From: a candidate division WWE3 bacterium RIFOXYC1_FULL_40_10
GTDB taxonomy: Bacteria > Patescibacteriota > WWE3 > UBA101185 > UBA10185
Direction: 5' to 3'
NCBI GenBank assembly: GCA_001773215.1
Contig: MEWB01000001.1
Location: forward strand, 242,488-306,487
Length of the DNA: 64,000 nucleotides
Shown: in pieces, positions 1 to 64,000 of the stretch
Layout of the letters: the number at the start of each line of letters is the position of its first letter
Position numbering within the stretch: position 1 is the first letter of the stretch
Translations under genes and position numbers: made by a program
The notes under the pieces: generated by a model
Database searches by the model: none
The model's input: the letters and a program-made list of their open reading frames with translations, nothing else
Told to the model about the DNA's origin: nothing

Positions 1-271
1 CGCCTTTTGGAGCTTCGTTAGGAGATCTTCTGCCATCTTCGTCGACAACCTCTATTTGAATATGAACATCATCTCTAATAGCTTTAATTCGGGCAACATT
101 TCTGATGCTTTGGATATTTCTACCTTTTCTCCCGATTATTGTACCCATGTCTTCTTTCGAAGCAGTAATGGTATATATTACTTTTCCTTCTTCACCTTGT
201 GATTCGGAAATCTTTACAGCATCAGGATTTTTTACAATCGACTTAATTAAATATTCTATAAACTCCTTCAT
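1..271 (-). CDS. khpA: KH-domain RNA-binding protein (KhpA/YlqC-like); start codon at 269-271, C-terminus runs off window start
   Basis: Reverse-strand translation MKEFIEYLIKSIVKNPDAVKISESQGEEGKVIYTITASKEDMGTIIGRKGRNIQSIRNVARIKA shows KH GxxG motif (IGRKGR); sits immediately downstream of rpsP as in the conserved rpsP-ylqC operon. Confidence 0.7.
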   Translation of the reverse strand, partial: MKEFIEYLIKSIVKNPDAVKISESQGEEGKVIYTITASKEDMGTIIGRKGRNIQSIRNVARIKAIRDDVHIQIEVVDEDGRRSPNEAPKG

Positions 272-277
272 ACTTCT

Positions 278-622
278 TTACTCCTCTTGGGCAGAGGACT
301 GTTCCTCCGCTGAATCTTTTACTGTGTTCTCATTTCCCGAACTCGCTTTTTGGCCCTTTTTGAGGTTTCCAATATAGCGCTCGTACTTGTATTCGCCATT
401 TAATAATTGCGAAACTGCATTTGACGTCAATGCTCCTTTTGTTTGCCATTCCGCTAACTTCTTTTTATCTAAAGATATTTTCTCAATACCCATTGCTGGG
501 TTATAGTTGCCGAGAATTTCCAATGGTTTACCATTACGCTTATCTCGTGTATTCGACACTACTATTCTATATGATGGCTGATGTCGTCTTCCGACTCTAG
601 CTAATCTAATTGTGACTGACAT
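278..622 (-). CDS. rpsP: 30S ribosomal protein S16 with C-terminal low-complexity extension
   Basis: ORF track 114 aa; N-terminus MSVTIRLARVGRRHQPSYRIVV is the canonical S16 signature. Confidence 0.9.
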   Translation of the reverse strand: MSVTIRLARVGRRHQPSYRIVVSNTRDKRNGKPLEILGNYNPAMGIEKISLDKKKLAEWQTKGALTSNAVSQLLNGEYKYERYIGNLKKGQKASSGNENTVKDSAEEQSSAQEE

Positions 623-664
623 AACTTTCGAATTGTAGCATAAGGGTAGGTATTATGCTAGATA

Positions 665-1357
665 TTACCTTTCTATCTTTTCTAATGCGGCTGTGGCGGC
701 TGCCTGTTCAGCCTTTTGTTTACTTTTACCTTCACCAATACCCCACTCTTTATCGTTGAGGTATACACCTACTCTAAACTGCTTTTCGTGGTCTGGTCCC
801 CATGAATCAAGAACCTTGTACGCAGGTGTAACGCTAAACTTTTCCTGGGCGATCTCCTGAAAACTGGATTTCGAATCTTTATAGTCCTGATTATCAATTA
901 TTTCAGCAATCTTATAAAAAAGTTCCTTCGTAACAAAGTTACGACAGTCCTCAATCCCTTTTTCGATAAACAGGGCACCTAAAACTGCCTCAAAAGTGTT
1001 AGCTAAAATATACTCTCTGTCCCTACCACCGGTTGCCTCCTCGCCGTTTGACATCAGCAATAGTCCCCCGTAACCAAGTCTTTTAGCCTCGGCACCCAAT
1101 GAAGATGTACATACAATAGAAGATCGGTAGTTTGTTAAATCCCCTTCGTCTCTATTTGGATAATTATTAAATAAATATTCCGATGATAAAAGCTGTAATA
1201 CTGCGTCTCCTAAGAACTCCAGCCTCTCGTTAGAAGTGTTTTCATAAGACGGATGCTCGTTTAAATATGATCTGTGTGTAAAAGCTGTGGTAAACAGCTC
1301 AGTGTTTTTAAGGTTTGTACCCAAAATTTGCGATGCTTTTTCGAGGTCAAATGCCAT
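665..1357 (-). CDS. rnc: Ribonuclease III
   Basis: 230 aa; RNase III signature ERLEFLGDAVL and C-terminal dsRBD; conserved position downstream of ACP gene. Confidence 0.9.
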   Translation of the reverse strand: MAFDLEKASQILGTNLKNTELFTTAFTHRSYLNEHPSYENTSNERLEFLGDAVLQLLSSEYLFNNYPNRDEGDLTNYRSSIVCTSSLGAEAKRLGYGGLLLMSNGEEATGGRDREYILANTFEAVLGALFIEKGIEDCRNFVTKELFYKIAEIIDNQDYKDSKSSFQEIAQEKFSVTPAYKVLDSWGPDHEKQFRVGVYLNDKEWGIGEGKSKQKAEQAAATAALEKIER

Positions 1358-1359
1358 AG

Positions 1360-1596
1360 CTATTCCAAGTGCTCTTCTAAAAGATCAACTAAATCCTGTA
1401 CCGTTTCAATTTCATCTTTACTATCCATAATGTCTATATCGTATGCTTCTTCCAGATCGGCAATTATTTCCGCAAGTTCCATTTCATCAATGTTTAAATC
1501 ATCCTCAAAATAGGATTCGCTATGGATTTCTTCTTTATCCAGTCCGGATGTCGAAGATATTATGTTTCGTACTTTATTTAGGTATCCGCTACTCAT
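1360..1596 (-). CDS. Acyl carrier protein homolog lacking the phosphopantetheine-attachment serine (DSL motif replaced by DEM)
   Basis: 78 aa acidic 4-helix ACP-like sequence; region ESYFEDDLNIDEMELAEIIADLEEAY aligns to ACP helix II ([21 protein letters not shown]) but Ser is Glu; 3-nt gap to rnc, conserved acpP-rnc synteny. Confidence 0.7.
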   Translation of the reverse strand: MSSGYLNKVRNIISSTSGLDKEEIHSESYFEDDLNIDEMELAEIIADLEEAYDIDIMDSKDEIETVQDLVDLLEEHLE

Positions 1597-2044
1597 TTTT
1601 ACTGTCTTCCTTGTCGGCAGTTTCTATATAATTTGCTACTACAAATCCGAGCACTCCGTTTATAAACTTAGATGAGGTATCATTACCAAATTCCTTGGCT
1701 AATTCAATAGCCTCATCAATTATTACTTTCACAGGAGCTTTATTGCCGTAAAGCAATTCAAACACTGCAATTCTAAGTATTACTAAGTCAACTTTGGATA
1801 TTTTATCAAGAGGCCATTCAGGAGCGCTTTCCTCTATAATGTGGTCAATTTTTGTTCTGTTTCGTTGGACCCCGCTTATAATAAAATCAATTAATTCACT
1901 GTCGGTTGTTGTTTCTTTGGAACCTAACAGTTCTTCCGATAGTACAACGCATTGATCTGTATCGGGATCACTAAACAACCAGCAAAAAATCGCCGATAAC
2001 GACAGTTTTCTTGCTGTATGTCTAGGGTCAGTTGCCGTTTTCAT
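1589..2044 (-). CDS. nusB: Transcription antitermination factor NusB
   Basis: 151 aa; N-terminal RHTARKLSLSAIF and overall NusB-like helical protein; overlaps ACP-like gene by 8 nt. Confidence 0.75.
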   Translation of the reverse strand: MKTATDPRHTARKLSLSAIFCWLFSDPDTDQCVVLSEELLGSKETTTDSELIDFIISGVQRNRTKIDHIIEESAPEWPLDKISKVDLVILRIAVFELLYGNKAPVKVIIDEAIELAKEFGNDTSSKFINGVLGFVVANYIETADKEDSKNE

Positions 2045-2056
2045 ACGTTTTTTTAG

Positions 2057-2203
2057 TTAAAGTTCAATATACTCATCCACATGAGGTCTCTTGTAACCTT
2101 TTCCGTCTTTTGTTTTAACAACAGTTACATGATCCCTTTTCATGTTAATAAAAGTCCTCTTAGCTGTTCTTTGTTTAGAATGTTTTCTCTTTGGTACTGC
2201 CAT
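2057..2203 (-). CDS. rpmF: 50S ribosomal protein L32
   Basis: Not in ORF track (48 aa); reverse translation MAVPKRKHSKQRTAKRTFINMKRDHVTVVKTKDGKGYKRPHVDEYIEL, classic L32 N-terminus MAVPKRK. Confidence 0.85.
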   Translation of the reverse strand: MAVPKRKHSKQRTAKRTFINMKRDHVTVVKTKDGKGYKRPHVDEYIEL

Positions 2204-2325
2204 ACCTGCTTAATTTAAGTGTTAAAAGGCGATTTGTCAACTACGAGCTATTTTGAAATTTCGCCAAGTTGTGGCATAATCGTGGATACATCAAACCCAC
2301 TTTAGAAAGAGAGGATGAAAACAAG

Positions 2326-2679
2326 ATGGCCGGCAGTGATATTGGAAATGGTAATGGCAGGATACACACGCGCGGTTGTCGAAACGGTTGTGATTCTTGC
2401 CCGTTTCAGCCTGTCTGTATCAACGTACATGGCGCACGTCGGGGAACTTGTGTTGAGTCTTTAGCTCGGTTATATAAGGAGCAACTTGCCAAACTGGCAG
2501 GTATCTCAAGAGAACTGCTCCGTGCAGCATATGTTGCGTTGCAGTGCGAAAGGGATCAGCCCTGGGTGATATTAGCCCTTGCAGGTAAAGGATATCAAGT
2601 CACCAAGGAGCAGATCCGCCGCGCCGAGAAAATTCTTGAGACTGGAGTTGAAGTCGTTATTGCATGTGAGGAGGCCTAA
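2326..2679 (+). CDS. Hypothetical Cys-rich protein (start moved to ATG at 2326 behind AGAGAGGA SD); part of a high-GC islet
   Basis: ORF 2269..2679; CRNGCDSCPF...C...C cysteine cluster; local GC about 50% versus about 35% background. Confidence 0.5.
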   Translation: MAGSDIGNGNGRIHTRGCRNGCDSCPFQPVCINVHGARRGTCVESLARLYKEQLAKLAGISRELLRAAYVALQCERDQPWVILALAGKGYQVTKEQIRRAEKILETGVEVVIACEEA

Positions 2680-2856
2680 TGGCACAGATTGTTAAGATCC
2701 ACGGTCCTATTGCAAAGGGAACCGCAGTTACAGTCATTTTATGTACTAATGTGAAATTGACTTCTGCTATTTCTACGGACGACCAGGGTAATTTCTATAT
2801 TCCCACTCGTGAGGGAAACATTTCGGAAGAAGAGATTAGGCTCGTGTCCCAGTAGC
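2680..2856 (+). CDS. Hypothetical small protein (58 aa), start overlaps upstream stop (TAATG)
   Basis: Own translation MAQIVKIHGPIAKGTAVTVILCTNVKLTSAISTDDQGNFYIPTREGNISEEEIRLVSQ; translationally coupled to 2326..2679. Confidence 0.4.
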
Positions 2857-2915
2857 AAAAGTAATGCCGCCAAGGAAATCGAATTGAATTCGAATCCATG
2901 GCGGCATTTTCTAAC

Positions 2916-3083
2916 CTATCGCGGATTCCACTGGGCAGCCAGGCGGGAGGCATTCTCCTCAGTGTGTCCGTTTTTGATCAACCACGCCATGTATTCTTCA
3001 CGTGTTTTGATTTCCTTCGGAGCCATTCCATCGTTAGCATGCACCCCTTGTCCATACTGTCTTTTTTTACGTGGTGTACCCAT
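2916..3083 (-). CDS. Hypothetical small basic protein (55 aa)
   Basis: Own translation MGTPRKKRQYGQGVHANDGMAPKEIKTREEYMAWLIKNGHTEENASRLAAQWNPR; good SD (AAGGAGA) 7 nt upstream of ATG; high-GC islet. Confidence 0.5.
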   Translation of the reverse strand: MGTPRKKRQYGQGVHANDGMAPKEIKTREEYMAWLIKNGHTEENASRLAAQWNPR

Positions 3084-3183
3084 TTCGGTCTCCTTATTAT
3101 ATTTTGGGTGATTAAATACAACTGGTGCAATTATACTTCAGCTTATAGTATTTTGCAAGTAGGTCTCACCTAGTAGCCAGGTC

Positions 3184-3738
3184 TCACCCTTTCCTAAGAA
3201 CCGAAAAAACACTTTTACCAAATTTCCTTTGATCGATGATTTTTAGCGTGGTCTTGGCCAAATTGGCCTGAATATCAGTTTCCGGAGCATGAAAAAATAC
3301 CACTACCCCATTATCCTCTAGCACCATCTCTATATTGCTAAATAAAAACACGTGTTTAGTGTCGTCATAAAAGGGATCGGCGAATATCACATCATACTTC
3401 TTATCGGTATCGCCGGTAAATTTAGCTGCATTTTTTCTGTGTATTTCGCAATTTTCCTCAAAACCACAGTTTCGCAGGTTAACTTCTATAGCCTCAACAG
3501 CTTTGGGGTTTTCATCAACAAAATCACAATATGCCGCGCCACGGCTTAGAGCTTCAATTCCAACACTTCCGCTGCCCGCGAACAAATCAAGGCATTCAGC
3601 TCCAATTATTTTATCTCCCAAAATCGAAAATAACGCAAGCTTAGCAACATCTTGTACAGCTCTAAACCCCTCAATGTTGGGGGCGATAAGCTTTTTGTTT
3701 TTTGCTGTTCCGGTAGTTACTCTAATCATCGTTGCCAT
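3184..3738 (-). CDS. rsmD: 16S rRNA (guanine966-N2)-methyltransferase RsmD
   Basis: 184 aa; SAM motif DLFAGSGSVGIEALSRGA and DPFY (DPPY-type) catalytic motif. Confidence 0.85.
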   Translation of the reverse strand: MATMIRVTTGTAKNKKLIAPNIEGFRAVQDVAKLALFSILGDKIIGAECLDLFAGSGSVGIEALSRGAAYCDFVDENPKAVEAIEVNLRNCGFEENCEIHRKNAAKFTGDTDKKYDVIFADPFYDDTKHVFLFSNIEMVLEDNGVVVFFHAPETDIQANLAKTTLKIIDQRKFGKSVFSVLRKG

Positions 3739-3747
3739 TTTACCATC

Positions 3748-5763
3748 TCAAGCGGGGAGAGACCTAATTACTAGGTGAGACCCTCTCCCCACCCTCTCCC
3801 CAAGCTTTGGGTATAACGATAGCTTATCGAAATATTCATCGGCTTCGGCCTTTGCTTTCTCGAGCAGTTCCAGGTCAAAAAAATCTGTGAGCTTTCCGTG
3901 TTGCACTGTTCCGAACAAGTCTCCTTGGCCTCTTATTTTTAGATCTATTTCCGCCAATTCTAAACCGTTATTAATGTTTTCTAGGTTTTTCAATCTACTC
4001 AAGCCAGTTTTTGAATTATCGCTCATAAATATAAAACAAAAGCCTTCTTTATCACCTCTCCCAACTCGTCCTCTTAATTGATGTAAACTTGCGAGCCCAT
4101 ATCTTTCGGCACTTTCGATAACCATAATTGTAGCGTCGGGTACGTCGATTCCCACTTCGATAACTGGGGTAGAAACTAACACCATTATCTCCCCCTTTCT
4201 AAATTTTTGGATGATATCCTCTTTTTCTTTCGGTTTCATTCGGCCATGTAATAACCCTATTGGAATATTCTTAAAAAATGTTTGTGATAACTTTAAAAAC
4301 TCATCCTCTGCCGCCTTAATTTCCGCAAAATCCTTGTTTTCACTGGACTGGATGAATGGGCAAACTATAAAAGTGGGTTCCCTCTTATTTGCTATCCACT
4401 CGTAAGCCTTGTCTCTCTGGTTATCAGCTACCACCTTGGTTGTAACTTTGCGCATTTTGTTTGGATGTTCAGTTAATACCGATATCGAAAGATCTCCGTA
4501 GAGTGTAAGGGCTAAGGTTCTTGGTATTGGGGTTGCAGTCATACTAAGAAGGTGAGGGGTTTTTTCTATATTTCCCAGTTGTACAGCTTTTTCCCTTTGT
4601 TCAACTCCAAACCTGTGTTGCTCATCTATAATCACCAAACCCACATCCTTATATTTTTCCTTAGAGAACAGCAAAGCATGTGTACCTATCAAAATATCCC
4701 AGTCTTGTCCGTTAGGCTTAGAGTTTCCTGTGAGCAATTTAACTTTTACACGTTCTTTGGCTAAATAGTTGTTAAAAGTTTCAAAATGCTGTCTTGCTAA
4801 AATCTCGGTAGGTGCCATATAAATGGTTCTTAGATTATTTTGATGTGTTACAAGCGAGGCTGCTATGGCAACTATGGTTTTGCCGGTTCCCACATCGCCC
4901 TCCAGTAAACGGTTCATGGGGTGGTATTGGCAAAGATCAGTTGTTATTTGGTTAATTGATCTGGTTTGCGATTCAGTTAACTCAAAAGGGAGTGTTGAAA
5001 CGAACCTATCGAATTGTTTTCGGTCAGTTACTAGTCTGTGGCTTTTTAGCTTGTTTTTCCAATCATATGATTTCTTATTCACCTTTAGCATTTGAACAAA
5101 AAGCTCTTCGAAAGCAAATCGTGCGCGGGATTTATTTGCCTGAGGTAAACTATCCGGAAAGTGGAGCTGCTCTAGCGCTAGAGTCAACCCGTAGAAATTG
5201 TGCTTGGCAATAAGTTTTTCCGGGAGGAATTCTTCTGCAAGAGCTGCTCCGGATTTTATCTGAGATAGCACGTCGTTAATCCTAGTGCGTAGCCATTTCG
5301 AACTAACTCCTGCTGTTTCGGGATAAATCGGCACTAATCTTGCTGTATTTAAGCTATTTTGAGTAATTTCTTCAAACTGTGGATTTACTAGGGCTATTTT
5401 TCCATTCGACTCCCCTACTCTGCCACTAATAAAGTAATTCGTATTTGGTTTTAAAATTCTGGTTATAAAATGTTGATTAAACCAAACTGCATCAATCATT
5501 CCCGTGGTATCTGAAAATACTGCTTTGGTAAGTTTTTTACCGGTTCTCGTGTAGATATTTTGGATTTTTTCCAAAACGCACTCGATAGTTACGGTAATAC
5601 CTTGTTCGAGATCGCAGATTTTTCGAATATCCGACAAATCATCGTACCTAAAAGGGAAGTGATATAAGAGGTCGCCTACTGTAAAAATACCCAAGTTCTC
5701 AAGAAGACGTGCATATTTAGGACCTATTTTATCCAGTCGTTGTATTGGGGATGTGAGTAGCAT
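3748..5763 (-). CDS. recG: ATP-dependent DNA helicase RecG
   Basis: 671 aa; wedge domain N-terminus (LYHFPFRYDD), Walker A GDVGTGKT, DEQHRFG (DEAH-type) and helicase C motifs. Confidence 0.9.
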   Translation of the reverse strand: MLLTSPIQRLDKIGPKYARLLENLGIFTVGDLLYHFPFRYDDLSDIRKICDLEQGITVTIECVLEKIQNIYTRTGKKLTKAVFSDTTGMIDAVWFNQHFITRILKPNTNYFISGRVGESNGKIALVNPQFEEITQNSLNTARLVPIYPETAGVSSKWLRTRINDVLSQIKSGAALAEEFLPEKLIAKHNFYGLTLALEQLHFPDSLPQANKSRARFAFEELFVQMLKVNKKSYDWKNKLKSHRLVTDRKQFDRFVSTLPFELTESQTRSINQITTDLCQYHPMNRLLEGDVGTGKTIVAIAASLVTHQNNLRTIYMAPTEILARQHFETFNNYLAKERVKVKLLTGNSKPNGQDWDILIGTHALLFSKEKYKDVGLVIIDEQHRFGVEQREKAVQLGNIEKTPHLLSMTATPIPRTLALTLYGDLSISVLTEHPNKMRKVTTKVVADNQRDKAYEWIANKREPTFIVCPFIQSSENKDFAEIKAAEDEFLKLSQTFFKNIPIGLLHGRMKPKEKEDIIQKFRKGEIMVLVSTPVIEVGIDVPDATIMVIESAERYGLASLHQLRGRVGRGDKEGFCFIFMSDNSKTGLSRLKNLENINNGLELAEIDLKIRGQGDLFGTVQHGKLTDFFDLELLEKAKAEADEYFDKLSLYPKLGERVGRGSHLVIRSLPA

Positions 5764-5829
5764 ATTGGAAGTTATTGTAACAAAAAAACCGGAAACCAGC
5801 GCTGTAACAGCTAGTTTCCGGGGTGGAAT

Positions 5830-6309
5830 CTAAACGAAACGATCAGGAGTGTAGCCTTCCGTTTTTCCTGAGGCGTCCACGAGAACTTCCCATCTTTCTA
5901 ATGGCTCTCCTGGGGGACTACTAAAATATGTAACCTTAATTCCCCTTGGATCCGCTTGAAAGTGAACCGATTGAAAGAAAACTTCGGAAGTAGCCACAGG
6001 GTTAAGGTAGAGCCTCGCGGTTTTTGTGGAGTCCATCAGAGTTTTTCCGAATGCTTCGCGCAGACTTATTTGCCCGGAGGGAGATTTGGTCCAGGCAATG
6101 GTGTAGTAAGGGTACTCCCAACTTGACCCGTGAAGATTCACAAAAACTTTTTCGTGTTTGGCACAAAGCGTCTTTTTTACGGCATCAGAGTAGGCTACAG
6201 ATCCCTTAAGATGCATTGAGGAGGGCACACAGTGTATCATCACTGTTTTGGATCCGTCTGTGCTCTCTAGTAGTACGAATCCCACAAGAGGACTTGATGA
6301 TGGAAACAT
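5830..6309 (-). CDS. Hypothetical protein (159 aa), higher-GC islet
   Basis: Long ORF with coherent coding composition; no recognisable motif. Confidence 0.5.
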   Translation of the reverse strand: MFPSSSPLVGFVLLESTDGSKTVMIHCVPSSMHLKGSVAYSDAVKKTLCAKHEKVFVNLHGSSWEYPYYTIAWTKSPSGQISLREAFGKTLMDSTKTARLYLNPVATSEVFFQSVHFQADPRGIKVTYFSSPPGEPLERWEVLVDASGKTEGYTPDRFV

Positions 6310-6321
6310 TTGATTATCCTT

Positions 6322-6573
6322 TCACTGAGTTTGATGTAGTACTTTCTTTGGTACCGTATTGATAACCAAGGCGCAATTACAGATTGAGCAGACGCCTCGC
6401 TCGGTTTCATACTCACTTACAACTTCTTTCCTTTCTTCAGGGCACCACCAAACTTGAACTAATTCCGTGGGGGTAGCTACCCCGCAAAATGGGCAAAATT
6501 CAAACTCTTCAAGGATTTCAATGTTACACCTAGGGCAAGTCCAAAACGTATGTTTACGCTTACTGGTAGGCAT
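6322..6573 (-). CDS. Zinc-ribbon protein (83 aa; start moved to MPTSKRK behind GGAG SD)
   Basis: CPRC...CPFC...CSIC three CxxC pairs; RBS gagaaaggagaact before ATG. Confidence 0.55.
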   Translation of the reverse strand: MPTSKRKHTFWTCPRCNIEILEEFEFCPFCGVATPTELVQVWWCPEERKEVVSEYETERGVCSICNCALVINTVPKKVLHQTQ

Positions 6574-6661
6574 AGTTCTCCTTTCTCTCACTATTGTTGT
6601 TAAGCATACTATCATATAGAATCAGTTTTAGACAATCGCGCCAATAAGAGAAGGAGGAGAC

Positions 6662-7159
6662 ATGGAACTCGGAAGCTGGGTAGATGTTGCCGGATATAAG
6701 AATGCGTCTGTGGTTCGTACTCTTGGTAGAGATAAATTTGCACGTTTACTTGTTCGAGCAAGGAGGTCGAAAGTACCCCCAGATTTCTATATCACCTTCA
6801 GAAATCACTCAATTATGGGTGTTGGGTATTGCCAAGCTCTATTTGCCCTCTTAGGAATAAGATATTCAGTTGACAAGCATGCTGAGTATGCATTGTTGTA
6901 TTCCATAGCAATTTCTATGATCAAGAAGTGGCGTGCCCTCTACAGAAAGAAAAGTAAAACTTGCGAGGAGCTGGTGAACTTGACCGAGCTGGAAATAAAC
7001 ATGTACTACATGTGTGGGGTTCTGGCAATAACAGAGAGAGAAATAGCTTTTGCAGGTATGAAGGGGATGGAGCAAATTCGAGCCAGAATTGAGAGCCATT
7101 TTACCGTTCGCGCGAATGCCAAGAAATTTGTTCTTGAAAAAGGGATTAACAGGTTTTGA
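6662..7159 (+). CDS. Hypothetical protein (165 aa)
   Basis: ORF preceded by GAAGGAGGAGA SD; no recognised domain. Confidence 0.5.
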   Translation: MELGSWVDVAGYKNASVVRTLGRDKFARLLVRARRSKVPPDFYITFRNHSIMGVGYCQALFALLGIRYSVDKHAEYALLYSIAISMIKKWRALYRKKSKTCEELVNLTELEINMYYMCGVLAITEREIAFAGMKGMEQIRARIESHFTVRANAKKFVLEKGINRF

Positions 7160-7221
7160 CGTGCTATGGGCTTCAATGTATAATGCGCAGGAATCGCATT
7201 TTTGACTATAAGGAGTTTAGT

Positions 7222-7524
7222 ATGATGCCAAATGTTGCACCTCCGGTTTGGAGTGTCCCTAGAGTGTTTAATATGGATGACCCTTTCGAGGCAGAAGCGT
7301 GGAAGTGGATTACTTTCGAAGCCAAGCAGTACACTGATCCAAAAGATTTTGCCGCGAGGGCGATCCTAATTTTTGACATCCCAAGATGGGCCTCGTTAGT
7401 GTACCAGGAGCTTCAATTTCAAGATGCTTTGTTTGCTGATGCATTCAAGGCTCAGTGTGAGGCCGAAGGTTGGGTACTCAAGGGAGACGTCTTTAAACAA
7501 GCCCCCAAGGGAGCAATGAGCTAG
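7222..7524 (+). CDS. Hypothetical protein (100 aa; start at MMPNV behind AGGAG SD)
   Basis: ORF 7156..7524, internal ATG with strong SD ataaggagtttagtATG. Confidence 0.5.
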   Translation: MMPNVAPPVWSVPRVFNMDDPFEAEAWKWITFEAKQYTDPKDFAARAILIFDIPRWASLVYQELQFQDALFADAFKAQCEAEGWVLKGDVFKQAPKGAMS

Positions 7525-7595
7525 TTGTTAGGGGCTGTGTTGTGTTATTTTGCATCACAGCCCTTTCATTTCAATAAGCAGGTAGGGAGAGAAAT

Positions 7596-8510
7596 ATGGA
7601 TGATAGTTATGTACTCGACTTTGTTACGCTATTCAAGGCCCTAGTGGAATTCGAGGAGAAATTTTTAGGTGCTAAAAGGACCTGGCATCCGGTAGCAACT
7701 GGCTTGGCAAGATACTTTTTCGAAAAGTTCCCTGCCATGCGCGATGCGGTTAAGGATTTAGCGAATGTAATCTGCAAAGCCTCAACCGACTACATGGTGT
7801 TAAATGACTTTCTTACGGAAAAAAAGAGATCCCCAATGTTTAGCGGGTCGTTAGGGGGCATTGGCGCAGTGGCGATTATCAAAATCGCACTACGCTGGGC
7901 TTATAAAGCCAAAAAGACTACTCTGGTCTGTCGAAACGGCAAACGCTATAGTGCGTTTGAGGTGAGAAAGGGTTTCACAGTGTTCAAAACTCCTCATGGA
8001 CCATTGGTACGTATTGAAGGAGTTTTCGAGGGTAAAACCTACTATTTGTGGGTGAAGGAAAATCATGTTAATGATCCTTTGGATCTAGTAGATTTTGCTT
8101 TTTATGTGATGACACATTACCAGCGGCTAGCTACAAATGAAAAAATCACTTGTATCCGCCTTGCCGATGTGAAAATAAAAACAGGATTGTGCAAGCTGGC
8201 TTGGCTCTTGGGATCTTATACGCTGGATGATAAAGACAAGATTTGGTTCATCAATCAAGCGTTTCAGGAAGCAGAGTTGGCGTACGATCAGGAAGGGTTG
8301 ATTTTGGATGTCTCGAGCGGCGTTGGAATGGTTCGCAGTATGCCACGCGAAACTCCGTTGGAGTTAAAGGGACCGGTTATCGGGTGGCTCACGCAAGGTG
8401 ACGATCCTCTTCCCATCGCCCCGTTCTTTGCAGGCTATGATGCGTATCAACCTTCAGACGTAGCCGAGGAAGACGTTGAGGAACAGCCGGCTACCAGGAG
8501 TTTTGACTAG
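7596..8510 (+). CDS. Hypothetical protein (304 aa), acidic C-terminus
   Basis: Long ORF with GGGAGAGAAAT SD; followed by a rho-independent terminator. Confidence 0.55.
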   Translation: MDDSYVLDFVTLFKALVEFEEKFLGAKRTWHPVATGLARYFFEKFPAMRDAVKDLANVICKASTDYMVLNDFLTEKKRSPMFSGSLGGIGAVAIIKIALRWAYKAKKTTLVCRNGKRYSAFEVRKGFTVFKTPHGPLVRIEGVFEGKTYYLWVKENHVNDPLDLVDFAFYVMTHYQRLATNEKITCIRLADVKIKTGLCKLAWLLGSYTLDDKDKIWFINQAFQEAELAYDQEGLILDVSSGVGMVRSMPRETPLELKGPVIGWLTQGDDPLPIAPFFAGYDAYQPSDVAEEDVEEQPATRSFD

Positions 8511-8519
8511 ATATAGTAT

Positions 8520-8556
8520 AAGCAGCTCTGAATTATATTCTTAGCTGCTTTTTTTA
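8520..8556 (+). terminator. Rho-independent terminator (AAGCAGCT...AGCTGCTT + T8)
   Basis: Perfect 8-bp stem, 15-nt loop, TTTTTTT run directly after. Confidence 0.5.
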
Positions 8557-8684
8557 TCTCAAAACGTAGGGCAAAAAAGTTGAGGCTATGAGAGCCAAAG
8601 AGCTTGCGATGATGATCATTTTGAAAATACTCTGTGGTCTTAATGCGCGTCTTACTTTTTTACGAGTGAATTTTATTATCTCTT

Positions 8685-9896
8685 TTACTCGCATATTTTA
8701 TAAAATTTTCTCTTTCCAAACTTAACAACATCACCGGCAGAAAATGTAGTTACAATATCAGGTTGGATAATTTTGCTTCCGTTTAGTTCTACTCCGCCCT
8801 GCTCGATCATTCTCTTTATTTGGGAAGCGGACTCTTTTCCGTTTGTTACGTTTTTTAAAAATTCAAAAATACTCATGTCTCCTGCCACTTTTGTATCTTC
8901 TGCATTTTCTTCGTCTGCTTGGCCATGCTGCACCGTGTTTTCAAAATGTTTCTGTGCATCTTCAGCGCTTTTTTTGCCTTTAATTACTTTAACCACCTCG
9001 AATGACATTATTTTCTTGTAAGTCATTGGGTTTTTTCCCGAGTCCATGTCTGTTTGCATTTCCGCGATGTCTTCCAAAGAAACATCGGTTAACAAGCGCA
9101 GTGCTTTGAAAATTAGCTCATCTGGGTAGCTCATGGCCTTTCCATACATATCGTTAGCAGTATCTCCCAAATTAATGCCGTTTCCTTTACTTTTACTCAT
9201 TGTTCTGGCATCGGGTGCTTCCATTAGCTCATTAGTCCGCACAAACAATTCTTTGTTTAGCATTCGCTTTACCATATCCCTGCCGAACAACATGTTAAAG
9301 GTTTGATCAGTTCCCCCCATTTGTAAATCCACTTCCATATTCACTGCATCAAATCCTTGGAGTAGCGGGTAGATAAACTCTCTAAGCTGAATAGGCTCTT
9401 TTGCTTGCAATCGTTTTGCAAATAAATCTCTTTCCATCATCTGTTGAACAGTAGTCATCGACATAAGTTCGATTATATTTTCAAGTTTAAGTTGAGAGAG
9501 CCAGTCGAAATTATGCTTAAACTGCACAGGATTTTCGCCATCAAAATCAATTAGCTGGGCTGCCTGCTTCTTCCATTCGTTCATGTTGTGTTCAACTTGC
9601 TCGGCTGTTAAAAAGTCCCGGGTTTTATCTTTGTCGGGGTCCCCTACTCTTGCGGTAAAGTCTCCAACCAAAAAAATCACTTCGTGACCTAGTTTTTGTA
9701 AAATACTCATGGCGCGGATACCCATAGCATGGCCTACATGTAAATAAGGACCGGTGGGATCAAAGCCTTGGTACACTCTGATTCTAGCCCCCGACATTAA
9801 TTTTTGTCTTAAAAGCTCGGTTGTAGGATAAACTGCTTCGACACCTCGGGTTAAAAATAAATCTATTAGCTTTTCGTCGGTTAAAACTTTACCCAT
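8685..9896 (-). CDS. tyrS: Tyrosyl-tRNA synthetase with C-terminal S4 domain
   Basis: 403 aa; HIGH motif (HVGH) and KMSKS motif present. Confidence 0.92.
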   Translation of the reverse strand: MGKVLTDEKLIDLFLTRGVEAVYPTTELLRQKLMSGARIRVYQGFDPTGPYLHVGHAMGIRAMSILQKLGHEVIFLVGDFTARVGDPDKDKTRDFLTAEQVEHNMNEWKKQAAQLIDFDGENPVQFKHNFDWLSQLKLENIIELMSMTTVQQMMERDLFAKRLQAKEPIQLREFIYPLLQGFDAVNMEVDLQMGGTDQTFNMLFGRDMVKRMLNKELFVRTNELMEAPDARTMSKSKGNGINLGDTANDMYGKAMSYPDELIFKALRLLTDVSLEDIAEMQTDMDSGKNPMTYKKIMSFEVVKVIKGKKSAEDAQKHFENTVQHGQADEENAEDTKVAGDMSIFEFLKNVTNGKESASQIKRMIEQGGVELNGSKIIQPDIVTTFSAGDVVKFGKRKFYKICE

Positions 9897-9975
9897 GTGT
9901 TCATAGTATATATTAATTCGGTGTGAAAAAGATAGATCCCGGGGAAATTTGTGTTTCCTCCGGGATCCATGAATA

Positions 9976-10305
9976 CTAGCTATTTAAAACGCGCAGTAGA
10001 GATTCTTGCAGTTTTTGCGCAATTTGTTTCTTTGCTTCATTGTTGAGTTTCAGGCAAGCGAATGTACCATTGCCCAGAGCAGCGATAACAGTGGCTTTAA
10101 GTTTAGGGGCTTCGAACTTACCTTTAGCATTCGCGGGTACACGCTCTGCGCGTAGCCCACAAATCCATACCACACCGTCCACCAAAATAGAAATATTGTC
10201 CAGAATGGTGCCGCTTTTTCCAAGTTCCCCACCGGCAAAAGTGAATGTCCTACCGCCGCACTCGCGGATGGTCCTTACTACGGGGTGGTTATCAAAAAAG
10301 CACAT
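9976..10305 (-). CDS. Hypothetical protein (109 aa), higher-GC
   Basis: ORF track; no recognised motif. Confidence 0.45.
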   Translation of the reverse strand: MCFFDNHPVVRTIRECGGRTFTFAGGELGKSGTILDNISILVDGVVWICGLRAERVPANAKGKFEAPKLKATVIAALGNGTFACLKLNNEAKKQIAQKLQESLLRVLNS

Positions 10306-10440
10306 TTTCTCATTCCTTCCTTTGTTGGGATGTAATCCAGGGATAGATTATTAGCACAAATTGGGTCAAAGTGCAATGTGTGGTACAATATTTGCCAACT
10401 ATGGGGTCATCCCTATAAAATCCTAAGAATAGGTGGAGGT

Positions 10441-11343
10441 ATGTTTATGAAGGATAAACTGGTTTTCACGGGTATTGCCACTCCTGGTGCTTTTAATGCT
10501 GGGGAGGATATTTTGGGTCCGGATCGGGTTTATCATGCTGTTCCAGGTAACAAACTGCAGGAGCAATTTGTAGTAGTACTGCCCAAGTGGATCACGCATG
10601 TGTCTTGGCTACTTTCGTCGAAGGAGGTCAAGTTTGGTAGGGATCAGGAATTTGACACAATTGTGACCTTTATTTTGGAAGATGCTGTAGAGTTCCTCGC
10701 CCATTACGGAATCGAGAGTTCAATCGATAGTCTCCCTCCGGATGCTTTTATCATGGCATGCGTTTTGGCGCTCAAGTTTAAGTGGAAATTCGAGGGCTAT
10801 TCTTCGGAAACTCCCAGCGGGTACCCAGCAGTTACGATGACAGGTGGTACCAATGGTTATTTCCTGGATTCAGCGCATCCTATAATTTCGGTAGAGCTGG
10901 ATAATGGTGACCAAGTCGTGATGTGCGAAGCGGATCCTGTGGCGGATGAGCTGACTTTAAAAAGTCATTCTGAAACACTACTCAAGGTCCTAGCTCGGGA
11001 ACGGTCTTATGAAGTCGATGCAATTTTTCCCAAGCTCGAGATTAAGGCTACTCAGAACCAGACTTGGATGAAGAACTTGTGGACTACCGTGCACAAAACC
11101 GGCAGGAAAGCATGGATATTGGAGGCATACCTGCATCTGATTCTAAACATGAATCATGTTGGGATCGAAGCAGTTTTGGGACAAGAGGCATCCATGATGC
11201 TCGAGTGTGCATCAGCCAAGCCAACAGTGATCATCGACGAATCCTTCAACTTAATATACTGTCGGGGAGGAAAGATGCTTTTTAGTGTGCACATCCCCAA
11301 GGATCACGCTTACTGGGCAGATCCCGGCGAAATTAAGTTTTAG
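10441..11343 (+). CDS. Hypothetical protein (300 aa; start at MFMKDK behind AGGTGGAGG SD)
   Basis: ORF 10378..11343 with internal ATG preceded by strong SD; terminator immediately after. Confidence 0.55.
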   Translation: MFMKDKLVFTGIATPGAFNAGEDILGPDRVYHAVPGNKLQEQFVVVLPKWITHVSWLLSSKEVKFGRDQEFDTIVTFILEDAVEFLAHYGIESSIDSLPPDAFIMACVLALKFKWKFEGYSSETPSGYPAVTMTGGTNGYFLDSAHPIISVELDNGDQVVMCEADPVADELTLKSHSETLLKVLARERSYEVDAIFPKLEIKATQNQTWMKNLWTTVHKTGRKAWILEAYLHLILNMNHVGIEAVLGQEASMMLECASAKPTVIIDESFNLIYCRGGKMLFSVHIPKDHAYWADPGEIKF

Positions 11344-11351
11344 TGTTATTT

Positions 11352-11388
11352 GACCCCGTTTCGAAAAACGAACCGGGGTCTTTTTTTG
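11352..11388 (+). terminator. Rho-independent terminator (GACCCCGTTTCG...CGAACCGGGGTC + T7)
   Basis: Long GC-rich hairpin followed by TTTTTTT. Confidence 0.55.
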
Positions 11389-11401
11389 GTATAATGATCA
11401 C

Positions 11402-14122
11402 ATGATTTATCAGCCTCATGGGCTTGGTACGAAAATTAGGGCCTTTTTAAATAGACTAACTTCTGGCAAAATTACACAGCTGGGAACAAATTACGTTACT
11501 TCCCAATTTAAAAAAGTGCCTAAAAGATCAAGAAAAAAGTTATTAATAGTTTTAACATACGCGTCTTCTTTTGTGATGGCCACAACTGTAATAGTATTCT
11601 TTGGGGTAATTTTCGTTTTTGCCTATTTCTCCCGCCAGTTGCCAAGCCCTAACACATTGCTGGAGAGAAGCGACGAGCTTTCTACAAGGTATTACGATCG
11701 CAAAGGCACGCTCATTTTTGAGCAATTCGGAGAAAAAAACAGAACACTAGTTAAATACGAAGATATTCCTCAATCTGTAATTGACGCCACACTTGCCACC
11801 GAGGACGCCGAATTCTATACACATCAAGGATTCTCACCACGCGGTATGCTAAGAGCCATTAGAAACATGATTACAGGTGAAGGTGGCATCCAAAGCGGGT
11901 CGACACTTACACAGCAGGCCATAAAAAATACTCTATTAACCTCCGAACAAACCGTAGTGCGTAAAATTAAAGAACTAATCTTGTCTTTACAGCTGGAGAA
12001 TCGGTACTCAAAAGAAGAAATAATTCAGATGTATTTAAACGAAACTCCTTACGGTGGCCAAAACTATGGAATCTATTCTGCGGCCAAAGCATACTTCAAC
12101 AAAGAACCCAAAGAGCTTACAACTGCGGAATCAGCCTATATAGCAGGGTTGCCCCAAAGTCCGAGTAGGTATTCCCAATTTGGTATAACTCCCGAGCTTG
12201 GTATCGAACGAAAAAATTATGTGTTATATCTGATGAACTCTAGAGGTTGGGTCGGGGATGATGGAAAGCGGCATTTTCTGAATAATGAGGAGTACGAGAA
12301 GGTTAAAGCAGAAACATTAACATTTGAGACTGCAAAAATTCCTTTGGCAGCACCGCACTTTGTTTTTTATACAAAGCAGTATTTATCGGATATTTTGGGT
12401 GAGCAACTGGTCGAAAACGGTGGTTTGCGAATAATGACAACTTTGGATTTGGATACTCACTCAATGGCACAAAAAATAGTTGAGGAAGAGGTGGATAAAG
12501 CGAAGGATGCGAATTTGAACTTATATAACGGGTCAATGGTTGTGCTTGATCCGAAGACTGGGCAAATATTATCTATGGTAGGTAGCCGAGGCTATAATCT
12601 TGATCCAGAGCCTTTGGGTTGTACTCCGGGAGGCTCAGGAACAGCAGGCTGTAAATTTGATCCGTATGTTAATGTGGCAACTTCTAGGAGACAGCCGGGG
12701 TCTTCAATTAAACCGATCACATATGCGACATTGCTATCTAAAGGCTACACTGCAGCTACACCGCTGATAGATGTGAGAACTAAATTTAAAGGAAGTGCCC
12801 CGGATAAACCCTACTCTCCTGTTAATTATGATGGTCAGTATAGGGGGGTTATGCCGGTAAGAAAATCTTTGGCAAATTCACTCAATGTTGCGGCCGTAAA
12901 AGCTTTGGATTTGGTTGGTATAAGTTCGATGGTGGATCAGGCTGAGAAAATGGGAATTACAACCTTTGATGATAAACAAAACTATGGTTTGGCAATAACC
13001 TTGGGGGGTGTTGAGGCAAGATTGTTAGACCTAACTGCCTCCTACACTGTATTTGCCAATAAAGGAACATATAATAAGCCAACACCGATTCTAGAGGTTC
13101 AGAATTCAAAAGGCGAGGTGATCTACAGGCCTACTACTCCGCCCAAGAAAGTTTTGGATGAGGGCGTAGCATTTATCATTTCCGATATTTTATCTGATGA
13201 TGGGGCTCGCTCTGAAGCATTCGGTACTCACAGCCTCTTATATATTCCGGGGTATCAGGTAGCAGTAAAAACCGGTACAACAGATGAAAAAAAGGACAAC
13301 TACGCTGTAGGGTATACGCCTTATATTGCTGCCGGAGTTTGGGTTGGCAATAATAACAATGAACCTATGAATCAGTATATTGCGTCAGGTATATCGGGTG
13401 CTTCCCCTATTTGGAACAGATTTATGAAGGAATATTTGGCTACTTTAGATGAAAAAGCCAAGACTCCTGAAAAATTCGATCCCCCTGCAAATGTCTCTAA
13501 AATTACTGTGGATTCTCTTTCGGGTATGCTTCCCTACGAAGACCAACCAACGCGTGGGGAGTGGTTTGTAAAAGGCACTGAGCCAACAACCAGAAGTGCA
13601 TGGTACGAAAGACTAGAAATTTGTGAAGTGGACGGGAGAATAGCCAACGACAGTTGCAGAAATGCAGACAAGACTGAGGAAAAAAACTACATTGACATTA
13701 GGGAACACAAACCCGAATGGCAGGCATATGTTGATGAGTGGGTCAAAAAGGAAAAAGGCGGAGATAGTAAGTATTATCCTCCTACGATGGTGTCAGCACT
13801 GGAATTCGAAGGGGACGAAGTGAAAAATAAGGATAATGTGTCTGTAAAAGCTTATGTTACCGGGTTTGAAGAAGGAAAATCTGTTCCGCTGGACTTTCGT
13901 ATAAAAGTGGAAACTTCAACTTACGAGGATATTGAGGTTATTAGGTTTTATAAGGATGGTGAGAAGGTTGGGGAAGATTCAAACGAGCCTTTTGGATATA
14001 CTTTCTCATTGGGAGCCTCCGATATAGGTAAGCACGAGTTTAAAGTGTCTGCAACCGATGAAAAAGGTAATAAAGGTGAGACTAAGTTTATCTTAGATGT
14101 AACAGGCTACGCGCGGGAGTGA
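11402..14122 (+). CDS. Class A penicillin-binding protein (PBP1A-type transglycosylase/transpeptidase) with C-terminal Ig-like extension
   Basis: 906 aa; N-terminal TM; GT51 motifs (EDAEFYTHQGFSPRGMLRA, GGSTLTQQ); transpeptidase SxxK (SSIKP), SxN, KTGT. Confidence 0.9.
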   Translation: MIYQPHGLGTKIRAFLNRLTSGKITQLGTNYVTSQFKKVPKRSRKKLLIVLTYASSFVMATTVIVFFGVIFVFAYFSRQLPSPNTLLERSDELSTRYYDRKGTLIFEQFGEKNRTLVKYEDIPQSVIDATLATEDAEFYTHQGFSPRGMLRAIRNMITGEGGIQSGSTLTQQAIKNTLLTSEQTVVRKIKELILSLQLENRYSKEEIIQMYLNETPYGGQNYGIYSAAKAYFNKEPKELTTAESAYIAGLPQSPSRYSQFGITPELGIERKNYVLYLMNSRGWVGDDGKRHFLNNEEYEKVKAETLTFETAKIPLAAPHFVFYTKQYLSDILGEQLVENGGLRIMTTLDLDTHSMAQKIVEEEVDKAKDANLNLYNGSMVVLDPKTGQILSMVGSRGYNLDPEPLGCTPGGSGTAGCKFDPYVNVATSRRQPGSSIKPITYATLLSKGYTAATPLIDVRTKFKGSAPDKPYSPVNYDGQYRGVMPVRKSLANSLNVAAVKALDLVGISSMVDQAEKMGITTFDDKQNYGLAITLGGVEARLLDLTASYTVFANKGTYNKPTPILEVQNSKGEVIYRPTTPPKKVLDEGVAFIISDILSDDGARSEAFGTHSLLYIPGYQVAVKTGTTDEKKDNYAVGYTPYIAAGVWVGNNNNEPMNQYIASGISGASPIWNRFMKEYLATLDEKAKTPEKFDPPANVSKITVDSLSGMLPYEDQPTRGEWFVKGTEPTTRSAWYERLEICEVDGRIANDSCRNADKTEEKNYIDIREHKPEWQAYVDEWVKKEKGGDSKYYPPTMVSALEFEGDEVKNKDNVSVKAYVTGFEEGKSVPLDFRIKVETSTYEDIEVIRFYKDGEKVGEDSNEPFGYTFSLGASDIGKHEFKVSATDEKGNKGETKFILDVTGYARE

Positions 14123-14176
14123 TGTCATCAAATTTATTGTTGTTTCTACCGGTTTTTTTGTTTACACTTTATCTTA

Positions 14177-15829
14177 ATGCCCTATCTTAATAGATTATAT
14201 TTTTATCTTGTGTTGGTTGTGTTGTCTGTTTATCTTTTACCTGTTTCCGCCAGCACCAAGAAGCATTTTTACAACAATGGGGATGTGCTGTCTACGGTGG
14301 AAATTAATAATACTACCGAAAACGGTCCTGTTACCGTTGCTAATGACTATTATGGTATTGCAACAGCGAATATTGGTGATTTGGACGGAGATGGTATACA
14401 GGATCTTGCAGTGGCTGCAATGAGAGAGAGCAGCCAGGGTAGTTTAAAAGGTGCCGTCTATATTCATTACTTGAACAGGGATGGATCCGTAAAGGGTACA
14501 GTCAAAATCGATGATAGTACAACAAATGGTCCTGTACTAACGAACGAGGATTACTATGGACAAGGAATTACGGGAATAGGAGATTTGGACGGCGATGGAA
14601 CACTAGATCTCGCAGTGGGCGCTATTGGGGATGATAATGGCGGAAGTAGTCGGGGAGCGGTTCATATTCATTTTATGAACAGAAACGGTTCCATTAAAAG
14701 TACAGTCGAGATTAACGACAGCACCACAAATGGTCCTGACTTAACTGACTCGGACAATTACGGGTCTTCAACGGACAATATTGGAGATTTAGATGGTGAC
14801 GGAATAAATGATTTGGTGGTGGGTGCGGCGGGAGATGATAATGGTGGAAGTGGAAAGGGTGCTGTGCATATTCACTTTATGAACCAGAACGGTTCAATTA
14901 AGAGCACTGTGGAAATTAACGATAGTACCGAAGACGGTCCTGTGCTGACAGCAGGTGATTTCTACGGCAGATCGGTAGCTAATATAGGAGACCTGGATGG
15001 AGACGGTATCCAGGATTTAGCAGTGGGTACAATATACTCGGATAGTGGTGGCCAAGATCGCGGAACCATTTACATTCACTTCTTAAACAGGAACGGTTCC
15101 GTGAAAAGTACAGTCAAAATTGATGGTAGTACAACGAAGGGGCCCGTGCTTAATGACATAGATTATTACGGCATATCAATAACAAGTATTGGCGATTTGG
15201 ACATGGACGGCATACAGGAAATCGCGGTAGGGGCTTATGGCGATGACAACGGCGGGAATGCGCGTGGTACTGTGCATATTCACTTTATGAACCGGAACGG
15301 ATCGATTAAAAATACTATGGAAATAAACACGAACACGCCTAACGGTCCCCTACTAAGTACTGGCGACATGTTAGGTTATGGGATCTCCTCCATAGGAGAT
15401 CTTAACAACGACGGCATTCGAGATTTAGTAGTGGGTGCCACAGGAGACGATGCAGGTGGGTCTAATAAGGGAGCGGTACACATTCTCTTCATGAAACCCT
15501 ATTACACACTTACGTTTCTCAAGGATACCTCCTGCAAAGATAGAGAACCGGAAGAAACTACTTGGATTCAGCTTGAACCTAAAGACAATGGGATGAATCT
15601 AACCTGGACACAATATGATTCCCAACATGTGAGAATAAGGATTGATGATGGAACAGGAAATTACCCATGGGAAATGAGCAAAGCATCAAATGATGGACAT
15701 GAATTTTTACCCAATGTTGCCTCATGGCAGAAGATAAAACTTAGGGGAGTTAACGGATGCAGAGAAGGAGAGTTTTCGGAGGAAGTTTCGTATGCGAGTT
15801 ATCCGACTGGGTGGTATAACAGCCAGTAG
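14177..15829 (+). CDS. Secreted FG-GAP / integrin-alpha-like seven-repeat beta-propeller protein with C-terminal beta-sandwich-like domain
   Basis: 550 aa; signal peptide; seven tandem ~70-aa repeats each with Ca-binding IGDLDGDGIxDLAVG and GAVHIHFMNRNGS motifs. Confidence 0.8.
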   Translation: MPYLNRLYFYLVLVVLSVYLLPVSASTKKHFYNNGDVLSTVEINNTTENGPVTVANDYYGIATANIGDLDGDGIQDLAVAAMRESSQGSLKGAVYIHYLNRDGSVKGTVKIDDSTTNGPVLTNEDYYGQGITGIGDLDGDGTLDLAVGAIGDDNGGSSRGAVHIHFMNRNGSIKSTVEINDSTTNGPDLTDSDNYGSSTDNIGDLDGDGINDLVVGAAGDDNGGSGKGAVHIHFMNQNGSIKSTVEINDSTEDGPVLTAGDFYGRSVANIGDLDGDGIQDLAVGTIYSDSGGQDRGTIYIHFLNRNGSVKSTVKIDGSTTKGPVLNDIDYYGISITSIGDLDMDGIQEIAVGAYGDDNGGNARGTVHIHFMNRNGSIKNTMEINTNTPNGPLLSTGDMLGYGISSIGDLNNDGIRDLVVGATGDDAGGSNKGAVHILFMKPYYTLTFLKDTSCKDREPEETTWIQLEPKDNGMNLTWTQYDSQHVRIRIDDGTGNYPWEMSKASNDGHEFLPNVASWQKIKLRGVNGCREGEFSEEVSYASYPTGWYNSQ

Positions 15830-15840
15830 TCGGCAAGTCC

Positions 15841-17730
15841 CTACCCGATATTTTGAATTTCTTTAGAGTCAATTTCACCCGTGTAATAAACCCTCACAGT
15901 AATAGCCTTTTCCTCATTGGACTTACGGTACTCCCCAATTATTTCAACTCTGTTAATTGAATTCGAGCTGTTCTTTATCTGTTCAAGTATTTCCCCAAAT
16001 TCCTTGGAAACAGGAATATTAAACGTAAAATCTTTTTCCGATTCACTATCATACGAAGTCAAAATTCTTGTCGGTAAGGCCTGATTTGCTATTAAGCTTT
16101 CGGTATTTAGCTCAAAACCGTTATATTTAATTACACCAGCTTCATTTCCGTTAATAAGTAGGTTTTTGTTTTCAACAGAGTAGCTTGTAATTCCCAAGTT
16201 AAACAACAATCCGCTTAATATCTCTTTTGTGATTTTACTAATCTCGTAAGGAGTTTTATCCTTTTCCCAAAAAACCCCACAAACCTTTCTGATTTCAGAA
16301 TAATCCGAGTAATTTCTGCTTCCCACAGAACTTGTATTGTAAACCCTGCCTAGTTCGTAAAGTTTTACGCTATCTTGCTTATGTTTTTTATATTCCAAAA
16401 TCACCGGTTCCAAAGTTTCAAACAGTGAAGTTCGCATGGCGCCTTTCTCAGAACTTAAAGCATTTTCCAACAAAACCTGAGAATCCTTTCTATCATCCGT
16501 TTTTACCAACGGATCCGTTATAAACCCATGTAATCCCAAATTAACCAATATATCTCTTAATTTTTCCTCAAAAATATAAATAGCCGGTGTGATTTCACTG
16601 GGCGGAGTAAACGGCACTATAGCAGTGGGAATGTTAGCGTAATTATTTATCCTAAGAACATCCGCTATGATGTCATCCTCAACTTCGATATCAGTTCTAT
16701 AATATGGAATTTCCAATTTCAACCCTTCATTTGTCTTCTCTATCACCTTGTATCCCAGCTTACTCAAAATCGAATCTATTTTGTCCAGGTGTATAAGCAT
16801 TCCAGACACTTTTTCCAATCTTGAATAAGTAAAGTCTAACTGCTTGTATCCCAAAGGATTTTCATACCAGTCTTCGTTATCGAAACAAGTTCCGCCGGCT
16901 AGCTCTAATATCAATTGTGATGCACGTTCTATTGCAATTTTGGCCAGTTCCGGGTGTAAATATTTGTCGTACCTTAAAACAGTTTCGTTTTGAATTTTAA
17001 GCTTTCTCGAAGTTTTTCGGATATTTGTTTGATTATAATTTCCTGCATCCAAAACAATTTTCGTAGTTGCTTCATCAACTCCCGTTCCAGCCCCGCCTAC
17101 AATGCCGCCTATAACAGTGGGTTTGTCGTTTTGCGTTAACACAAATGCGCTTTCATCGAGTTTTACAGTTTCACCAAGAAGAGTAACAACGCTTTCGCCC
17201 TGTCTTGCCCTACGAATGATAATTTCGGGCTTTTCCATTTTATCTATATCTTGGGCATGCATCGGCTGGCCTGTTTCTACCATCACGTAATTTGTAATAT
17301 CCACAACATTATTTATGCTGGGTATTCCATAAGCTTCTAATCTGTTTTTAAGCCAAATCGGCGAGGGTCCAACTTTTAGATCTGTAAAAACACGGGTGTA
17401 AAAACGGTTAACTAAGTCGGGGCATTCAACCTTAATTTCCACTTTTGTGTCATTTCCCTGCTTTCTGCACTCGGTTCTAGTTTGAGACGGCAGTTTTAGT
17501 TCGCTGTTTTCAAAAGCCGCAAAATCTCTTGCACATCCAATAATCGAAAGCCAATCCGATCTGTCCATTCTATGTTCCAAATCTAAAACACTTGTTTCAT
17601 ACCCATCGTTTTTGTATTCATAAATGGGTTTATCTAATAAAAGGCCCAAAGCCGTGAATGAATCAGCGATCTCTTTTGGAGATTTGTCGGTTTGTACATA
17701 TTCTTTTAGCCATTCAATAGGTATTTTCAT
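15841..17730 (-). CDS. pheT: Phenylalanyl-tRNA synthetase beta subunit (short form)
   Basis: 629 aa; N-terminus MKIPIEWLKEYV typical of PheT; downstream of pheS. Confidence 0.9.
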   Translation of the reverse strand: MKIPIEWLKEYVQTDKSPKEIADSFTALGLLLDKPIYEYKNDGYETSVLDLEHRMDRSDWLSIIGCARDFAAFENSELKLPSQTRTECRKQGNDTKVEIKVECPDLVNRFYTRVFTDLKVGPSPIWLKNRLEAYGIPSINNVVDITNYVMVETGQPMHAQDIDKMEKPEIIIRRARQGESVVTLLGETVKLDESAFVLTQNDKPTVIGGIVGGAGTGVDEATTKIVLDAGNYNQTNIRKTSRKLKIQNETVLRYDKYLHPELAKIAIERASQLILELAGGTCFDNEDWYENPLGYKQLDFTYSRLEKVSGMLIHLDKIDSILSKLGYKVIEKTNEGLKLEIPYYRTDIEVEDDIIADVLRINNYANIPTAIVPFTPPSEITPAIYIFEEKLRDILVNLGLHGFITDPLVKTDDRKDSQVLLENALSSEKGAMRTSLFETLEPVILEYKKHKQDSVKLYELGRVYNTSSVGSRNYSDYSEIRKVCGVFWEKDKTPYEISKITKEILSGLLFNLGITSYSVENKNLLINGNEAGVIKYNGFELNTESLIANQALPTRILTSYDSESEKDFTFNIPVSKEFGEILEQIKNSSNSINRVEIIGEYRKSNEEKAITVRVYYTGEIDSKEIQNIG

Positions 17731-17780
17731 CTTTGGTTCATTTTCTTTTTATATAATTACTTTTGCTCTGCGGGCCACCT

Positions 17781-17856
17781 GCCACTGTGGACTATTGGTT
17801 AAGTCGACTAGCCTGTCAACTAGTATAAGAGGGTTCGATCCCCTCCAGTGGCCCCA
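17781..17856 (+). tRNA. tRNA-like gene with perfect acceptor/D/anticodon/T stems but 8-nt anticodon loop CCTGTCAA (GTC = Asp if the extra nucleotide is ignored); CCA encoded
   Basis: GCCACTG/CAGTGGC acceptor, GACT/AGTC D stem, ACTAG/CTAGT anticodon stem, GAGGG-TTCGATC-CCCTC T arm; opposite strand to pheST. Confidence 0.5.
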
Positions 17857-17861
17857 GAGTA

Positions 17862-17889
17862 TTGACTACGTACCAATCTGTGTTAGAAT
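17862..17889 (+). promoter_or_regulatory. Sigma70-like promoter TTGACT-16nt-TAGAAT (TG-extended)
   Basis: Near-consensus -35 and -10 hexamers with 16-nt spacer immediately 3' of the tRNA-like gene. Confidence 0.35.
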
Positions 17890-17922
17890 AGTTTTAGTTG
17901 ACAGGCTGACTTAATTTTAAGT

Positions 17923-17953
17923 CACGGTTGAAAAGAACTCTCTTCGGGGAGTT
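17923..17953 (+). terminator. Rho-independent terminator (AAGAACTCTC-TTCG-GGGAGTTCTT + TTCTTTT)
   Basis: 10-bp stem, UUCG tetraloop, A-tract before and T-tract after on + strand. Confidence 0.5.
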
Positions 17954-17965
17954 CTTTTCTTTTGC

Positions 17966-18979
17966 CTATCTAAATACTATTCCGCCCCCATAAAACTTTC
18001 TAATATCATCCAATCCGAATTTTTGCATTACTAAACGGTCCAGACCCAATCCAAACGCGTATCCCGTGTAAACATCAGGATCAATACCACACGCCTTTAA
18101 TGTGTTGTAATGGATCATCCCCGACCCCAGCGACTCAATCCATCCCCTACCCTTGCAAACTGAGCATCCAGCGCCTTTGCAGAACTTACACAGCATATCA
18201 GTACCCATTCCCGGGGAAACTTCCGGGTAATACTTGTATCTAAACCTTAATACAACATCATCTCCGAACAGAAACTTATGTAATTCAGTTAAAGTGCCCT
18301 TTAAATGCTGAATTGTAATTCCTTTGTCTACAACAAAACCTTGGTAGTGGTGAAAAAAAGGAGTATTTGTTTGGCTGGCTGTTTCATTTCGATACACCTT
18401 TCCCGATGCAACTGCCCTAATCGGCGGATCATATTGAGTTAACACTCTTGATTCAATAGAGGAAGTATGTGTTCTCATCAAAATATCCGGTTCGCTAATA
18501 AATAACGTGTCCTGTAAGTCCGTTGCCGGGTGGCCTTCGGGTAAATTTAGTTTTCTAAAGTTAAATTCCGCTTCTTCAATTTCCTGCCCGTCAACAACTG
18601 AAAACCCGTAATATCTGAAAAACTTATCCAGTTCTCTAATAACGGTTTCCGTGGGGTGCATCATGCCGGTTTTTTGCGGGGGTAATAAATAGGAAAGATC
18701 AATCATAGGATCACCGATAGATTCCAGTGTAGCTTGTTCTCTTGCAGTTTCTATTTGTGCTTTAATTTTCTCGGATACTTTATTTAGTTCAGCCGCCACT
18801 TTCCTTTTCTCTTCAGCAGACAACTCGGGGACGAGCTTCATAAGCTTTGTTATAGTACCATGATTTTTAGAGAAGTATTTTAGGTAGAGCTCATCAAACT
18901 CACCTAACAGGCTAGACTCTTTTAGGTCAGCTAAAAACTGCTTTTCCAATAATTTTATATCTTCGAGACTTAAAGGCAC
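17966..18979 (-). CDS. pheS: Phenylalanyl-tRNA synthetase alpha subunit with a CxxC...CxxC zinc-ribbon insertion
   Basis: 337 aa; class II aaRS motifs; CKFCKGAGCSVCKG insertion. Confidence 0.92.
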   Translation of the reverse strand: MPLSLEDIKLLEKQFLADLKESSLLGEFDELYLKYFSKNHGTITKLMKLVPELSAEEKRKVAAELNKVSEKIKAQIETAREQATLESIGDPMIDLSYLLPPQKTGMMHPTETVIRELDKFFRYYGFSVVDGQEIEEAEFNFRKLNLPEGHPATDLQDTLFISEPDILMRTHTSSIESRVLTQYDPPIRAVASGKVYRNETASQTNTPFFHHYQGFVVDKGITIQHLKGTLTELHKFLFGDDVVLRFRYKYYPEVSPGMGTDMLCKFCKGAGCSVCKGRGWIESLGSGMIHYNTLKACGIDPDVYTGYAFGLGLDRLVMQKFGLDDIRKFYGGGIVFR

Positions 18980-19006
18980 TATTTAATCTTACACTTTTTG
19001 GAGACT

Positions 19007-19363
19007 TTATTTAAGATGAGGTTTAACCAACTCAACTACTTTTTCAAATGCTCCAAAATCTTTTACAGCTAATTCTGACAGCATTTTTCTGTTTAATTCA
19101 ACATTTGCTCTTTTTAAGGCCGGAATAAATCTCGAGTACTTAATACCGAATTTGTCTAATCCCGCGTTAAGCCTAACTATCCAAAGTTGTCTTAAATCTC
19201 TTCGTCTTTTAGCTCTCCCTGCGAATGCATGCTCACCCGCTCTTAGAACAGCTTGATTAGCTCTTGTAAAGATCAAATGGCGACTCATTCTATAACCTTT
19301 TGCAAGGCCTATGACTTTTTTGTGTTGTCTTCTTGTTCTAAATCCACCTTTAACTCTTGGCAT
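19007..19363 (-). CDS. rplT: 50S ribosomal protein L20
   Basis: 118 aa; MPRVKGGFRTRRQHKKV... canonical L20. Confidence 0.93.
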   Translation of the reverse strand: MPRVKGGFRTRRQHKKVIGLAKGYRMSRHLIFTRANQAVLRAGEHAFAGRAKRRRDLRQLWIVRLNAGLDKFGIKYSRFIPALKRANVELNRKMLSELAVKDFGAFEKVVELVKPHLK

Positions 19364-19377
19364 ATATTTTCCTTAAC

Positions 19378-19581
19378 CTAGGCAAACTTGTTTAATAACT
19401 TTCTAAGAATTCTTATGTGTCCCTTGTTTTCCTGAATAACAGTTTTTCTTTTACGATATTTCCTAGAAGAGTCCATTTTTCTTTTTAAATGACCCGTTCT
19501 AGACTGCTTCTTCATAAGCTTACCGTTTTTAGTGACTCTAATTCTTTTTGTTAATGTTTTCTTAGTTTTCATTTTAGGCAT
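19378..19581 (-). CDS. rpmI: 50S ribosomal protein L35
   Basis: 67 aa; MPKMKTKKTLTKRIRVTKNGK canonical L35. Confidence 0.9.
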   Translation of the reverse strand: MPKMKTKKTLTKRIRVTKNGKLMKKQSRTGHLKRKMDSSRKYRKRKTVIQENKGHIRILRKLLNKFA

Positions 19582-19595
19582 ACATTGGTCTCATT

Positions 19596-20084
19596 TCATT
19601 TGTGAACAAATACAGTAGAAATCCATCCGGGAGTAGTTTTAGGTTCCCCGTCTTGTTTAGCTACTTCTTCTAACCCTTTTTCCATCAGTTTTAGTTTATC
19701 CATCGCTACCTCAGGATACTTTTTTTCTCTTCCCTGCATCTGAACTGTTACTTTAACACGATCGCCGTTTTTTATAAACTCTATCGCTCTTTCCACTCTG
19801 GTATCAAGGTCTCCCTGCCCTATTGTGGGTCCGATTCTGAATTCTTTCAGCTCGCTTTTTTTTGCCTTTACTTTGTTCTGGCTCTTTTTTTTGCGTTCCA
19901 TGTACAAGAACTTAGTAAAATCCATGATCCTCGCTACAGGCGGGTTAGACTGAGGTGCTATTAGGACCAGGTCTAGTTCTGCTTTTCTGGCCTTAGTTAG
20001 CGCTTCTTCGGTAGGTACTACACCCAAGTTTTCTCCAGACTCAGCCAACAGGCGGACCTGCTTTTCTCGAATTTTATCATTAAT
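19596..20084 (-). CDS. infC: Translation initiation factor IF-3; true start probably a non-AUG (ATT) codon upstream of the ORF-track start (20048)
   Basis: 150-aa ORF carries IF-3 core; in-frame upstream codons encode INDKIREKQVRL, matching the conserved IF-3 N-terminus; two in-frame ATT codons at 20070 and 20082. Confidence 0.8.
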   Translation of the reverse strand: MNDKIREKQVRLLAESGENLGVVPTEEALTKARKAELDLVLIAPQSNPPVARIMDFTKFLYMERKKKSQNKVKAKKSELKEFRIGPTIGQGDLDTRVERAIEFIKNGDRVKVTVQMQGREKKYPEVAMDKLKLMEKGLEEVAKQDGEPKTTPGWISTVFVHK

Positions 20085-20195
20085 ATAATAATAGTCCGTT
20101 TTTTGTTTGGCTTTGTTATTTACAACTCGTATAGGTTTTTACCTCCTCAGACCAGGATAAATTACCACAACAGCAGGGCTTTCGCAAGATCTTAT

Positions 20196-21989
20196 CTACC
20201 AAAGTGTCAATGATCTATCTTTTGATAGTTTTCCTGCTTTTTGTGCAAAATCTTTAACTGATACTGTACCGGGCTTTTCTTCAGTTCTTAGGCGTACGCT
20301 TACGGATTCCTCTTTTGCTTCTCTATCCCCTACTATAAGCATATACGGTATTTTTTGCTCTTGAGCCTGGCGAATTTTTGCCTGCATTGTGTCTTCTCTG
20401 TCGCTTACCTCAACCCTTAAGCCTTCTTTTTGCAGTTCTTTTTGCACTTTATACGCATATTCAAGGTGGGTTTCTGATATAGGGATCACAATTGCTTGAA
20501 CCGGTGACAACCAAAGTGGAAAGGCCCCTGCAAAATGCTCAATCAGGAAACCCACGAATCTTTCGGATGAGCCTAAAGGTGCCCTATGTTGAACCACTAC
20601 GTATTTTTCCTGGCCGTCCTTATCCGTGTATTTTAAATCAAACCTTTCGGGCATATATAAATCAATTTGGTTTGTAGATATACCGTACTCGTTGCCTATG
20701 ACCGATTTGATTTTAAAATCCATTTTAGGGCCATAGTGTGCGGCACCTTCATTCACAACTTCGTACCTGATTCCGGCCTTATCCATTGCAGCCTTAGATA
20801 ATTCTTCGGCTTTTTTCCACATTTCTTCGTTGCCGTGGTATTTATCTAGTTTACTTGGGTCTCGTAAAGCTAATACTATGTAATAGTCTTTGAGTCCAAG
20901 GGCGTCATAGTAAAATCTGTGTAGATCTATTATTTCCACGAACATATCAATAGCCTGTTCCTGTGTGCAATACACGTGCGCGTCGTTTTGAACGAAGTAT
21001 CTGGGTCTTAAAATACCGTTTAATGCCCCTGCGTTTTCGTACCTTGCCACGGTCCCGTATTCTGCCATTCTTAAGGGTAGTTCTCTATAACTTCTGATTT
21101 TTGACTTAAAAATCATGTGGTGGAAAGGACAGTTCATTGGTTTAAGGAAGTATTCCTCATCCTTATCGCCTGGTACCTGAACTTTGTACATTTCATCTTC
21201 GAAGTATGGGACATGGCTTGAAATCTCGAAAAGTTTACGCTTAGTCATAATCGGAGTTGAGACTCTAACATATCCCCACTTGTCCTCGGTTTCTTTGCCC
21301 CATCTTTCAAGCTCTTCCTTAACTATTGTTCCTTTGGGTAGCCAAAGTGGAAGTCCGGGGCCAATCTCCTCAGCGAATGTGAACAGTTCCAATTCTCTGC
21401 CGATCTTTCTATGATCTCTTTTTTTGGTTTCTTCAAGTAATTCCAAATGGTTAGTTAAATTTTCCTGTGAGTCAAAGGCTGTAGCGTATATGCGGGTCAA
21501 CATTTTGTTATTCTCATTGCCTTTGTAGTAGGCGCCGGCGACAGATAAGAGTTTAAATGCTTTTACAGAACCAGTGCTTTCAGCGTGAGGGCCGGAGCAT
21601 AAATCAATATCGTGGAATCTGCTGCTTTCACCCCCCATTTCGTAAACTGTAATTTCTTCTCCCCTGCTCTCAATTTCAGAAATTGTATCAAGCTTGTAGG
21701 GGTTTGACGCAAATAATTCTTTGGCATCTTCAGCAGAGATAATTCTCTTAACGAGAGGTAAATCTGCAGTAATTATTTCGGCCATTAAACTCTCGATTCT
21801 TTCAAAATCGGAGTCGCTTATTTTTTGATCCAGATCGAAATCGAAGTAGAAGCCATTTCCTATTGGCGGCCCCATTACTTTTTTAAGGTTTGGGTACAGC
21901 AGCTGCATAGCCGTGTGTAAAACATGTTCAGCCGTATGGCGCAAAGGCATTAAAGGATCATCTTTTAATTCAGTGTTTATTTTAGACAT
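20196..21989 (-). CDS. thrS: Threonyl-tRNA synthetase (lacks N-terminal TGS domain)
   Basis: 597 aa; editing-domain HxxxH (HTAEHVLHTA), class II catalytic core and C-terminal anticodon-binding domain. Confidence 0.92.
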   Translation of the reverse strand: MSKINTELKDDPLMPLRHTAEHVLHTAMQLLYPNLKKVMGPPIGNGFYFDFDLDQKISDSDFERIESLMAEIITADLPLVKRIISAEDAKELFASNPYKLDTISEIESRGEEITVYEMGGESSRFHDIDLCSGPHAESTGSVKAFKLLSVAGAYYKGNENNKMLTRIYATAFDSQENLTNHLELLEETKKRDHRKIGRELELFTFAEEIGPGLPLWLPKGTIVKEELERWGKETEDKWGYVRVSTPIMTKRKLFEISSHVPYFEDEMYKVQVPGDKDEEYFLKPMNCPFHHMIFKSKIRSYRELPLRMAEYGTVARYENAGALNGILRPRYFVQNDAHVYCTQEQAIDMFVEIIDLHRFYYDALGLKDYYIVLALRDPSKLDKYHGNEEMWKKAEELSKAAMDKAGIRYEVVNEGAAHYGPKMDFKIKSVIGNEYGISTNQIDLYMPERFDLKYTDKDGQEKYVVVQHRAPLGSSERFVGFLIEHFAGAFPLWLSPVQAIVIPISETHLEYAYKVQKELQKEGLRVEVSDREDTMQAKIRQAQEQKIPYMLIVGDREAKEESVSVRLRTEEKPGTVSVKDFAQKAGKLSKDRSLTLW

Positions 21990-22148
21990 AGTATTTAGTT
22001 ATTTTATGTTTAATTTACTAAAAAGGAAAGCTATTAAGATAAAAACAGTTATTTACCCCAAAACGGGGTTGTAGTAGTTTGTGTAGTTTTGAGTAAAAAC
22101 AGATTGTACACTAAGAATTGTTATACACTGGCCGGGTATTTCGGTCAA

Positions 22149-22185
22149 CAAAAAGCGGTGAGCAAAAATAGTTCTTGCTCACCGC
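22149..22185 (-). terminator. Rho-independent terminator for the 22191..22592 gene
   Basis: GCGGTGAGCAA...TTGCTCACCGC 11-bp stem followed on minus strand by TTTTT. Confidence 0.5.
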
Positions 22186-22190
22186 CTCAT

Positions 22191-22592
22191 TCACTCAGGT
22201 ACCCAGCACCCTAAGTCTTCGTTCACCCATCCGTATCCCTTGGAAGAGTCATAATTGGGGTTGGGGTTTTGCACTCGGATCATTCCGCCTGCCTTCCAGT
22301 CATTAATATCTCCCCCAACAACAACCTCCACAGTTTCCCCGGCATTCACTGTAAATAGCGGCCCAGATCCGGGGTTATACCCAAAGGGGCTTTGGAAAGC
22401 ACCAACCCGATCCCCAGTTGGTTGCCAGTATCCCACCACCCCCGATTTTACCGAGCCATTGGGCCGGTACAGTTTGCAGGGATCAGGGGTATCCCCGATC
22501 GTTCCGGCGGCCCATGCTGCTACCGTGCATCCGGAGGCCAGAATAGAGCCCATCAAAATCAGAGAAAAAATAGCGAAAAGGTGCTTTTTCAT
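22191..22592 (-). CDS. Secreted/lipoprotein-like Gly-rich hypothetical protein (133 aa), high GC
   Basis: Signal peptide with LASGC lipobox-like cysteine; AGGAGGATTAC SD; GC clearly above background. Confidence 0.55.
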   Translation of the reverse strand: MKKHLFAIFSLILMGSILASGCTVAAWAAGTIGDTPDPCKLYRPNGSVKSGVVGYWQPTGDRVGAFQSPFGYNPGSGPLFTVNAGETVEVVVGGDINDWKAGGMIRVQNPNPNYDSSKGYGWVNEDLGCWVPE

Positions 22593-22658
22593 GTAATCCT
22601 CCTTAGGGATTTTTTGATTTGAAAAGATATTCTTGAATTATATCATATACTATAGGTT

Positions 22659-22689
22659 TTGACAAACGTAGGGTCAGACCCTGTATAAT
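22659..22689 (+). promoter_or_regulatory. Candidate truB promoter TTGACA-19nt-TATAAT with AGGGTCaGACCCT palindrome in the spacer
   Basis: Consensus hexamers; perfect 6-bp inverted repeat at 22670..22682; GTG start follows closely (near-leaderless). Confidence 0.35.
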
Positions 22690-22695
22690 ATCCTC

Positions 22696-23373
22696 GTGAT
22701 ACTTAATATCTATAAAGAAAAAAACTGGACTTCGTTTGATGTGGTTGCCAAACTGCGAGGAGTTTTAAAAACTAAAAGAATCGGACATGCTGGTACATTA
22801 GATCCCCTGGCCGAGGGAGTCCTGATAATACTAACTGATGCCGACACCAAAAAGCAGGATTTTTTTATGAAACAGGTAAAAGAGTATGAGGCAGAGATTG
22901 CTTTTGGAATTACTACGCCTACCTGGGATTTGGAAATAACTCCCGACTTTGTTGGAAACATTCCCAGTGAAAAACAGGTTGATGAGCTAATTCCGAATTT
23001 TATTGGGGAAATCGAGCAAACAATACCAATGTATTCGGCCAAAAGAGTTGATGGTAAACATCTGTACGAACTCGCTCGAAAAGGATTAGAACCAACAAAG
23101 CCAGTAGCTAAAAAGAAAGTAGTTGTACACAATATAGAAAAGCTGGGTTTTGTTTCTCAGACTATTGTTACTACTCAGGGCGAAAAACAGGTTAATATTT
23201 TGCAGTGTAGAGTAACTTGTTCCTCTGGCACCTATGTTAGATCACTGGCGTTTGACATGGCAAATAAGCTTGGGACGGGTGGTATGCTTGTAAAACTCTT
23301 ACGAACAAAGGTGGGAGAATTCACTATTGCCGACGCTAAAAAGTTAACTGCTCTTGCTCAACCTGAACTTTAG
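22696..23373 (+). CDS. truB: tRNA pseudouridine(55) synthase TruB (GTG start)
   Basis: 225 aa; catalytic motif GHAGTLDPLAEGVL. Confidence 0.88.
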   Translation: MILNIYKEKNWTSFDVVAKLRGVLKTKRIGHAGTLDPLAEGVLIILTDADTKKQDFFMKQVKEYEAEIAFGITTPTWDLEITPDFVGNIPSEKQVDELIPNFIGEIEQTIPMYSAKRVDGKHLYELARKGLEPTKPVAKKKVVVHNIEKLGFVSQTIVTTQGEKQVNILQCRVTCSSGTYVRSLAFDMANKLGTGGMLVKLLRTKVGEFTIADAKKLTALAQPEL

Positions 23374-24196
23374 TTACCTTTAAAATGCCTGCTTTGGTGG
23401 CAAGTTGGATAAGTGGGTTTATCGTAATAGTAAAAAGAATTATCACAAGCCAGTCCAGCAGCTGGAAAGCTAAAAATACTGCTACAGCAAATGACGGCTG
23501 CAAAAAATTCGTATACGGTTGCACGGCTTTATTAATTTTCTCTGTAATATACTTGCCAAATTCCTCTTTTGAAGCGATAAACGAGGAGTTGTTTGTTAAC
23601 ATGTTTTTGGGAATCAAATTTGAGTCGCTAAATGCCTGCTCAATTGTGGATTCGATTTCTTGAGATACTACTTTATGAATAGGCTCTGTAATCACAGAAG
23701 CCACGGTTCGTCCGACATCCAAGTTTGATATATCTTGTGGCCTTACTAAAAAAGCGAATCCTGCTACAACACTAAAAACTGTGGTGAGAGTACTAATCGC
23801 TATTCTAAAGTTTGTTCGGGGGTTGAATTTTAAGAAAACATGTTTATACGATCTTTCATACTCGATTCCGGAAATTGATATAGCTAATGCGATTGCTACT
23901 AAAACCAGGGTATTAACAAGATCGTAATGGGGAAATCCAAGAATTATTCCCGTTACTAGTGCCAGAGGAGTAAGGAGCAACTCGGTATATTTGCTATTTG
24001 AGCACAGTAAAAAAGAATAGATATAGCAAACCAAGAGTAGTAGCAACACTGTCGCAATGGCTACATCGGGTGTAATTTTGAGAAATTCTACTCTGCGAAC
24101 AAATTGAGAGATATTTCGAGTAACTGCGTACGATAACGCCGCTAAAAGAACAAGCAAAGATAGTGTTTTTATTCTTTGTTCATTTAGGGCAGGCAT
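23336..24196 (-). CDS. Polytopic membrane protein, unknown function
   Basis: 286 aa with about 6 predicted TM segments. Confidence 0.5.
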   Translation of the reverse strand: MPALNEQRIKTLSLLVLLAALSYAVTRNISQFVRRVEFLKITPDVAIATVLLLLLVCYIYSFLLCSNSKYTELLLTPLALVTGIILGFPHYDLVNTLVLVAIALAISISGIEYERSYKHVFLKFNPRTNFRIAISTLTTVFSVVAGFAFLVRPQDISNLDVGRTVASVITEPIHKVVSQEIESTIEQAFSDSNLIPKNMLTNNSSFIASKEEFGKYITEKINKAVQPYTNFLQPSFAVAVFLAFQLLDWLVIILFTITINPLIQLATKAGILKVTKVQVEQEQLTF

Positions 24197-24202
24197 ACGT
24201 AG

Positions 24203-24583
24203 TTAATGGCCGGCTTTTTCGGATTCCTCAGCTTCTGCCTTTGTAGAATGAACTGTACCTTCGGGGTGATTGGGAGGTGAGTAAATTGTATACAGTTTCA
24301 AGTCATCAGCTAAGTTATTAATGATGTTATGATTTGATCCTGCAGGAACGATTAGTACGCCTTCCTTTTGGATGGTGTAGGATTCATCGTCAACCACTGC
24401 TTGTGCGCTCCCCTGCTCTATCCTAAAGAACTGGTCGACATTATGGTGAACTTCCATGCCTATTTCCTCACCGGGCTTAAGGCACATAACTACTAGCTGC
24501 ATGTGCTTGGCAGTAAATAGTACTTTTCGGAAATTATTATTTTCAAGGGTTTGAGCCTCGATGTTTGTTGTGAATGGTTGCAT
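24203..24583 (-). CDS. Cupin-domain protein
   Basis: 126 aa; cupin motifs G(x)5HxH-like (EVHHNVDQ) and second His-containing beta strand. Confidence 0.55.
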   Translation of the reverse strand: MQPFTTNIEAQTLENNNFRKVLFTAKHMQLVVMCLKPGEEIGMEVHHNVDQFFRIEQGSAQAVVDDESYTIQKEGVLIVPAGSNHNIINNLADDLKLYTIYSPPNHPEGTVHSTKAEAEESEKAGH

Positions 24584-24644
24584 GTATATATGATATCAGA
24601 AATAGCCGAATGAGTTTAAGTGTAAATAGAGAGCTATTCTTAAA

Positions 24645-24721
24645 TGGTGGGCGGTACAGGGATCGAACCTGTGACCTCCGCAATGTCACTGCGACGCTCT
24701 AACCAGCTGAGCTAACCGCCC
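24645..24721 (-). tRNA. tRNA-Val (GAC), CCA encoded
   Basis: Reverse complement GGGCGGTTAGCTCAGCTGGTTAGAGCGTCGCAGTGACATTGCGGAGGTCACAGGTTCGATCCCTGTACCGCCCACCA folds as cloverleaf with anticodon GAC. Confidence 0.85.
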
Positions 24722-24736
24722 ACGATCAAGATACAG

Positions 24737-25351
24737 CTACTTTTTCTTAGGGGACATCATTTTATCAATAATACCGTATTTTAGGGTTTCCTCAGCAGAC
24801 ATCCAGTAATCTCTATCTATATCCTTTTTTACCTGTTCCATCTTTTTTCCGGACTCTTTGGCAATAATTTCGGCGTACTGATCCCGCAACCTAATCATAT
24901 GACGAGCTGTAATCTCTACATCACTTGCTTGCCCCTCTGCCCCACCCAACACCTGATGAATCATAGTATACGAACCTGGCAAGGCATATCTCTTACCTTT
25001 GGTGCCTCCAGCAAGTATTAAAGCCCCCGCTGATGCTGCTAGCCCTACGTTTATGGTGACAATATCGTTCTTAATGTGCTTCATAGTGTCATACATAGCT
25101 CTTCCTGCATAGGCCACTCCACCTTCTGAGTTTACATATACGCTGATGTCTCGATCGGGATTTTCGCTCTCTAAAAACAAAAGTTGCGCAATAAACGTGT
25201 TTGCTTCAGCCATATCAATTGGACCTGTAACAAACACAATGTAGTCTTTCAAAAGTCTGGAGTAGATATCGTAGGATCTTTCACCACCTGCTTCTTTTTC
25301 TACCACATATGGAATTAACGTATTTTTTGCGCTCATTTTATTTTTTGTCAT
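24737..25351 (-). CDS. clpP: ATP-dependent Clp protease proteolytic subunit
   Basis: 204 aa; Ser-His-Asp triad context (GLAASAG, MIHQ, D). Confidence 0.92.
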   Translation of the reverse strand: MTKNKMSAKNTLIPYVVEKEAGGERSYDIYSRLLKDYIVFVTGPIDMAEANTFIAQLLFLESENPDRDISVYVNSEGGVAYAGRAMYDTMKHIKNDIVTINVGLAASAGALILAGGTKGKRYALPGSYTMIHQVLGGAEGQASDVEITARHMIRLRDQYAEIIAKESGKKMEQVKKDIDRDYWMSAEETLKYGIIDKMMSPKKK

Positions 25352-26195
25352 TTTCTATTTCCTCAGCAAGTTGCGAAATTAATTTATTTTTTTGTAAAAT
25401 ACTTTTTATGTACATTCTTTCGGAGAAGCTTTTCATTCTGTCAGCAATTTTTGGGTCTCCTGCCGCCTGAATCATTTGATCGATCTCTTCATCCGAAACC
25501 TCTACTTTTTCATCCTCTATTATTTTGAGTAACCCAAGTTCCGCAACCAAGTTTCTCTCAGCTATTTTGTTGTACTCGCCTCTAAGCTGATCAGAAGTTT
25601 TATTTTGGGACTTTAAATATTGTTCTAAAGATAGACCTATCGTTTGAGCCTGATCTACTAGCCGGGACATCATTCGATTAGCCTCGTCGTCGATTAACAT
25701 GTCTGAAACTTCGACTTTAGTTTCTTTCATTATTGCATCAATAATTTCGTTTGATCCCATATGTACATGATCGTGCTCACCCTTATCATTTTTTTCAACC
25801 TTATCTTTATAGCTATTACGAAGCAGCTTTCTAAAATCTCCCACTTTAACCTCCGGTTTAATAGCGATTGTAGCGACAAATTCGAAATCTTTTTCCAAGT
25901 CGAATTCTTTTATCTCAACTTTGGGATTGGCAATTGCTAGTATTGTGTTTTCTTTCAAAGCTTGTGGATAGTATTTTTGCAATAGATAATTAACAACCTC
26001 ACCGTATAGTTTAGAAACTCCAATCTTTTGCTCCACCATATCCTTCGGTGCCTTTCCTTTTCTAAAGCCATCAAGCTCGATATTTTCAACAGTGTCTTCT
26101 AAAACTTCGTCGTAAGCCTCTTTAACTTTTGCAGATTCTATGGTTACTGTGAGTTTTATAGTAGATTTTGGCATTTTTTCAACTTTTGTTTTCAT
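25338..26195 (-). CDS. tig: Trigger factor, short form (start moved to MKTKVEKMPK behind GAAGGGAAAAACT SD)
   Basis: N-terminal ribosome-binding signature GFRKGKAPK and PPIase domain; upstream of clpP as in tig-clpP operon. Confidence 0.82.
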   Translation of the reverse strand: MKTKVEKMPKSTIKLTVTIESAKVKEAYDEVLEDTVENIELDGFRKGKAPKDMVEQKIGVSKLYGEVVNYLLQKYYPQALKENTILAIANPKVEIKEFDLEKDFEFVATIAIKPEVKVGDFRKLLRNSYKDKVEKNDKGEHDHVHMGSNEIIDAIMKETKVEVSDMLIDDEANRMMSRLVDQAQTIGLSLEQYLKSQNKTSDQLRGEYNKIAERNLVAELGLLKIIEDEKVEVSDEEIDQMIQAAGDPKIADRMKSFSERMYIKSILQKNKLISQLAEEIENDKK

Positions 26196-26388
26196 AGTTT
26201 TTCCCTTCAAATTTACCGGCTCATTGTAGCATGATGCCGCTCTTTTGACTATCCCCGTACTATCGGATACACTCTGCACATATCTAAAATAAGGAGGAGA
26301 ATTATGACTTTAGAAAGTCTACGAGGCTAAGGAAAAATAAGTACTGATGAGAGGCTAACCGAGTATGCAGAAATGTGTGCTCGGATAT

Positions 26389-27108
26389 CTATTTTATAGA
26401 TACTGTAAACATTTCGTGAAATATATTATTCGCTGGAATTCCGTTTTCAACCAGCATATTTAAGGTGTCCTGTACCATATCCGGATGGCCGCAGATCAAG
26501 TATTGAGTGTTTTCCCTTTGAATCTCTATAAAGTTGGTTACTCGGCCTTGTTTAGTATTCTTTTCGGTGGCTTGTTCTCTGGATATGCAAATTTCGTAAG
26601 AAAAATTGGGTAATTCACTAGCCATTTTATCTAAAATATCTTTTTTGAATATTTCTTCACACACTTTTACCCCAAAATAAACTTTAATTGCGGACTCGCA
26701 CTTACTATGGCTTAAAGAGGAAAGCATGGAAAGGATCGGAGCTATTCCTGTTCCCGTGGCAATAAATACTAGGCTTTCGGCCAACAGCTCAGGCAGTATA
26801 AATCTCCCCGAAGGGCCTATAAATGTGATCTCCTGGCCTACCGACAGGTTTTTAAGGTAATTCGACCCTATCCCATCATGATCCACAGCGGCTAAGATAC
26901 TTATTGAGTCTTTGATGCCGGCATCCGAGCTAATTGAATAAGACCTAAAGCATGTTTCACCCACTTTCAAATTGATGAACTGCCCCGGAAGAAAAGCAAT
27001 TTCAGGAGGTGATGTCAATTTAAAAACAAACTCTACTACCTTGGAATTTAGTGTTTTCTTACTTTCTACAACTGCAGCATGCTTTAGAGGTTTTGGGAAT
27101 AGAAACAT
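26389..27108 (-). CDS. FAD/NAD(P)-binding oxidoreductase of the ferredoxin-NADP reductase-like family
   Basis: 239 aa; RSYSISS (RxYS FAD motif), GTGIAP NAD(P) motif. Confidence 0.65.
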   Translation of the reverse strand: MFLFPKPLKHAAVVESKKTLNSKVVEFVFKLTSPPEIAFLPGQFINLKVGETCFRSYSISSDAGIKDSISILAAVDHDGIGSNYLKNLSVGQEITFIGPSGRFILPELLAESLVFIATGTGIAPILSMLSSLSHSKCESAIKVYFGVKVCEEIFKKDILDKMASELPNFSYEICISREQATEKNTKQGRVTNFIEIQRENTQYLICGHPDMVQDTLNMLVENGIPANNIFHEMFTVSIK

Positions 27109-27149
27109 ATGGGTAGTTTACCAGAAATTGGATTTTTTGGTAGTATTAA

Positions 27150-28364
27150 GTGGTGAAACAAGAAGCAGGTGTATCTTTTTCAGAGTTAACCGAAGCGGAG
27201 AAAAGACTTCCCAGAGATATTGAAAAGGAGCTTGCTGAGGTTGTTTTTGCCGAAAATCGGAATAATGCGATTTTTAAAAAGACAATTGACCCTTCAGAAT
27301 ATATTGGGCGGCAGAGAGTTATGTTAAGAGGACACTGTTTTGAGAAGGCTGTGAAATTGGCAGTAATAAAAAACGAAGTGTTATCAAATGAGGAAGCACT
27401 GCGTTATTCCGAAACTTTGGTTGATTTATCTAATCACCCCGAAAATTTTGGTTTTGGGGAAGGCGCAATTTTTCGGAATCCCGACCTTGTTTTTTTAGAA
27501 ATTCAGACAGAACACAAAAAAATTCTAATTCAGCGATTGGGAGAGGTGAAGTCTATTGAAATCAATAAGCGTGCTTTAAGGCAATCAGGTGGACTAAGGC
27601 AAGATGTGATTGATATATTGTCTCGCGAAGATCTATCCCAAATACAGCAACGAGACTTGATTAACGAAACTCACAAGGGTGTGAGTGCGAGGGAGGGAAT
27701 TTACGCTATGACTCAAATGCTAAAACCCGTATTACTTGATGAGGAGCTGTGTTTACAGCATAGTTTAGATCCAAGTAAATTTGTTGGCTACACAATCGAA
27801 CTGGATCCTAACGCTGGAATGAGACTATATATTCCGGCGGAGTTTAAACTTCCCGACTTTGATTCATTACCAAATTTACGAGGTGTAACATATGAGCAGT
27901 TTAAAGATAAATCAGACCTAACAGAGCACCCTGAGGTAAGGAAACTTAGGAAGTGTATTGAGGAAAAAAGGTTGGATATAACCTACGAAGTTATTAAGAT
28001 GTACCAAAACGGGGATTTGGAAGTACAGAGTATAGACGTTAATCGGGGTACGATGTGTGAATTTGCGGATTCTGTGCTCGAGAAGCATGAGAAAGTTCTC
28101 AGAACCGCACATGGATTCTTCCATGAAATGCTTTCCCCGGATGAGGAAAAAAACGTAGGAGCCTATATTTGGGGAATGTTAAAACGAGGTGACTCATTTG
28201 AAGATACAGATAAATATATTGGGGACATTCCGATGGATAAGTATTTGGATTCCTGGCGGTTTATTCTGGGTCTTTGCACTGGGGAGCCTCTCTTAGGTAA
28301 GTTGGAGGAACGAACCAAAGAGGTGTACGATTATTTAGTTGAGCGATACAGCCATGTCCTATAA
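27150..28364 (+). CDS. Hypothetical protein (404 aa, soluble; GTG start, uncertain)
   Basis: Long ORF; no recognised motif; 11-nt overlap with next gene. Confidence 0.55.
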   Translation: MVKQEAGVSFSELTEAEKRLPRDIEKELAEVVFAENRNNAIFKKTIDPSEYIGRQRVMLRGHCFEKAVKLAVIKNEVLSNEEALRYSETLVDLSNHPENFGFGEGAIFRNPDLVFLEIQTEHKKILIQRLGEVKSIEINKRALRQSGGLRQDVIDILSREDLSQIQQRDLINETHKGVSAREGIYAMTQMLKPVLLDEELCLQHSLDPSKFVGYTIELDPNAGMRLYIPAEFKLPDFDSLPNLRGVTYEQFKDKSDLTEHPEVRKLRKCIEEKRLDITYEVIKMYQNGDLEVQSIDVNRGTMCEFADSVLEKHEKVLRTAHGFFHEMLSPDEEKNVGAYIWGMLKRGDSFEDTDKYIGDIPMDKYLDSWRFILGLCTGEPLLGKLEERTKEVYDYLVERYSHVL

Positions 28365-29031
28365 GCAGTTAAATGAATACCTTCCGGGACCGGATTCGGA
28401 GGAGCAAGTTACGAATACTAATACTAAAGAGAGGAACCAATCGAGGGGTCCAAAAAAGCCTTGGGCAGCGGGACTAAGCCGGCCGATTGAAATTCTCCCT
28501 AAAGAAGAAACTCGTGAAGAGCTGGAGGCGAAAAAATACACCAGGTCACTCGAAATCTTGTCGACCCACATAAAGGAACTGCCGGAAATGCTTGATAGTG
28601 CTTGGGCTATTTTTAAAAAAGAGTACTCTACCTGGGTAGTCACCGCGTTAGAAAATCTTGATTTAAACAAAGAATTGGAAGGAGACAGAGTTCATCTAGG
28701 CATGAGCTCCCTGCGATCTGGAGGGGTAAAATATCCGGTTCAAAATGCTTTTCATATACCATCTAAAATTAGGGTTGAATATCAAGGAAACTCACAGTCC
28801 GGGGAAGTTGATTTAGTTCCAATCGCTTTGGAACAACTAAAGGAGAAACTCGTTGAAAACGTGAACTCTTGGAGAACGATTATTTCCCAAAATAATTTGG
28901 ACAGCGAGGATGTTGTTGCATTAGTGGAGTTTCTTTATGGGCCAAAAGATAAGTCCGATCTTGAGTCTCTGAGAGAATCAATTGAGATTGCCGTGGATTT
29001 AATAGCCGAGGCTAAGCATAGCAAAGCGTAG
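28354..29031 (+). CDS. Hypothetical protein (225 aa; start at MSYKQL overlapping upstream gene)
   Basis: ORF 28339..29031; ATG at 28354 gives classic overlapping coupled pair. Confidence 0.55.
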   Translation: MSYKQLNEYLPGPDSEEQVTNTNTKERNQSRGPKKPWAAGLSRPIEILPKEETREELEAKKYTRSLEILSTHIKELPEMLDSAWAIFKKEYSTWVVTALENLDLNKELEGDRVHLGMSSLRSGGVKYPVQNAFHIPSKIRVEYQGNSQSGEVDLVPIALEQLKEKLVENVNSWRTIISQNNLDSEDVVALVEFLYGPKDKSDLESLRESIEIAVDLIAEAKHSKA

Positions 29032-29062
29032 GGCGGCCTGCCAGCCGTAGCAAAGCGTAGGC

Positions 29063-29147
29063 TGGTGGGCAAGGAGGGACTTGAACCCTCACTCCTTTCG
29101 GAACACGGTCCTAAACCGTGCGCGTATGCCAATTCCGCCACTTGCCC
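29063..29147 (-). tRNA. tRNA-Leu (TAG), long variable arm, CCA encoded
   Basis: Reverse complement GGGCAAGTGGCGGAATTGGCATACGCGCACGGTTTAGGACCGTG...GAGGGTTCAAGTCCCTCCTTGCCCACCA; anticodon loop TTTAGGA. Confidence 0.8.
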
Positions 29148-29187
29148 ATACCCACTTTCCCATTTTATCACATTGATAAGTGTTGAT

Positions 29188-29832
29188 TTACGACTTAGTA
29201 GCAACTGGCGTGGCAATTTGCCCAATTTGAGTCATAAAGAATGTTACACCTTTGAGCCAATGACCATATGCCGGAGGAGTATACACGGGAGCCATTTCTT
29301 CAGGGGAAACCAACCCCTTATCCACATAATTTTCCTTAATTCCCTTAGCTACAGTTTCGATTGCCTCCTCGTAATTTTGGAAAGCAATGTATTTACCCCC
29401 ATAAATTCCCCATCCAAAAGGATTGAAAGATCCAGGAATAAGTTTTTTTCCACAAGATGACTCCATACATGCGATCGCCGGTAGTAGACGATAGTCTAGA
29501 TCGTATTTGCTGGCTGTATCTGTAAATACTTTTGAATGATCTTTTAGGGGTGAATTGTATTTTTCAAAAAATGCCTCTAAATTCTTGGTCTTGATGTCTA
29601 CCTCCGGGTTTGAAAGAGGCTCAGCCTGTATGTGAAACTGAACTTCTGATATTTCTACCGGCGTGTTTTCCATTTTAGACAACTGCACCATCTTTTCGGT
29701 GTTTGAAAAAAAAGTGAAAAAAATAAAAGCCGGCAAGGCTATTGAGTTAAATTGTATGTTCATTATATGGAATTTTACATTCCGATCATTAATTCTAGCT
29801 GAACAAAGGAGAATAAGCAAATTTAGGACCAA
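29188..29832 (-). CDS. Membrane-anchored protein with GH73 glucosaminidase-like C-terminal domain (probable start at 29763)
   Basis: Motifs ESSCGKK, NPFGWG, YTPPAYGHW resemble the ESxxG / NNxFG / YATD blocks of glucosaminidase (FlgJ/LytD) domains; paralog of 30415..31263. Confidence 0.45.
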   Translation of the reverse strand: MVLNLLILLCSARINDRNVKFHIMNIQFNSIALPAFIFFTFFSNTEKMVQLSKMENTPVEISEVQFHIQAEPLSNPEVDIKTKNLEAFFEKYNSPLKDHSKVFTDTASKYDLDYRLLPAIACMESSCGKKLIPGSFNPFGWGIYGGKYIAFQNYEEAIETVAKGIKENYVDKGLVSPEEMAPVYTPPAYGHWLKGVTFFMTQIGQIATPVATKS

Positions 29833-29902
29833 TACACTACAGGTTGCTAAACAGTGTGCCGACTGGTATTATACAAACGAATATATCGACAAAGGAGGAA
29901 GT

Positions 29903-30358
29903 ATGCCATTTGAGTATTTAGTAATCCTAAGCAGAGTACTACGTTCAAAAGGGCTTGACGCTAAAATTAGTGGAGAAGGCGTGCACGTAAAGTTGCCGGA
30001 CGGGATTTTCCTAGATTTTGAGGGCTTGTGCCCCATAGGTGACCGACGTTCGATGGCCTTCTGGGAAAGTGATGTCAGCAGATTGCGACCGATAGATGTG
30101 CGTCATCTCCAGGAAATTACGTGTTTATCATCCCTTACCGACGAGCCCCGCTTGGTAGACTTTGGGATTGTCCTCCAAACCTTGTCCAGATTACCCCTGG
30201 TAAGTGTTTGGATGTACAGGAACTACGGTTCACCGTACCCTGTAGCTATAGCGGAGGTAGAACTCAATGGTTTTAATATTTTCCTTGGTCAGATGGTAGG
30301 AGAATCGCCAAGCCACCACCTGGATCTAAGGCCCGTGCTTAAGATTAATGTTCCCTGA
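29903..30358 (+). CDS. Hypothetical protein (151 aa; start at MPFEYL behind AAGGAGGAAG SD), high GC
   Basis: ORF 29663..30358 with internal ATG and strong SD; sandwiched between the two GH73-like paralogs. Confidence 0.5.
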   Translation: MPFEYLVILSRVLRSKGLDAKISGEGVHVKLPDGIFLDFEGLCPIGDRRSMAFWESDVSRLRPIDVRHLQEITCLSSLTDEPRLVDFGIVLQTLSRLPLVSVWMYRNYGSPYPVAIAEVELNGFNIFLGQMVGESPSHHLDLRPVLKINVP

Positions 30359-30374
30359 GAATGTTAGGTAGAAG

Positions 30375-30410
30375 GGGTTTTTTACACCGTAAAAAACCCT
30401 CTCTTTACTA
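30375..30410 (+). terminator. Hairpin terminator (GGGTTTTTTAC-acc-GTAAAAAACCC) with T-rich tail
   Basis: 11-bp stem; lies between convergent stops. Confidence 0.45.
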
Positions 30411-30414
30411 TTTC

Positions 30415-31263
30415 TTACCTTGTTGCGCTCGCAACTGATTCCGGTGATTTGTAGTTTTGAATGATATCCCCAAAATAATTTACCCCCCTACACCACGACC
30501 CGTTCGATGGAGGTGTATACACCTTCATAATTTCGCAGGTTTCCGATATTCCCTTTGAGAAAAATTTCTGGCCTAAGTATTTGGATACCGACTCCACTCC
30601 CCTAGCCCAATTATCGAAGGTTTGTACGTTTGAGCCGTAAACAGCCCAACCCCATGCATTATATGACTCCTGTCCCTCTGCTTTAGGCGTGTTTTTCCCA
30701 CAGCTTGATTCTTGAAATGCAATAGAAGCAACTATCCACCAAGGGATGTCGTTTTTATCAGCCTCATGTACGAATACTTCACCCATGCCTTCTAAGGGAC
30801 ATTTATAATATTTAAAAACCTCATTTATCCGTTGTGATCGGGAGTCCTTTGAGTAAACATCGTTTAACACTGCTTCCATTTCTAAAGGTCTGGACGTAAA
30901 TGAGTACTGTTTCGCAGTACGCTCAGGTGTAACCTTAAACGGGATGATAAGTGTAAAAGAAACAAGCAACGCGAACGCAGTCGTAGAAGCGCTAATCCAG
31001 GCGAAGGCTAATTTACTTGAAGTTTTTTGTTTGGTTTCAAAGTATGTACTCTCTAAAATGGCATTAATTCTATTTCCTAAGTTTGCACATATAGTGTAAA
31101 TAAGCGTGGGTTTTGTTACACAACAGGCTTTATTAATATCTGCTAATGAAAATATTTCTTCTGGTAGATTATTTCTTTTGTAGAAAAAATCGTAATCAAA
31201 CCTTCTATCGAAGCTTTTTAAGCATTTGCCGTTTTTCCTAAAGTATTTTTGTTCCATAATCAA
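30415..31263 (-). CDS. Membrane-anchored GH73 glucosaminidase-like protein (paralog of 29188..29832)
   Basis: 282 aa; single TM then ESSCGKN, NAWGWAVYG, YTPPSNGSW blocks shared with paralog. Confidence 0.45.
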   Translation of the reverse strand: MIMEQKYFRKNGKCLKSFDRRFDYDFFYKRNNLPEEIFSLADINKACCVTKPTLIYTICANLGNRINAILESTYFETKQKTSSKLAFAWISASTTAFALLVSFTLIIPFKVTPERTAKQYSFTSRPLEMEAVLNDVYSKDSRSQRINEVFKYYKCPLEGMGEVFVHEADKNDIPWWIVASIAFQESSCGKNTPKAEGQESYNAWGWAVYGSNVQTFDNWARGVESVSKYLGQKFFSKGISETCEIMKVYTPPSNGSWCRGVNYFGDIIQNYKSPESVASATR

Positions 31264-31278
31264 TTGGTAGAGACTAGG

Positions 31279-31617
31279 CTACCATATAGAAGTCTCATTA
31301 CAAGGGTGATTTGGCGTGAAAAGTACATCTTTTTCAAGGATCGGTAAATTTTTGACTAAGTCCCAATCATCATCGCCTGCGATCCGATTTTTTCTCACTT
31401 CTCCGCATGTTTCACATTTATGTACTAATACTTCTTCCCCATCTTGTTTCAGCAATTTTCCAATGGGTCTCATCAACCCCATACACTTATTTTTTCTATC
31501 CCCTATTTCGATATCGATGTGTATCGAGTACAAACAATAAGGGCAATGATTACGATTTTTAGTTCCCGGAGCGTTAAAATCTACCTTTTTTTGGCAATTC
31601 GAACAGTTAAAATTCAT
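31279..31617 (-). CDS. RNHCP-motif zinc-ribbon protein
   Basis: 112 aa; CSNC...RNHCPYC...CETC cysteine pairs including the literal RNHCP motif (from memory matches Pfam RNHCP domain family). Confidence 0.55.
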   Translation of the reverse strand: MNFNCSNCQKKVDFNAPGTKNRNHCPYCLYSIHIDIEIGDRKNKCMGLMRPIGKLLKQDGEEVLVHKCETCGEVRKNRIAGDDDWDLVKNLPILEKDVLFTPNHPCNETSIW

Positions 31618-32219
31618 ATAAAGGGTATAACGATGGGTAACAATAACAAGCTACTAAGCAAAATAAAGTTGATAGTTCCGTACAGTAGCAACTTTCGTTT
31701 ATAAATACTTTTTTGACTACTTGTATTTTTTGCGAAAACAAACTTCAAAAAGTTAATCACAGTTAAAGGCGCCATAACAATTGATAGTACAATTAGCACT
31801 TGAATAAAAAATAAATACTTATTTTCAAAGTTAAAGGGATTTAGCGATAAAGTTAGTGCTGAGATAGTCATTGCTATTGGATAGGAAAAAACTAACAATA
31901 CCAAGCTTTTGAATACTTCTAATAGATTTCTAAAGTACGTAGCAAATTTATTTATCTCAGCTGATTTAATAAGTTCATATGTTCTATAAATCAGAGTAGT
32001 AAAAAGCATAATTAGACCAATATTTCGTAAAAAAACCCATGAGGTAAAAGTTTTCTGCGGAACGTTTTCAAATAAGAAACTATCCGAGGGTGTAATGGGA
32101 AAAAAGTTTAACAGATAGGTGGAATATATCGAGGAGAGAGTTATAAGGGATACTAGTATACCGCTTGTTTTATTTAGAAATTTTGGGAAGGTTGCGATTG
32201 AATTCGATATTTTTTGCAT
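31614..32219 (-). CDS. Polytopic membrane protein, unknown function
   Basis: 201 aa, about 6 TM segments; 4-nt overlap with downstream gene. Confidence 0.5.
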   Translation of the reverse strand: MQKISNSIATFPKFLNKTSGILVSLITLSSIYSTYLLNFFPITPSDSFLFENVPQKTFTSWVFLRNIGLIMLFTTLIYRTYELIKSAEINKFATYFRNLLEVFKSLVLLVFSYPIAMTISALTLSLNPFNFENKYLFFIQVLIVLSIVMAPLTVINFLKFVFAKNTSSQKSIYKRKLLLYGTINFILLSSLLLLPIVIPFI

Positions 32220-32224
32220 CGGTT

Positions 32225-32560
32225 TTAATTATAGTACGAGTTTGACAATTGATAAACATGTGTTAAGATTTTCTCTTAATAGCGATGATTAGGAGACGCT
32301 TGAGTTTACAAGCCTTTGTGGTCCTATGAGCTGCATTTGTGAAACTGGGAAACCCCAAGAGTAGCTTTTGCCGGAGGTTGGCCGTTATAACCCAACAGGG
32401 TATCACTGCGAGTCAAGTACCCGAAAAGAGAACTAGGTATTTCCTAGCTAATATGAGGTGGCACCACGGCTAAGTACCTTCTAGTCGTCCTCTTACTCAA
32501 ATTGTGTTTGAGTTAAGGGGATTTTTTTGTACCTTGAAAAGTTATCTATAAAAGGAGAGA
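32225..32560. other. GC-rich, hairpin-dense 340-bp intergenic region: candidate structured ncRNA or cis-regulatory leader (family not identified)
   Basis: No ORF >20 codons; markedly higher GC than flanks; several local hairpins (CTAGGtatttCCTAG, GTGGcaCCAC). Confidence 0.3.
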
Positions 32561-32564
32561 CAAG

Positions 32565-33893
32565 ATGATTAATTCAATTTTTCTTAACAGCCGCTACGGC
32601 GATAAGTCGGAGATGCTTAACACCTTAGCAAAGAGATGGGATCCACAAGAAAATCTGGATAGAATCCCCTCTGGGATGCTTACGGAGGCATTAAGTGTAC
32701 AGATAAGTGATATAGACACAAGCTTACGAGGAGGTAATGATTTAAGTATAGTTCAAGCCTTCTCAGGTATGCTCCACGTTGTTGCAGGTACAAACAACCG
32801 TTTACAAGAGCTGCTTTTTCCAGAGATATCTGGAGACATAAGTCGGACCAAAGGGGCTTTTTACCTAACAAGAATGGCAGCGAAGGAACAGTATGTTGGG
32901 TTAACTCCAGGCGAAGTTGCTGGCATGGTTATGGCCGGGTTGTTAGACATTGTATACTGCCCCCCTGCTGCAGAGCTTTCGGAAACCTCCGGTATGGGTG
33001 CGGACAGGGGCTGGAAGGGTAAGCGGGTAAAGACAATAAACGCGTCGACACTTACAGCTTTAGTACTGGCTTCTATGGATTATCCATCGATTAAGCACGG
33101 TTCGTATGGTAACACAACAAAGATAGGGTCTACAGACGTACCCGAACAATTCGGTGCCAACATTTGTGAGTCGAACCCGGATAGAATAGAGCAAATTCTG
33201 CGCGAATGTGGTTTTTGGTTTAACGATGCCCACTCGGTAAAAACACTGCACTATTTGTCGCACCGTTTAATGGTAGAAACAGTAAACCATATCGTAGGAC
33301 CGATGACTCCTCCGGTTTCACAGCGTACTAAGTTGTATAAGTTAATGGGAGTAAACCATTATGTACACCCGGAAATTATCGCCAAAGCTTATGCTCTTTT
33401 GCATGGAATGGGAGTGCTCAATCTGGGAGGTGCGGTAATTTTAGCTGGGATAAGTGGGAAGGCGCCAAAACACATTGGCCCCGAAAATCGGAGTTGGTAT
33501 CTAAAAAACTGCTATCTTGATGAAGTCTCACCGGAGCAAACTCTGGTAAGTCTCTCGTATGGAAGTGAATTTTTGGGTACACACTTAGTGAATACAAGCA
33601 AAACCTTTGGAGTTTCTTTCAGTGACAAAGACATCCAGGTGACTAATGAGATTGATCCTCTGATGAGGGCCAACCAGCTTGCTTTAAGGGGCAAATCGCC
33701 ATTTGCAGAGTACCTTTCACTGAACGCGGCATTTGCCATTGCAGCACACTATCTTGAGTCAGGAGATAGATTCCTTAAGTCATTACCTGTATTTGCAGAA
33801 GCTGCCTTGGAATTTATTAAACAAGGTGCTGCTTTTGACACGCTGCGTAACTATGTAAAGAGTTCAGGTGGTAAGTTTGTTTCTTGGGAGTAG
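32565..33893 (+). CDS. Glycosyl transferase family 3 protein (anthranilate phosphoribosyltransferase TrpD-like fold)
   Basis: 442 aa; SGMGADRG (GTGGD-like) and INASTLTALVLASMDYPSIKHGSYGNTTKIGSTDV matching TrpD NISTaa...KHGNRavSSksGSADV block; no other trp genes nearby. Confidence 0.6.
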   Translation: MINSIFLNSRYGDKSEMLNTLAKRWDPQENLDRIPSGMLTEALSVQISDIDTSLRGGNDLSIVQAFSGMLHVVAGTNNRLQELLFPEISGDISRTKGAFYLTRMAAKEQYVGLTPGEVAGMVMAGLLDIVYCPPAAELSETSGMGADRGWKGKRVKTINASTLTALVLASMDYPSIKHGSYGNTTKIGSTDVPEQFGANICESNPDRIEQILRECGFWFNDAHSVKTLHYLSHRLMVETVNHIVGPMTPPVSQRTKLYKLMGVNHYVHPEIIAKAYALLHGMGVLNLGGAVILAGISGKAPKHIGPENRSWYLKNCYLDEVSPEQTLVSLSYGSEFLGTHLVNTSKTFGVSFSDKDIQVTNEIDPLMRANQLALRGKSPFAEYLSLNAAFAIAAHYLESGDRFLKSLPVFAEAALEFIKQGAAFDTLRNYVKSSGGKFVSWE

Positions 33894-33915
33894 TACAATG
33901 CTGAGTGTTAAGCCA

Positions 33916-34746
33916 TTATAGGTTTGCACTCAGCTTTTTTTTCAAATTCAATGCTCTTGTTGCATCTAACCGATTTTCGTATGGTTTTAAATTCCGTTCT
34001 GTTGCTTTATCCTTGCTTTCTCCGACTTTTATAGAGGTGCCAACGATGAAACAATTTGCGAGTGTCATCAAACTTGGAATATTGTTTTCGTCTGTACCAC
34101 TGCCTATGATAATTGGAAAATCGCCGACAGCAGTTCGGACTTCTTGGATTTTTTCCAAGTCTGGTACATCACCTGTCCACTTTCCGGTAACTATTAAACC
34201 GTCACTTCCCTCCTTGATGGCATCCAAAGCACTTTTACTGATAGGCTGCTTGTTTAGTAATTCCGAGTGTTTAACCTGAATATCCGTGAATATTAGTGTA
34301 TCTTTTTCACCAATCTCCTCTCTAAATTTGCGCAATTCTGAATAACACGCATCAATTTCCCCAAAATCAGTTTTTACATGGTCTACGAAGACTGCGATTC
34401 TTATGAAATCAAGTTTATAAATTTTTGCTAAAGATAAAGCTGTTTTATAGTCATTCCACAGTACACATACTCCTGTTGGAATAGTTACCACCTTTTTTAT
34501 TTCTTCAATGCACCTGCACAACGAACATATAACACTGGGCTCCACAAATTCTTTATGTGGTAGGTCATAATTATTTTCGACTAAAATTGCGTCATAACCT
34601 GCATACTGAAGAATTTTGGCGTCGTAAATAGCGTTCTCTATTATGGGGTCGAGAGAATGATGTTCAGGATAACCAAGCAAGGGGCCTAGGTGAACCATGC
34701 CAATAAGGGTGTGTTTGTTTTCAAATAAGTTTTTATAGCTGGTCAT
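33916..34746 (-). CDS. BtpA/SgcQ-family TIM-barrel protein
   Basis: 276 aa; N-terminus LIGMVHLGPLLGYPEH resembles BtpA family signature. Confidence 0.55.
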   Translation of the reverse strand: MTSYKNLFENKHTLIGMVHLGPLLGYPEHHSLDPIIENAIYDAKILQYAGYDAILVENNYDLPHKEFVEPSVICSLCRCIEEIKKVVTIPTGVCVLWNDYKTALSLAKIYKLDFIRIAVFVDHVKTDFGEIDACYSELRKFREEIGEKDTLIFTDIQVKHSELLNKQPISKSALDAIKEGSDGLIVTGKWTGDVPDLEKIQEVRTAVGDFPIIIGSGTDENNIPSLMTLANCFIVGTSIKVGESKDKATERNLKPYENRLDATRALNLKKKLSANL

Positions 34747-34835
34747 AATATGGGGTCATTATACCTTGAGGGCATAAAAAAAGAAGCCTCTAAGAGCGAA
34801 ATATATTCAACTCTTAGAAGCTTCAAGTAATTAAA

Positions 34836-35915
34836 CTAAACGACGGCCTTTTTTCTAGTTTTCTCAAGGACTAATACTCCGACTAACACCAAAAGGACGC
34901 CAAGAGTTCGTAACACCCAAACGATGGGGTCCTGTGGGAAACTATAGATATTTGGAAGTAACTTCCATGCCATAATCCCCAGCGGTACAGCAAAGACAGC
35001 CTGAGAAGACAATATGATCGATACGCGATCTGCGTTTCCCTTACCGCTGTGCTTTTCCGCGCTGATGCGCAGTAAGTTATTTCCGTACGCTAGGAACATT
35101 GTGATAAGCACGAAAATCAAAGCGATCATAGCCCTGTCTTTGAGTATTTCCACTAGCATAGACAAGGTGTTTGTTAGGTATGCGTAAATTATGGAGATCG
35201 CCGTTCCTGTGACCCCAAGCCAGAGAAACCTCCAGAAATTAAAATTGACTTCTCCGCCACAGTCATTACATGTCTCAGTTTCGATAACTCGGCTTATTGC
35301 CATCGTGATTCCCACCACAATGGTCATCAAAAGCACCGGCTCCCAACGGAATTGGCCAAGTTCAACGCTTTCAAGAGATGTTAAAATGGATCCCGCGATT
35401 GCCAAAGTAATGAACATCAGCTTTTTAAGCATGCTCGTCAAAGCAGTTTTTGCCCTGATGGCTTCGTATATTACAAGCCAGACGATATTGAATCCGCTAA
35501 GTGCAATAAGGTACGATGGATCGCGACCTGTTGCCACATAGATTTGGGTGAATGTAAAACATGCCGCTAGAAAGCCTGTTAGGAACATTGATTTTTGAGC
35601 TTTCCAAGATACCCAATTCTCCCTTTTGAAGTCTTTCTGTAGAGACTTTCCGATTGTATGGTTGAAGCCGATGTTAACTAGGATCCCAACCCAGCTACCA
35701 AGTATTAGGTATGCCAATACATTGGTCCTGACAAACTCTGGTGTCATAACAAAGCCTGATGACAGCTGATCGACTGCTAGGAAACCTTTGTTGATTACGA
35801 ACGTATCCATTACGTTCACAAAAGCACCCAGCAATGCAGATACTACTGCTAGCAGAATGACACTTAAGAAATCAGCCCATAAGGGTTTCGACTTGCGCGA
35901 AGCAATTGCGTTCAT
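34836..35915 (-). CDS. Polytopic membrane protein (possible DMT-superfamily transporter)
   Basis: 359 aa, about 10 TM segments. Confidence 0.45.
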   Translation of the reverse strand: MNAIASRKSKPLWADFLSVILLAVVSALLGAFVNVMDTFVINKGFLAVDQLSSGFVMTPEFVRTNVLAYLILGSWVGILVNIGFNHTIGKSLQKDFKRENWVSWKAQKSMFLTGFLAACFTFTQIYVATGRDPSYLIALSGFNIVWLVIYEAIRAKTALTSMLKKLMFITLAIAGSILTSLESVELGQFRWEPVLLMTIVVGITMAISRVIETETCNDCGGEVNFNFWRFLWLGVTGTAISIIYAYLTNTLSMLVEILKDRAMIALIFVLITMFLAYGNNLLRISAEKHSGKGNADRVSIILSSQAVFAVPLGIMAWKLLPNIYSFPQDPIVWVLRTLGVLLVLVGVLVLEKTRKKAVV

Positions 35916-35926
35916 CGTATTCTCCT

Positions 35927-36964
35927 CTAACTTTCTAAGTCTTCATAATCCATTCCGGCTGCTTTTAAAGCCTGATTTAGAGTAATCTTGGCTATTTTCC
36001 GAGCAGCCCTTGTACCTGATTCCAAAATCGTACCCATATTTTCTCTGAGAGCAAGTTGCCTCCTAATTCTGATAGGCGTAAGGAAAATTTCCAGAGTTTC
36101 GATAAGGTACTTTTTTACCTCAACATCCCCGACAGTGCCTTTTTGATACCTGCGCTTGTATTCGTCGATTTTTCGCTTGTCTTTGCCGAATGCATCGAGA
36201 TAAATAAACACCGGGTTGCCTTCAACTGTCCCGGGAATATCTGGACGGATACGCTTGGGATCCGTGAACATCGACATTACCTTGCGTCGTACCTCCTCGG
36301 GTGAGTCGCTGAGCATAATGGCATTACCCAAGGATTTCGACATCTTTGTCTGTCCATCGGTACCCACTAGTCTCCCGATTTCTCCGACGGACGCTCTGCA
36401 TTCAGTAAAGACTTTGTTGTTGTATGTTCGATTGAACGCACGAGCAATTCTATTCGTTGCTTCAAGATGTGGGACTTGATCTTCACCAACCGGAACCAGG
36501 AGTTTCTCGGAACGGGGATCTCCATTAGGGAAAGACATCATGAGAATATCAGCCGCTTGGGAAACCGGATAATCGAAAAATCCCAGAGTTGCAGCATGCT
36601 TAAGTGTAGCCAGCTCGGCCTTGACTGTTGGGTTTTGATCGATCCAACTTTTTGGCGTTACCATGCTCAGTAGCGTGTACAACTGATTTAGCTCCGGTAC
36701 CTTGCTTTGGAGTACGAAATGGACGTTTCTTTTATGAGGATTAAGTCCTACCGACATCCAGTCTAAAACCACGTCCCGTACCGATCTTCGAATTAGTGAG
36801 GGATCTTCAGCATGGGTTGTCATCGCTTGATAATCGGCGATCAAGAAGAAACACTCGTTGTTCCTTTGAAGTGGAACCCATTGCTGTAAAGCTCCAACGT
36901 AGTGGCCTAAATGCAGTGGTCCTGTAGGTCTAATTCCCGTAAGTATGCGATTTTTCATGATCAC
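35927..36964 (-). CDS. trpS: Tryptophanyl-tRNA synthetase
   Basis: 345 aa; HIGH-type GPLHLGHY and KMSKS motifs; adjacent tRNA-Trp. Confidence 0.9.
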   Translation of the reverse strand: MIMKNRILTGIRPTGPLHLGHYVGALQQWVPLQRNNECFFLIADYQAMTTHAEDPSLIRRSVRDVVLDWMSVGLNPHKRNVHFVLQSKVPELNQLYTLLSMVTPKSWIDQNPTVKAELATLKHAATLGFFDYPVSQAADILMMSFPNGDPRSEKLLVPVGEDQVPHLEATNRIARAFNRTYNNKVFTECRASVGEIGRLVGTDGQTKMSKSLGNAIMLSDSPEEVRRKVMSMFTDPKRIRPDIPGTVEGNPVFIYLDAFGKDKRKIDEYKRRYQKGTVGDVEVKKYLIETLEIFLTPIRIRRQLALRENMGTILESGTRAARKIAKITLNQALKAAGMDYEDLES

Positions 36965-37052
36965 TATTCTCCTTTATTATTAGTTTTTAAGGTACAAAAA
37001 AAAGTAGTGCGCAGTGAATTTTCACATACAGCACTACTTTTTAATCTAACAG

Positions 37053-37124
37053 CACCGGCGAGGAGACTCGAACTCCTGTCAATGATTTTGGAGACCATCG
37101 TTCTAGCCACTGAACTACACCGGC
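37053..37124 (-). tRNA. tRNA-Trp (CCA anticodon); acceptor stem with two G-U pairs, 4-nt variable loop, CCA not encoded
   Basis: Reverse complement GCCGGTGTAGTTCAGTGGCTAGAACGATGGTCTCCAAAATCATTGACAGGAGTTCGAGTCTCCTCGCCGGTG; anticodon loop CTCCAAA. Confidence 0.75.
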
Positions 37125-37341
37125 ATTGCTGTACGTGTGAGGGACTGATTACTAGAGGAAAAATGAGTAATCATAAATAGCTACTCCCACCGTTTTTATA
37201 TGTGATCAGAGTAACAGACAACCTATAAAAAAGCAATAGTTATTTGATCTTATCAACTCAAATTATTTTTGAGGAAAGTTCTTCGTTCTGTCACTAACAA
37301 AAAAACTGCCAATGAAACCTGTAGGTCTGCTTGCCAGTTTT

Positions 37342-37418
37342 CTGGTCGGGGTGACAGGACTCGAACCTGCGACCTCACGGTCCCAAACCGCGCGCTCTAG
37401 CCAACTGAGCTACACCCC
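37342..37418 (-). tRNA. tRNA-Pro (TGG), CCA encoded
   Basis: Reverse complement CGGGGTGTAGCTCAGTTGGCTAGAGCGCGCGGTTTGGGACCGTGAGGTCGCAGGTTCGAGTCCTGTCACCCCGACCA. Confidence 0.85.
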
Positions 37419-37457
37419 GAAGAGGGATCGTACCCGATCCCGAAGAACTGCCAAATT

Positions 37458-38114
37458 CTACCATGCTTCACTATTAAGCACTAATCCCAATATTTCCCTA
37501 TGAATTTCTTCAATTTTTCCATTTGCATTAACTATTTTCCAGCCGTAAATATGTGCCAACTCCTGGTGTATTTCTCTATTCCTCTGCCACACTTCTTGTG
37601 ATCTAAACATATGAATTTGTCTAATTTCCTCCCACTTATCGCTATTCTTACCTTCGTTTCGGTGAAATTTTTCTGCACTTTGACTAAACCGCCCTCCGTC
37701 TAACAAGATTGCAATATCAGGGTTTATTAGCCCCTTATTAATCTTTTCCAATTCCTTTCGTTGCAAACCTCGGGTCATACCCCAGGCGATGCCTGTTCCG
37801 GTATAGTCCTCACTTATTACGTTTATGCCGGCTTTTAAGACCTCCACAAGAGTTGGTTGAAAATCTTTTCTATTTTGTGCATATAGCTTTTGAAGCGATA
37901 ATTCATCAGTCATTTTATGAGTATTAAGTGTTTCCTGGCTTTCGGTTCTGATAATCGAATTAATTAGCGGACCAGTAGGTTTTAAACTATATATGGGGTA
38001 TTTGACTAACAAAACATCCTTTTTGTTTTGATATAAAGCCTGGGCTAGTAACCTTATTTGAGTAGACTTGCCCAGGTTATTCGATCCGTAGAGTGTGATT
38101 AGTTTTCCCTTCAT
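37458..38114 (-). CDS. P-loop nucleoside monophosphate kinase of the thymidylate kinase family
   Basis: 218 aa; Walker A LYGSNNLGKSTQ; DY..TG..AWG block resembling Tmk DRY region. Confidence 0.55.
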   Translation of the reverse strand: MKGKLITLYGSNNLGKSTQIRLLAQALYQNKKDVLLVKYPIYSLKPTGPLINSIIRTESQETLNTHKMTDELSLQKLYAQNRKDFQPTLVEVLKAGINVISEDYTGTGIAWGMTRGLQRKELEKINKGLINPDIAILLDGGRFSQSAEKFHRNEGKNSDKWEEIRQIHMFRSQEVWQRNREIHQELAHIYGWKIVNANGKIEEIHREILGLVLNSEAW

Positions 38115-38117
38115 ACA

Positions 38118-38891
38118 CTAGAGCTCGGGCACAAGTAAATTAGAGATAGCATTAAATTCAGGTGACTCATATGTCCATCTTTTGTTGTGTTTCATATCTA
38201 TGAGATGTACTTTGAAAGTGTAAGAACATTCCTGATCTTTGGTACACTCAACAGCTGTTTCGTCTTTTTTGTCTATATCTCTAGAAAACTCAGTGATTGC
38301 AAATAAATCATTTTCTAAAAACCAAGCTCTGTCAAACACGCAATTAGCTCGGAGCGAACAATCCAATATTCTGGAATCTATGATTTTATCATCCAACTGG
38401 CCGTATACTCTGGCCTCGTTTTGCAAATAACCAGCTCGCTCGGTGCTTCTGATGTCAATTAAAAGTCTTTTACTTGGCGAGAGAACTAGAAATTTTGTTT
38501 CCTCCAGCTCGGAAAATGTTCTTTCATAATTCTCCTTTTCTACAGGATCATCTGCAGAATAAATTTTTATCCATTTTGTGTTATATATTTCGTTTTCTTC
38601 TTTAAGTGTAAATTCATCGGCTTTAATATCTTCAAAGCCCTTATTTTTTATATTGGTTATCCACCTCTGAAATCCCCTACTCTCTTCCAATTTTTGAGGT
38701 ATTTTGGAGTTGTCTACACTTCTCTGTTCTACAAAGTTAGAGGCCGCAACCATGCCGATAATTACTATCAAAGAAGATAGCAAAATAACACTTTTTATCT
38801 TTGAAGTGGCGGGTATCATAACTATTCCATGATATGACAAATTATCTGCTAACACAATTGAGTTGCCCTTTAATGTTTTTTTTGAGACCAT
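38118..38891 (-). CDS. Membrane-anchored hypothetical protein (258 aa; start moved to MVSKKT)
   Basis: ORF 38118..39089 has implausible 66-aa Arg/Trp-rich leader overlapping divergent gene; internal ATG followed by TM helix. Confidence 0.5.
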   Translation of the reverse strand: MVSKKTLKGNSIVLADNLSYHGIVMIPATSKIKSVILLSSLIVIIGMVAASNFVEQRSVDNSKIPQKLEESRGFQRWITNIKNKGFEDIKADEFTLKEENEIYNTKWIKIYSADDPVEKENYERTFSELEETKFLVLSPSKRLLIDIRSTERAGYLQNEARVYGQLDDKIIDSRILDCSLRANCVFDRAWFLENDLFAITEFSRDIDKKDETAVECTKDQECSYTFKVHLIDMKHNKRWTYESPEFNAISNLLVPEL

Positions 38892-38897
38892 ATATAT

Positions 38898-40508
38898 ATG
38901 CAGCCGCAAATTCCTGTCCCAAATATTACGCCCCCAAAGACCCCTCCTATAGAACCTGTGCCAGAGGTAGTTCCGAGTATTGATCTTAAGACCCTTAGGG
39001 AAGAAAATGCAAAAGTTGATACTCCACTCCCGGATAAACCGGTAATGGCGGGGAACTCGGCAGTTGTTCCTGATATGGCAAAGATACAAGCTAGTATACC
39101 TCCTTCTTTTTCCGCTCCTGTCCCGCCGCGAACAGGTGGCCTTGCAAAGGCTTTATCCTTCATACTCGTTTCATTGCTTTTGATATTAGTAGCGGCTGGA
39201 GCCGGATTTTCGGCCTTAGTTTCGTACGATGTTATTAATTTAGACAACGAAAAACTGCAAAACCAAATCTCGGGAATTTTCTTTAAAGTCCCACTCTTTC
39301 CTAAATCAGCAAAGTACGTTTTAAACACATTTATCTTGGCTCAGAGTACAGTTACCAAGCCAGATCTTGAAGTTATTTTAAAGGTTGATGATTTAACAGG
39401 CTTGATAGGAGGATTGCCCGAGGATCTGTATTCAGCTAAAAAAGTCATACTCAAGGGTTCTGTGGATTTTAGCGATAGATCAAATCCTAAGTTTAAGTTT
39501 GATACTCAAGTGGATGGTGCGGTAAAGGGAGAGTTGTTTCTAGCTGATAGAGCTTTATTAGGGAGGCTAACTGAGATGGATAGTTGGGTGTATGATTATC
39601 TCGAAATTTCTGATGAAAACCAAAACTTTTTCCTAAACAAATGGGTGTTGTTTCCAGAGGCGGGCGAGGCACTCTCACAGGATACGAATTTCTTAGAAAA
39701 ACTTTCTGAGATCGGTAGAACCCGAAAGGATAAAATGAGTCTAACGACAAATGAAGATTCGTATAGAATCGCTATTTCCCTCGACGATAAAGATATTTCC
39801 GATCTTTCCATTACATCATCCGCTATCCAGCCAAAAAGTGTACTTTTGGAATTACTTATTGATAAAAATACCTATTACCTGAAAAAATTGGGTGTTGTAT
39901 CTTTATGCGAAGTCACTTTGGATCCAAAAAAATATGGCATTAATATCAGCCAGGACCAAGTCGCGACAGAACTTACCTTTGATTTATCAATAACACAGAA
40001 TAATCCCAATTCCGAAACCGGAGTTGGAGAAATTCCCCAGTATATCTCTAAGGAGGAATATCTATCTTCAATCCTGCCACACATGGGTATAATTTCTGTT
40101 GAATTAGACACCACAAAATTTGTAGAAGCCTCCTACCGAATGGAAGTTCTTAAGAAAGAATTACTTGCGTATTATGAGACTAACAAAAGCTTTCCCAACA
40201 ATCTCAGCTTACTAGAGGGGCTTGAGTCCGGTTTCATTTTTGCCGATGTATTTTATTCAAAATCGTCGAATGAAAAAGCCATACTAATTAACGAGGTTCC
40301 AATTCCCGAAGGCTATTTGCAAGGTGAGGACGCTAAAATTGCACAGCTCAAACCATACTTTTCATACGTGTTTCAAGGATCATTGGTGCCCTCACAGGTT
40401 CTGTACTCAGTTGATGAATTGGCCGCTATCTATGGAAGCGAGAAAGAAACTACACCTTCAGTTAAGAGTCCGGCGGCCGATTCGCCCTTTGGAGGCCTGC
40501 TAAATTGA
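38898..40508 (+). CDS. Membrane-anchored hypothetical protein with Pro-rich N-terminal region (536 aa)
   Basis: ORF track; Pro-rich 100 aa, one TM, large extracytoplasmic part. Confidence 0.5.
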   Translation: MQPQIPVPNITPPKTPPIEPVPEVVPSIDLKTLREENAKVDTPLPDKPVMAGNSAVVPDMAKIQASIPPSFSAPVPPRTGGLAKALSFILVSLLLILVAAGAGFSALVSYDVINLDNEKLQNQISGIFFKVPLFPKSAKYVLNTFILAQSTVTKPDLEVILKVDDLTGLIGGLPEDLYSAKKVILKGSVDFSDRSNPKFKFDTQVDGAVKGELFLADRALLGRLTEMDSWVYDYLEISDENQNFFLNKWVLFPEAGEALSQDTNFLEKLSEIGRTRKDKMSLTTNEDSYRIAISLDDKDISDLSITSSAIQPKSVLLELLIDKNTYYLKKLGVVSLCEVTLDPKKYGINISQDQVATELTFDLSITQNNPNSETGVGEIPQYISKEEYLSSILPHMGIISVELDTTKFVEASYRMEVLKKELLAYYETNKSFPNNLSLLEGLESGFIFADVFYSKSSNEKAILINEVPIPEGYLQGEDAKIAQLKPYFSYVFQGSLVPSQVLYSVDELAAIYGSEKETTPSVKSPAADSPFGGLLN

Positions 40509-41230
40509 TTAAATCTGTTTCCAAACTGATTACTGGGATCATTATTTTCGTTGTAGTTATACTCCTTGCGGGGGGTTATCTTGGGATTGTACCGGGCCTA
40601 AGTTCTGTTTTCGGGTCGGATAAACCTAGGGACTTGGGCATTGTTTTCGCACCGGGAGACACCTTGGCGGCTCAGTCGAAAACAGGAGTAAAACTGATGG
40701 CGCTTCCCAAGGAAACCGCAATATCCGAAAGCATAAAATTCGAAGGCAAAAAGGATGTAACTTTCGAAATGACGAGCCAAGAGCTATCAGCACTGGCGAA
40801 TAACAGACCTTGGAAATATTACCCCTTTAGCCAGGTACAGATAAGAGTAAATGCTGATTCCTCAGTCGAGGCGGCAGGTTTGGTAGATATCACTACTTTA
40901 TACTCGTACGTGCAAGCATTAGGTTACGAAGAAAAACTCGTACAGGAAGCCATACAGAAGTTGCCCTACTCTCCCGAGAGCATGCCTTTTTACATAGCAG
41001 GGAAGGGCTTTGTTGTTAACAACGATATAAGCTTGGAGGTTAATAAACTCGAAGTTGGGAGAATAGAAGTGCCTAAGGAATTTGTTTCCGAAGCTAAGGT
41101 GTTGGTAATAGATGCGCTGGAAACATTTATGGACAAGGTCTCAGGTTTCAACGCTGAAAGTATACAGGTATCTGATGGGAAAGTGCACTTCAAAGGAACC
41201 GTTCCGGAAACTGAGGCAACAGTTAATTAG
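40505..41230 (+). CDS. Membrane-anchored hypothetical protein (241 aa, TTG start overlapping upstream stop)
   Basis: N-terminal TM then soluble domain; 4-nt overlap with previous gene. Confidence 0.5.
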   Translation: MIKSVSKLITGIIIFVVVILLAGGYLGIVPGLSSVFGSDKPRDLGIVFAPGDTLAAQSKTGVKLMALPKETAISESIKFEGKKDVTFEMTSQELSALANNRPWKYYPFSQVQIRVNADSSVEAAGLVDITTLYSYVQALGYEEKLVQEAIQKLPYSPESMPFYIAGKGFVVNNDISLEVNKLEVGRIEVPKEFVSEAKVLVIDALETFMDKVSGFNAESIQVSDGKVHFKGTVPETEATVN

Positions 41231-41594
41231 CGGCGTATTTTTCCGCGAGGGATAATATCATTTCCTTGTTAAGTCTAAACTTATGAATATACTCTTGGGC
41301 ACCCATCTGCTTTGATTTGTCTACGTAGCTTTCGTTAAGAATATTAGTAACGATAATAAATGGGATATCCTTAAACTTGGTTTCTTTGATCCGCTCCAAA
41401 AATTCAAAACCATTCTCATAAGGCATATTTAAATCACAAAAGATTAAATCGATTTTATTTGCCTCCAGCACCTCGATTGCACTGCGTGGATTAGGCAATG
41501 TAATAACCTGGTAGTGTTTTTCCTCGAGGTAGGTTTTGAACATCTCTCTAACGTCGGCGACGTCATCAACACAAAGTATCGTTTTAGATTCCAT
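41223..41594 (-). CDS. Single-domain response regulator (CheY-like receiver)
   Basis: 123 aa; acidic pocket DD near N-terminus, phospho-acceptor D in IFCDLNMP, conserved T and K positions. Confidence 0.75.
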   Translation of the reverse strand: MESKTILCVDDVADVREMFKTYLEEKHYQVITLPNPRSAIEVLEANKIDLIFCDLNMPYENGFEFLERIKETKFKDIPFIIVTNILNESYVDKSKQMGAQEYIHKFRLNKEMILSLAEKYAAN

Positions 41595-41751
41595 TTAGTA
41601 ATTATACAGTTAAAAGCGGGAATAAAAAAAGAGGATAGCGCTGGTCGAGCTCAATGCTATAGGGTTGAGTTACTTCGGTAACTATGGTAAAATCAGTGCC
41701 ATTACTATTGGCTATAATCGTCTGTAGGTACATTGAAAAGGAGAATAAAAA

Positions 41752-43566
41752 GTGAAGAAATTACGAAAGTATTTCCTGATCGTTGTTTTTCTTTCCCTGC
41801 TAGTGATTGTGCTTTCAGCTTGTGTGCCCAAAGGGATGTCGGATACTACTGTTACCGGTACCTCAAGTCTCAAGTTTGTTTATCAGCAGATATATAATCA
41901 GTCGATGGAAAGCTGGCGTAGTGTAGCCGTTTGGGGTCCTTTCTGGATCTTCTTGGCTATTTTAGCAACAGGCATTCTTGCTGGTATTTACTTCCAGTCG
42001 CAGAATGATGGCAATTCCCTAGTGTATATCGCGGGTTTTTTCTTCGTGGTCGCATTTTTGGCGGCCTTGATGACGAGGGGCAGTATTATCAAAAAAGCGC
42101 CCCTTGAGGCAGAAAAAGCCGCAACTGCCGGAATGACCGAGGGAGTCGACAAGAAGAAGCAAGAGATCTCGATGAGATACCTCGAGTATCTTAACGCCCC
42201 TTTTGCCCAGACATTGCCTGAAAGTGGCTATGATCCCACTGTTGGATCAAGCTACGTTAAGGTTTGTAAGCCCAAATTGAATGACCGTACCAACTGTTAT
42301 CCTTTTGAGCGCACATACGAGGTGAATGTCCATTGGGATCCGTGTCCCACAGATGATGATGAAGACAAGGAGTGTAAAGATTCCGATACTCAGCACGATC
42401 CGGTGTTTACGCACTTGGTTCGGTACTCCGCCCAGGTCTCTATGTTGCTGGATCGTTTAGCCACACCCGAAACGAGGCTTGTCGCAGTACAAGGTGTCCA
42501 AGACAGGCCGATAGCGTACTTTTCTGGGTGGTCTATACCTCAGTTTTATGACCTGCACTTTTACTCGAAGAAGTACCATAAAGTTGCAGGTGGTTGGACT
42601 GTTGCCCCGCCTGTTGACTGGGTTATGTACAGGCAGATGGAGGAGTTATGGCAGGTAATGGAATTCACGACGCTACACCAATACAGCAATCCATTACTCG
42701 CAACTGCAAATAGCGATTTTATGGCTGATGAAAGTGATTTAGCAAGGTTGGAAGCTGCGAATTTGCTCCTCAAGCCTAGGACTTTGTATAGTCCGGTTGG
42801 TGGAGACTTTCCCGGCTTTTTGGATGATGTGCATTTCTTAGGATCCCTTCAAGTACCTAAGGCTGAGGAGGCAAAGTTTCAAAGATTTGCTCGCCAACCA
42901 AACATGTACTGGGGAAACAAGTTGCACATTGTGAACACGTTTGCCTTTGCTCTTGAAAGCGACATTACTGCTCAGGGTTTGGATATTGATGCCTTGACGT
43001 TCCTGCTTAAGGCTGATATGTACCGAGAGTCTAAGTGGAATCAAGTTGTCAACGGAACAACCCTCTACACGATTATGCAGCAGAACACGGTGCTCACGGT
43101 GTGTGCTGTTCGAGAGACCGCTGAGAGGGGCCGATTTATACCACCTGCTAACTGCAGAGTGGTTGTGGGGTTACCGATTGGGAATGAACTGCTGAAAGAA
43201 GCATTCACTTCGGGACTGGCTGCAGAAATGCAGGATGTTCCGTTTACTGCCGAGGGGTTTTTTGGTAATCCACAGCTTAGTTACTCCCATAAAACAGATG
43301 TTCCCGAGCTGGTATTAACTGGCACGCAAGGGCATCCTATGGGTATGTGGGAAACCTATGCCGCCATGAAGCCGTCGATGAACGACAACTTTGGCTACTT
43401 GGTGGACAAAATTCAGCTTTCAAAAGGGGAGACGCAGGAGGTAATCAACCACGAAGTAAGTTTGCAACAAGACACTATTCGTGGGTACACTCTGTGGCCT
43501 CAACTTCTCTTGTTGGTTTACTTTTTCCTTGGCTTAGCTTTTCTTTTGATGGCTAAAGCTAACTAG
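41752..43566 (+). CDS. Lipoprotein/membrane hypothetical protein (604 aa), high GC
   Basis: Lipobox LSAC; TM segments after signal and at C-terminus; AAGGAGAATAAAAAG SD. Confidence 0.55.
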   Translation: MKKLRKYFLIVVFLSLLVIVLSACVPKGMSDTTVTGTSSLKFVYQQIYNQSMESWRSVAVWGPFWIFLAILATGILAGIYFQSQNDGNSLVYIAGFFFVVAFLAALMTRGSIIKKAPLEAEKAATAGMTEGVDKKKQEISMRYLEYLNAPFAQTLPESGYDPTVGSSYVKVCKPKLNDRTNCYPFERTYEVNVHWDPCPTDDDEDKECKDSDTQHDPVFTHLVRYSAQVSMLLDRLATPETRLVAVQGVQDRPIAYFSGWSIPQFYDLHFYSKKYHKVAGGWTVAPPVDWVMYRQMEELWQVMEFTTLHQYSNPLLATANSDFMADESDLARLEAANLLLKPRTLYSPVGGDFPGFLDDVHFLGSLQVPKAEEAKFQRFARQPNMYWGNKLHIVNTFAFALESDITAQGLDIDALTFLLKADMYRESKWNQVVNGTTLYTIMQQNTVLTVCAVRETAERGRFIPPANCRVVVGLPIGNELLKEAFTSGLAAEMQDVPFTAEGFFGNPQLSYSHKTDVPELVLTGTQGHPMGMWETYAAMKPSMNDNFGYLVDKIQLSKGETQEVINHEVSLQQDTIRGYTLWPQLLLLVYFFLGLAFLLMAKAN

Positions 43567-43597
43567 GTTACAAATCAGAAAACTCAGGAGGATTGTG

Positions 43598-44524
43598 ATG
43601 AAAACTAAGATCTGGAACGTACTTTGTGTGTTGCTTGTTCTGGTGCTGGCGGTGAGTTCATGTGCTCCTAAGCCTCCAAGCCCGCTTGATACATTTTCTG
43701 AAGATTTTCGGGCTTCCTATGTTGTTGCCTCGAAGGTCTACTCTTCTTATGTAGATAAGGAAGTGCAGCGCACCCAGGTATTTGGTCAGATGACCGTTGG
43801 GTTCGATGCAATGCTGGCAAATGTGAAAGACGAAGTGGAGTTTATTAAACTCTGTTTCTCCAATTATGAGAGCTTTTTCACAGGTGTTGCCTTTGCGACT
43901 TTTGGGGAGAATGGGCTTTCGTTGACTGCAGAACAGGAATCGGAAGCGTGGATAAATGCACTGGTGTTGAATCAGACACATCCCGATCTTCCAAAGTGCC
44001 AGGAAAACATCACTTCTGCTGTGATCAAGATGCGAGCAGACCGTGCTACCGTTGTTAACCTGAAGGGCGAGTTGCTTCGGATTAATGCTGCTATTTCAGA
44101 TACTGAGCGAGGTGAGCTTGGTACGGCCTTGGTGATAGAGTTCTATAAAAAGTACTCAGGCGATCTGCGAAATCTTGTTCAAGCTGGCGACAGCCGTTTG
44201 GCAGAGCTTATTCACAGCCAAAATTTGCAAGAGCTGCCGCTAGGGTTTGTAGGATTTCCTACAGACGCCTCGCAGGCCACCACCAGAAACTTGAATATCT
44301 GCAATACGTATCGCGCTGTTTTTGCAGGTGAGGTGCCTCCACCCTATGGTTTTTATAAAGACCAATTTAGGGTAGGCATTGATCCGGCGACATCCGTTTG
44401 CACTTTGTATGCAGCTGCGGCAGATGGTTACATTCGGATGGTATTGACTCCGAGTACATCAGTAGGTGGGCAGCTTGAGGAAGGTTGTACTTCAGCCTTT
44501 GGTTGCGAAGATGAAAACAAATAA
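43598..44524 (+). CDS. Lipoprotein hypothetical (308 aa), high GC
   Basis: Lipobox VSSC; CAGGAGGATTGTG SD. Confidence 0.55.
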   Translation: MKTKIWNVLCVLLVLVLAVSSCAPKPPSPLDTFSEDFRASYVVASKVYSSYVDKEVQRTQVFGQMTVGFDAMLANVKDEVEFIKLCFSNYESFFTGVAFATFGENGLSLTAEQESEAWINALVLNQTHPDLPKCQENITSAVIKMRADRATVVNLKGELLRINAAISDTERGELGTALVIEFYKKYSGDLRNLVQAGDSRLAELIHSQNLQELPLGFVGFPTDASQATTRNLNICNTYRAVFAGEVPPPYGFYKDQFRVGIDPATSVCTLYAAAADGYIRMVLTPSTSVGGQLEEGCTSAFGCEDENK

Positions 44525-44535
44525 AGGAGCCAAAC

Positions 44536-44937
44536 ATGAATAACGTTTCATTATCCTTGCTTGTAGCATTACTCAGTTGGTTGTTGTCGGGGGTATTTCA
44601 CTTCTGCCTTTTGACCTGGATGCCGAATGCGGTCCAGAAGAAGATTACCGAGAAAAATCGCGTGGGCGCAGGGTTCTTTTTCCTTGGTATCACCCTCATG
44701 ATTTTTGCCTATTTGTTCAGTTCTGGGCTTTTGCCTGTAAATTATGGCATCTACCAGCTCGGAACCTCTATTGGCATGGTTTTCGCATTCTTTTCAGGCG
44801 AGTGCACGATGGTGGGTGGGTTGATTGCGCTCCCTGATAAATGGACAAATCCCCTACTGGAATCGAAGAACACCAAGTATGGCATGGCGGTGATTCTAGT
44901 TCTAATGATTCTATTTGCATTTTCTTCGCTGATTTAG
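44536..44937 (+). CDS. Small membrane protein (133 aa)
   Basis: 4 predicted TM; AAGGAGCC SD; ends at terminator. Confidence 0.5.
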   Translation: MNNVSLSLLVALLSWLLSGVFHFCLLTWMPNAVQKKITEKNRVGAGFFFLGITLMIFAYLFSSGLLPVNYGIYQLGTSIGMVFAFFSGECTMVGGLIALPDKWTNPLLESKNTKYGMAVILVLMILFAFSSLI

Positions 44938-44951
44938 TATTTCTCCTCCTT

Positions 44952-44990
44952 GGCCGGGTTACACGATTCTTGTGTTATCCGGCCTTTTTT
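44952..44990 (+). terminator. Rho-independent terminator (GGCCGGGTTACAC...GTGTTATCCGGCC + T6)
   Basis: Imperfect 13-bp stem then TTTTTT; T-run overlaps stop of convergent permease gene. Confidence 0.5.
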
Positions 44991-46200
44991 ACTCGTACCT
45001 TAATGCCTCGATAGGCTGAAGTTTAGATGCCTTTTGGGCAGGGTACCATCCAAACACAAGTCCAATAATAGTCGAGACGCTAAACGCCAACACGATCGAG
45101 GGTAAAGATATAACAGTTGGTAAACTCAGTGCTTTGGTCAAAATTATCGAAACTGCAATTCCTACTGCAACACCTACTCCCCCGCCGCTTACTGTTAGCA
45201 AAATTGCCTCTATTAAAAATTGGGTAATAATTGTTTTTCTTTTTGCTCCTAATGCCTTTCTTATCCCGATTTCTCTGGTTCTTTCGGTAACTGTAACTAG
45301 CATAATATTCATTATTCCAATTCCTCCTACAATCAACGATATGGCAGCAATTCCGGCAAGAAGAGTTGTGAATGTACCTGTAACTTGGCTTACTGTTTCT
45401 AAAATGTCTTCCTGCGAAAGTATAGAAAAGTCAGCCTTATCTGGGCTTTCAATATTGTGCCTTTCTAACAAAAAGTAACCCACTTGGTTCTTGGCTTCAT
45501 CCATCAAACTTTCATCTTTTGCGCTAACATAAATTGAGCTAAGATGGTTTACCCCAAATAGCGATTTCTGGGCTGTTTTCAGGGGAATGTAGACAGTATC
45601 GTCTCCGCCACTTGAACCTTTCTCTTTGGCAATACCTAATACTCTGTAAGTTGTTCCTTTTACTCGGATACTTTTCCCAATTGGGTCCTGGTTGCTAAAT
45701 AGAGATTCCTTTAAACCAAATCCTATTACTGCAACCTTATTTACAAGTAGATTATCTTGTTCAGTAATTTCTGATCCTGTGTCCATTTCTATATTTCTAA
45801 GGCCAAAGTAATTCTCAGTAATTCCTGCAATAGTTAAATTGTCATTTACGCCTTCATATGAAACTTGAGCCCTTCCGGAATATTCGGCTGCGACTTTATC
45901 GATTGTTGAAAAGCGTAGCGATTGTGACATAGAGATGGCGTCTTCACTTGTTAATGTTGTTCCCCCGCTGCTGGAGTCTCTTATGAATCCTCGGGATTCC
46001 GAACCTGGCCTTATGATAAGCAGGTTTGATCCCAAGGATTGAATTCTTTGTTTTACGCTTTGTTGGCTGGCTTGCCCTAGGGTTATTAAGGCAATAACAG
46101 AACCAATGCCAATAACAATTCCCAGCATCGAGAGTGCTGTTCTCATTCGATTGCTTTTAAGTACAGAAATGCTTTCTTCTATTAGTTCAACTATTCTCAT
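44989..46200 (-). CDS. ABC transporter permease, FtsX/MacB family
   Basis: 403 aa; N-terminal TM, large periplasmic domain, C-terminal 3 TM (FtsX-like). Confidence 0.85.
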   Translation of the reverse strand: MRIVELIEESISVLKSNRMRTALSMLGIVIGIGSVIALITLGQASQQSVKQRIQSLGSNLLIIRPGSESRGFIRDSSSGGTTLTSEDAISMSQSLRFSTIDKVAAEYSGRAQVSYEGVNDNLTIAGITENYFGLRNIEMDTGSEITEQDNLLVNKVAVIGFGLKESLFSNQDPIGKSIRVKGTTYRVLGIAKEKGSSGGDDTVYIPLKTAQKSLFGVNHLSSIYVSAKDESLMDEAKNQVGYFLLERHNIESPDKADFSILSQEDILETVSQVTGTFTTLLAGIAAISLIVGGIGIMNIMLVTVTERTREIGIRKALGAKRKTIITQFLIEAILLTVSGGGVGVAVGIAVSIILTKALSLPTVISLPSIVLAFSVSTIIGLVFGWYPAQKASKLQPIEALRYE

Positions 46201-46898
46201 CTGTCCCCTTTAATCTTTCCATCTGCCAAGGTTAGAACTCTGTTACATCTTGCAGCAATAAAATCTTCGTGAGTGACGACAATTATTGTGTGTCCTTTGT
46301 TGTTTAGCTGTTCAAAAATATCCATAATTTCATTCCCCTGCGAACTTGGTAAATTTCCGGTTGGCTCGTCTGCCAAAATGATGCTTGGTTCCATCGAGAG
46401 AGCTCGTGCAATTGCCACTCGCTGTTTCTGTCCCCCCGATAGTTGATTCGGATAACTCTTAAGTTTGTTTCCCAATCCGACTAGTGTTAACATTTCTCCA
46501 GCCCTTTGATGTCTTTTGGACTTTGGAATACCGGCATAGGTCATTGGTAAAGTAACATTTTGAAGTGCTGATGTTCGTGGGAGCAAGTTATAGGCTTGAA
46601 ACACAAAGCCTATCTCTTTATTTCTGATTTCGGCCAGGTCATCATCTTTGAGTTTTTCTATGTTTTTCCCGTTTAATATGTAGGTTCCCGAGCTTGGAAC
46701 GTCTAGGGCTCCTAATATGTGCATCAATGTAGATTTACCTGATCCAGATGGGCCCATAATTGCAACAAACTCCCCCTTATTAATCCCGAATGAGATGTCA
46801 TCAAGTGCCTTTGTTTGTAGCTGTCCGTCGATATAAATTTTGGAAAGGTTCTTTACTTCTATCATTTTATCTCCCAAAGCCGGGAATAAATCCCCCAC
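46197..46898 (-). CDS. ABC transporter ATP-binding protein (MacB/LolD-type)
   Basis: Walker [10 protein letters not shown], signature [15 protein letters not shown], Walker B ILADEPT. Confidence 0.9.
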
Positions 46899-48096
46899 CC
46901 TGGCGATTAGTCTGCGGGCTAGTTGTAGTAAATCCGCTGGTTGGTAAACTGTTTATTACAACTTCCTCCCCTTCGGATACTCCGGACAGAATCTCGGTAA
47001 AGTCAGTAGTTTTGATTCCCATTTCAACCTTTGTGTCTACAAACTGCTCTCCCTTTTTAACCTTAACACTGGTTTCGCCTTTTCGCGTAGTTATTGCAGA
47101 GGTAGGAACGTAAAGAACATCTTGCTTTTCCGCAATAACGATGTCGCCATCAACACCCATGTTTGGCAAAACTTTATCCTGTTCCGCATCAAACTTTACG
47201 ATTACGGGATAATTAGATACTCCACTAGATACCGTTCCAATTTTGTCTATTCCTACAACTTTTCCGTTAAAGGTTTGTTTTGGCAAGCTGTTTAAGGTTA
47301 AGTACACAGTTTGACTGACACTAATCTTATTAATATCCACCTCTGAAACGTTCAAAGAGGCTATCGGAGTCCCTTCACGCTTTATGGAGGCTACAGTTGC
47401 AGAAGTTCTTTCCGAAAGTGAGTTTGCAATATCCATTCCCTCTACTACGACAATGTTTGCGATAGTACCGCTTTCCGGTGCTAATATTTGTGGGGATGCC
47501 GCCTGATAAGCCAGCCAAGCCTTGTTCAATGAAGCTTTAGCTTGTTGTATTGAATTTTCCTGACTCTCATAATCTGCTTTAGCAGTTAGGTATGTATTTT
47601 CCGCTAATTTGTAGGAAACCCTTTCATCATGCGTTTGGTAGCTATTTCCCTCTTTTTCTGTATCAAAGGACTCTGTTGCGTTTATTAAAGCGGATTCTAA
47701 AGCATATAGCTTATTATTTGCTGAATCCAGCGAATTTTTTGCAGACAAATAGGTGTTCCAAGCTTGAGATAAGCTTTCCTGCCCGTCGGAATTTAGTGTC
47801 ACACTCATTAACTTCTGGCCCTTTGAAACTACTTCCCCCTCTTTTACATAAACTTTTTCAACAATTCCGTTCACTGCTGTTGTAACCGGAAGGTAATTAG
47901 CACTTTCGATTTGGCCTGATGAGGATACAGAGTCCTTTAAAGTACCTCTCTGTACTTTAGCAGTTAGTGTTTGAGTTTTAGATTGGCTTAAGATCTTATA
48001 CTTAGCTTGGTTGGTATAAATGAAGTAACCGCCTATTGCTAATCCGGTGATTAGAAGTGTTACAAATAGCCTTTTTCGTGTTATGAGTTTACGCAT
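46867..48096 (-). CDS. Periplasmic adaptor (HlyD/MacA-family membrane fusion protein)
   Basis: 409 aa; N-terminal TM, coiled-coil and beta-barrel region; operon with ABC ATPase and permease. Confidence 0.8.
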   Translation of the reverse strand: MRKLITRKRLFVTLLITGLAIGGYFIYTNQAKYKILSQSKTQTLTAKVQRGTLKDSVSSSGQIESANYLPVTTAVNGIVEKVYVKEGEVVSKGQKLMSVTLNSDGQESLSQAWNTYLSAKNSLDSANNKLYALESALINATESFDTEKEGNSYQTHDERVSYKLAENTYLTAKADYESQENSIQQAKASLNKAWLAYQAASPQILAPESGTIANIVVVEGMDIANSLSERTSATVASIKREGTPIASLNVSEVDINKISVSQTVYLTLNSLPKQTFNGKVVGIDKIGTVSSGVSNYPVIVKFDAEQDKVLPNMGVDGDIVIAEKQDVLYVPTSAITTRKGETSVKVKKGEQFVDTKVEMGIKTTDFTEILSGVSEGEEVVINSLPTSGFTTTSPQTNRQGGGFIPGFGR

Positions 48097-48211
48097 ATCC
48101 TATATATTACACTCCTAAGGCAAGATTTATTTCATTTCTGGCAAAATATAAGCCAAAAAAAATCCGGCCCGCTGATAAAATATAATCAGTGAACCGGATC
48201 GTAGTGAATCT

Positions 48212-48442
48212 TTATAGTTTTCCCATTTTTTTGAGCTGAATTTCGACTTTCACTAACAGCTCGATTCCAGGTAATTCCTCTTTAAACAAACTGTAGGCCC
48301 TTTTGGGGTCCTTATGGTCAGAGATCAACTTTACAATCTCTTCAAAGTTGTCTCTTGAATCAAACAACAAGTCCCTAAACTCCATATCCCGCTCTGCTTG
48401 GGACTTTTTGGCAGGGTAGATTATTGCTGGAAAGAATAACAT
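48212..48442 (-). CDS. Small hypothetical protein (76 aa)
   Basis: ORF track only. Confidence 0.3.
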   Translation of the reverse strand: MLFFPAIIYPAKKSQAERDMEFRDLLFDSRDNFEEIVKLISDHKDPKRAYSLFKEELPGIELLVKVEIQLKKMGKL

Positions 48443-49443
48443 TAGTTCTCCTTTTTCAGGTTGAGCGCTCCCTTGGCGAAGCAGAGTGTTTCAACCGAAT
48501 CCTCGCAAGGATCGATCCAGATCAGAAAGAAGAAACTTTCTGCTCCGGAAGCGAACTGAGCAATCCCAGATAATACGGCGCCAATACTCATGCTGGTTCT
48601 GAACGCGAGCTGTGCCGCGTTGTAACTTAGCGCCCACCACCAGTACCGAAGTACAGGCGGAGTACCTTGTAGCCAGTTAGTCCGAATGCCTGAAGACAAC
48701 TCGCCTTCGGACTTAATCACTGTCCAGCCCCGGCCGGATACCCAGCTCATGGCCGCATCCACAGTCTTTTTAGCGGTATCGTAGGCGGTGATTGGAGCAC
48801 CATTTGGGCTGCAAATAAAAGCCCAAAGTCGGCCGTTGAGTTTACCAATGAAAATGTATGCCTCTTGGTAACCTCCTCCGGCTTGCCGGTAGGCAACAAT
48901 ACCACCGTTTAAGGCTGAGGAGAAAATCGCCTTGAGTGTAGCGCCTACTTCGGCGAGGTTGTAAATGTTCACACCGGTCACCCCTAAGTGATTCGTTGAG
49001 TGGAACAATACCTCAGTCCAAACATACTCGATGGTTCCACTTGAGTTGGAAACCAAATTCATAGCTTGGCCGAACGCTGCAGCTCCCTGTTGACTAACTT
49101 GAATCACTGGCACAGATACTGCTCCGGCGCTGTTGATTGAATTACGCAATCCAACTTCCAAATCGAACACGGCGGGTTGAATCTTTAGGGTGCCCTCGTT
49201 AAGAGCTGCCATTGTTATGGCTAGCTCCTGGGGATTAAGTTTTTCCACGAAAAAAGAGTCAGCGAAAAGATTAGCCCACTCTGATTCGCATTGTGGCCAA
49301 CCCGATCCCTGCCCGTCCCCCATCGAATTGCACTTTTCTACCAAATCCTGCGGATTAACCGCCTGGATCTGGGGTTGACCACAACCAACAGTGGCTGCAG
49401 CCAAAACAAAAGCCAGGATAATGGTAATCAAGTTTGTCTTCAT
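48442..49443 (-). CDS. Lipoprotein hypothetical (333 aa), high GC
   Basis: Signal peptide with VGCG lipobox; GC about 50%. Confidence 0.5.
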   Translation of the reverse strand: MKTNLITIILAFVLAAATVGCGQPQIQAVNPQDLVEKCNSMGDGQGSGWPQCESEWANLFADSFFVEKLNPQELAITMAALNEGTLKIQPAVFDLEVGLRNSINSAGAVSVPVIQVSQQGAAAFGQAMNLVSNSSGTIEYVWTEVLFHSTNHLGVTGVNIYNLAEVGATLKAIFSSALNGGIVAYRQAGGGYQEAYIFIGKLNGRLWAFICSPNGAPITAYDTAKKTVDAAMSWVSGRGWTVIKSEGELSSGIRTNWLQGTPPVLRYWWWALSYNAAQLAFRTSMSIGAVLSGIAQFASGAESFFFLIWIDPCEDSVETLCFAKGALNLKKEN

Positions 49444-49573
49444 TCCAGCCTCCTTTTGGCTGATATTACAAGATAGTTATAATGTTTATTGTAAAAGTTC
49501 TATGGGTGTAATTATACTATAGGATTATGAGTTTGGCAAGTGGTAATAGGCAAAAGCGAGGGAGTTGAGTTCT

Positions 49574-49795
49574 TCAGCCTATCGAGATAAATAAGATAAT
49601 TAGGGACAAGTACAAAATCCCCCACCCTATTGTCCAGCCTAACAGCAAGAATGCGTCTTTGTACTGTTTTTCCCAAAAAAGGATAGCTGATTTGCCAAGC
49701 ACTAGGGAACACGTTATTACTGCGGAAATTATAAACAATAGCAACATTACAATAGGTGCGAAAAATTCCGATGAATACCTAAAAACTTGTTGCAA
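49574..49795 (-). CDS. Small two-TM membrane protein (73 aa)
   Basis: ORF track; hydrophobic. Confidence 0.3.
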   Translation of the reverse strand: MQQVFRYSSEFFAPIVMLLLFIISAVITCSLVLGKSAILFWEKQYKDAFLLLGWTIGWGILYLSLIILFISIG

Positions 49796-49857
49796 GGTAC
49801 CAAGAAAAATAGAGATCAGAAAGATATAAATAACCAGGCCTGTTGCTTGAAATAAAG

Positions 49858-50079
49858 CTATGAAAGGGAGGGAGAGTTTTTTCGTAGTTTTAACCTTTGA
49901 ATAATTAAATACACGATAGGTAATATTCCAATCGAGTTAACAACGAGAATTGCAGCGTACCAGTACTTGTGATTATTTCTGGCAGATACCCATAATGAAA
50001 TACCTTTCCATGTCATTTCCCAAATAACAAGTCCCATAATCACATAAGGATTTTGCAAGTAAATAGCTAGGGAATTCAT
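49858..50079 (-). CDS. Small two-TM membrane protein (73 aa)
   Basis: ORF track; hydrophobic. Confidence 0.3.
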   Translation of the reverse strand: MNSLAIYLQNPYVIMGLVIWEMTWKGISLWVSARNNHKYWYAAILVVNSIGILPIVYLIIQRLKLRKNSPSLS

Positions 50080-50093
50080 ACATTACTATTATA

Positions 50094-50987
50094 CTACTTT
50101 TCTGCAGATACTTGGGACTTGATAGATTGAATAAAATACTTTTTAGCGAAGATTCTAACTAATAAAAGTGTTGTTACGATAATGACAGAAATTAGGTAGA
50201 TGCCTTGTGCCCACAGCTGGTTTGAGTCACTCCCAGTTAAGATGCCGTGGAAAAGGAAGAGCAAATAAAAACCAAAACTTGTGTAGTGGATTGCTCGCCA
50301 GATTTTGGGTTTAATTACCTTCCCCCGCAACTTTGATGTACTTACCAGCACTAAAGCTAAATATGTCGCTAGTATTCCCAGGGAAATCGGCAGGTTTAAA
50401 TCGAATCCCAAAGCGGATTTAAAGGTGCGAATTACAGTAAATGGAATTAGTATTTCGGGGAGGGTTAGTTTAATAGTCGAATCAAACATGAGGGAGCCTG
50501 CGTGAATAACAACCAACGCCAATCCAATGATAGAGGCGGAAAAACTGTGTGTTTCTAATGCGGTTGGCGCACTAAAAACCTTGAACTTGAGCAAAAACTT
50601 TGAGGTCATTAACAGGCCAAAGCATGTCACCCAGGTAAAAACAACAAACGCAGCGATTCCGCTAATTCTTCCTATATACCACATAACCGGGGATCCGGTT
50701 CGGAATAATGGCTGAGCAACGTCTAGTTTGTAAGTATTAAGTAGATTTGAGCCAGGGTCAGTAGGATTTGTATTATCGAGTATTTCCTGTGCGTCTAGTA
50801 CACCATCCTCGTCCGTGTCGGCTTTGGTTCGATCAGTGTGATAAGTGGTAATTTCTGCATCATCGGTAAGGCCGTCCATGTCGGAATCTTGGGTTGTTTC
50901 AGCCAAGCTGAAGTTAGTGCTGAGAGCTATAGTTGCCACAACCAAGGTAAGTAGTATTTTTCTTATTTGATCATGCTTTCCAAACAT
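50094..50987 (-). CDS. Ferric-reductase-like bis-haem transmembrane protein (MsrQ/YedZ-like) with N-terminal secreted Ca-binding (TSP3-like DxDxDG) repeats
   Basis: 297 aa; signal peptide; DSDMDGLTDD / DTDEDGVLD repeats; two TM helices each with His pairs spaced 13-15 residues (HSFSASIIGLALVVIH, HYTSFGFYLLFLFH). Confidence 0.55.
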   Translation of the reverse strand: MFGKHDQIRKILLTLVVATIALSTNFSLAETTQDSDMDGLTDDAEITTYHTDRTKADTDEDGVLDAQEILDNTNPTDPGSNLLNTYKLDVAQPLFRTGSPVMWYIGRISGIAAFVVFTWVTCFGLLMTSKFLLKFKVFSAPTALETHSFSASIIGLALVVIHAGSLMFDSTIKLTLPEILIPFTVIRTFKSALGFDLNLPISLGILATYLALVLVSTSKLRGKVIKPKIWRAIHYTSFGFYLLFLFHGILTGSDSNQLWAQGIYLISVIIVTTLLLVRIFAKKYFIQSIKSQVSAEK

Positions 50988-51918
50988 ATTTTAGTGCACT
51001 TTCCGACGAGTGAATTTTTCCATCTTTAGCTATTAAAATTGCAGGGATCTGATTGCTATTGCAATACTCAAGGCCCTTGTTAAGTCCCTTGATAACAATC
51101 ACTTTTGCCATAATATCACAATAAACTGTGGAGTTGCCAATTACAGTAACCGTTTCCAAGTCGCCCTGTATACTCCTACCCGAAGCGGGGTCAATTAGGT
51201 GATTTTTAATTATGCCGTCCGCCAGCCATTTTCGTCTATTAACCCCAGATGTGGCAATTGCCTGGTTGCTCACTAAAAGCGTGGGACTGTTTAAAAGGCA
51301 TCTATCCACAAAAGGATTTTCAATCTCGATAGCCCAGTATGGATACTTTTGTTTGGAATCTATCCCCGCCAGATACATATCTCCTCCTGCTTCAATGCAA
51401 TAATTTGCATATTTAGCTTGTAAAAACTCAACTGCCTTGTCTAATATGTAGCCTTTCCCGATCCCTCCCAGATCTATTTTTAAATTACTGGGTTTTACAA
51501 CAGTATGAGTGGATTCATCCAGTTGTACCATCCCAAAATTATATTTTTCCAAAACGGGTGTTTTCCATTGTTTTTTCCCGGGAAGTCCTTTTTTAAAGCT
51601 TTGGTTATAACCTTCACTCACTAAAGATGGAAGGATAGAAGGCTCAAAAACGCCGGCGGTTTTTTGGAAATAGTCCTTTGCGAGTACTAACATTCCCATC
51701 ATTTCATCGGATACCGCCAGTGCCGTTGCATTGTTTAATTTAGCTAGCTCATTAGTAGTAGAAAATCGGTTAAAATTGTTATCAAATCTTTGTAGCATCT
51801 TTACTACGTTGACTATGTCCTTATGAATTTCGTCGTGAGACCTAGTTTGGGATGCAACAGCAACATAGATATCTGTTGCCATGATTTTTTGTTTTAATTC
51901 AAGGTCGACAAAGTTCAT
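50971..51918 (-). CDS. apbE: FAD:protein FMN transferase (ApbE family)
   Basis: 315 aa; ApbE signature HLIDPASG and overall family resemblance. Confidence 0.8.
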   Translation of the reverse strand: MNFVDLELKQKIMATDIYVAVASQTRSHDEIHKDIVNVVKMLQRFDNNFNRFSTTNELAKLNNATALAVSDEMMGMLVLAKDYFQKTAGVFEPSILPSLVSEGYNQSFKKGLPGKKQWKTPVLEKYNFGMVQLDESTHTVVKPSNLKIDLGGIGKGYILDKAVEFLQAKYANYCIEAGGDMYLAGIDSKQKYPYWAIEIENPFVDRCLLNSPTLLVSNQAIATSGVNRRKWLADGIIKNHLIDPASGRSIQGDLETVTVIGNSTVYCDIMAKVIVIKGLNKGLEYCNSNQIPAILIAKDGKIHSSESALKYVWKA

Positions 51919-52382
51919 TCCAAATTGTCCAGAATACCGTTAGTGTTGAGGTCTTCAAAGTCTACTAAGGAGAAATCGTCTTCGCCCGGTTTTTGGTCCA
52001 GCGCATTAGGAACCGAATCCCCGTCATCATCAGTGAATAACTCTTTCTCGAGGATAGAAGGGTTTGGATCCAAAGCATCTACCAAGCCGTCTTTATCAGA
52101 GTCTCTGTCGTAGCCGGAATCTACAACAGTAATATAGTTAACAACTTGTTCGGGTATGTCCGGCTCAGCTTGCAGCAGCTGTACGACTTCTGTCCACTCC
52201 TCAACTTCGTTATCTTCATCATCTTCCCCTCGTTCTCTCTCATCCTCATCTTCATCCTCTTCCTCGTCATCTTCAGCGTACACTTTATCGATAGTTGTGT
52301 AATTCGGTGAATAGTTGTCAATCGTTATATTTGAAACAAGCGAGGAGACTATAAGTAATAATAGCAACAAGTATTTTTTCAT
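51915..52382 (-). CDS. Secreted highly acidic protein with TSP3-like Ca-binding repeats (155 aa)
   Basis: Signal peptide; DRDSDKDGLVDALD, TDDDGDSVPNALD repeats; 4-nt overlap with apbE. Confidence 0.5.
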   Translation of the reverse strand: MKKYLLLLLLIVSSLVSNITIDNYSPNYTTIDKVYAEDDEEEDEDEDERERGEDDEDNEVEEWTEVVQLLQAEPDIPEQVVNYITVVDSGYDRDSDKDGLVDALDPNPSILEKELFTDDDGDSVPNALDQKPGEDDFSLVDFEDLNTNGILDNLE

Positions 52383-52384
52383 AA

Positions 52385-52801
52385 TTATGAGGTTTTTGTT
52401 TTTGGTTTAGATTGAGGTTTAGTCACTGTAATAGTTTGGGCAGCTGTGTTGTTACTTAAGGATTGGGGAGCCACTGTGCCTGAAACAGTAGGCGTATTTG
52501 TGTCGGGAACAGTTCTCGTATGGAGCGAAATCAGTCCGGGTTGTGTCATCAAGGCGTTTTCGTAGTTGGTTCTTGTACTAAGCATTTTCTGGGTATTTTC
52601 TTCCTTTATCTTAGCTACCTGAGAAGCGTATTGGTCTTTATACAATTGCCAGCCGGAGTACAGCTCTTGATAGTATTGTTGCTCTGCCATATACTTTTGA
52701 AGTTTTCTATACTGCTCGCTGGAAGATACTCCAAACGTGGTTGCACCTATAGTTAGTGCGGTGGTTATTAATGCTATAAGCCTAAGTTTAGTAGTTTTCA
52801 T
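52385..52801 (-). CDS. Secreted hypothetical protein (start at MKTTKL)
   Basis: ORF 52385..52813; signal peptide, Thr/Pro-rich C-terminus. Confidence 0.45.
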   Translation of the reverse strand: MKTTKLRLIALITTALTIGATTFGVSSSEQYRKLQKYMAEQQYYQELYSGWQLYKDQYASQVAKIKEENTQKMLSTRTNYENALMTQPGLISLHTRTVPDTNTPTVSGTVAPQSLSNNTAAQTITVTKPQSKPKTKTS

Positions 52802-52831
52802 AGCAGATAACATATTATATCACATCTATAT

Positions 52832-53269
52832 GTGCTAGTATTGTTTCCGATGAACAATAATACCTATTACAAAATCATAATGCTGCTTAGTGTGTTTGGA
52901 ATGGTTCTAGCATTCTATCTTTTTTACAATTACTTAACCCGGCCGGCTTTTCAAATTTGTACAATTAGTGAAACAATAAATTGTGATGAAGTTACGAAAG
53001 GTACACTTTCTACTCTTTTTGGGGTGCCGGTTTCTTTGGTAGGTTTACTAGGCTATTTGGGAATATTAATGGCCGCCTCGTTGGCTAAACCAAAAGTAAT
53101 TTTAGGGTTTGCACTTTTTGGAACCTTATTTTGTTTACGCCTTACTATTTTGGAGATTTTTGTAGTAAAAGTTATTTGTCCGGTTTGTATCGCCTGCCAG
53201 ATTAACATGCTGGTAATCCTTTTTCTTTCTATTGTCCACAGCAAAAAACCTGTTTTAAATGAAAGTTAA
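52832..53269 (+). CDS. VKOR/DsbB-like membrane thiol oxidoreductase
   Basis: 145 aa; 4 TM; loop Cys pair (CTISETINC) and TM4 CPVC redox motif typical of vitamin K epoxide reductase homologs. Confidence 0.55.
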   Translation: MLVLFPMNNNTYYKIIMLLSVFGMVLAFYLFYNYLTRPAFQICTISETINCDEVTKGTLSTLFGVPVSLVGLLGYLGILMAASLAKPKVILGFALFGTLFCLRLTILEIFVVKVICPVCIACQINMLVILFLSIVHSKKPVLNES

Positions 53270-54499
53270 AGCACACCCTTTTTTACCTATTCTTCCGGTT
53301 CGGCCTATTCGATGAATGTAGTCCATGTAGGTTGCTGGTTCATCATAATTGATAACGTGTGATATATCAGGAACGTCGATTCCTCTTGAAGCAACATCTG
53401 TAGCTACTAAAATATCAATTTCGTCGCGTTTGAACATTGATAAAATCTTGGTTCTCTGCCCTAATGATTTATTTCCATGTAAGGCATCAGCCTTATGGCC
53501 CTTTTTTCTTAAAGCTAACGCAACTTCATCAGCGCCACGTTTTGTTCTTGAAAACACTAATACCCTTTGGAACTCAGTTTTAATTAGCAATTCATGCAAA
53601 GTTTCTATTTTGCCTTTAGATGAATCTACCTTAACTACATTTTGATCAACATTTTTAACAGCAACTTGCTGGGTCAGTTCAAAAGTAACCGGGTTTCTTA
53701 ACAGAGAGTTGGCAATTTCCTTGATTTTTGAAGCCATAGTTGCGGAGAAAAATAACGACTGTCTTGTTGATTTCAATTTAGATATTATAAGCTTCACATC
53801 ATGGATAAAACCCATATCAAGCATTTGATCTACTTCATCTAACACGATAATATCAAAATCTTCCAAGATAACATTTTGTCTTTTGTATAAATCGATTAAT
53901 CTTCCGGGTGTTGCAATAATAAATTGGTGATTTCGTTTTAATAATCGTATTTGAGTAGAGTAACTTGCCCCTCCAACGATTAGAACGTCGTTGATAAAAG
54001 TATTTTGAGCAAATAATCTAAATTCTGTTTGGATCTGCTTGACTAGTTCCCTGGTTGGGGCAACTACTAAACATTTTTTTGCTGGGTCATTTAGTAAAGC
54101 GTTAATAATAGGGATTAAGAAAGCTGCGGTTTTGCCCGAACCTGTTGCAGCTTGTCCGATTATATCGCGGCCTTCCAAAATAGGTGCAATAACCTGGGCC
54201 TGAATCTTTGTAGGATGAATATAATTGTGAGCACTAATGTTTTTAAGTAATTTTGGATTTAATTTGAAATCTGAAAAGGTCATTTGTCTCTCATACATGT
54301 TTTCTTGAGAGGTAGTTGTGTCTGTTGCTCTAGAAACATACATTTCATGGCTAATAAAATCTCCTCTATATGGATTACGTCTGCGGGCTCTTCCTCCCCC
54401 ACCCCAAGAACCGGAAGAATATCTCGAAGTTCTTCGAGATCTATTATGTCCAAACGCAGATGAACTACGTCTATTTGTAGAGCTGTAACTATTTATCAT
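53255..54499 (-). CDS. DEAD-box ATP-dependent RNA helicase with N-terminal Arg/Ser/Gly-rich low-complexity region
   Basis: Q motif/ PTKIQ, Walker A AATGSGKT, DEVD (DEAD-type), SAT, HRIGRTGR. Confidence 0.9.
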   Translation of the reverse strand: MINSYSSTNRRSSSAFGHNRSRRTSRYSSGSWGGGGRARRRNPYRGDFISHEMYVSRATDTTTSQENMYERQMTFSDFKLNPKLLKNISAHNYIHPTKIQAQVIAPILEGRDIIGQAATGSGKTAAFLIPIINALLNDPAKKCLVVAPTRELVKQIQTEFRLFAQNTFINDVLIVGGASYSTQIRLLKRNHQFIIATPGRLIDLYKRQNVILEDFDIIVLDEVDQMLDMGFIHDVKLIISKLKSTRQSLFFSATMASKIKEIANSLLRNPVTFELTQQVAVKNVDQNVVKVDSSKGKIETLHELLIKTEFQRVLVFSRTKRGADEVALALRKKGHKADALHGNKSLGQRTKILSMFKRDEIDILVATDVASRGIDVPDISHVINYDEPATYMDYIHRIGRTGRIGKKGCALTFI

Positions 54500-54593
54500 A
54501 TTGTATTAGTTGGATGAGCAAAACGGATGAAAGCTAACGGGTAAGGCCACTTCGATCAATTTCGATCAATCACATGGATCATAGTACCACACT

Positions 54594-54962
54594 TTGGAAA
54601 ATATTGCTTGTATAGGTGGGGTGTATAATTTACAAAGTATGCTAACTTGTCCGGTTTGTTTAAAAGAAATCCACGAAGGGAATGTTTTCTGCCCGCACTG
54701 TGGAATTAAGATACCCACCACCAACCCCCCGCTCTCAACCTGGTCGAAAATGAAAATATATTTAGTCACCGTGTTTTTAGCACCTTTTGGGCTATATTGG
54801 TTCTTTAAATATTTTAGAGAGTCTGATTCTGAAAAACGGAAGGTCGCCTACATTGTGTTGGTAATAACATTGGTTACTCTAGCATTTTCGGTGTTCTCTG
54901 GAATGTACGTGATGAAGTATTACACTAACTACATAAATACGATGATGCTCGGCGGGCTATAA
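54594..54962 (+). CDS. Zinc-ribbon membrane protein (CPVC...CPHC then 2 TM)
   Basis: ORF track; start may be internal MLTCPVC. Confidence 0.45.
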   Translation: MENIACIGGVYNLQSMLTCPVCLKEIHEGNVFCPHCGIKIPTTNPPLSTWSKMKIYLVTVFLAPFGLYWFFKYFRESDSEKRKVAYIVLVITLVTLAFSVFSGMYVMKYYTNYINTMMLGGL

Positions 54963-54998
54963 AAAAGGCGCAAACCTTTGTGCTTGCGCCTAATTAGT

Positions 54999-55385
54999 CT
55001 ATTTTCCACCTGCTATTTCGTAGTCCTCGGGTTTAACGCCAACTAATTCTCCCCTCCCGATGCAGTTTGAGAGTGTGAACCGTGACCAGTAAAAAGGTCT
55101 GTGAGTTATCTCCCCAAGCAAAACAAGTGCCATGGGCAACTGGGAATGGAAGTCAATACCTGAGATGGAGAGCTCAGCGTCAATTTTTTCGATTCCTTCG
55201 TCGACCCATAAGTCAAAGATTGGACCGTTCGCATCACCTATAAGTTTCCCCTTCCAGTACAAGCTGAAAGCGAGCATGAGTTTGTGAGCTTTTGGGTCCA
55301 GGTAAAGCAGTATATCCTTTGCTTCCAACACTTCTCCAGTTTCTGGTGCAACCCAAGGTTTTAAACTAATACGAATTTTCCGCAT
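54999..55385 (-). CDS. Hypothetical protein (128 aa)
   Basis: ORF track; AAGGAGAAAGAT SD. Confidence 0.45.
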   Translation of the reverse strand: MRKIRISLKPWVAPETGEVLEAKDILLYLDPKAHKLMLAFSLYWKGKLIGDANGPIFDLWVDEGIEKIDAELSISGIDFHSQLPMALVLLGEITHRPFYWSRFTLSNCIGRGELVGVKPEDYEIAGGK

Positions 55386-55455
55386 ATCTTTCTCCTTTTG
55401 TAATTGGGGTGATTATACTATAAAATCACCTAAAGTATCCCTAAAGGAGAGGTTA

Positions 55456-55977
55456 ATGAATTTGTTTCATATGTTTGGCTACTCATGCAAACGCTACATT
55501 ACTCCAATTCTGGTTGATGGGAAACGCCCGCAGACCTACATAGAACTTGGCTACCCCAGATCCCCCGCTCATGCAGGATCTTTTTTCTACGCCGAAGATT
55601 TATGGGTGCCTGACCCCCGAACAGCAAGCCTCCAAATTTATGCGCCTGCCTCAGGGGTAGCGGTATATTTAGTGCAACATAACACAGTTTGGGGTTCCAC
55701 TAAGGAGTATCAGAAGTATTTAAACATCATTACCGTTCAGGTAACCGGAAAATTTCGAGAACCTGGTGGTGAGTTTTATGAGTTAGCTCATTTAGCGGCC
55801 AACTCATGTCCTTTTCAAGTAGGGCAAAAAGTAAAGGCCGGAGATCTTCTAGGAAAAACGGGTTTAAACGGCTGGATCACACTCACCGACGGAGTCGTAG
55901 ATTCCCATCTGCATTTTATGGTAGGAGTGTGGGGTGAAAATGGTAGCTTTAAGTCACTAAGAATTCGGAGAAGGTGA
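55456..55977 (+). CDS. Peptidase M23 (LytM)-like protein
   Basis: 173 aa; GKTGLNGWITLTDGVVDSHLHFMV resembles the M23 GxTGxSTGPHLHFE block; AAAGGAGAGG SD. Confidence 0.5.
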   Translation: MNLFHMFGYSCKRYITPILVDGKRPQTYIELGYPRSPAHAGSFFYAEDLWVPDPRTASLQIYAPASGVAVYLVQHNTVWGSTKEYQKYLNIITVQVTGKFREPGGEFYELAHLAANSCPFQVGQKVKAGDLLGKTGLNGWITLTDGVVDSHLHFMVGVWGENGSFKSLRIRRR

Positions 55978-56141
55978 GATCTTTGTTTATGCAAGGTCTC
56001 ACCTATTTTTTGTTTCTAGTTTTTAAACTTCTAGTCCGTTTTGTGTAGTAATTTCTGTGGCTATCAATCTCCTTTATTGAATTGATCTGAGATTGTAAAT
56101 TACTACAAATATGATAACATCCAGCAAAAGAAGGATTAAGA

Positions 56142-57356
56142 ATGGAGGAGAGTTCGATGAAACATTATGACGATGAGGATGGACTCGAGAGTATTTATAC
56201 TGAGGATCTACCAGGTAGCCAATCAGGTATTGTTTTATATACCAAAACATCCGGTAATCAGATTTTACGAAAATTCAGAAAGGAATTTCCTGTTTTCTAC
56301 CATGCCATAAAGGCTTTACGTGACGAAAGCCCTTTTATACAAGCAGAAAGTATTTTAGTCCGAGAGAGTGGAATGGGTTTACTAATACCACTTTTGGCAC
56401 TGGAGAATAAGAAGGTGTTTTTCAGGGTATCAGTATGGTCCGCCGGGGACACGGTACTTGAACGAAACATGGAGCGCAACTACCTATCCCACATGTACAG
56501 TCTTCATGTGGAAGGGTCCAAAATTAAAGGCTATGGAGATATTGCTATTCTTGTGCAAGAACGTTTCCTGGATCAACGCAGCCTTGAGATCGAAATTTTG
56601 CAACTGCTAATGCATTGTTCCACGGGAATCCTCTATGTATGTAGCCATAAAAAAATGGGAGTAGTAACTCTACTGGAAAAATTGTCGGAAAAATACCCGA
56701 TGAAAGTGGAGGTAAAAGGTCGAGGTGGTGGGGGATCTCGTGTGATTAAGGTTACAAGATTGGGAGAATTGCCTACAGATCCAATCTTGAGAGGTGAAGG
56801 TGTCTCATACTATGTAAGACGTCGAAAGATTGTTTTTACAACTTTTGGATCAGTATTTTCACCAAAGAGAATTGATGCAGGTACTGATGCGCTTATTAAG
56901 TATGTTTTGCATCACGAGACTCGAGTTTTACCGTTTTCGCTTTACGACCTGGGGTGTGGCTATGGGGCAATAGGGATTAGCATGGCCAAAGCTTATCCTT
57001 TGGTGGACGTCACAATGACTGATATTGATGCAAAGGCGATTGAATTAGCTAATATAAATGTAGCTCGAGCTGGCGTCGCTTCTAGAACCAAGGTTGTTCT
57101 TTCAGATGGTGCATCAATGGTTAAGAATCTCCAGTTTGATCTCATACTGTCAAACCCGCCGCTTCATCTTGATAGGAAAAACCTAATTCAGCTAGTGCTT
57201 GGGGCACGACGGAGATTGAAAAAGAATGGGAGGATGCTCTTGGTAGTTGAAGACAGCAGGGTCGATGAGTTAAGGGAAATTTTTTTTGATCGCGGAGTTT
57301 ATCTTAAAATTGCGCAGAAAAGCAGCAATTACGCGATCCTGGAAGTTACGAAGTAA
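56142..57356 (+). CDS. SAM-dependent rRNA (guanine-N2) methyltransferase of the RsmC/RlmG two-domain family
   Basis: 404 aa; C-terminal DLGCGYGAIG SAM motif and NPPLH catalytic motif; N-terminal duplicated inactive domain. Confidence 0.7.
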   Translation: MEESSMKHYDDEDGLESIYTEDLPGSQSGIVLYTKTSGNQILRKFRKEFPVFYHAIKALRDESPFIQAESILVRESGMGLLIPLLALENKKVFFRVSVWSAGDTVLERNMERNYLSHMYSLHVEGSKIKGYGDIAILVQERFLDQRSLEIEILQLLMHCSTGILYVCSHKKMGVVTLLEKLSEKYPMKVEVKGRGGGGSRVIKVTRLGELPTDPILRGEGVSYYVRRRKIVFTTFGSVFSPKRIDAGTDALIKYVLHHETRVLPFSLYDLGCGYGAIGISMAKAYPLVDVTMTDIDAKAIELANINVARAGVASRTKVVLSDGASMVKNLQFDLILSNPPLHLDRKNLIQLVLGARRRLKKNGRMLLVVEDSRVDELREIFFDRGVYLKIAQKSSNYAILEVTK

Positions 57357-57423
57357 AAAATAAGAGCAGTGTGTTGGTAGAATAACCACCAGCAAACTGC
57401 TCTATCGTTTATTTAACTTATTA

Positions 57424-58155
57424 TCAAAGGTAGGCATGTTGTAACCACATACAGATCAAAGTCAGAGCCAAAAGCATTAGACCAGTCCTACTAATCTTAA
57501 CGTCATTTAACTCAGTTCGAGTCTTGTAAAGTCCAAATCCTCTTGTTTCAAGAGCTATGGCAATGTTATCTACCATTCTTAGCTCTGTTGCTACTAGGGC
57601 GATGATTGTTGTCTTAATCCTCTCCTTCCCCTTTTTTACTTTTCTTAGTTTTTGCACATCTTCAATTGACTGAGCATCTCTTTGCATAATAGGCATTAGT
57701 CGAAGTGCAAGATAGCAGATTCTCGATATTCTATAGGGTACTCCAATCCTCACTAGCGAATTTTCCAGATCCTGAGGGGATGTGGTAACAGAATATGCCA
57801 TTCCAACCGCAATCAGACCAAAAATACGTAGTGCTATAGCTAAGCCAATCATTAGTCCATCGTATGAGAAATCAACACCCAGAACATTCCATCCGGGTCC
57901 GTTTCTAACTACACCCTGGTATAGAACAATGAACCAACTACCAACGAATAGTACTAATGTAGACCTGATATATCGCATGACATTCAATCCAGCGCCCACG
58001 AACGAAATGAACATCAAGCTCAAACATACCAACGCGACCGTTTCAATTTGTCTTAGGCCATATAGCCAAAGCGCCACCATTAGCACCCACAAGAACTTTG
58101 TTATGGGATCAATCTTGTGAAAAATCTTGCGTCCTGGTTTATATGCTAATTGCAT
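57424..58155 (-). CDS. ecfT: ECF transporter transmembrane (T) component
   Basis: 243 aa; conserved ALETRGF (A-x-E-x-R-G) coupling motif; overlaps upstream ATPase gene. Confidence 0.8.
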   Translation of the reverse strand: MQLAYKPGRKIFHKIDPITKFLWVLMVALWLYGLRQIETVALVCLSLMFISFVGAGLNVMRYIRSTLVLFVGSWFIVLYQGVVRNGPGWNVLGVDFSYDGLMIGLAIALRIFGLIAVGMAYSVTTSPQDLENSLVRIGVPYRISRICYLALRLMPIMQRDAQSIEDVQKLRKVKKGKERIKTTIIALVATELRMVDNIAIALETRGFGLYKTRTELNDVKISRTGLMLLALTLICMWLQHAYL

Positions 58156-59726
58156 TTTTGCACCTCCAAGGCCTTTGGCTCAGTAGGAAACTGGGAGTTC
58201 AGATATTGAACGGCAAGTCTTAATGTAAGATTTGATTCGATCAACCCAAGTTTGTCGACCAATTCTCTACCCAACATGCAGAAATCTCCCATATAAAGTA
58301 GTTTTCCAGCCCCAAGCATACAGATTTTTTTGATGTAATTGCCAATGATTCTGTAGTCATGTGTGATTGTTACCAAAGTCTCGGTATATTTTCCTAGGCA
58401 ATCCTTGAGAAAGTTGACTTGTAAGGAATCTAGTCCTGCAGTGGGTTCATCAAGAATGAGAAGATCCGCGTTACAGGATAATGCTAAAGCAAGTGCTAAA
58501 CGTCTTTGTTCTCCGCCCGAAAGTTCAAATGGCGATTGATATCGGTATCTCTCTAAGTCAAACTCAGTAAGTAATCGAGTAAGCTTCCCGGATTCAAAAT
58601 TCTGTCCATGGGTGAGTTCTTGCTCAACACTTGTTGTAATAAACCCCAAACTTGGTTTCTGCAGCATAAGTGCGGGTCTGCGAATTTTTGATTCAATTTT
58701 TCCTGAAGTTGGTTTTCGCAACCCAGCCAACAATCTCGCTAGGGTAGTTTTGCCGGATCCATTGTGACCGACTAGCGCATACCTAGTTCTGGTTGAAAAG
58801 CCCGCCGATATATCAAAGAGGCCATTACCTTCCGAGTAAATGTAAGATACCCTTTCAAATATAACTGAGTAGTTATTATTCAGTCTGTAATTGCTAGTAT
58901 CTGGTTTAAGGCAGTGATTTGGAGGGAGGACAAGCTTGCCATCTGTAAATTCAAGTTGAACGCCTTGGCTTCGTACGTGTTCTTCAATTGAATAGAGTTG
59001 AGGACGTTCTATGTGGTATTTGTCTAATTCATTGCTATATTCCTTAAGTTGGTCCATAGAAATATCCAGTTCAACACGTCCCCTATCAAGAACTAACAAG
59101 CGTGTTGCCACTTCCATAAATGGATCCAACCAGTGAGAAGCAACGATTATTATATCAACATACTTACGCAAAATTTCTAGCGTTTTTACTACAATTTTAA
59201 TCCCATGAGGATCGAGGTGTGCCAAGGGCTCATCAAAAAGCAATACCTTTGGTCTGAGGGCTAGCAAACTAGCTATGGCTAATAGCTGAAGCTGCCCTCC
59301 GGACAAAGTGTCAACACTTCTAGTTCGTAGGTGATTAATATTCAACATGTGTAACGAGTTTAAGCCCCTTTCCAGTAGTTCATTTCTTGGGTACAACAAA
59401 TTTCCTAATGCGAAGGTTACTTCCTCGAGCACTGTGAGGTTGGTAATTTGACTGTCTGGCTCCTGCAACACGACCCCGATTTCACCTGCTAAATGTATGA
59501 GCCCCATAGAGAGTATGTCCTTGTCGTCAAGTTTTATGGATCCAACAAAATCCCCACCGTTATAGGCTTGTGTAACGCCTAGAATCGACTTGATAAGTGT
59601 GGATTTGCCGCTTCCATTAGGGCCCGCCAGTACAAGGAACTCTCCGGGTCGGATGCTGAAACTAATATCTGATAGGACTTGCGTTTTTTTTGGATAAGAG
59701 TAAGAAACACTCTGCAGACTCAGCAT
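58146..59726 (-). CDS. ECF/ABC transporter ATPase with two fused ABC domains (EcfA-EcfA' fusion)
   Basis: 526 aa; two Walker A (GPNGSGKST, GHNGSGKTT), two signature motifs (LSGGQLQ, LSGGEQRR), two Walker B. Confidence 0.85.
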   Translation of the reverse strand: MLSLQSVSYSYPKKTQVLSDISFSIRPGEFLVLAGPNGSGKSTLIKSILGVTQAYNGGDFVGSIKLDDKDILSMGLIHLAGEIGVVLQEPDSQITNLTVLEEVTFALGNLLYPRNELLERGLNSLHMLNINHLRTRSVDTLSGGQLQLLAIASLLALRPKVLLFDEPLAHLDPHGIKIVVKTLEILRKYVDIIIVASHWLDPFMEVATRLLVLDRGRVELDISMDQLKEYSNELDKYHIERPQLYSIEEHVRSQGVQLEFTDGKLVLPPNHCLKPDTSNYRLNNNYSVIFERVSYIYSEGNGLFDISAGFSTRTRYALVGHNGSGKTTLARLLAGLRKPTSGKIESKIRRPALMLQKPSLGFITTSVEQELTHGQNFESGKLTRLLTEFDLERYRYQSPFELSGGEQRRLALALALSCNADLLILDEPTAGLDSLQVNFLKDCLGKYTETLVTITHDYRIIGNYIKKICMLGAGKLLYMGDFCMLGRELVDKLGLIESNLTLRLAVQYLNSQFPTEPKALEVQKCN

Positions 59727-59829
59727 ATTCTCCTCCTTCTCAGTATTTGATGTAAAAAAATGGCCCGTCTTAACAAAATAATAGACGGGCCAGCCTCAAC
59801 ATCGATACTGATTGTATTGTATTGTAATG

Positions 59830-60417
59830 TTAGGTTTCTAGTACAGTAGGAGGCTTAGGTGGATATTCACTGAGCGGTTTTATACCAGCTTTTTTTACCG
59901 CGAGTAACGCCCAGTATACCCAGAGTGAAATCCAAACTTTTCCCATGCCCCCAGGTCCAAAATAGCCCACAAGGCCTTCGGTAGTGAGTGGAACTGCATC
60001 ACGCCAAGCATCAACCGGCGCTGCGAAGATCCATGCCAACAACGAGCCGGCAACAATCATATTAAGGCTGAAATTGCCTTTGAACCAGACGAACACAATA
60101 TCTGCGGCCAAACCCTCTACCAGATTGTAGAATATGGCAAAGAGGCCCACAGGGCTGCCGAACAGCACTTCGATCACGCCGGACAATGTTTTGACAATCA
60201 CGCATGCTCCCGGCTTGCGGATGAGAAAGAGGATCAAAAAGCTTACAAGGTTGAAGCCAAAGCTTCCAAACAGATTGACAAATGGACCAAGAACTTGTGC
60301 CTGAAATACCAAATGCGCCCACAGAACTTGGAAGAGGCCGGCAATGCCAACCATCAGGGCCATGATTACAATGTCCCTGGTAGTAAAGTTAAACCACTTC
60401 ATACTGCCGTTTTTCAT
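59830..60417 (-). CDS. Probable ECF transporter substrate-specific (S) component
   Basis: 195 aa, about 6 TM; immediately upstream of ecfAA'-ecfT. Confidence 0.5.
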   Translation of the reverse strand: MKNGSMKWFNFTTRDIVIMALMVGIAGLFQVLWAHLVFQAQVLGPFVNLFGSFGFNLVSFLILFLIRKPGACVIVKTLSGVIEVLFGSPVGLFAIFYNLVEGLAADIVFVWFKGNFSLNMIVAGSLLAWIFAAPVDAWRDAVPLTTEGLVGYFGPGGMGKVWISLWVYWALLAVKKAGIKPLSEYPPKPPTVLET

Positions 60418-60535
60418 GTCCTTATTCTCCTTTATTTGCCGATTGATCAGATTTCGATTTCAAGGTTCGTATTCTCTCGGTTATTTTGTATGTGAATGTA
60501 ACATATGACAGCCCTGACATCAATAGCTTAGGTAA

Positions 60536-60790
60536 TTAGCGCAAAAGGTATGCACCGAATATAATATCCTTATCACCAAGGATAAGTAGAATTCTATTAC
60601 TATCTTTATCAAGTACAAACCTCATGCCAGGCGCCCCGAAATCCGCAAGAGATCTCCAGACACCGCTACTGGGTAAGTATTCTTTATAACCAGAAGTAAT
60701 TGCCTGTTGTCGAACGGTGATATTATCGACAATCGTTGTTGGATCCGAGATTGTGTTAAAGAAGAAGCCTTTTTCAGGATTTTCAAACAT
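60536..60790 (-). CDS. Small hypothetical protein (84 aa)
   Basis: ORF track; GGAGGTGAATAC SD. Confidence 0.35.
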   Translation of the reverse strand: MFENPEKGFFFNTISDPTTIVDNITVRQQAITSGYKEYLPSSGVWRSLADFGAPGMRFVLDKDSNRILLILGDKDIIFGAYLLR

Positions 60791-60883
60791 GTTGTATTCA
60801 CCTCCATTTTTCTAAGATTTTGAGTATTATAGAACTACTAGAGGCTTATGTAAATATCTGGGGGTCAAGTTTTTAAAGAGATT

Positions 60884-62215
60884 TTATTTGTTAACAGCTT
60901 CAATGAACTTTTTAATTCTATTTAATCCTTCAACCATTTTATCCAAATTATTCGTGAATGTTAAACGATACCAATTTCCTTTGCTTTTAGGCATATCAAA
61001 TGCTTCTCCAGGTGCCAATATAACTCCTGTTTTAAAGAACATCTCCTCAAAAAAGTCGTACGTTGATCCCTCATGAATGATGTTAACTCCCATATTTATC
61101 CCCGCATCGGGTGTAATTGCTCTCATATACTTAGATTTGTATATTTCATTAAGTACAGCGTCTCTATTGTTTTTGTATGATTCCAGGGTGCTATTGACCT
61201 GGCGTTCATACTCGATCAGATCCTTTTTGTAGTTTCCAATTATCTTAAATTCTCTTGCGTTTTCAATCTTAGTTCTAGAATCAATATCTGGGCCGCCTTT
61301 CATCAGTGTTCTAAGTAATATGTCTTTAACAATAAAATTGTCAAATACCGTGGGGGGACATGTATAAGAAAGATCGGCTAAAAGATTCATCTCCGCTGTT
61401 ACCTTATCATCTGCCAAGACATATCCTATCCTTATTCCAGGGGCGGCACGGTCTTTGGAAAAAGCTTTAACTCTGATTATATAATCTTCTTTTTGAGGAA
61501 TACTTCCAATGTTAGGGATATGCTTGTAAGCCATATCGTAAAATATTTCATCTATAATCAAATAGATCTTCCTCTTATTAGAGATTTCTACTAGTTTAAT
61601 AAGATCTGCTTTGTCAAAAAACTTTCCAAACGGAAAATTTGGGTTAGTAAGTATAATAAATCGGGTTTCCCGATCGACTTGTTTCTCTAGATCTTCAATT
61701 AATGGTAAAAATCCCCGTTCTTCCTTACCGCATACTTTTTTTACTTTAAATGTTTTCCACATAACACTTTCGTACACTGGGTAAGTTGGCTGGACAATTA
61801 TCGCATTTCCTTTGTATTTATAATGTTTCATTAATACTTGAATTACACTAGAAAATCCTCCTGTTGCACTCAAAACAATAGCGACATTGTTAAAAGTAAA
61901 TCTATTGATGCCCTGAATATGGTTTTCATAATCTGCGATTACTTTTCTAACGTAAGGGTTTCCAAGTTGGTAAGTGTATTCAAAATAAGAATTTCTCACC
62001 GAATCGATGAGAGAATTTATCAGACACTTTGGGATTGGAAACTCATCTCGATCTATGTCACCGCTACCCATATGTATAAAAAATTTATTCTTCTTTTCCA
62101 CTTGTCCATGAAAATCCAACCATGCCTTGATATAGCGGTGATAGTATCTGTTCGCTCTGGGAAGCCTATTATCCGTATTGGATATTTTAAGGTTTCTTGA
62201 TAAAGGTATATTCAT
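60884..62215 (-). CDS. PLP-dependent aminotransferase, class I/II fold
   Basis: 443 aa; LTNPNFPFG, IDEIFYD, PLP-lysine block KAFSKDRAAPGIRIGY. Confidence 0.8.
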   Translation of the reverse strand: MNIPLSRNLKISNTDNRLPRANRYYHRYIKAWLDFHGQVEKKNKFFIHMGSGDIDRDEFPIPKCLINSLIDSVRNSYFEYTYQLGNPYVRKVIADYENHIQGINRFTFNNVAIVLSATGGFSSVIQVLMKHYKYKGNAIIVQPTYPVYESVMWKTFKVKKVCGKEERGFLPLIEDLEKQVDRETRFIILTNPNFPFGKFFDKADLIKLVEISNKRKIYLIIDEIFYDMAYKHIPNIGSIPQKEDYIIRVKAFSKDRAAPGIRIGYVLADDKVTAEMNLLADLSYTCPPTVFDNFIVKDILLRTLMKGGPDIDSRTKIENAREFKIIGNYKKDLIEYERQVNSTLESYKNNRDAVLNEIYKSKYMRAITPDAGINMGVNIIHEGSTYDFFEEMFFKTGVILAPGEAFDMPKSKGNWYRLTFTNNLDKMVEGLNRIKKFIEAVNK

Positions 62216-63315
62216 AAGATCTGATCAAAAGTGAATTTCTTATCGAACGAATCCGGTTTTTTTATGAATTCAAGTGCTTCGACTGTACTGAGTATTGGCC
62301 TTGAGTATTGCGCTCTCTCATCCAAGGCTACCCTTGGACAAATGGTTGAAACAAGTATATCGAAGTCCATACAGTTTATGGAATTTATATTTAGGAAGTC
62401 AACTACTATGACTCCAGTAGAATAACCTTTCTTTATAAATTCATCTTGCAAATTTGTAAGAATTTCTTTTCTTGATTGCCCTAGCTTATTACTTACAATA
62501 AACCCTACTCTTTTACCTTTTAATAATGATTTCTTGAGAGCGGTCAACTTGTTCAAGTGTAGCTTAAGTAACCTTTTATATTCGTAAATAAAAGTCTTTC
62601 CGGACAAGGGATCAAAGCACCACACGTCCTTTTTTGTCGACAAAGCGACCGGCAGTGCATGGAAACCCCCTCCTTCTATCATAATAAATTTCTGAACCTT
62701 AGCTTTAATCCTAGATGCTGCGGAGGGGTTGCACCCGAGAATCTGTGCATCAAAAGCCAGTCTATCAGTACCCTTGGCTGTGTATACTTCAATACCTTCC
62801 ATTGTGAGAGCGTTTCTTATTTTAGGGACGTTTTTAATATATTGTATAGAACTTATTAGCCCTACTTTTTTAATCTTACGAGATTTAAGATAGCTAATTG
62901 CTTCAATTATCGCAGGTGTTACGTCGATTTTTAGGTAAAGTGGAACAAAAATAATCTTAAAGCCTTTAGGAAGTTGTCTATTACCAATGGCTACATTACC
63001 AAAGTGAATTATCTTATGTATGTTTAGTGTTTCAAACTGATAATACTTAATATCGCAAGCACCAAAACAGGAGTCACCTGATATTACGAGCTTAGTTCCA
63101 AGTTTTTTACTAAGGTAGGATATAAGATCGTGTGTAAACTTTTTTAGACCCTCTGGTATTTCAATGCCAACAATTTCGTTAGATACTTTTCCGAGCTCTA
63201 GTTTTATTCTATCTAGTTCAAGATCATATTTATCAAGGAAATCTGCGAAGCTTTCGTGTTTGGGATTAAGAGGAGCGAAGACCGCCCTCCCAGTATGATG
63301 GTATGGTTCTATCAT
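62212..63315 (-). CDS. Dph2-like radical-SAM 3-amino-3-carboxypropyl transferase homolog (archaeal diphthamide synthesis Dph2 family)
   Basis: 367 aa; collinear with archaeal Dph2 (from memory): IEIPEGL, FGACD, IFVP, QILGCN, GGGFHALPVAL, DPLSGK, IVSNKLGQ, ICPRVALDE blocks including the three domain Cys; stop overlaps aminotransferase start (ATGA). Confidence 0.75.
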   Translation of the reverse strand: MIEPYHHTGRAVFAPLNPKHESFADFLDKYDLELDRIKLELGKVSNEIVGIEIPEGLKKFTHDLISYLSKKLGTKLVISGDSCFGACDIKYYQFETLNIHKIIHFGNVAIGNRQLPKGFKIIFVPLYLKIDVTPAIIEAISYLKSRKIKKVGLISSIQYIKNVPKIRNALTMEGIEVYTAKGTDRLAFDAQILGCNPSAASRIKAKVQKFIMIEGGGFHALPVALSTKKDVWCFDPLSGKTFIYEYKRLLKLHLNKLTALKKSLLKGKRVGFIVSNKLGQSRKEILTNLQDEFIKKGYSTGVIVVDFLNINSINCMDFDILVSTICPRVALDERAQYSRPILSTVEALEFIKKPDSFDKKFTFDQIL

Positions 63316-63383
63316 GAGACTAGTTTAGCATGTATAGTCAATGATAAGTAAAGTGATAAGGAGGTCAAAAATATTTTTCTATC

Positions 63384-63596
63384 TTACTCCTCGACATAAT
63401 CTTCAACAAAACCACATGAGGAACATTTATATGCAGCTATTTTTGGTTGTTTATTTAAATTGTTAAATAACTTGCTTATTGTGCTTTCCTCTTGCCAACG
63501 TGCTCCTATTATAGCTCCTGAGGTAAGAATTAAACCTTTTTTCATTTCGTTATTACATTTCGGACATGTTTTATTCATAGAATAAGGATACTCCAA
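63384..63596 (-). CDS. Small zinc-ribbon protein (CPKC...CSSC)
   Basis: 70 aa ORF; two CxxC pairs; start may be internal MNKTCPKC. Confidence 0.45.
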   Translation of the reverse strand: MEYPYSMNKTCPKCNNEMKKGLILTSGAIIGARWQEESTISKLFNNLNKQPKIAAYKCSSCGFVEDYVEE

Positions 63597-63648
63597 AAAA
63601 AGTGAACTTTCATCCCCAATTGGTGGGTCCTCTGTAAGGATGTGCGAA

Positions 63649-63999
63649 CTACATTAGTAGGTCTAATCCACTAGTCCAGAAAACTAACATCATTCCTTGT
63701 GTTATAGCCATCACAAATAACAATAAGTTTGCTAAATTCAAATTTCTTTTAGCTATTAGTCCAAGCATTATATATATCGGAAATATAACCAATATATATC
63801 TTGGCATGCTAGTTAGACCTGTAAAAAGCGGTAGTAAAAAAAGGATAAGCGCGTACGAAGAGTACGCTGGTTTCAAATATCTAAAGCACATTAACAAGAT
63901 AAATAGAGTCAGAAGAACAACTATTGAAGTAAATCTATGTTGATACAAATTACTTTCGAGTCCGTCAAATATGTATTTAATGGGAGACCCGAATCTGCG
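63649..63999 (-). CDS. Membrane protein, N-terminus runs off window end (open frame continues upstream of listed start)
   Basis: ORF 63649..63948 begins with TTG; frame stays open to position 64000; hydrophobic. Confidence 0.4.
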   Translation of the reverse strand, partial: RRFGSPIKYIFDGLESNLYQHRFTSIVVLLTLFILLMCFRYLKPAYSSYALILFLLPLFTGLTSMPRYILVIFPIYIMLGLIAKRNLNLANLLLFVMAITQGMMLVFWTSGLDLLM

Positions 64000-64000
64000 T

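Follow-up and report, generated by a model that had tools for sequence, protein, structure and literature searches.

The pheS-pheT spacer and its features

The pheS and pheT genes of an uncultured groundwater bacterium of candidate division WWE3 (CPR) are separated by a spacer of 235 bp, which carries a series of features read on the strand opposite to the operon (Table 1). The locus lies in a 64-kb stretch of DNA that was analysed as a whole (hereafter the window), and its neighbourhood comprises thrS, infC, rpmI, rplT, pheS, pheT, an FG-GAP protein and PBP1, with pheS, pheT and thrS present as intact single ORFs. GC and AT skew are strong across the region. A protein-coding reading of the spacer was rejected, as the 96-aa ORF at 17624-17914 has no match in Pfam.

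Table 1. Coordinates of the features in and around the spacer, given as positions in the window.
Feature	Position	Strand	Basis
pheT, short form, 629 aa	15841..17730	-	context
TATAAT (-10) without -35; sole promoter-like signal upstream of the tRNA-like gene	17752..17757	+	own scan; inferred promoter
CTTTTGC, left copy; possible 7-bp target-site duplication	17760..17766	.	read from sequence
tRNA-like gene with a perfect cloverleaf (anticodon loop 8 nt, variable loop 4 nt), C73 and an encoded CCA	17781..17856	+	ARAGORN, Rfam, RNAfold
Left arm: tRNA-like 5' half (part of acceptor 5' strand, D arm, anticodon stem 5' strand, loop), pairs with right arm	17784..17823	+	folds, cofold
8-nt anticodon loop CCTGTCAA (RNA CCUGUCAA), mid-point of the 13-nt perfectly complementary block	17812..17819	+	ARAGORN, Rfam, inverted-repeat comparison
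Promoter TTGACT-16-(TGT)TAGAAT, starting 5 nt after CCA	17862..17889	+	10/12 consensus matches, TG present
Right arm: diverged inverted copy of tRNA 5' half, with TAGTTGACAGGCT and hairpin TGACTTA-ATTT-TAAGTCA	17894..17928	+	inverted-repeat alignment, folds
Perfect block TAGTTGACAGGCT in right arm	17895-17907	+	inverted-repeat comparison
Predicted ~70-nt sRNA: 5' antisense arm, then intrinsic terminator	17896..17965	+	start inferred from -10 position; fold
Intrinsic terminator: 13-bp stem of GAAAAGAACTCTC/GAGAGTTCTTTTC type, TTCG loop, T-run	17930..17965	+	stem at 17930-17959, then T-run
CTTTTGC, right copy; possible 7-bp target-site duplication	17959..17965	.	read from sequence
pheS, flanking gene	17966..18979	-	context

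A lineage-specific insertion with a second, independent instance

At the pheS-pheT junction of about 75 related species no tRNA is present, and the two genes abut or overlap, with spacers mostly of 0-30 bp. The 235-bp spacer is thus a lineage-specific insertion, and its being a conserved feature of the WWE3 pheST operon was rejected on the same evidence. The upstream TATAAT (17752-17757) falls outside the putative boundary of the insertion. The chance probability of the CTTTTGC heptamer repeat (17760-17766 and 17959-17965) is about 0.1.

The first-pass annotation of this DNA had suggested looking for the same element between pheS and pheT elsewhere, and although it is missing from about 75 species, its layout recurs in one other lineage, L034, where it likewise lies between pheS and pheT and is oriented as in the window, with a sequence unrelated to the window module. 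In L034 a tRNA-like element with an acceptor stem, a T arm and A73-CCA is followed, 1 nt after the CCA, by the promoter TTGACA-17-TATAGT (11 of 12 consensus matches), then by a 31-bp arm complementary to the 5' half and by a 10-bp terminator that adjoins the pheS stop. The D/anticodon region of this element is degenerate and offers no usable anticodon arm, yet the 31 bp of arm pairing are kept; its sub-threshold match to tmRNA (18.7 bits vs 47) comes from the acceptor and T arm only. The loop is enlarged in both modules (8 nt in the window, about 12 nt in L034), and the spacing is close, with 72 and 69 nt between the arms and 125 and 129 nt from the CCA to the reverse-complemented G-G-G codons of pheS in the window and L034, respectively. 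An analogous 8-bp repeat, TCCCTAAA, flanks the L034 module as a possible target-site duplication. The L034 insertion is independent, because pheS and pheT overlap in its closest relatives (75% and 73% pheS identity). More broadly, relatives of L034 at 73-75% pheS identity and the nearest pheS homologues (66-68%) have abutting genes or a terminator hairpin only, and on this evidence a shared ancestry of the module with close relatives was rejected.

Other small structured insertions occupy the junction in L014, L018, L046, L067 and L229, and another relative has a terminator hairpin alone. A custom T-arm/acceptor scan of all pheS loci returned an ordinary tRNA-Val, some oddities in L024, the L034 element and the window element only, while ARAGORN at lowered thresholds returned noise and the L034 element only. 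Neither the 64-kb window nor 697 kb of DNA from relatives contained a second copy of the module. One metagenome scan (T arm, CCA and reverse-complemented pheS C-terminus) gave six matches, none of them beside pheS, in a collection that also missed the organism's own JGI contig, which makes this negative a weak one. A phage or viral origin was rejected, as neither the tRNA-like gene nor the sRNA region nor the L034 module had a meaningful match in 50,697 phage genomes; in IMG/VR, 16-mer matches were at chance level and lay outside tRNAs, and the T-arm/acceptor 22-mer had no match.

A perfect cloverleaf with an enlarged anticodon loop

The plus-strand cloverleaf described in the first-pass annotation, with its perfect stems, encoded CCA, 8-nt anticodon loop and 4-nt variable loop, was borne out by RNAfold, ARAGORN and Rfam alike. 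ARAGORN, one of the programs that the annotation had named, calls tRNA-?(Thr|Asp), reported as tRNA-???, at 17781-17856 (+). The Rfam tRNA model (RF00005) scores the gene at 52.4 bits, above the gathering score of 29 (E 3e-10) and not at the noise level that would have dismissed it, and the Infernal alignment contains a single inserted base, located in the anticodon loop. The cloverleaf is the minimum-energy structure of the RNA; its stems (acceptor 7, D 4, anticodon 5 and T 5 bp) comprise 21 pairs, all Watson-Crick, the variable loop is AUAA, and the 3' end reads C73-CCA. The positions that support the tertiary L-shape are intact as well (U8, A14, G18 G19, T54 T55 C56, A58, G53-C61). No stem pair is broken, whereas the inverted copy of the 5' half differs from it by about 30%, a contrast that speaks for maintenance of the cloverleaf. 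An Rfam scan of the spacer with all families (E up to 10) gave this tRNA match and otherwise weak sub-threshold matches only, and T-box, tmRNA, Y RNA and ctRNA were rejected as identities for want of a credible Rfam match.

In place of the canonical seven nucleotides with U33 at the second position and a purine at 37, the loop CCUGUCAA has eight, in the register that had been described: an extra C beside the stem (C31.5-like), then C32 U33 G34 U35 C36 A37 A38. This extra C is not an assembly artefact, since the spacer is identical base for base in at least nine assemblies from different samples and assemblers (L001-L004, L223-L225, L227 and L228), which answers the proposed check of alternative assemblies for a 1-nt indel.

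The identity rules established for E. coli and yeast tRNA-Asp, which may not hold for the AspRS of CPR bacteria, comprise G73, C38, G10 and the GUC anticodon, with G73 as a major identity element used by AspRS. The tRNA-like gene has G10 and GUC and carries C73 and A38 at the other two positions, whereas A73 or G73 is found in each of the window's four genuine tRNAs. Its loop resembles that of SufJ, a Salmonella frameshift suppressor tRNA-Thr with a C31.5 insertion (PMC4238358): in both, one extra C on the 5' side beside the stem, 5' of the anticodon, gives an 8-nt loop that leaves U33, the triplet, R37 and A38 in their normal register, with a predicted C.A closing interaction, drawn here by ARAGORN. 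A working decoding tRNA, either a SufJ-type +1 frameshifter reading GAY-N or a tRNA-Asp that reads triplets despite its loop, with the downstream RNA controlling its level or maturation, would account for this arrangement, for the intact tertiary positions and for the encoded CCA, and triplet decoding with 8-nt loops is possible, as the yeast mitochondrial tRNA-Thr1 illustrates (PMC3113583). We nevertheless regard it as very unlikely. SufJ derives by point mutation from a resident, charged tRNA and retains all its identity elements, whereas the gene described here lacks the G73 and C38 expected of tRNA-Asp, is a recent insertion, has a predicted antisense RNA partner that would unfold it, and has a counterpart in L034 without an anticodon arm and unable to decode; a resident tRNA-Asp should lie elsewhere in the genome. 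The frameshift-suppressor architecture proposed earlier holds for the loop, while nothing supports a decoding role, because of C73, the recent insertion without counterpart in about 75 relatives and the L034 element without a usable anticodon arm.

A promoter, a predicted small RNA and a terminator

No consensus promoter precedes the tRNA-like gene in the window module or its counterpart in L034; the genuine tRNA genes of the window likewise rely on a -10 or extended -10 without a clear -35. The near-consensus promoter TTGACT-16-TAGAAT reported in the first-pass annotation is present, but it would drive the RNA downstream and not the tRNA-like gene. This predicted sRNA, with a fold z-score of -4.2, thus has a promoter and a terminator of its own as consensus matches (10/12 plus TG, and a stem of 13 bp). 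The strong plus-strand terminator noted earlier stands, with 13 pairs at 17930-17959 followed by a T-run, and so does the preceding hairpin, whose sequence is TGACTTA-ATTT-TAAGTCA and not GACTTAA-t-TTAAGTC. The terminator (17930-17965) adjoins the stop codon of pheS, and the A-run on its other side means that it may be active on the operon strand too. Should the tRNA-like strand not be transcribed upstream of the internal promoter, where TATAAT is the only -10, the sRNA would have no tRNA-like partner.

Complementarity between the two predicted RNAs

The perfect 13-nt inverted repeat between 17810-17822 and 17895-17907 was confirmed; chance alone would give about 4e-4 repeats of this kind in 235 nt. 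The real extent of the complementarity is larger than had been claimed, about 34 bp including 5 G.U between nucleotides 4-43 of the tRNA and 17894-17928, and the arms are about 70-80% matched and interrupted by bulges. Cofolding yields a gain of -13.4 kcal/mol for the window pair (shuffled-arm mean -1.5) and of -21.4 kcal/mol for the L034 pair (shuffled-arm mean -4.6), against -2.2 and -3.6 kcal/mol for the cross-combinations of window and L034 arms and about -2 kcal/mol for the real tRNAs of the window. The pairing is thus energetically favourable and specific to each module, and in both it is extended and includes the exposed loop. It begins 5-7 nt after the -10 in both modules, that is, at the predicted start site. 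Because about 34 bp of pairing start at the predicted transcription start, are specific and recur in L034, the idea of an antisense pair, raised in the first-pass annotation, is strengthened; the term cis-antisense does not apply, since the two RNAs would be read from one strand and would pair through an inverted repeat.

These features were set against two sets of controls. At 120 viral sites with a T arm, CCA and promoter, Watson-Crick runs linking the anticodon region to the 60 nt following the -10 reached at most 8, compared with 13 in the window module and 10 in L034 (15 and 17 when G.U is included). Among 120 promoter-like sites found in 697 kb of WWE3 DNA, the top outliers were the two modules. 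The presence of a promoter after a tRNA thus does not by itself bring about such complementarity.

The controls bear on the reading of the spacer as a non-functional relic, in which the inserted DNA was a tRNA gene or a tRNA-carrying fragment, accompanied by a partial, inverted second copy of the 5' half, while promoter and terminator are remnants or accidental and selection acts only on what the operon tolerates. We consider this unlikely, though it ranks first among the alternatives: it fits the lineage-specific insertion, the other small structured insertions at the junction, the degenerate D/anticodon region of the L034 copy and the absence of an upstream consensus promoter, and an 8-nt loop with C73 is what a disabled tRNA might be expected to have. 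It does not account for the similar order and spacing in two modules of unrelated sequence (72 vs 69 nt; 125 vs 129 nt), with near-consensus promoters and terminators at equivalent places, or for a cloverleaf without a broken pair beside a diverged duplicate arm. In L034, moreover, the anticodon arm was lost while 31 bp of arm pairing were kept.

Mismatches between the arms are G.T or T.G and never A.C (6 by strict alignment and 11 by folding), and a more stable fold is obtained for the tRNA strand than for the operon strand both in the window (-67.6 vs -63.5 kcal/mol) and in L034 (-62.1 vs -51.2 kcal/mol). This is suggestive of pairing that favours the RNA of the tRNA strand, and only suggestive, because strand mutation bias could yield the same G.U excess where GC and AT skew are strong; in a highly transcribed gene, the non-template strand tends to accumulate C-to-T changes. 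The pairing was compared across two instances only, the window and L034.

The same strand comparison is relevant to the pheS-pheT mRNA as the molecule that matters. With its perfect complementarity, the spacer in this mRNA could be the real target of the sRNA, and the hairpin, a bidirectional terminator and the antisense sRNA might together determine the pheS:pheT ratio, for instance by letting RNase III cut the sRNA:mRNA duplex or the long mRNA hairpin. The sRNA would be fully complementary to the operon mRNA just past the pheS stop, a terminator now splits genes that are translationally coupled in relatives, a minus-strand promoter-like sequence (TTGACA-17-AATAGT) lies within the tRNA-like gene upstream of pheT, and another relative has the terminator hairpin alone. 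We rate this as the least probable of the readings considered: the hairpin of the operon strand is the weaker one, A.C standing there in place of G.U; a matching sense-strand promoter is absent from L034; and the conserved acceptor stem, T arm and CCA are left unexplained.

The inverted repeat as DNA

The imperfect inverted repeat might also act as DNA, by serving recombination around a small invertible promoter, by forming a hairpin in single-stranded DNA or by marking the termini of a miniature mobile element, with the tRNA likeness incidental or derived from its origin. A strong promoter is indeed bracketed by inverted repeats, so that a flip would aim it at pheT, which has no obvious promoter of its own downstream of the terminator. 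The anticodon arm, as 5 bp - 8 nt - 5 bp, has a form comparable to the core site of tyrosine recombinases. Mobility is implied by two independent insertions with possible 7-8 bp target-site duplications around both modules, and DNA hairpins also tolerate G.T pairs. Several observations make this reading quite improbable. The inter-arm segment of 69-72 bp is very short for recombinase-mediated inversion, the repeats of invertons are usually near-perfect whereas these arms are imperfect and bulged, no recombinase or transposase gene is adjacent, and one orientation is found in all assemblies examined (at least nine compared base by base, from several samples). A complementarity that starts exactly at the predicted transcription start would, in addition, be left unexplained.

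An inverton proper was rejected, given a perfect core of 13 bp with the rest imperfect, a 72-bp segment, a single orientation at the assembly level and no site-specific recombinase among the neighbours. As a miniature inverted-repeat element, the module has the possible 7-bp duplication (8 bp in L034), but its repeats are internal to the putative insertion and not terminal, and it is single-copy within the 64-kb window and 697 kb of relatives. The attachment-site remnant suggested in the first-pass annotation finds no support, because integration at a tRNA gives direct and not inverted tRNA repeats; here the repeat is inverted and copies the 5' half, there is no integrase, and no island lies between the copies.

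A candidate two-RNA module

Our preferred reading, to which we assign a probability of about 0.45 from the sequence evidence, is that the spacer is an undescribed two-RNA module in which a non-decoding tRNA scaffold presents an enlarged loop that is targeted by a cognate antisense sRNA. The module would be a self-contained, RNA-only unit of about 190-200 bp, inserted in a lineage-specific manner and transcribed antisense to the operon. Its tRNA body would serve as a stable scaffold that can be processed by RNase P and the CCA machinery, with the enlarged loop as an exposed recognition site, and the sRNA of about 70 nt would be made from the strong promoter directly after the CCA and end at the strong terminator. 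The single-stranded 5' end of the sRNA would match the loop over 13 nt and then zip along the tRNA-like 5' half over about 34 bp, so that pairing nucleates on the loop and unfolds or sequesters the tRNA-like RNA, leaving only its T arm. Seen equivalently, the tRNA-like RNA would titrate the sRNA, the two forming an antisense pair of the loop-to-linear kind, and as a side effect a terminator and convergent transcription would be placed between pheS and pheT.

We infer that both RNAs are made, and likewise the direction of control and the cellular purpose, from these features. No evident purpose of the RNA pair was seen, nor was another target of the sRNA seed found in the window; most likely the module would be accessory or selfish. 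A more speculative version, which we hold to be improbable, is a mobile, protein-free CPR module in which the free tRNA-shaped RNA is harmful or active, here as a SufJ-type frameshifter, and is restrained by the antisense RNA. It would amount to an RNA-toxin/RNA-antitoxin or addiction-like cassette that makes short target duplications and has landed twice, independently, between pheS and pheT.

Several known systems share parts of this arrangement. The c4 RNA of phages P1 and P7 and the CI RNA of P4 are antisense RNAs of phage immunity systems that are processed by RNase P and share the orientation of their targets; as in the candidate module, a small RNA resembling a tRNA precursor has a loop that pairs with a complement a short distance downstream on the same strand, but their targets are mRNAs of protein genes, whereas here the partner would be a non-coding RNA of about 70 nt with its own promoter. 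Loop-to-linear antisense pairs such as IS10 RNA-OUT/RNA-IN, R1 CopA/CopT and hok/sok likewise combine a strong promoter, a short terminated RNA and a perfect match nucleated at a loop and followed by a longer imperfect duplex. Those pairs are encoded on opposite strands and control mRNAs, in contrast to a same-strand pair formed through an inverted repeat with a tRNA-like target. The Correia elements of Neisseria, miniature inverted-repeat elements with outward promoters, are comparable as intergenic insertions of about 150-200 bp that combine inverted repeats and a promoter with a possible short target duplication and form a hairpin when transcribed; the module differs in that its repeats are internal, it is apparently single-copy as far as seen, and it carries a complete tRNA cloverleaf.

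Among tRNA-shaped RNAs, the Bacillus cereus pseudo-tRNA tRNA-Other stands outside translation and a regulatory role has been proposed for it (PMC3399842). It is similar in being a non-translational, tRNA-shaped RNA at the edge of acquired DNA, but has neither a dedicated antisense partner nor an enlarged loop matched by a neighbour. Bacterial Y RNAs (YrlA) are modular, with a tRNA-like domain on a long stem (PMC4201824), and the unit described here, taken as one transcript, would also fold into a long stem with an apical domain that contains the T arm. There is, however, no Rfam Y-RNA match and no nearby rsr, the promoter would lie inside the apical domain, and the CCA acceptor end is free in the cloverleaf. 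In the literature searched we found nothing specific on enlarged anticodon loops or tRNA-like RNAs in CPR bacteria, and neither Rfam nor that literature was found to describe a tRNA scaffold that presents an enlarged loop to a dedicated antisense RNA.

If both RNAs are made and pair, that is the arrangement they would represent, and it would be a new kind of small-RNA module for CPR bacteria, about whose regulatory RNAs almost nothing is known. It would then also give a reason for the tRNA-??? annotations with 6- or 8-nt loops in CPR genomes, and the SufJ-like loop opens a direct way to test for a natural frameshifting tRNA. Beyond the RNAs themselves, the locus bears on how far essential, translationally coupled genes such as pheS and pheT tolerate insertions and on the existence of small RNA-only mobile elements in bacteria.

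The insertion between pheS and pheT

The host, candidate division WWE3 bacterium RIFOXYC1_FULL_40_10, belongs to the Candidate Phyla Radiation, and the PheS encoded in the window matches this genome's NCBI protein at 100% identity. Its pheS and pheT are separated by a spacer that carries a tRNA-like gene and a predicted small RNA (sRNA) gene, both on the strand opposite the operon. We fetched the pheS neighbourhoods of 80 species representatives, and none of the ~75 WWE3-like loci among them had a tRNA between pheS and pheT, nor did the nearest relatives (66-68% PheS identity) have one at this junction. Most of these loci have a gap of 0-30 bp between pheS and pheT or an ATGA overlap, and the 235-bp spacer is thus specific to the host lineage and, judging by this comparison, an insertion. 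A heptamer pair around ~192 bp of it could be a target-site duplication, although this is weak on its own (chance ~0.1). The Pfam domains of the PheT encoded downstream are limited to B3_4, B5 and core-like ones, with neither the N-terminal tRNA-binding domain nor the C-terminal anticodon-binding (FDX-ACB) domain detected, and the PheT of relatives has the same pattern.

Other, different small structured insertions occupy the junction in five relatives' pheS loci (L014, L018, L046, L067 and L229); these include long hairpins and CCTAGGGGTCCGTCCCCTAGG palindromes, and in L229 a single bidirectional terminator hairpin and nothing else. This makes the junction a recurrent landing or tolerance site.

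Features of the window locus and of the second module in L034, the pheS locus of a relative (CAZGUN010000012.1)
Feature	Position	Strand	Description
thrS-infC-rpmI-rplT-pheS, spacer, pheT		minus	gene order; spacer 235 bp
pheT	15841-17730	minus	short form, 629 aa
CTTTTGC heptamer	17760-17766 and 17959-17965		right copy adjoins terminator T-run
tRNA-like gene	17781-17856	plus	76 nt
Anticodon loop	17812-17819	plus	CCUGUCAA, 8 nt
Inverted repeat	17810-17822 / 17895-17907		13 nt, perfect; centred on 8-nt loop
Promoter	17862-17889	plus	TTGACT-16-TGT-TAGAAT, near-consensus
Predicted sRNA	from ~17896		~70 nt; 5' antisense arm, then terminator
Terminator (T-run follows)	17930-17959	plus	
L034 degenerate tRNA-like element	1946-1876		7-bp acceptor stem incl. 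two G.U pairs; 4-bp D-like stem with UGGC loop; T arm GCGGG-TTCAATT-CCCGT; A73-CCA
L034 promoter			TTGACA-17-TATAGT, 11/12 matches; starts one base after CCA
L034 right arm			after promoter; complementary to tRNA-like 5' half
L034 terminator			last part; adjoins pheS stop

A tRNA-like gene with an enlarged anticodon loop

ARAGORN reports the gene as 'tRNA-?(Thr|Asp)', the Rfam tRNA model scores it at 52.4 bits (threshold 29) and places a single inserted base in its anticodon loop, and the cloverleaf, in which 21/21 stem pairs are Watson-Crick, is its minimum-energy structure in RNAfold, all of which bears out the first-pass annotation of a tRNA-like gene with an 8-nt loop. The suspicion that the extra C was an assembly error can be set aside, since the spacer is base-for-base identical among the NCBI, ENA and JGI sample assemblies. 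The gene has an AUAA variable loop, a C discriminator and an encoded CCA, and the positions supporting the L-shape, as read from the sequence, are kept (U8, A14, G18 G19, G53-C61, T54 T55 C56, A58). Additionally, a leader just 5' of the gene, GGGCCAC (17771-17777), is complementary to GTGGCCC (17848-17854), which comprises the acceptor 3' strand and C73-C74-C75; this alternative register would mask part of the 3' CCA end (C74-C75) in the precursor.

Asp identity uses G73, and C38 is the expected Asp base. The gene has C73 and A38 instead, and it arrived recently and has a sister module in L034 that cannot decode, which together argue against a translational role. In favour of that role, the loop has precisely the arrangement of SufJ, a Salmonella tRNA-Thr frameshift suppressor with an extra C between positions 31 and 32 (PMC4238358): the C lies between 31 and 32, while U33, the triplet, R37 and A38 stay in register, so that the earlier description of the loop as frameshift-suppressor-like was apt. 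Furthermore, the 8-nt loop of yeast mitochondrial tRNA-Thr1 can even read triplets (PMC3113583).

The predicted small RNA and its predicted pairing with the tRNA-like RNA

The promoter, the 13-nt inverted repeat and the terminator are as first described, but the complementarity extends far beyond the perfect block. Downstream of the promoter, the entire tRNA 5' half recurs as a diverged inverted copy (29/41 aligned positions identical, with gaps of 4 nt and 1 nt), and when 17781-17965 is folded as one RNA, tRNA positions 4-43 form a 34-bp interrupted helix with 17894-17928. The -10 hexamer ends at 17889, and the predicted transcription start (~17896) thus coincides with the beginning of the complementarity. 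As separate molecules, the sRNA and the tRNA-like RNA favour the heteroduplex over the two self-folds by -13.4 kcal/mol, compared with a mean of -1.5 for shuffled arms and ~-2 kcal/mol for the window's four real tRNAs. The antisense arm can also form a small hairpin of its own (TGACTTA-ATTT-TAAGTCA). Of the earlier interpretation, the pairing between the two RNAs is supported and the translational role is not.

Upstream of the tRNA-like gene there is only a TATAAT without a -35, and its own promoter is the weakest point of a reading with two RNAs. The window's genuine tRNA genes likewise lie behind -10 or extended -10 elements with no clear -35, which makes the TTGACT of the internal promoter unusually strong for this organism; the regions upstream of tRNA-Val, tRNA-Leu and tRNA-Pro (24722-24840, 29148-29270 and 37420-37540), for example, have extended -10 elements such as TGATAAAAT and TGGTAGAAT and no recognisable -35.

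A second module with unrelated sequence

In the L034 locus, whose PheS is 61% identical to that of the host, the pheS-pheT spacer is 277 bp long and repeats this layout, again on the strand opposite the operon. Its tRNA-like element lacks a credible anticodon arm, the best candidate being a weak stem with a 12-nt loop. The distance between the arms is 69 nt versus 72 nt in the window module, and the arms form 31 bp with a cofold gain of -21.4 kcal/mol. The two modules have only generic tRNA and promoter motifs in common, and each sRNA fits its own partner only (cross-pairs -2.2 and -3.6 kcal/mol). pheS and pheT overlap in the relatives nearest to L034 (75% and 73% PheS identity), which makes the L034 insertion separate from that of the window; a short direct repeat, TCCCTAAA, brackets the L034 module as well, and its right copy follows the terminator T-run. 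That both modules sit at this junction is only mildly surprising, as only pheS loci were examined and other small insertions occur there.

Of 120 viral sites that fit 'T arm + CCA + promoter', none has a Watson-Crick run longer than 8 joining the anticodon region to the 60 nt that follow the -10; the run is 13 in the window module and 10 in L034 (15 and 17, respectively, with G.U allowed). The two modules take the top two ranks among all 120 promoter-like sites found in 697 kb of WWE3-type DNA, and in both the complementarity begins 5-7 nt after the -10. Where the arms differ, the change is always G.T or T.G (6 by strict alignment, 11 in the folds) with zero A.C, and in both modules folding is better for the tRNA strand than for the operon strand. 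This pattern is no more than suggestive of pairing on the tRNA strand, for which RNA is the simplest form, since the region is strongly skewed in composition and a highly transcribed gene would show the same through C-to-T change on its non-template strand.

Two independent insertions and the possible target duplications imply that the module is mobile, but neither a mechanism nor a second copy was found. One scan of metagenome contigs gave no further module, a weak negative because the DNA collection is incomplete: a locus-exact pattern failed to retrieve from it the host's own 899,889-bp JGI contig (Ga0208375_1000001), which the protein look-up has. The 16-mer CTAGCCTGTCAACTAG occurs in IMG/VR contigs (L218:117-350 and L222), where in a viral contig it sits close to three tandem TTGACAGG repeats that precede an XRE-type HTH gene, probably in an operator region; with the match count at chance level, these matches are not tied to the module.

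Several tRNA look-alikes whose loops are disabled seem to reside in WWE3 genomes. In WWE3 MAG_289 (L024, JBPOHV010000001.1), two further tRNA-like genes whose anticodon loops, at 6 nt, are abnormal (7337-7408, CTTTTG; 8117-8187, CGACAA), each behind an extended -10, flank tRNA-Ile(TAT) directly downstream of pheT, and 31-nt inverted repeats (7973-8003 / 8310-8340) enclose the second.

Interpretation

With two instances known, the element is probably an antisense-RNA control built on a pseudo-tRNA. Both modules keep the acceptor stem, T arm, CCA, promoter position, arm pairing and terminator, but not an anticodon, which supports the reading as two RNAs. A neutral relic would leave unexplained why two unrelated sequences have equal order, spacing and signals, and why an unbroken cloverleaf stands next to a diverged duplicate. 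The element is unlikely to be an invertible promoter, given a segment of just 72 bp, imperfect repeats, no nearby recombinase and a single orientation in every assembly. As a side effect, the element may play a role in the operon mRNA: it puts a terminator and convergent transcription between otherwise translationally coupled genes, and the tRNA-like gene contains a weak minus-strand promoter-like site (TTGACA-17-AATAGT, 17819-17791), although the operon-strand hairpin is weaker than the tRNA-strand one. The -35 of this site is the anticodon loop in reverse complement. The site lies ~85 nt upstream of the pheT start and, with a terminator now placed after pheS, could act as a promoter for pheT.

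Under antisense control, the tRNA-like RNA would be a scaffold whose enlarged loop (8 nt in the window, ~12 nt in L034) receives the 5' end of a cognate, promoter-driven and terminated sRNA, and pairing would then spread from the loop across the tRNA-like 5' half and dismantle the cloverleaf. Loop-nucleated antisense pairs such as IS10 RNA-OUT/IN and CopA/CopT work by loop landing followed by spreading, and the proposed pairing mode would resemble theirs; the same-strand arrangement would resemble that of the c4 RNA of P1 and the CI RNA of P4, which are RNase P-processed phage RNAs.

What the first reader, a model, noticed from the sequence alone, without database searches (positions are those of the whole stretch)
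50094..53269. Extracytoplasmic redox module: ApbE flavin transferase, bis-haem ferric-reductase-like membrane protein, Ca-binding-repeat proteins and a divergent VKOR homolog
Four minus-strand genes with overlapping stops and starts form one operon. They are a secreted 142-aa protein, a secreted poly-acidic TSP3-repeat protein, ApbE (HLIDPASG), and a fusion of TSP3-like DxDxDG repeats to a ferric-reductase-type TM domain. Two of that fusion's helices each carry His pairs 13-15 residues apart, the typical bis-haem ligands. The fusion resembles MsrQ/YedZ, but no MsrP molybdoenzyme partner is present. Instead it pairs with the flavin transferase, like recently described ApbE-associated extracytosolic electron-transfer systems. 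I could not find the flavinylation target motif ([DE]xx[ST]GA[ST]) in the neighbours, so the acceptor is elsewhere or unrecognised. The VKOR-like CxxC protein is transcribed divergently and would supply disulfide oxidation in the same compartment.
Basis: partly seen in the sequence, partly recalled or inferred. Interest (0 to 1): 0.55.

Follow-up and report, generated by a model that had tools for sequence, protein, structure and literature searches.

The report
Split NOX-like electron exporter with cytoplasmic ApbE
A tiny-genome WWE3 (candidate phyla radiation) bacterium carries a conserved gene module for a two-haem membrane "wire" that moves electrons out of the cell, paired with a flavin-attaching enzyme that is unexpectedly cytoplasmic and probably tags the tail end of a small anchored partner protein.

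Summary
Four tightly packed minus-strand genes (A, B, ApbE, FRD) and a divergent VKOR gene lie at the stated coordinates.

- **ApbE:** passes its profile (176 bits).
- **FRD:** a ferric-reductase-domain protein with four invariant His. Its best fold matches are STEAP2, SpNOX, NOX5 and DUOX1.
- **Module conservation:** A-B-ApbE-FRD recurs in 11-12 of 13 independent Patescibacteria loci. A simpler form occurs in Gaiellaceae.

New points:
1. The four His make it the bis-haem NOX/FRE type, not MsrQ.
2. The missing NAD(P)H dehydrogenase is in the window at 26389-27108. Relatives have it adjacent or fused to FRD.
3. ApbE has no signal peptide. The same holds for all 120 closest homologues. A Lys replaces the Mg-ligand Thr288 of Ftp.
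4. Protein A ends T-K-T-S. 57 of 59 family members end T-x-[TAS]-S, and four end T-G-A-S, the canonical flavinylation motif. A is therefore the likely unrecognised acceptor.
5. VKOR is real but adjacent only here.
6. Protein B fails TSP3 profiles.

Still inferred: flavinylation of A, its timing before export, and the terminal electron acceptor. I rate it a new variant of the "MsrQ-like" flavinylation clusters.

The parts
52385..52813 (-). Protein A: an N-terminal signal-anchor helix (N-terminus inside), a long helix with a conserved 'QQPxLI' motif, an S/T-rich linker, and a basic C-terminal tail ending ...KPQSKPKTKTS-COOH. It is the candidate ApbE substrate, with the terminal Ser as acceptor. 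The likely true start is Met5 at 52801.
   Evidence: orthologue alignments; 62 family representatives among 1.84e9 proteins; the 100 % match is 138 aa; 57 of 59 end [ST]-x-[ATVS]-S-COOH, four end TGAS, and the background is 1 of 265; in L019 and L022 the A module is fused after the cytoplasmic DH through a TM helix, which fixes the topology as N-in and tail-out. A is present in every locus that has ApbE and absent from the ApbE-less locus L002.
51915..52382 (-). Protein B: a signal peptide, a poly-Asp/Glu stretch, and a ~70-residue C-terminal domain with three conserved Ca-loop-like motifs (DxD[ST]DxDxLVDAxDPxP; FTDxDxDxVxxAxD; the EF-hand-like DxNxNGILDxxE).
   Evidence: alignments with invariant Asp and Gly; 148 family members, all small, all from CPR, never fused to another domain. 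AF2 gives residues 85-155 pLDDT 80-96 with almost no regular secondary structure; no significant TSP3 profile or fold match.
50971..51918 (-). ApbE-family FAD:protein FMN transferase homologue. It is cytoplasmic (no signal peptide) and of the 'K-type': Lys replaces the Mg-ligand Thr (T288 of T. pallidum Ftp).
   Evidence: PF02424 at 176 bits; alignments to 6nxi, 7esa, 1vrm and 4xdt. The catalytic His of HxIDP, GGIGKG and ATSG are kept, while 'DalaT' is replaced by 'DIMAK'; 120 of 120 homologues lack a signal peptide and 118 of 120 have [DE]xx[AS]K. D284 and T288 are first-sphere Mg ligands, and T288A abolishes pyrophosphatase activity.
50094..50987 (-). FRD protein: an N-terminal helix (TM0 or a signal peptide), a TSP3-type Ca-binding insert (about residues 30-99, outside the cell), then five TM helices carrying the inner-haem ligands H147/H234 and the outer-haem ligands H162/H247. 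The C-terminus is cytoplasmic.
   Evidence: four His invariant in 22 sequences. AF2 pLDDT 84.5 with six helices; top Foldseek hits are STEAP2, SpNOX, NOX5 and DUOX1 (prob 0.95-1.0), and the TSP3 part hits the Bap B domain; profile alignment to STEAP1 at TS..WRxxHY..H; relatives L018 and L022 pass PF01794 and are homologous to the window protein (E=6e-17 and 3e-26). The fused relatives read TSP3-FRD-FAD-NAD.
26389..27108 (-). Stand-alone FNR/Fre-like NAD(P)H dehydrogenase (239 aa; RSYS and GTGIAP motifs). It is the probable cytoplasmic electron donor to the FRD, encoded 23 kb from the operon.
   Evidence: E=1e-68 to the operon-linked dehydrogenases of L007 and L002. PF00970 52.5 bits, PF00175 60 bits, PF08030 23.1 bits; the orthologue is adjacent in L001, L007, L010, L015 and L002, and fused to FRD in L011, L013 and L014.
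49858..50079 (-). DUF5652 small membrane protein, 14 nt downstream of FRD. It may be co-transcribed, and its association with the module is weak.
   Evidence: PF18893 at 73 bits. DUF5652 lies within ~2.5 kb of the FRD in only 3 independent loci (window, L002/L016, L007).
52832..53269 (+). VKOR homologue, transcribed divergently. It is a real VKOR but not part of the conserved module.
   Evidence: PF07884 at 72 bits. Read directly from the sequence: loop Cys pair 'QICTISETINC' and the CPVC active-site motif; no VKOR in any of the other loci.

Best explanation
This is a two-component NOX/FRE-type transmembrane electron exporter with a flavinylation accessory. Cytoplasmic NAD(P)H is oxidised by the FNR/Fre-like dehydrogenase (26389-27108); in relatives this enzyme is adjacent or fused, and some also have a small ferredoxin. 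Electrons cross the membrane through two b-haems held by H147/H234 (inner) and H162/H247 (outer) of the FRD protein. They leave on a face decorated with acidic Ca-binding modules, namely the TSP3 insert of the FRD and secreted protein B. ApbE is cytoplasmic. Its most likely substrate is protein A, and the FMN would go on the terminal Ser of the tail T-K-T-S-COOH, a relaxed form of [ST]-G-A-[ST]. The C-terminus is the last part of A to leave the cytoplasm, so modification would come before Sec translocation. That would place a flavin on a flexible, basic S/T-rich leash beside the outer haem, doing the job of the secreted FMN-bind protein in canonical MsrQ-like clusters and passing electrons to an external acceptor, most likely Fe(III) or another soluble or solid oxidant, possibly O2. 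Shown: gene content, homology, invariant His, fold, co-conservation, absence of a signal peptide on ApbE, and the tail motif. Inferred: haem binding, the electron path, flavinylation of A and its timing, Ca binding, and the acceptor.
For: ApbE profile and retained catalytic His. FRD superfamily membership by fold, by homologues that pass the threshold and by four invariant His. A dehydrogenase that is adjacent in four module-bearing loci, fused in three, and present in the window. Fre+MsrQ is a published precedent for a split system (PMC12525009). A-B-ApbE-FRD co-occur in 11-12 of 13 loci. The one locus without ApbE (L002) also lacks A and B and has a degenerate TSP3 insert. The ApbE+FRD+A-like triad persists in distant Paceibacterota and Gaiellaceae loci. 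The A tail: 57 of 59 end T-x-[TAS]-S, four end TGAS, one TGAS member lies next to a B gene, and the background is 1 of 265. According to the ApbE review, ApbE tags work best at protein termini and the motif tolerates substitutions (PMC12052999). No canonical [ST]GA[ST] motif occurs in any real gene of the operon.
Against: No experiment exists. The window tail has Lys where the motif has Gly, and only 4 of 59 members have Gly there. ApbE is cytoplasmic while A's tail is extracytoplasmic, so the model needs flavinylation before export and passage of an FMN-Ser through SecYEG, for which I know no precedent. The Thr-to-Lys change at a first-sphere Mg ligand (T288A kills Ftp pyrophosphatase activity) might mean this clade is not a normal transferase, and the DPxTG loop is degenerate in some WWE3 members. 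The L019 tail does not end in the motif. CPR organisms generally lack haem and flavin synthesis (my own knowledge), so the cofactors would have to be scavenged. The rest of the genome could not be scanned for a canonical FMN-bind target. The terminal acceptor is unknown.
Confidence: 0.45

Rival explanations
1. The K-type ApbE is not a protein flavin transferase here. With its metal centre altered (Thr to Lys), it acts in the cytoplasm as a stable FAD-binding or flavin-delivery partner, or as a flavin-salvage enzyme, for the dehydrogenase/FRD pair. A's conserved tail would then be only a basic docking or anchoring peptide for the acidic B and TSP3 surfaces or the cell wall.
For: 118 of 120 clade members have Lys at the T288 position. 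T288A abolishes Ftp pyrophosphatase activity and D284A abolishes both Ftp activities. An aromatic residue at the N55 position resembles the FAD-binding N55Y variant (abstract). The DPxTG loop is degenerate in some members. ApbE is on the opposite side of the membrane from A's tail. The tail is strongly basic and B is strongly acidic.
Against: The catalytic His, GGIGKG and ATSG are conserved throughout. The positions conserved in A's tail (-4 T, -2 small, -1 S) are the ones conserved in the flavinylation motif, and four members have exact TGAS. A and ApbE are gained and lost together. No non-transferase role of this kind is documented for ApbE.
Confidence: 0.2
2. One reading: an ApbE-dependent extracytosolic electron-transfer system whose flavinylated acceptor is a canonical FMN-bind-type protein encoded elsewhere in the genome. 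A and B would be structural accessories.
For: No strict DxxSGAT motif occurs in the operon or in any real gene of the 64-kb window. Canonical MsrQ-like clusters use an FMN-bind protein. The dehydrogenase partner of this very module is itself encoded 23 kb away, so dispersed partners do occur.
Against: ApbE is cytoplasmic in all 120 relatives. Extracytosolic flavinylation components are reported as strikingly under-represented in CPR. None of about 18 related loci shows an FMN_bind gene in the precomputed Pfam annotation. The conserved A tail is left unexplained.
Confidence: 0.15
3. An MsrQ/YedZ-type haem-flavin subunit that feeds a periplasmic-type reductase (MsrP-like) encoded elsewhere. ApbE would fix the cytosolic FMN of the MsrQ-like protein covalently.
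For: MsrQ binds FMN on its cytosolic face and is reduced by Fre, which would suit a cytoplasmic ApbE. JGI annotates some homologues as the MsrQ haem-binding subunit.
Against: All four His are invariant. The Arg that replaces the inner TM3 His in MsrQ and STEAP is absent, so the inner site should hold haem, not flavin. No MsrP gene is seen in any locus. The only invariant cytoplasmic-side Ser/Thr (T217/S218 and S129) appear to be general FRD-family features (my own knowledge, not tested).
Confidence: 0.05
4. A NOX proper: the system reduces O2 to superoxide or H2O2 at the outer haem, as SpNOX does. A, B and ApbE would be unrelated to the electron exit.
For: SpNOX, NOX5 and DUOX1 are among the top fold hits. 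The fused relatives have the FRD-FAD-NAD architecture.
Against: This does not explain the strict co-inheritance of ApbE, A and B. It concerns the acceptor and is compatible with the main model rather than a true alternative. Many CPR organisms are anaerobes (my own knowledge).
Confidence: 0.1

Closest known systems
'MsrQ-like' flavinylation-associated gene clusters (Meheust, Huang, Rivera-Lugo, Banfield and Light, eLife 2021, PMC8238504; AlphaFold follow-up in mSystems 2024, PMC11334425)
   Same: A PF01794-type membrane cytochrome is encoded next to apbE. An NAD(P)H-binding FNR-like module serves as the cytosolic donor; it is C-terminally fused in most of their clusters and in relatives L011, L013 and L014 here. 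The proposed function is electron export, and no case has been characterised biochemically.
   Different: There is no FMN-bind (PF04205) gene; proteins A and B take its place. ApbE has no signal peptide, so the clusters would have failed that study's signal-peptide filter. ApbE carries Lys at the Mg-ligand Thr position. The candidate acceptor is a disordered C-terminal tail, not a folded domain. A TSP3 Ca-binding insert sits in the cytochrome. The lineage is CPR, where that study found flavinylation strikingly under-represented, whereas their clusters are mainly actinobacterial.
E. coli Fre + MsrQ 'two-component NOX-like system' (Juillan-Binard 2017 and Caux 2021, as cited in PMC12525009)
   Same: A ~235-aa FNR-like flavin/NAD(P)H reductase is encoded apart from an FRD-superfamily membrane protein that it reduces. 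A flavin mediates between the two.
   Different: MsrQ has one haem plus a non-covalent cytosolic FMN (R77 replaces the inner His), whereas this FRD keeps four His and so should bind two haems. There is no MsrP acceptor. An ApbE is present.
Prokaryotic NADPH oxidases such as Streptococcus pneumoniae SpNOX (PDB 8qta; PMC5676040, PMC11031084) and eukaryotic NOX/FRE ferric reductases
   Same: The bis-haem FRD fold. His spacings of 14 and 13 in the distant relatives (15 and 13 in the window) match, to my recollection, those of NOX2. The fused relatives have the FRD-FAD-NAD order.
   Different: In the window the dehydrogenase is a separate gene 23 kb away. There is an extra extracytoplasmic TSP3 insert, plus the obligate ApbE, A and B partners, which are not known for any NOX.
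Cytosolic ApbE of Klebsiella pneumoniae, which flavinylates soluble fumarate reductase (Bertsova 2014, as cited in PMC12052999)
   Same: An ApbE without a signal peptide that acts in the cytoplasm.
   Different: Its substrate is a cytoplasmic enzyme with a canonical FMN_bind domain and motif. Here the only conserved candidate is a tail that ends up outside the cell.
Engineered 'flavin-tag' (Tong et al. 2021, as cited in PMC12052999)
   Same: A short unstructured peptide at a protein terminus is sufficient as an ApbE substrate, which is what A's tail would be in nature.
   Different: It is artificial and uses the canonical DxxSGAT sequence.

Membership tests
ApbE / FAD:protein FMN transferase (PF02424) | Profile match above the curated cut-off | tested here: met
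   176.3 bits against a cut-off of 25.6, covering 4-265 of 266 profile positions. PDB ApbE/Ftp/FmnB hits at E=1e-22 to 1e-13.
ApbE / FAD:protein FMN transferase (PF02424) | Catalytic His (V. cholerae H257) and the FAD-site motifs GGIxKG and ATSG | tested here: met
   'NHLIDPASG', 'GGIGKG' and 'AIATSG' align with 6nxi, 7esa and 4xdt. The His is invariant in 120 homologues.
ApbE / FAD:protein FMN transferase (PF02424) | First-sphere Mg2+ ligands Asp284 and Thr288 (Ftp_Tp numbering) | tested here: not met
   Asp is kept, but Thr288 aligns with Lys ('CDIMAK'). 118 of 120 clade members have Lys. The role of the ligand is taken from PMC4436053.
ApbE / FAD:protein FMN transferase (PF02424) | Extracytosolic location (signal peptide or lipobox); typical of the family, not universal | tested here: not met
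   Only 11-12 residues precede the core 'IMATD', with no hydrophobic segment. This holds in 12 of 12 module orthologues and 120 of 120 homologues.
ApbE / FAD:protein FMN transferase (PF02424) | FMN transfer to a Ser or Thr of a target protein | not testable with these tools
   Needs co-expression and mass spectrometry.
ApbE substrate (flavinylation motif D-x-x-[ST]-G-A-[ST]) | The motif is present in a co-encoded protein | tested here: inconclusive
   No strict or relaxed [ST]GA[ST] motif occurs in the operon proteins. Protein A ends T-K-T-S. The family consensus is T-x-[TAS]-S-COOH in 57 of 59 members, and exactly TGAS in 4 of 59.
Ferric reductase domain (FRD) superfamily (PF01794) | Profile match above the curated cut-off | tested here: inconclusive
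   The window protein scores 10.4 bits against a cut-off of 28, but is aligned over 2-120 of 121 profile positions. Homologues L018 (32.1) and L022 (34.6) pass and match the window protein at E=6e-17 and 3e-26. Many database homologues carry a precomputed PF01794 hit.
Ferric reductase domain (FRD) superfamily (PF01794) | Two bis-His pairs on two alternate TM helices | tested here: met
   H147/H162 and H234/H247 are invariant in 22 sequences and in 4 distant relatives. The helices are placed by AF2.
Ferric reductase domain (FRD) superfamily (PF01794) | Six-TM FRD fold | tested here: met
Ferric reductase domain (FRD) superfamily (PF01794) | Haem b binding | not testable with these tools
   Needs spectroscopy of the purified protein.
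MsrQ/YedZ-STEAP subgroup | Inner TM3 His replaced by Arg (MsrQ R77), giving one haem plus a cytosolic flavin | tested here: not met
   His147 is present and invariant. The criterion is taken from PMC12525009.
MsrQ/YedZ-STEAP subgroup | MsrP molybdoenzyme partner gene | tested here: not met
   No such gene appears in the annotated neighbourhoods of any locus or among the window ORFs examined.
NOX/FRE-type NAD(P)H oxidoreductase | FRD followed by FAD-binding and NAD-binding domains on one chain | tested here: not met
   The window FRD ends 17 residues after the last TM helix, and the dehydrogenase is a separate gene at 26389-27108. Relatives L011, L013 and L014 are fused.
'MsrQ-like' flavinylation-associated cluster (Meheust 2021) | A PF01794 gene within five genes of apbE | tested here: met
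   Here the two genes are adjacent and overlapping. The definition is given.
'MsrQ-like' flavinylation-associated cluster (Meheust 2021) | A signal peptide or lipidation site on ApbE or on an FMN-bind, DUF2271 or DUF3570 protein, and typically an FMN-bind gene | tested here: not met
   ApbE has no signal peptide. No FMN_bind, DUF2271 or DUF3570 hit was found for any operon protein.
Bacterial TSP3 repeat (PF18884) | Profile match, FRD insert | tested here: inconclusive
   The window scores 22.8 bits against a cut-off of 25. Orthologues pass: L020 40.7, L022 32.3, L011 26.4. The profile also hits the Ca-binding Bap B domain at E=1.6e-4.
Bacterial TSP3 repeat (PF18884) | Profile match, protein B | tested here: not met
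   0 of 12 members hit TSP3_bac, and 2 of 12 hit TSP_3 at E~0.04. Foldseek finds only thrombospondin-2 at E=7.6.
VKOR (PF07884) | Profile match plus the loop Cys pair and the CxxC motif | tested here: met
   72 bits against a cut-off of 27.5. 'QICTISETINC' and 'CPVC' were read directly from the translation.
   The VKOR search matched only the window among 18 sources.

The most novel reading that the evidence does not exclude
A natural C-terminal 'flavin-tag'. A cytoplasmic, Lys-type ApbE clade esterifies FMN to the very last Ser of a disordered basic tail, T-x-[TAS]-S-COOH, before that tail is exported. This makes a flavin on a leash at the exit of a NOX-like bis-haem wire. It would be a new class of ApbE substrate (a peptide tail, not a folded domain), a new order of events (flavinylate first, export second, so no FAD exporter is needed), and the first flavin-based extracellular electron-transfer apparatus in the candidate phyla radiation, shared with Gaiellaceae.
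Probability: 0.33. Interest if true: 0.8.

Novelty: new variant of a known kind. Interest (0 to 1): 0.62.

Why it matters
CPR/Patescibacteria are thought to be fermentative and to lack respiratory chains, and the survey that defined flavinylation-linked electron-transfer systems found them almost devoid of such systems. That survey required a signal peptide on ApbE or FMN-bind, so this module would have been filtered out. If the model holds, three things follow:
- Some CPR lineages can dump reducing equivalents, or reduce iron, outside the cell using a minimal NOX-like wire.
- ApbE substrates are not limited to folded domains with the SGAT motif, so motif-based censuses undercount flavinylation.
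- A large clade of cytoplasmic ApbEs with a rebuilt metal site has a dedicated partner, which gives a testable handle on what these enzymes do.

A short natural terminal tag recognised by a soluble ApbE would also interest people who use ApbE for protein labelling.

Tried and rejected
- **Six-frame scan for [ST]GA[ST]:** two hits only. The one at 55342 lies upstream of the first possible start codon of its ORF (55456). The one at 13394 lies in a 922-aa ORF unrelated to the module. I dismissed both.
- **FRD loop 'TGSDS' (251-255):** it follows the outer-haem His and is conserved in all relatives. I considered it as a flavinylation site and rejected it, because Asp occupies the acceptor position and the loop is extracytoplasmic.
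- **Cytoplasmic-side Ser/Thr of the FRD (S129, T217/S218):** these are invariant, but they appear to be general FRD-family features (my own knowledge), so I did not take them as specific.
- **Dehydrogenase 'GIGS' phosphate-site Ser:** not conserved in the L019 and L022 dehydrogenases.
- **Fold and profile searches of B:** nothing significant.
- **Promoter and terminator scan of 48000-54700:** not above shuffled background, 23 sites against 16.7 +/- 4.8, so I make no claim about transcript ends.
- **Window ferredoxin:** a search for the small ferredoxin found in five relatives gave nothing.
- **Literature:** searches found no paper on ApbE or FRD systems in CPR.

Full report
**Observation.** On the minus strand they are A (52813-52385, 142 aa), B (52382-51915, 155 aa), ApbE (51918-50971, 315 aa) and FRD (50987-50094, 297 aa). 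There is a 2-nt gap between A and B, a 4-nt overlap between B and ApbE, and a 17-nt overlap between ApbE and FRD. A DUF5652 gene follows FRD after 14 nt. VKOR (52832-53269) is divergent on the plus strand. ApbE matches PF02424 at 176 bits and VKOR matches PF07884 at 72 bits. On its own the FRD protein is below threshold for both Ferric_reduct (10.4 bits, E=0.72, though aligned over the whole profile) and TSP3_bac (22.8 bits against 25). A 100 % identical copy of B comes from 'candidate division WWE3 bacterium RIFOXYC1_FULL_40_10', so the window is from a WWE3 (Patescibacteria/CPR) genome.

**Is the membrane protein a ferric-reductase-domain cytochrome?** Yes, on four lines of evidence.
- A search of 5.8 billion proteins returned only 25 homologues, all from CPR where named. 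Many carry a precomputed PF01794 hit, and one also has an FAD-binding domain.
- H147, H162, H234 and H247 are invariant in a 22-sequence alignment and in four much more distant relatives.
- The AlphaFold2 model (pLDDT 84.5) has six long helices. Its four best PDB matches are STEAP2, S. pneumoniae NOX, NOX5 and DUOX1 at prob 0.95-1.0, although the E-values are weak. The N-terminal insert matches the Ca-binding Bap B domain.
- Relatives L018 and L022 pass the Pfam threshold (32.1 and 34.6 bits) and match the window protein at E=6e-17 and 3e-26.

The family profile aligns its 'TS...WRxxHY...H' block to the TM4-TM5 haem-ligand region of STEAP1.

**MsrQ or NOX type?** In MsrQ and STEAP the inner His on TM3 is replaced by Arg, and a cytosolic flavin takes the place of the inner haem. 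NOX and DUOX keep all four His and bind two haems (PMC12525009). This family keeps all four. The spacings are 14 and 13 in the distant relatives and 15 and 13 in the WWE3 subgroup. It is therefore the bis-haem NOX/FRE type. The comparison with MsrQ holds only at superfamily level.

**Gene neighbourhoods.**

| Loci | Arrangement |
|---|---|
| window | A-B-ApbE-FRD; DH 23 kb away; divergent VKOR |
| L001, L010 | A-B-ApbE-FRD-DH |
| L007 | B-ApbE-FRD-DH (contig edge) |
| L015 | Fd-A-B-ApbE-FRD-DH |
| L011, L013 | Fd-A-B-ApbE-[FRD fused to DH] |
| L014 | B-ApbE-[FRD fused to DH] (contig edge) |
| L004, L006, L012 | A-B-ApbE-FRD |
| L008 | Fd-A-B-ApbE-FRD |
| L002/L016 | Fd-FRD-DH only; degenerate TSP3 insert |

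These come from nine context look-ups and a GTDB scan, which found only 8 loci among 185,579 species representatives, all Patescibacteria. I mapped them with local HMMs. DH is an FNR-like FAD_binding_6 + NAD_binding_1 protein, and Fd is a small ferredoxin. The fused proteins read TSP3_bac - Ferric_reduct - FAD_binding_6 - NAD_binding_1, which is a NOX/FRE architecture.

The window is not missing the dehydrogenase. A 239-aa orthologue sits at 26389-27108, at E=1e-68 to the operon-linked ones. It scores 52.5 bits on PF00970, 60 on PF00175 and 23.1 on PF08030. E. coli Fre + MsrQ is a published precedent for such a split system. VKOR was found next to the module only in the window, so the proposed link to disulfide formation has no comparative support.

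**ApbE is cytoplasmic and has an altered metal site.** None of the 12 module orthologues has more than about 14 residues before the core 'IMATD'. Among the 120 closest database homologues, none has an N-terminal hydrophobic segment. Alignments to V. cholerae ApbE, Listeria FmnB, T. maritima TM1553 and T. pallidum Ftp keep the catalytic His, GGIGKG and ATSG. They place Lys where Ftp has Thr288. D284 and T288 are first-sphere ligands of the two Mg2+ ions, and T288A abolishes pyrophosphatase activity (PMC4436053). 118 of the 120 homologues have this Lys.

This 'K-type', signal-peptide-less clade extends to Moranbacteria, Paceibacterota and actinobacterial Gaiellaceae. In every context I examined it sits next to an FRD gene:
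- L018: [TM protein][TM protein][ApbE][FRD 192 aa][Fer4]...[ferredoxin reductase].
- L019: [DH-TM-tail][ApbE][FRD].
- L020: [A][B][ApbE][TSP3-FRD].
- L021: [TM][TM][ApbE][frameshifted FRD].
- L022: [DH-TM-tail][B-like][ApbE][TSP3-FRD].

The eLife 2021 survey required a signal peptide on ApbE or FMN-bind, and it reported CPR as strikingly poor in flavinylation components. Clusters like this one would have been excluded by that design.

**Where is the acceptor?** There is no [ST]GA[ST] motif in A, B or FRD.

Protein A has an N-terminal anchor, a long helix, an S/T-rich linker and a basic tail. In L019 and L022 the A module is fused behind the cytoplasmic dehydrogenase through a TM helix. That fixes the topology as N-terminus inside and tail outside.

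An exhaustive HMMER search of 1.84 billion representatives found 62 A-family clusters. Of the 59 full-length sequences:
- Thr is at position -4 in 56, and Ser at -1 in 57. Position -2 is Thr (21), Ala (21) or Ser (15).
- Four end in exactly T-G-A-S. One of those four lies directly upstream of a B gene.

The same ...T-R-T-S-COOH ending occurs in the Gaiellaceae loci. The conserved positions are the ones conserved in the canonical D-x-x-[ST]-G-A-[ST] motif. The main departure is Lys, Arg or Ser in place of Gly. The ApbE review states that tags work best at a protein terminus and that several motif positions tolerate substitution. A and ApbE are present together, or absent together, in every locus.

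**Protein B.** B has a signal peptide, a poly-Asp/Glu run and three conserved Ca-loop-like motifs, the last an EF-hand-like DxNxNGILDxxE. Its 148 relatives are all small stand-alone CPR proteins. The C-terminal 70 residues model confidently with almost no regular secondary structure. No TSP3 profile or fold match is significant. 'TSP3-repeat protein' is therefore a resemblance, not a membership.

**Mechanism proposed.**
1. NAD(P)H is oxidised by the Fre/FNR-like dehydrogenase; relatives may also use ferredoxin.
2. Electrons pass to the inner haem (H147/H234) and then the outer haem (H162/H247).
3. They then reach an FMN esterified to the terminal Ser of A's tail. The tail would be held near the exit by its basic residues binding the acidic Ca-binding surfaces of B and of the TSP3 insert.
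4. The FMN passes them to an external oxidant.

Because ApbE is cytoplasmic and the C-terminus is the last part of A to be translocated, I propose that flavinylation comes before export. This would also remove the need for an FAD exporter.

Shown here: homology, invariant residues, fold, co-conservation, the lack of a signal peptide, and the tail motif. Inferred: cofactor binding, the electron path, flavinylation and its timing, Ca binding, and the acceptor.

The weakest point is the topological one. I know of no precedent for exporting a flavinylated tail. The Thr-to-Lys change could also mean that these enzymes are not ordinary transferases. That is the main rival, which I put at 0.2.

**Comparison and novelty.** The closest described system is the uncharacterised 'MsrQ-like' flavinylation-associated cluster. 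This module shares the apbE + PF01794 + NAD(P)H-domain logic. It differs in five ways: ApbE's location and metal site, the absence of an FMN-bind protein, the candidate tail substrate, the TSP3 insert and protein B, and the lineage. Literature searches found nothing on ApbE or FRD systems in CPR. I rate it a new variant of a known kind. It is of moderate to high interest because it makes a specific, cheap experiment possible.

Noticed in passing
window 44989-48096 (-): A MacAB-type tripartite efflux set lies about 2 kb downstream of the FRD: a HlyD-like adaptor (46867-48096), an ABC ATPase (46197-46898) and a MacB_PCD/FtsX permease (44989-46200). A MacB-type system also directly follows the module in L022 and lies near it in L004. 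This could be coincidence, because CPR genomes carry several such systems.
   Followed up: partly
window 52832-53269 (+): A complete VKOR homologue (loop Cys pair plus CPVC) in a WWE3 genome. VKOR enzymes normally pass electrons to a quinone, and CPR organisms are generally thought to lack quinone synthesis (my own knowledge). Its start is only 18-48 nt from A's start, so the two divergent promoters must overlap coding sequence.
   Followed up: partly
window 49858-50079 (-) and 49574-49795 (-): A DUF5652 small membrane protein and a second 73-aa hydrophobic ORF follow the FRD gene closely (14-nt and 62-nt gaps). DUF5652 also lies within ~2.5 kb of the FRD-DH genes in L002/L016 and L007. Their function is unknown.
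   Followed up: partly
window 48442-49443 (-) and 48212-48442 (-): A 333-aa predicted lipoprotein-like protein (N-terminal 'AATVGCGQ') and an abutting 76-aa ORF have no Pfam or NCBIfam hit. A strong sigma-70-like site (11 of 12 matches) sits just upstream at 49539-49511.
   Followed up: no
ApbE homologues P0026-P0145: The Thr-to-Lys change at the Ftp T288 Mg-ligand position goes with the absence of a signal peptide across 118 of 120 homologues from several phyla. This looks like a distinct cytoplasmic ApbE subfamily. I found no description of it in the papers I read.
   Followed up: partly
L021:6850-7420: In this actinobacterial-type 1.08-Mb contig the FRD gene after ApbE is split between two reading frames and was not called as a gene. 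It is either an assembly error or a pseudogene. Riboflavin-synthesis genes (DMRL synthase, RibBA, riboflavin synthase) lie about 4 kb away.
   Followed up: no
L018:5239-8893: The Gaiellaceae locus carries two pairs of A-like anchored proteins: one type ends in an acidic ...GGNGD or ...GEHGD, the other ends in ...PTRTS. It also has a truncated ferredoxin-like ORF and a Pyr_redox_2 ferredoxin reductase in place of the FNR-like dehydrogenase. The electron-input module therefore appears to be interchangeable.
   Followed up: partly
L006 and L020, upstream of A: An ECF-type sigma-70 gene plus a ~275-aa neighbour, possibly an anti-sigma factor, are divergently adjacent to the module in two loci. L018 and L021 instead have a HAMP-HisKA kinase and an OmpR-type regulator there. 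This suggests envelope-signal regulation in some lineages; nothing comparable is present in the window.
   Followed up: no
window 55342 (+): An 'SPVSGATQGF' string matching the flavinylation core lies in frame but 38 codons upstream of the first ATG/GTG/TTG of the 55456-55977 ORF. It would be translated only from a non-standard start codon.
   Followed up: partly

Follow-up and report, generated by a model that had tools for sequence, protein, structure and literature searches.

The window analysed here is a stretch of 64,000 nucleotides from the very small genome of a bacterium of candidate division WWE3. On its minus strand it encodes a 367-aa Dph2-like protein, an enzyme of the non-canonical radical-SAM type (62212..63315) that was assigned by the PF01866 and TIGR03682 models, by its fold and by alignments, and this gene is directly followed by that of a 443-aa class-I PLP aminotransferase-fold enzyme (60884..62215, minus strand; assigned by PF00155, fold and invariant residues). 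The stop codon of the first gene overlaps the start of the second in the sequence ATGA, as had been described in the initial annotation, which also proposed the Dph2 homology. Dph2 is the founding case of non-canonical radical-SAM chemistry, and to our knowledge EF-2 is its sole acceptor and the family is otherwise known only as protein-modifying.

The locus is flanked by bacterial genes (RecG, PBP1A, bacterial PheT/ThrS/TyrS), and the same gene order, again with bacterial flanks, recurs on 23 or more independent contigs with lengths of up to ~900 kb. Because the gene order recurs on so many contigs, the locus is not a chimera, an outcome that the initial annotation had allowed for, and contamination is ruled out on the same grounds. 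The Dph2-like gene is a resident of a bacterial (WWE3/CPR) genome. In the original argument for residence the bacterial flanks hold, whereas the composition is only roughly host-like (GC3 of 0.32 for the Dph2 and aminotransferase genes versus 0.35-0.40 for housekeeping genes). Over the 64 kb and its flanks, the host is a WWE3 bacterium, not an archaeon or eukaryote with an EF-2 target histidine. Diphthamide and its genes have been stated to be missing from bacteria (PMC3541065), and bacterial EF-G carries no diphthamide (PMC3541065, PMC6143161). EF-2 is not expected as an acceptor of the WWE3 enzyme, and the canonical substrate had been set aside from the start in view of the bacterial host. 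Among the genes of the window and the related loci that were scanned against family libraries, neither Dph5 nor Dph6 was recognised; a TP_methylase adjoining P0066 was considered as a Dph5 and rejected, as it is CbiF-like and the Dph5 model is not in its hit list. The earlier statement that nothing of this kind is described for bacteria stands for the literature, in which no bacterial Dph2-like ACP enzyme was found, although NCBI records already carry the automatic name 'Dph2' for the gene. In a bacterium, the name 'diphthamide biosynthesis enzyme Dph2' almost certainly denotes the wrong reaction.

The Dph2-like enzyme and its clade

In the Pfam profile search the 367-aa protein scores 189.6 bits against PF01866 (cut-off 33.2, E=1.2e-55), and it reaches 233.1 bits with TIGR03682, the archaeal Dph2 equivalog, for which the curated cut-off is 202.8. 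Its PDB sequence matches to archaeal Dph2 have E-values down to 1.7e-39, and all seven sequence blocks that had been quoted in favour of the homology are present in the translation. The AF2 model (pLDDT 92.2 overall) has the three-domain Dph2 fold, with TMt values of 0.85-0.90 against 6q2e, 6bxo, 6q2d and 3lzc in Foldseek. The Fe-S ligands C87 (63055-63057), C195 (62731-62733) and C326 (62338-62340), all read from the minus strand, align to the archaeal ligand motifs and are invariant in a 35-sequence alignment; in a comparison of 152 sequences, the triad is kept in at least 90% of the bacterial clade (n=10) and in at least 85% of the archaeal sequences (n=142). The cysteine triad that had been claimed is found in these three residues, but C83, which lies inside the quoted FGACD block, is not universally conserved. 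In CmnDph2 the SAM pocket is formed by G158, H180, Q237, V265, R285, D289 and D290 (PMC10669111), to which G194, H219, Q280, L308, R328, D332 and E333 of the window protein correspond in the alignment, and G194, H219, Q280, R328 and D332 are kept in at least 90% of the 10 bacterial-clade and at least 85% of the 142 archaeal sequences. The profile search and structure prediction that had been suggested as a check confirm the 367-aa protein as a genuine member of the Dph2 family in which both the Fe-S and the SAM site are intact.

Phylogenetically, the protein falls apart from archaeal Dph2, into a rare monophyletic bacterial clade that comprises ~6 clusters among 1.84 billion representatives. 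The nearest archaeal sequences are 26-34% identical to it, and among the matches listed in a reference-genome scan archaeal Dph2 is dominant, with one other WWE3 genome. The clade is defined by an N-terminal H-[H/Y]-T motif, present in the window as Y5-H6-H7-T8 (codons at 63292..63303, minus strand, from the alignment), which lies inside an N-terminal extension of ~28 residues that is absent from archaeal Dph2; residues 1-7 of the AF2 model have a pLDDT below 50. The 152-sequence comparison further revealed three clade-specific replacements, H107N (62995-62997), G214E (62674-62676) and D333E (62317-62319; all minus strand), that are present in 9-10 of the 10 clade members, at positions where the 142 archaeal sequences have His in 96%, Gly in 77% and Asp in 86%, respectively. 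Neither the extension nor the replacements figured in the initial annotation.

Operon partner and neighbouring genes

The 443-aa protein matches PF00155 with 111.9 bits (cut-off 19.7), and its aminotransferase fold is borne out by structure comparison. The PLP-binding lysine K254 and D222, Y226 and R417 are all invariant, and clade-wide a phenylalanine (F194) replaces the canonical Asn of the N-P-T-G motif. The substrate could be read neither from sequence nor from fold: all 70 of 70 NCBIfam matches lie far under their cut-offs and none gives a named, substrate-defined equivalog (the top one, GntC, has 153 bits versus a cut-off of 415), the tyrosine/nicotianamine aminotransferase model aligns over the full length and is under its cut-off as well, the top PDB sequence match is SbzP/PseP (8k3h, E=2.7e-22, full length), and in the structure comparison AlaAT and AspAT are matched equally well. 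The adjacency to Dph2 is kept in the related loci L001/L010/L090, L002, L003-5/L091 and L006. Five divergent lineages have a spacing between -4 and +12 nt, and every relative from the WWE3 subclade, at 50-64% identity, shows the pairing. The Dph2-linked aminotransferases form a subclade of their own with a common indel and motif signature. A tight coupling of Dph2 to a class-I PLP enzyme is supported by these observations, for the WWE3 subclade only. Aminotransferases that are 47-51% identical are found without Dph2, and because of such homologs the pairing could also be an insertion beside a housekeeping gene.

The two-enzyme pairing proposed initially is conserved in the WWE3 subclade, but it does not extend to the deeper clade members. 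There the PLP aminotransferase is replaced by an unrelated, family-less 338-aa protein (X338), or a CbiF-like methylase lies beside Dph2 and the aminotransferase is absent; apart from the X338 pair, no common uncharacterised neighbours were found across the clade loci. In the L100 locus, Dph2 and a RihA/C-like nucleoside hydrolase appear to share an operon, and a GMP-reductase/IMPDH-like gene and a HAD phosphatase are near, with ABC-2 importer genes adjacent.

Further downstream in the window, on the minus strand, a group-I ECF importer of the YkoEDC type is encoded in one cluster. It consists of a YkoE-like S-component (PF09819; 59830..60417; top PDB match YkoE 5edl, E=3e-7), a fused double ATPase (A-A', 58146..59726) and a T-component of the CbiQ family (57424..58155), the latter two assigned by family match and locus comparison. 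Orthologs of the S-component adjoin Dph2 in L003-6 and L091. Of the four lineages in the WWE3 subclade, two have an adjacent ECF importer of the YkoE type; in L001 and L002 this adjacency is absent. Riboswitch control of the ECF/Dph2 cluster was rejected, as sensitive Rfam scans of window positions 56000-64000 and of L002-L006 gave no match with E<=1, including the TPP riboswitch that is typical of ykoEDC. Convergent to the ECF genes lies the gene of an MTS-type N-methyltransferase with an NPPLH motif (56142..57356, plus strand), which is PrmC/RsmC-like and under all cut-offs. In L003/L091 a 30%-identical ortholog comes after the aminotransferase, and a functional link to Dph2 is uncertain.

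Two small proteins close to the enzyme pair had been taken for operon partners and possible substrates, which could not be upheld. One is a DUF6487 zinc-ribbon protein with a CxxC...CxxC pattern (63384..63596, minus strand), whose gene does lie upstream of Dph2, at a distance of 68 bp; the other is an 84-aa ORF with a GGAGG ribosome-binding site and no assigned family (60536..60790, minus strand), located 93 bp downstream of the aminotransferase gene. No homologs of either protein were found in any related locus, the zinc-ribbon protein contains no His, and the 84-aa protein contains neither His nor Cys. As they are unconserved and His-free, the two are neither partners nor His acceptors and were rejected as modification substrates. 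The zinc-ribbon protein was also considered as a Dph3/Kti11 donor (CSL zinc finger) and rejected, since it matches DUF6487 instead and is not co-conserved. Between its gene and Dph2 there is a promoter-like site, TTGACC-16-TATCAT (63341..63368, minus strand); the evidence is weak, since sites of this kind are as frequent in this region as expected by chance.

A possible ACP transfer to a small molecule

As the usual target is not expected, the acceptor side is remodelled and the gene is in an operon with a PLP enzyme, it is most likely that the WWE3 Dph2-like enzyme performs a novel ACP transfer. It is tentatively proposed here, as a good possibility, that an archaeal-type Dph2 has been horizontally acquired by a limited set of CPR bacteria, namely WWE3 and its relatives, and then repurposed to transfer ACP to a small molecule. 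The proposal builds on the catalytic core, the fold, the monophyly and rarity of the clade, and the clade-specific changes at archaeal near-invariant positions. As the [4Fe-4S] cluster and a SAM pocket of the Dph2 type are retained, the cleavage of SAM to ACP should persist: SAM would be reductively cleaved to methylthioadenosine and an intermediate, either a 3-amino-3-carboxypropyl (ACP) radical or an organometallic species, and the ACP group would be attached to an unsaturated carbon of the acceptor. The acceptor side appears to have been rebuilt through the H-[H/Y]-T extension at the N-terminus together with H107N, G214E and D333E, and such a remodelling suggests an acceptor other than EF-2. 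The proposed acceptor is a small molecule and probably a heteroaromatic compound, similar to imidazole or purine, that is imported rather than made by the cell. Importer genes are found by Dph2 in the window and in L003-6/L091 (ECF), and in L100 (ABC-2, together with the nucleoside hydrolase), and transporters may thus belong to the ACP pathway, but the ECF S-component may also be a plain vitamin importer, since it is like the thiamine/HMP binder YkoE.

The end of an ACP group is an alpha-amino acid, the moiety that is bound by class-I aminotransferases. In WWE3, the translationally coupled PLP enzyme may therefore act after the transfer on this free end of the product, by transamination to a 2-oxo acid or possibly by decarboxylation, and the retention of the carboxylate-binding R417 counts in favour of such a step. 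The rare and patchy distribution of the clade also fits accessory metabolism better than core translation-factor modification. Counting against the proposal, not every member of the clade has the aminotransferase as partner, the ECF adjacency is missing in L001 and L002, and the family is otherwise known for protein modification alone. A wider reading, somewhat less probable than not, would see in the clade a second, bacterial branch of the Dph2 fold, with ACP-radical chemistry on an acceptor other than EF-2, either a small molecule or its own N-terminal His, and with lineage-specific tailoring partners, namely the PLP aminotransferase-fold enzyme in WWE3 and the family-less 338-aa protein elsewhere.

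If protein modification persisted in this clade, ACP would be placed on a His of a bacterial protein, which could be the enzyme's own conserved N-terminal His6/His7, in cis or across the homodimer, or that of another protein, with the PLP enzyme or X338 as the tailoring enzyme for the adduct. A protein His is the target of the only activity known for the Dph2 family, and the clade-defining motif, H-[H/Y]-T-x-[R/K]-P, contains a His, is kept whatever the partner and is predicted to be flexible; an aminotransferase homolog is implicated in the 5-aminopentanolylation of EF-P in Bacillus. A self-modifying enzyme would be restricted to a single turnover, however, and the H-[H/Y]-T motif is unlike the diphthamide loop of EF-2. 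As for targets in trans, both small neighbour proteins lack His, BipA was rejected because its adjacency in L002 is synteny that is present near the aminotransferase in the Dph2-less L008 too, and an essential target is disfavoured by the patchy distribution. Altogether, protein modification appears unlikely.

That there is no pathway at all is a rather small chance. The PLP enzyme would then be a general amino-acid transaminase of CPR bacteria, beside which Dph2 landed and acts independently. In support of this, members of the aminotransferase clade occur alone or beside a Peptidase_S51 gene, the HIT/BipA-aminotransferase synteny is found also without Dph2, and some Dph2 clade members have no aminotransferase. 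What argues for a coupled function is that a spacing of at most 12 nt or an overlap has survived a protein divergence of 50-64% and a local ECF rearrangement, and that the Dph2-linked aminotransferases share their indel and motif signature. Also improbable is a nucleobase acceptor, either within RNA or as part of a free nucleoside or nucleotide, that would be modified by C-H chemistry on the purine or imidazole ring. The nucleoside hydrolase, the GMP-reductase/IMPDH-like gene and the HAD phosphatase of L100 would suit this, as would the NPPY-type N-methyltransferases near Dph2 in the window and in L003, but the hydrolase could equally clear the by-product MTA, it would be unusual for a transaminase to act on a group bound to RNA, and neither tRNA nor rRNA genes are linked. 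That canonical diphthamide is made here on an EF-2-like factor, or that the gene is an archaeal assembly or binning artefact, is scarcely credible despite the TIGR03682 score over the equivalog cut-off and the NCBI name, given the at least 23 independent contigs (up to ~900 kb) with bacterial flanks, the replaced archaeal near-invariant residues, the lack of recognised Dph5/Dph6 among the genes scanned, and a bacterial EF-G without diphthamide (PMC3541065, PMC6143161).

Relation to known systems

The archaeal Dph2 homodimer (3lzd, 6bxn, 6q2d) shares with the window protein the Pfam family, the three-domain fold, a score over the equivalog cut-off, the three Cys ligands (one per domain) and the equivalent SAM-pocket residues. 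The window protein differs in its bacterial host, in its separate monophyletic clade at 26-34% identity, in having the extension with H-[H/Y]-T as well as H107N, G214E and D333E at positions near-invariant in archaea, and in a PLP enzyme as operon partner with no Dph5/Dph6 recognised nearby. The proposed order of reactions is known from nicotianamine synthase/NAAT, CntL and MccD/MccE, where ACP is transferred from SAM to an acceptor and a PLP-dependent transamination or decarboxylation follows. This likeness is a pathway analogy and not a homology, as those enzymes catalyse a polar SN2 reaction onto N or O and have unrelated folds. SbzP/PseP (8k3h), the best PDB match of the aminotransferase, uses the aminobutyryl moiety of SAM in a gamma-elimination. 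An N-terminal region of ~400 residues is required in PseP for activity and beta-NAD binding (PMC13351049), but the window protein (443 aa) covers only PseP residues 416-808 and lacks that region.

The sole other known enzyme that makes an ACP radical from SAM is ArsL of arsinothricin biosynthesis (bioRxiv 10.64898/2026.04.29.721666). Like the enzyme proposed here, ArsL is bacterial and has a small-molecule acceptor, and its gene lies in a cluster with those of a methyltransferase and a permease. It belongs, however, to the canonical radical-SAM enzymes of PF04055, with a TIM barrel, a CX3CX2C motif and As(III) as acceptor, and is related to the Dph2-like protein neither in sequence nor in fold. 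A precedent for the proposed history is the DUF71/Dph6 family of the diphthamide pathway, which was transferred from archaea to bacteria, is patchily distributed there and has taken on a new role beside vitamin transporter genes (PMC3541065); it differs in that the enzyme is a PP-loop ATPase, for which a part in B12 salvage has been proposed (PMC3541065).

If the clade is such a second branch of the Dph2 fold, acting on a small molecule or on its own N-terminal His, the number of known ACP-radical reactions would rise to only three, a Dph2-fold enzyme would for the first time be known beyond translation-factor modification, and ACP-radical chemistry would be placed in organisms that are thought to be near-devoid of biosynthetic capacity. 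For enzymologists, an intact and clearly diverged bacterial clade whose operon logic is new provides a second system and a route to the control of SAM cleavage regiochemistry and acceptor choice, and it could reveal a new metabolite, cofactor or modification in metabolically minimal CPR bacteria. A defence system and carriage by a virus or plasmid were considered and rejected: PADLOC returned zero matches, no viral relatives were found, and the single match in a plasmid search was the dph2 of an archaeal megaplasmid.

The Dph2-like protein and its host

The initial annotation had proposed that a 367-aa protein is a homolog of archaeal Dph2, and the ORF coordinates recomputed in the window, 62212-63315(-), match those it gave. 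The product is found by the PF01866 HMM (E=1.2e-55), scores 233 bits against the NCBI archaeal Dph2 equivalog model, above the cut-off of 202.8, and is auto-named 'diphthamide biosynthesis enzyme Dph2' by NCBI. Archaeal Dph2 proteins are its closest solved structures by sequence (6bxm, 1.7e-39; 6q2d; 3lzc), and its AlphaFold model (pLDDT 92.2) has the expected fold, with TM-scores of 0.85-0.90, normalised to the target, against archaeal Dph2 crystals. The three cysteines that had been suggested to hold the cluster are retained in the alignment as C87, C195 and C326; they are invariant among 35 aligned sequences and conserved to at least 90% in bacterial (n=10) and at least 85% in archaeal (n=142) proteins. 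The SAM-contacting residues of CmnDph2 (listed in PMC10669111) correspond, in the PDB-hit alignment, to G194, H219, Q280, L308, R328, D332 and E333, every one identical or conservatively replaced. The predicted Dph2-type SAM cleavage and ACP (3-amino-3-carboxypropyl) transfer are very probably still carried out by this enzyme.

The gene is resident, as had been assumed, and a chimera or archaeal contamination can be excluded because the window encodes RecG, PBP1A peptidoglycan synthase and bacterial-type PheT, ThrS and TyrS, because the same protein occurs by exact-sequence match on candidate division WWE3 (Patescibacteria/CPR) contigs of up to ~904 kb, and because at least 23 contigs that were assembled independently have this gene order in common. 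The codon usage is AT-rich as described, though not quite that of the host, with the Dph2 and aminotransferase genes slightly more AT-rich (GC3 0.32 versus 0.35-0.40 in housekeeping genes). PADLOC, viral and plasmid searches for defence, viral or plasmid associations were negative.

A rare bacterial clade

A k-mer/HMMER search found four relatives at 50-64% identity and a next tier at 33% or less, in which all named matches are archaeal. When 1.84 billion representatives were searched exhaustively with a profile, about six clusters scored above the archaeal continuum, and these form a single clade in a neighbour-joining tree. A metagenome scan contributed two further loci. Among 185,579 species-representative genomes one further bacterium with such a gene was recovered, also WWE3, and the remaining matches are archaeal, chiefly Thermoplasmata and Methanosarcina (~28-34% identity). 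In full-text literature searches no account of Dph2 homologs in bacteria turned up. The ACP-radical-forming enzymes named in a 2026 preprint are Dph2 and ArsL alone (bioRxiv 10.64898/2026.04.29.721666), and the closest precedent is Dph6/DUF71, which was transferred from archaea to bacteria with a changed function (PMC3541065).

All clade members carry the motif H-[H/Y]-T-x-[R/K]-P in an N-terminal extension that archaeal Dph2 lacks. When 10 clade members are set against 142 archaeal representatives, both groups have the same catalytic core, but near-invariant archaeal sites are replaced in the clade (H107N, His in 96%; G214E, Gly in 77%; D333E, Asp in 86%), which is further set apart by K90, F94, N162, D230, C233 and an inserted Y246. 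A change of acceptor would be expected to leave just such a pattern, with the core kept and the rest rebuilt.

The deeper clade members have other partners. P0063 is encoded on a bacterial contig with a bS1 gene, and its protein is also found on an 898-kb contig; its Dph2 gene appears to form an operon with genes for an ABC-2 permease and for a nucleoside hydrolase of RihA/C-like type, and overlaps the gene of a 338-aa protein (L100:11226-12242). A homolog of the latter (30% identity, E=2e-36) lies downstream of P0064 (L096:1297-2310), with translational coupling at both loci, and the family has no match in Pfam, NCBIfam, PADLOC or PDB. The P0066 locus has no aminotransferase, and the TP_methylase upstream of its Dph2 gene is CbiF-like and was rejected as Dph5. 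Across the clade, then, the Dph2 core keeps its N-terminal motif, and the tightly coupled partner is lineage-specific.

A PLP decarboxylase is encoded ~5 kb away from the Dph2 gene of P0063 (L100:4378-5604(-)), with histidine decarboxylase as top score (140 bits, cut-off 305). This is suggestive since Dph2 chemistry targets the His imidazole, although the score is under the cut-off and the gene lies on the opposite strand. The region 3' of the P0066 gene (L094:5637-14827; AAA_14/DUF4143, Pol-beta NTase, PcfJ, NADAR, Metallophos, RNA ligase) resembles a mobile element or a conflict island.

The coupled aminotransferase and the acceptor

The ATGA overlap of the Dph2 stop with the aminotransferase start (60884-62215(-), 443 aa) is present, and the PLP enzyme is confirmed as class-I fold (PF00155), with K254, D222, Y226 and R417 invariant. 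The canonical Asn of the N-P-T-G motif, which binds PLP O3', is Phe in all ten members of the CPR aminotransferase clade (F194 in the window, 61634-61636); in the AF2 model residues 193-195 have pLDDT <50, exactly at this site. It falls into no substrate-defined family, every NCBIfam match being far under cut-off. The top PDB sequence match is PseP, a PLP enzyme using SAM via gamma-elimination (PMC13351049), and structurally the protein resembles AlaAT, AspAT and PseP equally.

Diphthamide and its genes are absent from bacteria (PMC3541065, PMC6143161), and EF-2 is not expected to be the acceptor of this enzyme. It may be, and this is our tentative preference, that Dph2 and the PLP enzyme serve an accessory small-molecule pathway, given that the clade has a sparse and patchy distribution, that several lineages have transporter genes alongside, and that one tailoring partner can take the place of another. 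As the ACP group terminates in a free alpha-amino acid, the PLP enzyme would most simply act on that end, analogous to nicotianamine aminotransferase or to an MccE-type decarboxylation. A protein histidine, possibly the enzyme's own N-terminal His, is a rather unlikely target; the upstream zinc ribbon (DUF6487, 63384-63596(-)) and the downstream 84-aa ORF (60536-60790(-)), both proposed as operon partners or substrates, are matched at none of the related loci and lack histidine, and are therefore neither conserved partners nor His-C2 acceptors. Fortuitous adjacency to a housekeeping aminotransferase is still less likely: as had been expected of a true partner, the gene lies directly 3' of Dph2 (-4 to +12 nt) at all loci with 50-64% Dph2 orthologs, and the linked enzymes share an indel and motif signature separating them from 47-51% identical homologs, none of the three examined being beside Dph2. 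A nucleobase as acceptor is improbable, and the reading as diphthamide synthesis of the canonical kind, or as an artefact, is scarcely credible.

Other neighbours and features of the window

A YkoE-like ECF importer, made up of S, a fused A-A' and T, adjoins the Dph2 and aminotransferase genes; it is adjacent in a different order at the related loci L003-L006 and L091, and absent beside the L001 and L002 genes. Scans of the window Dph2/ECF region and L002-L006 detected no riboswitch. In the gap between the ECF S and ATPase genes (~59757-59800(-)) there is a strong hairpin rich in GC, GGCCCGUC...GACGGGCC, with a U-run after it, which first came up through a spurious AgvB match; its appearance is that of a terminator or attenuator within the operon, and it could set the S:AT ratio. 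An NPPY-type N-methyltransferase is encoded close by in the window and in L003.

A C-terminal domain of ~110-140 aa (45-55% identity) is shared by otherwise unrelated, probably secreted WWE3 proteins: window 15455-15820, in the 550-aa ORF 14177-15829, L001:8954-9970 and L001:5634-8342, with one L001 carrier directly upstream of Dph2. The tRNA at 17781-17856(+) has a normal cloverleaf, an encoded CCA and an 8-nt anticodon loop, CCUGUCAA, and ARAGORN gave no anticodon for it; the gene can be read as tRNA-Asp(GUC)-like, with a single additional C 5' of U33.
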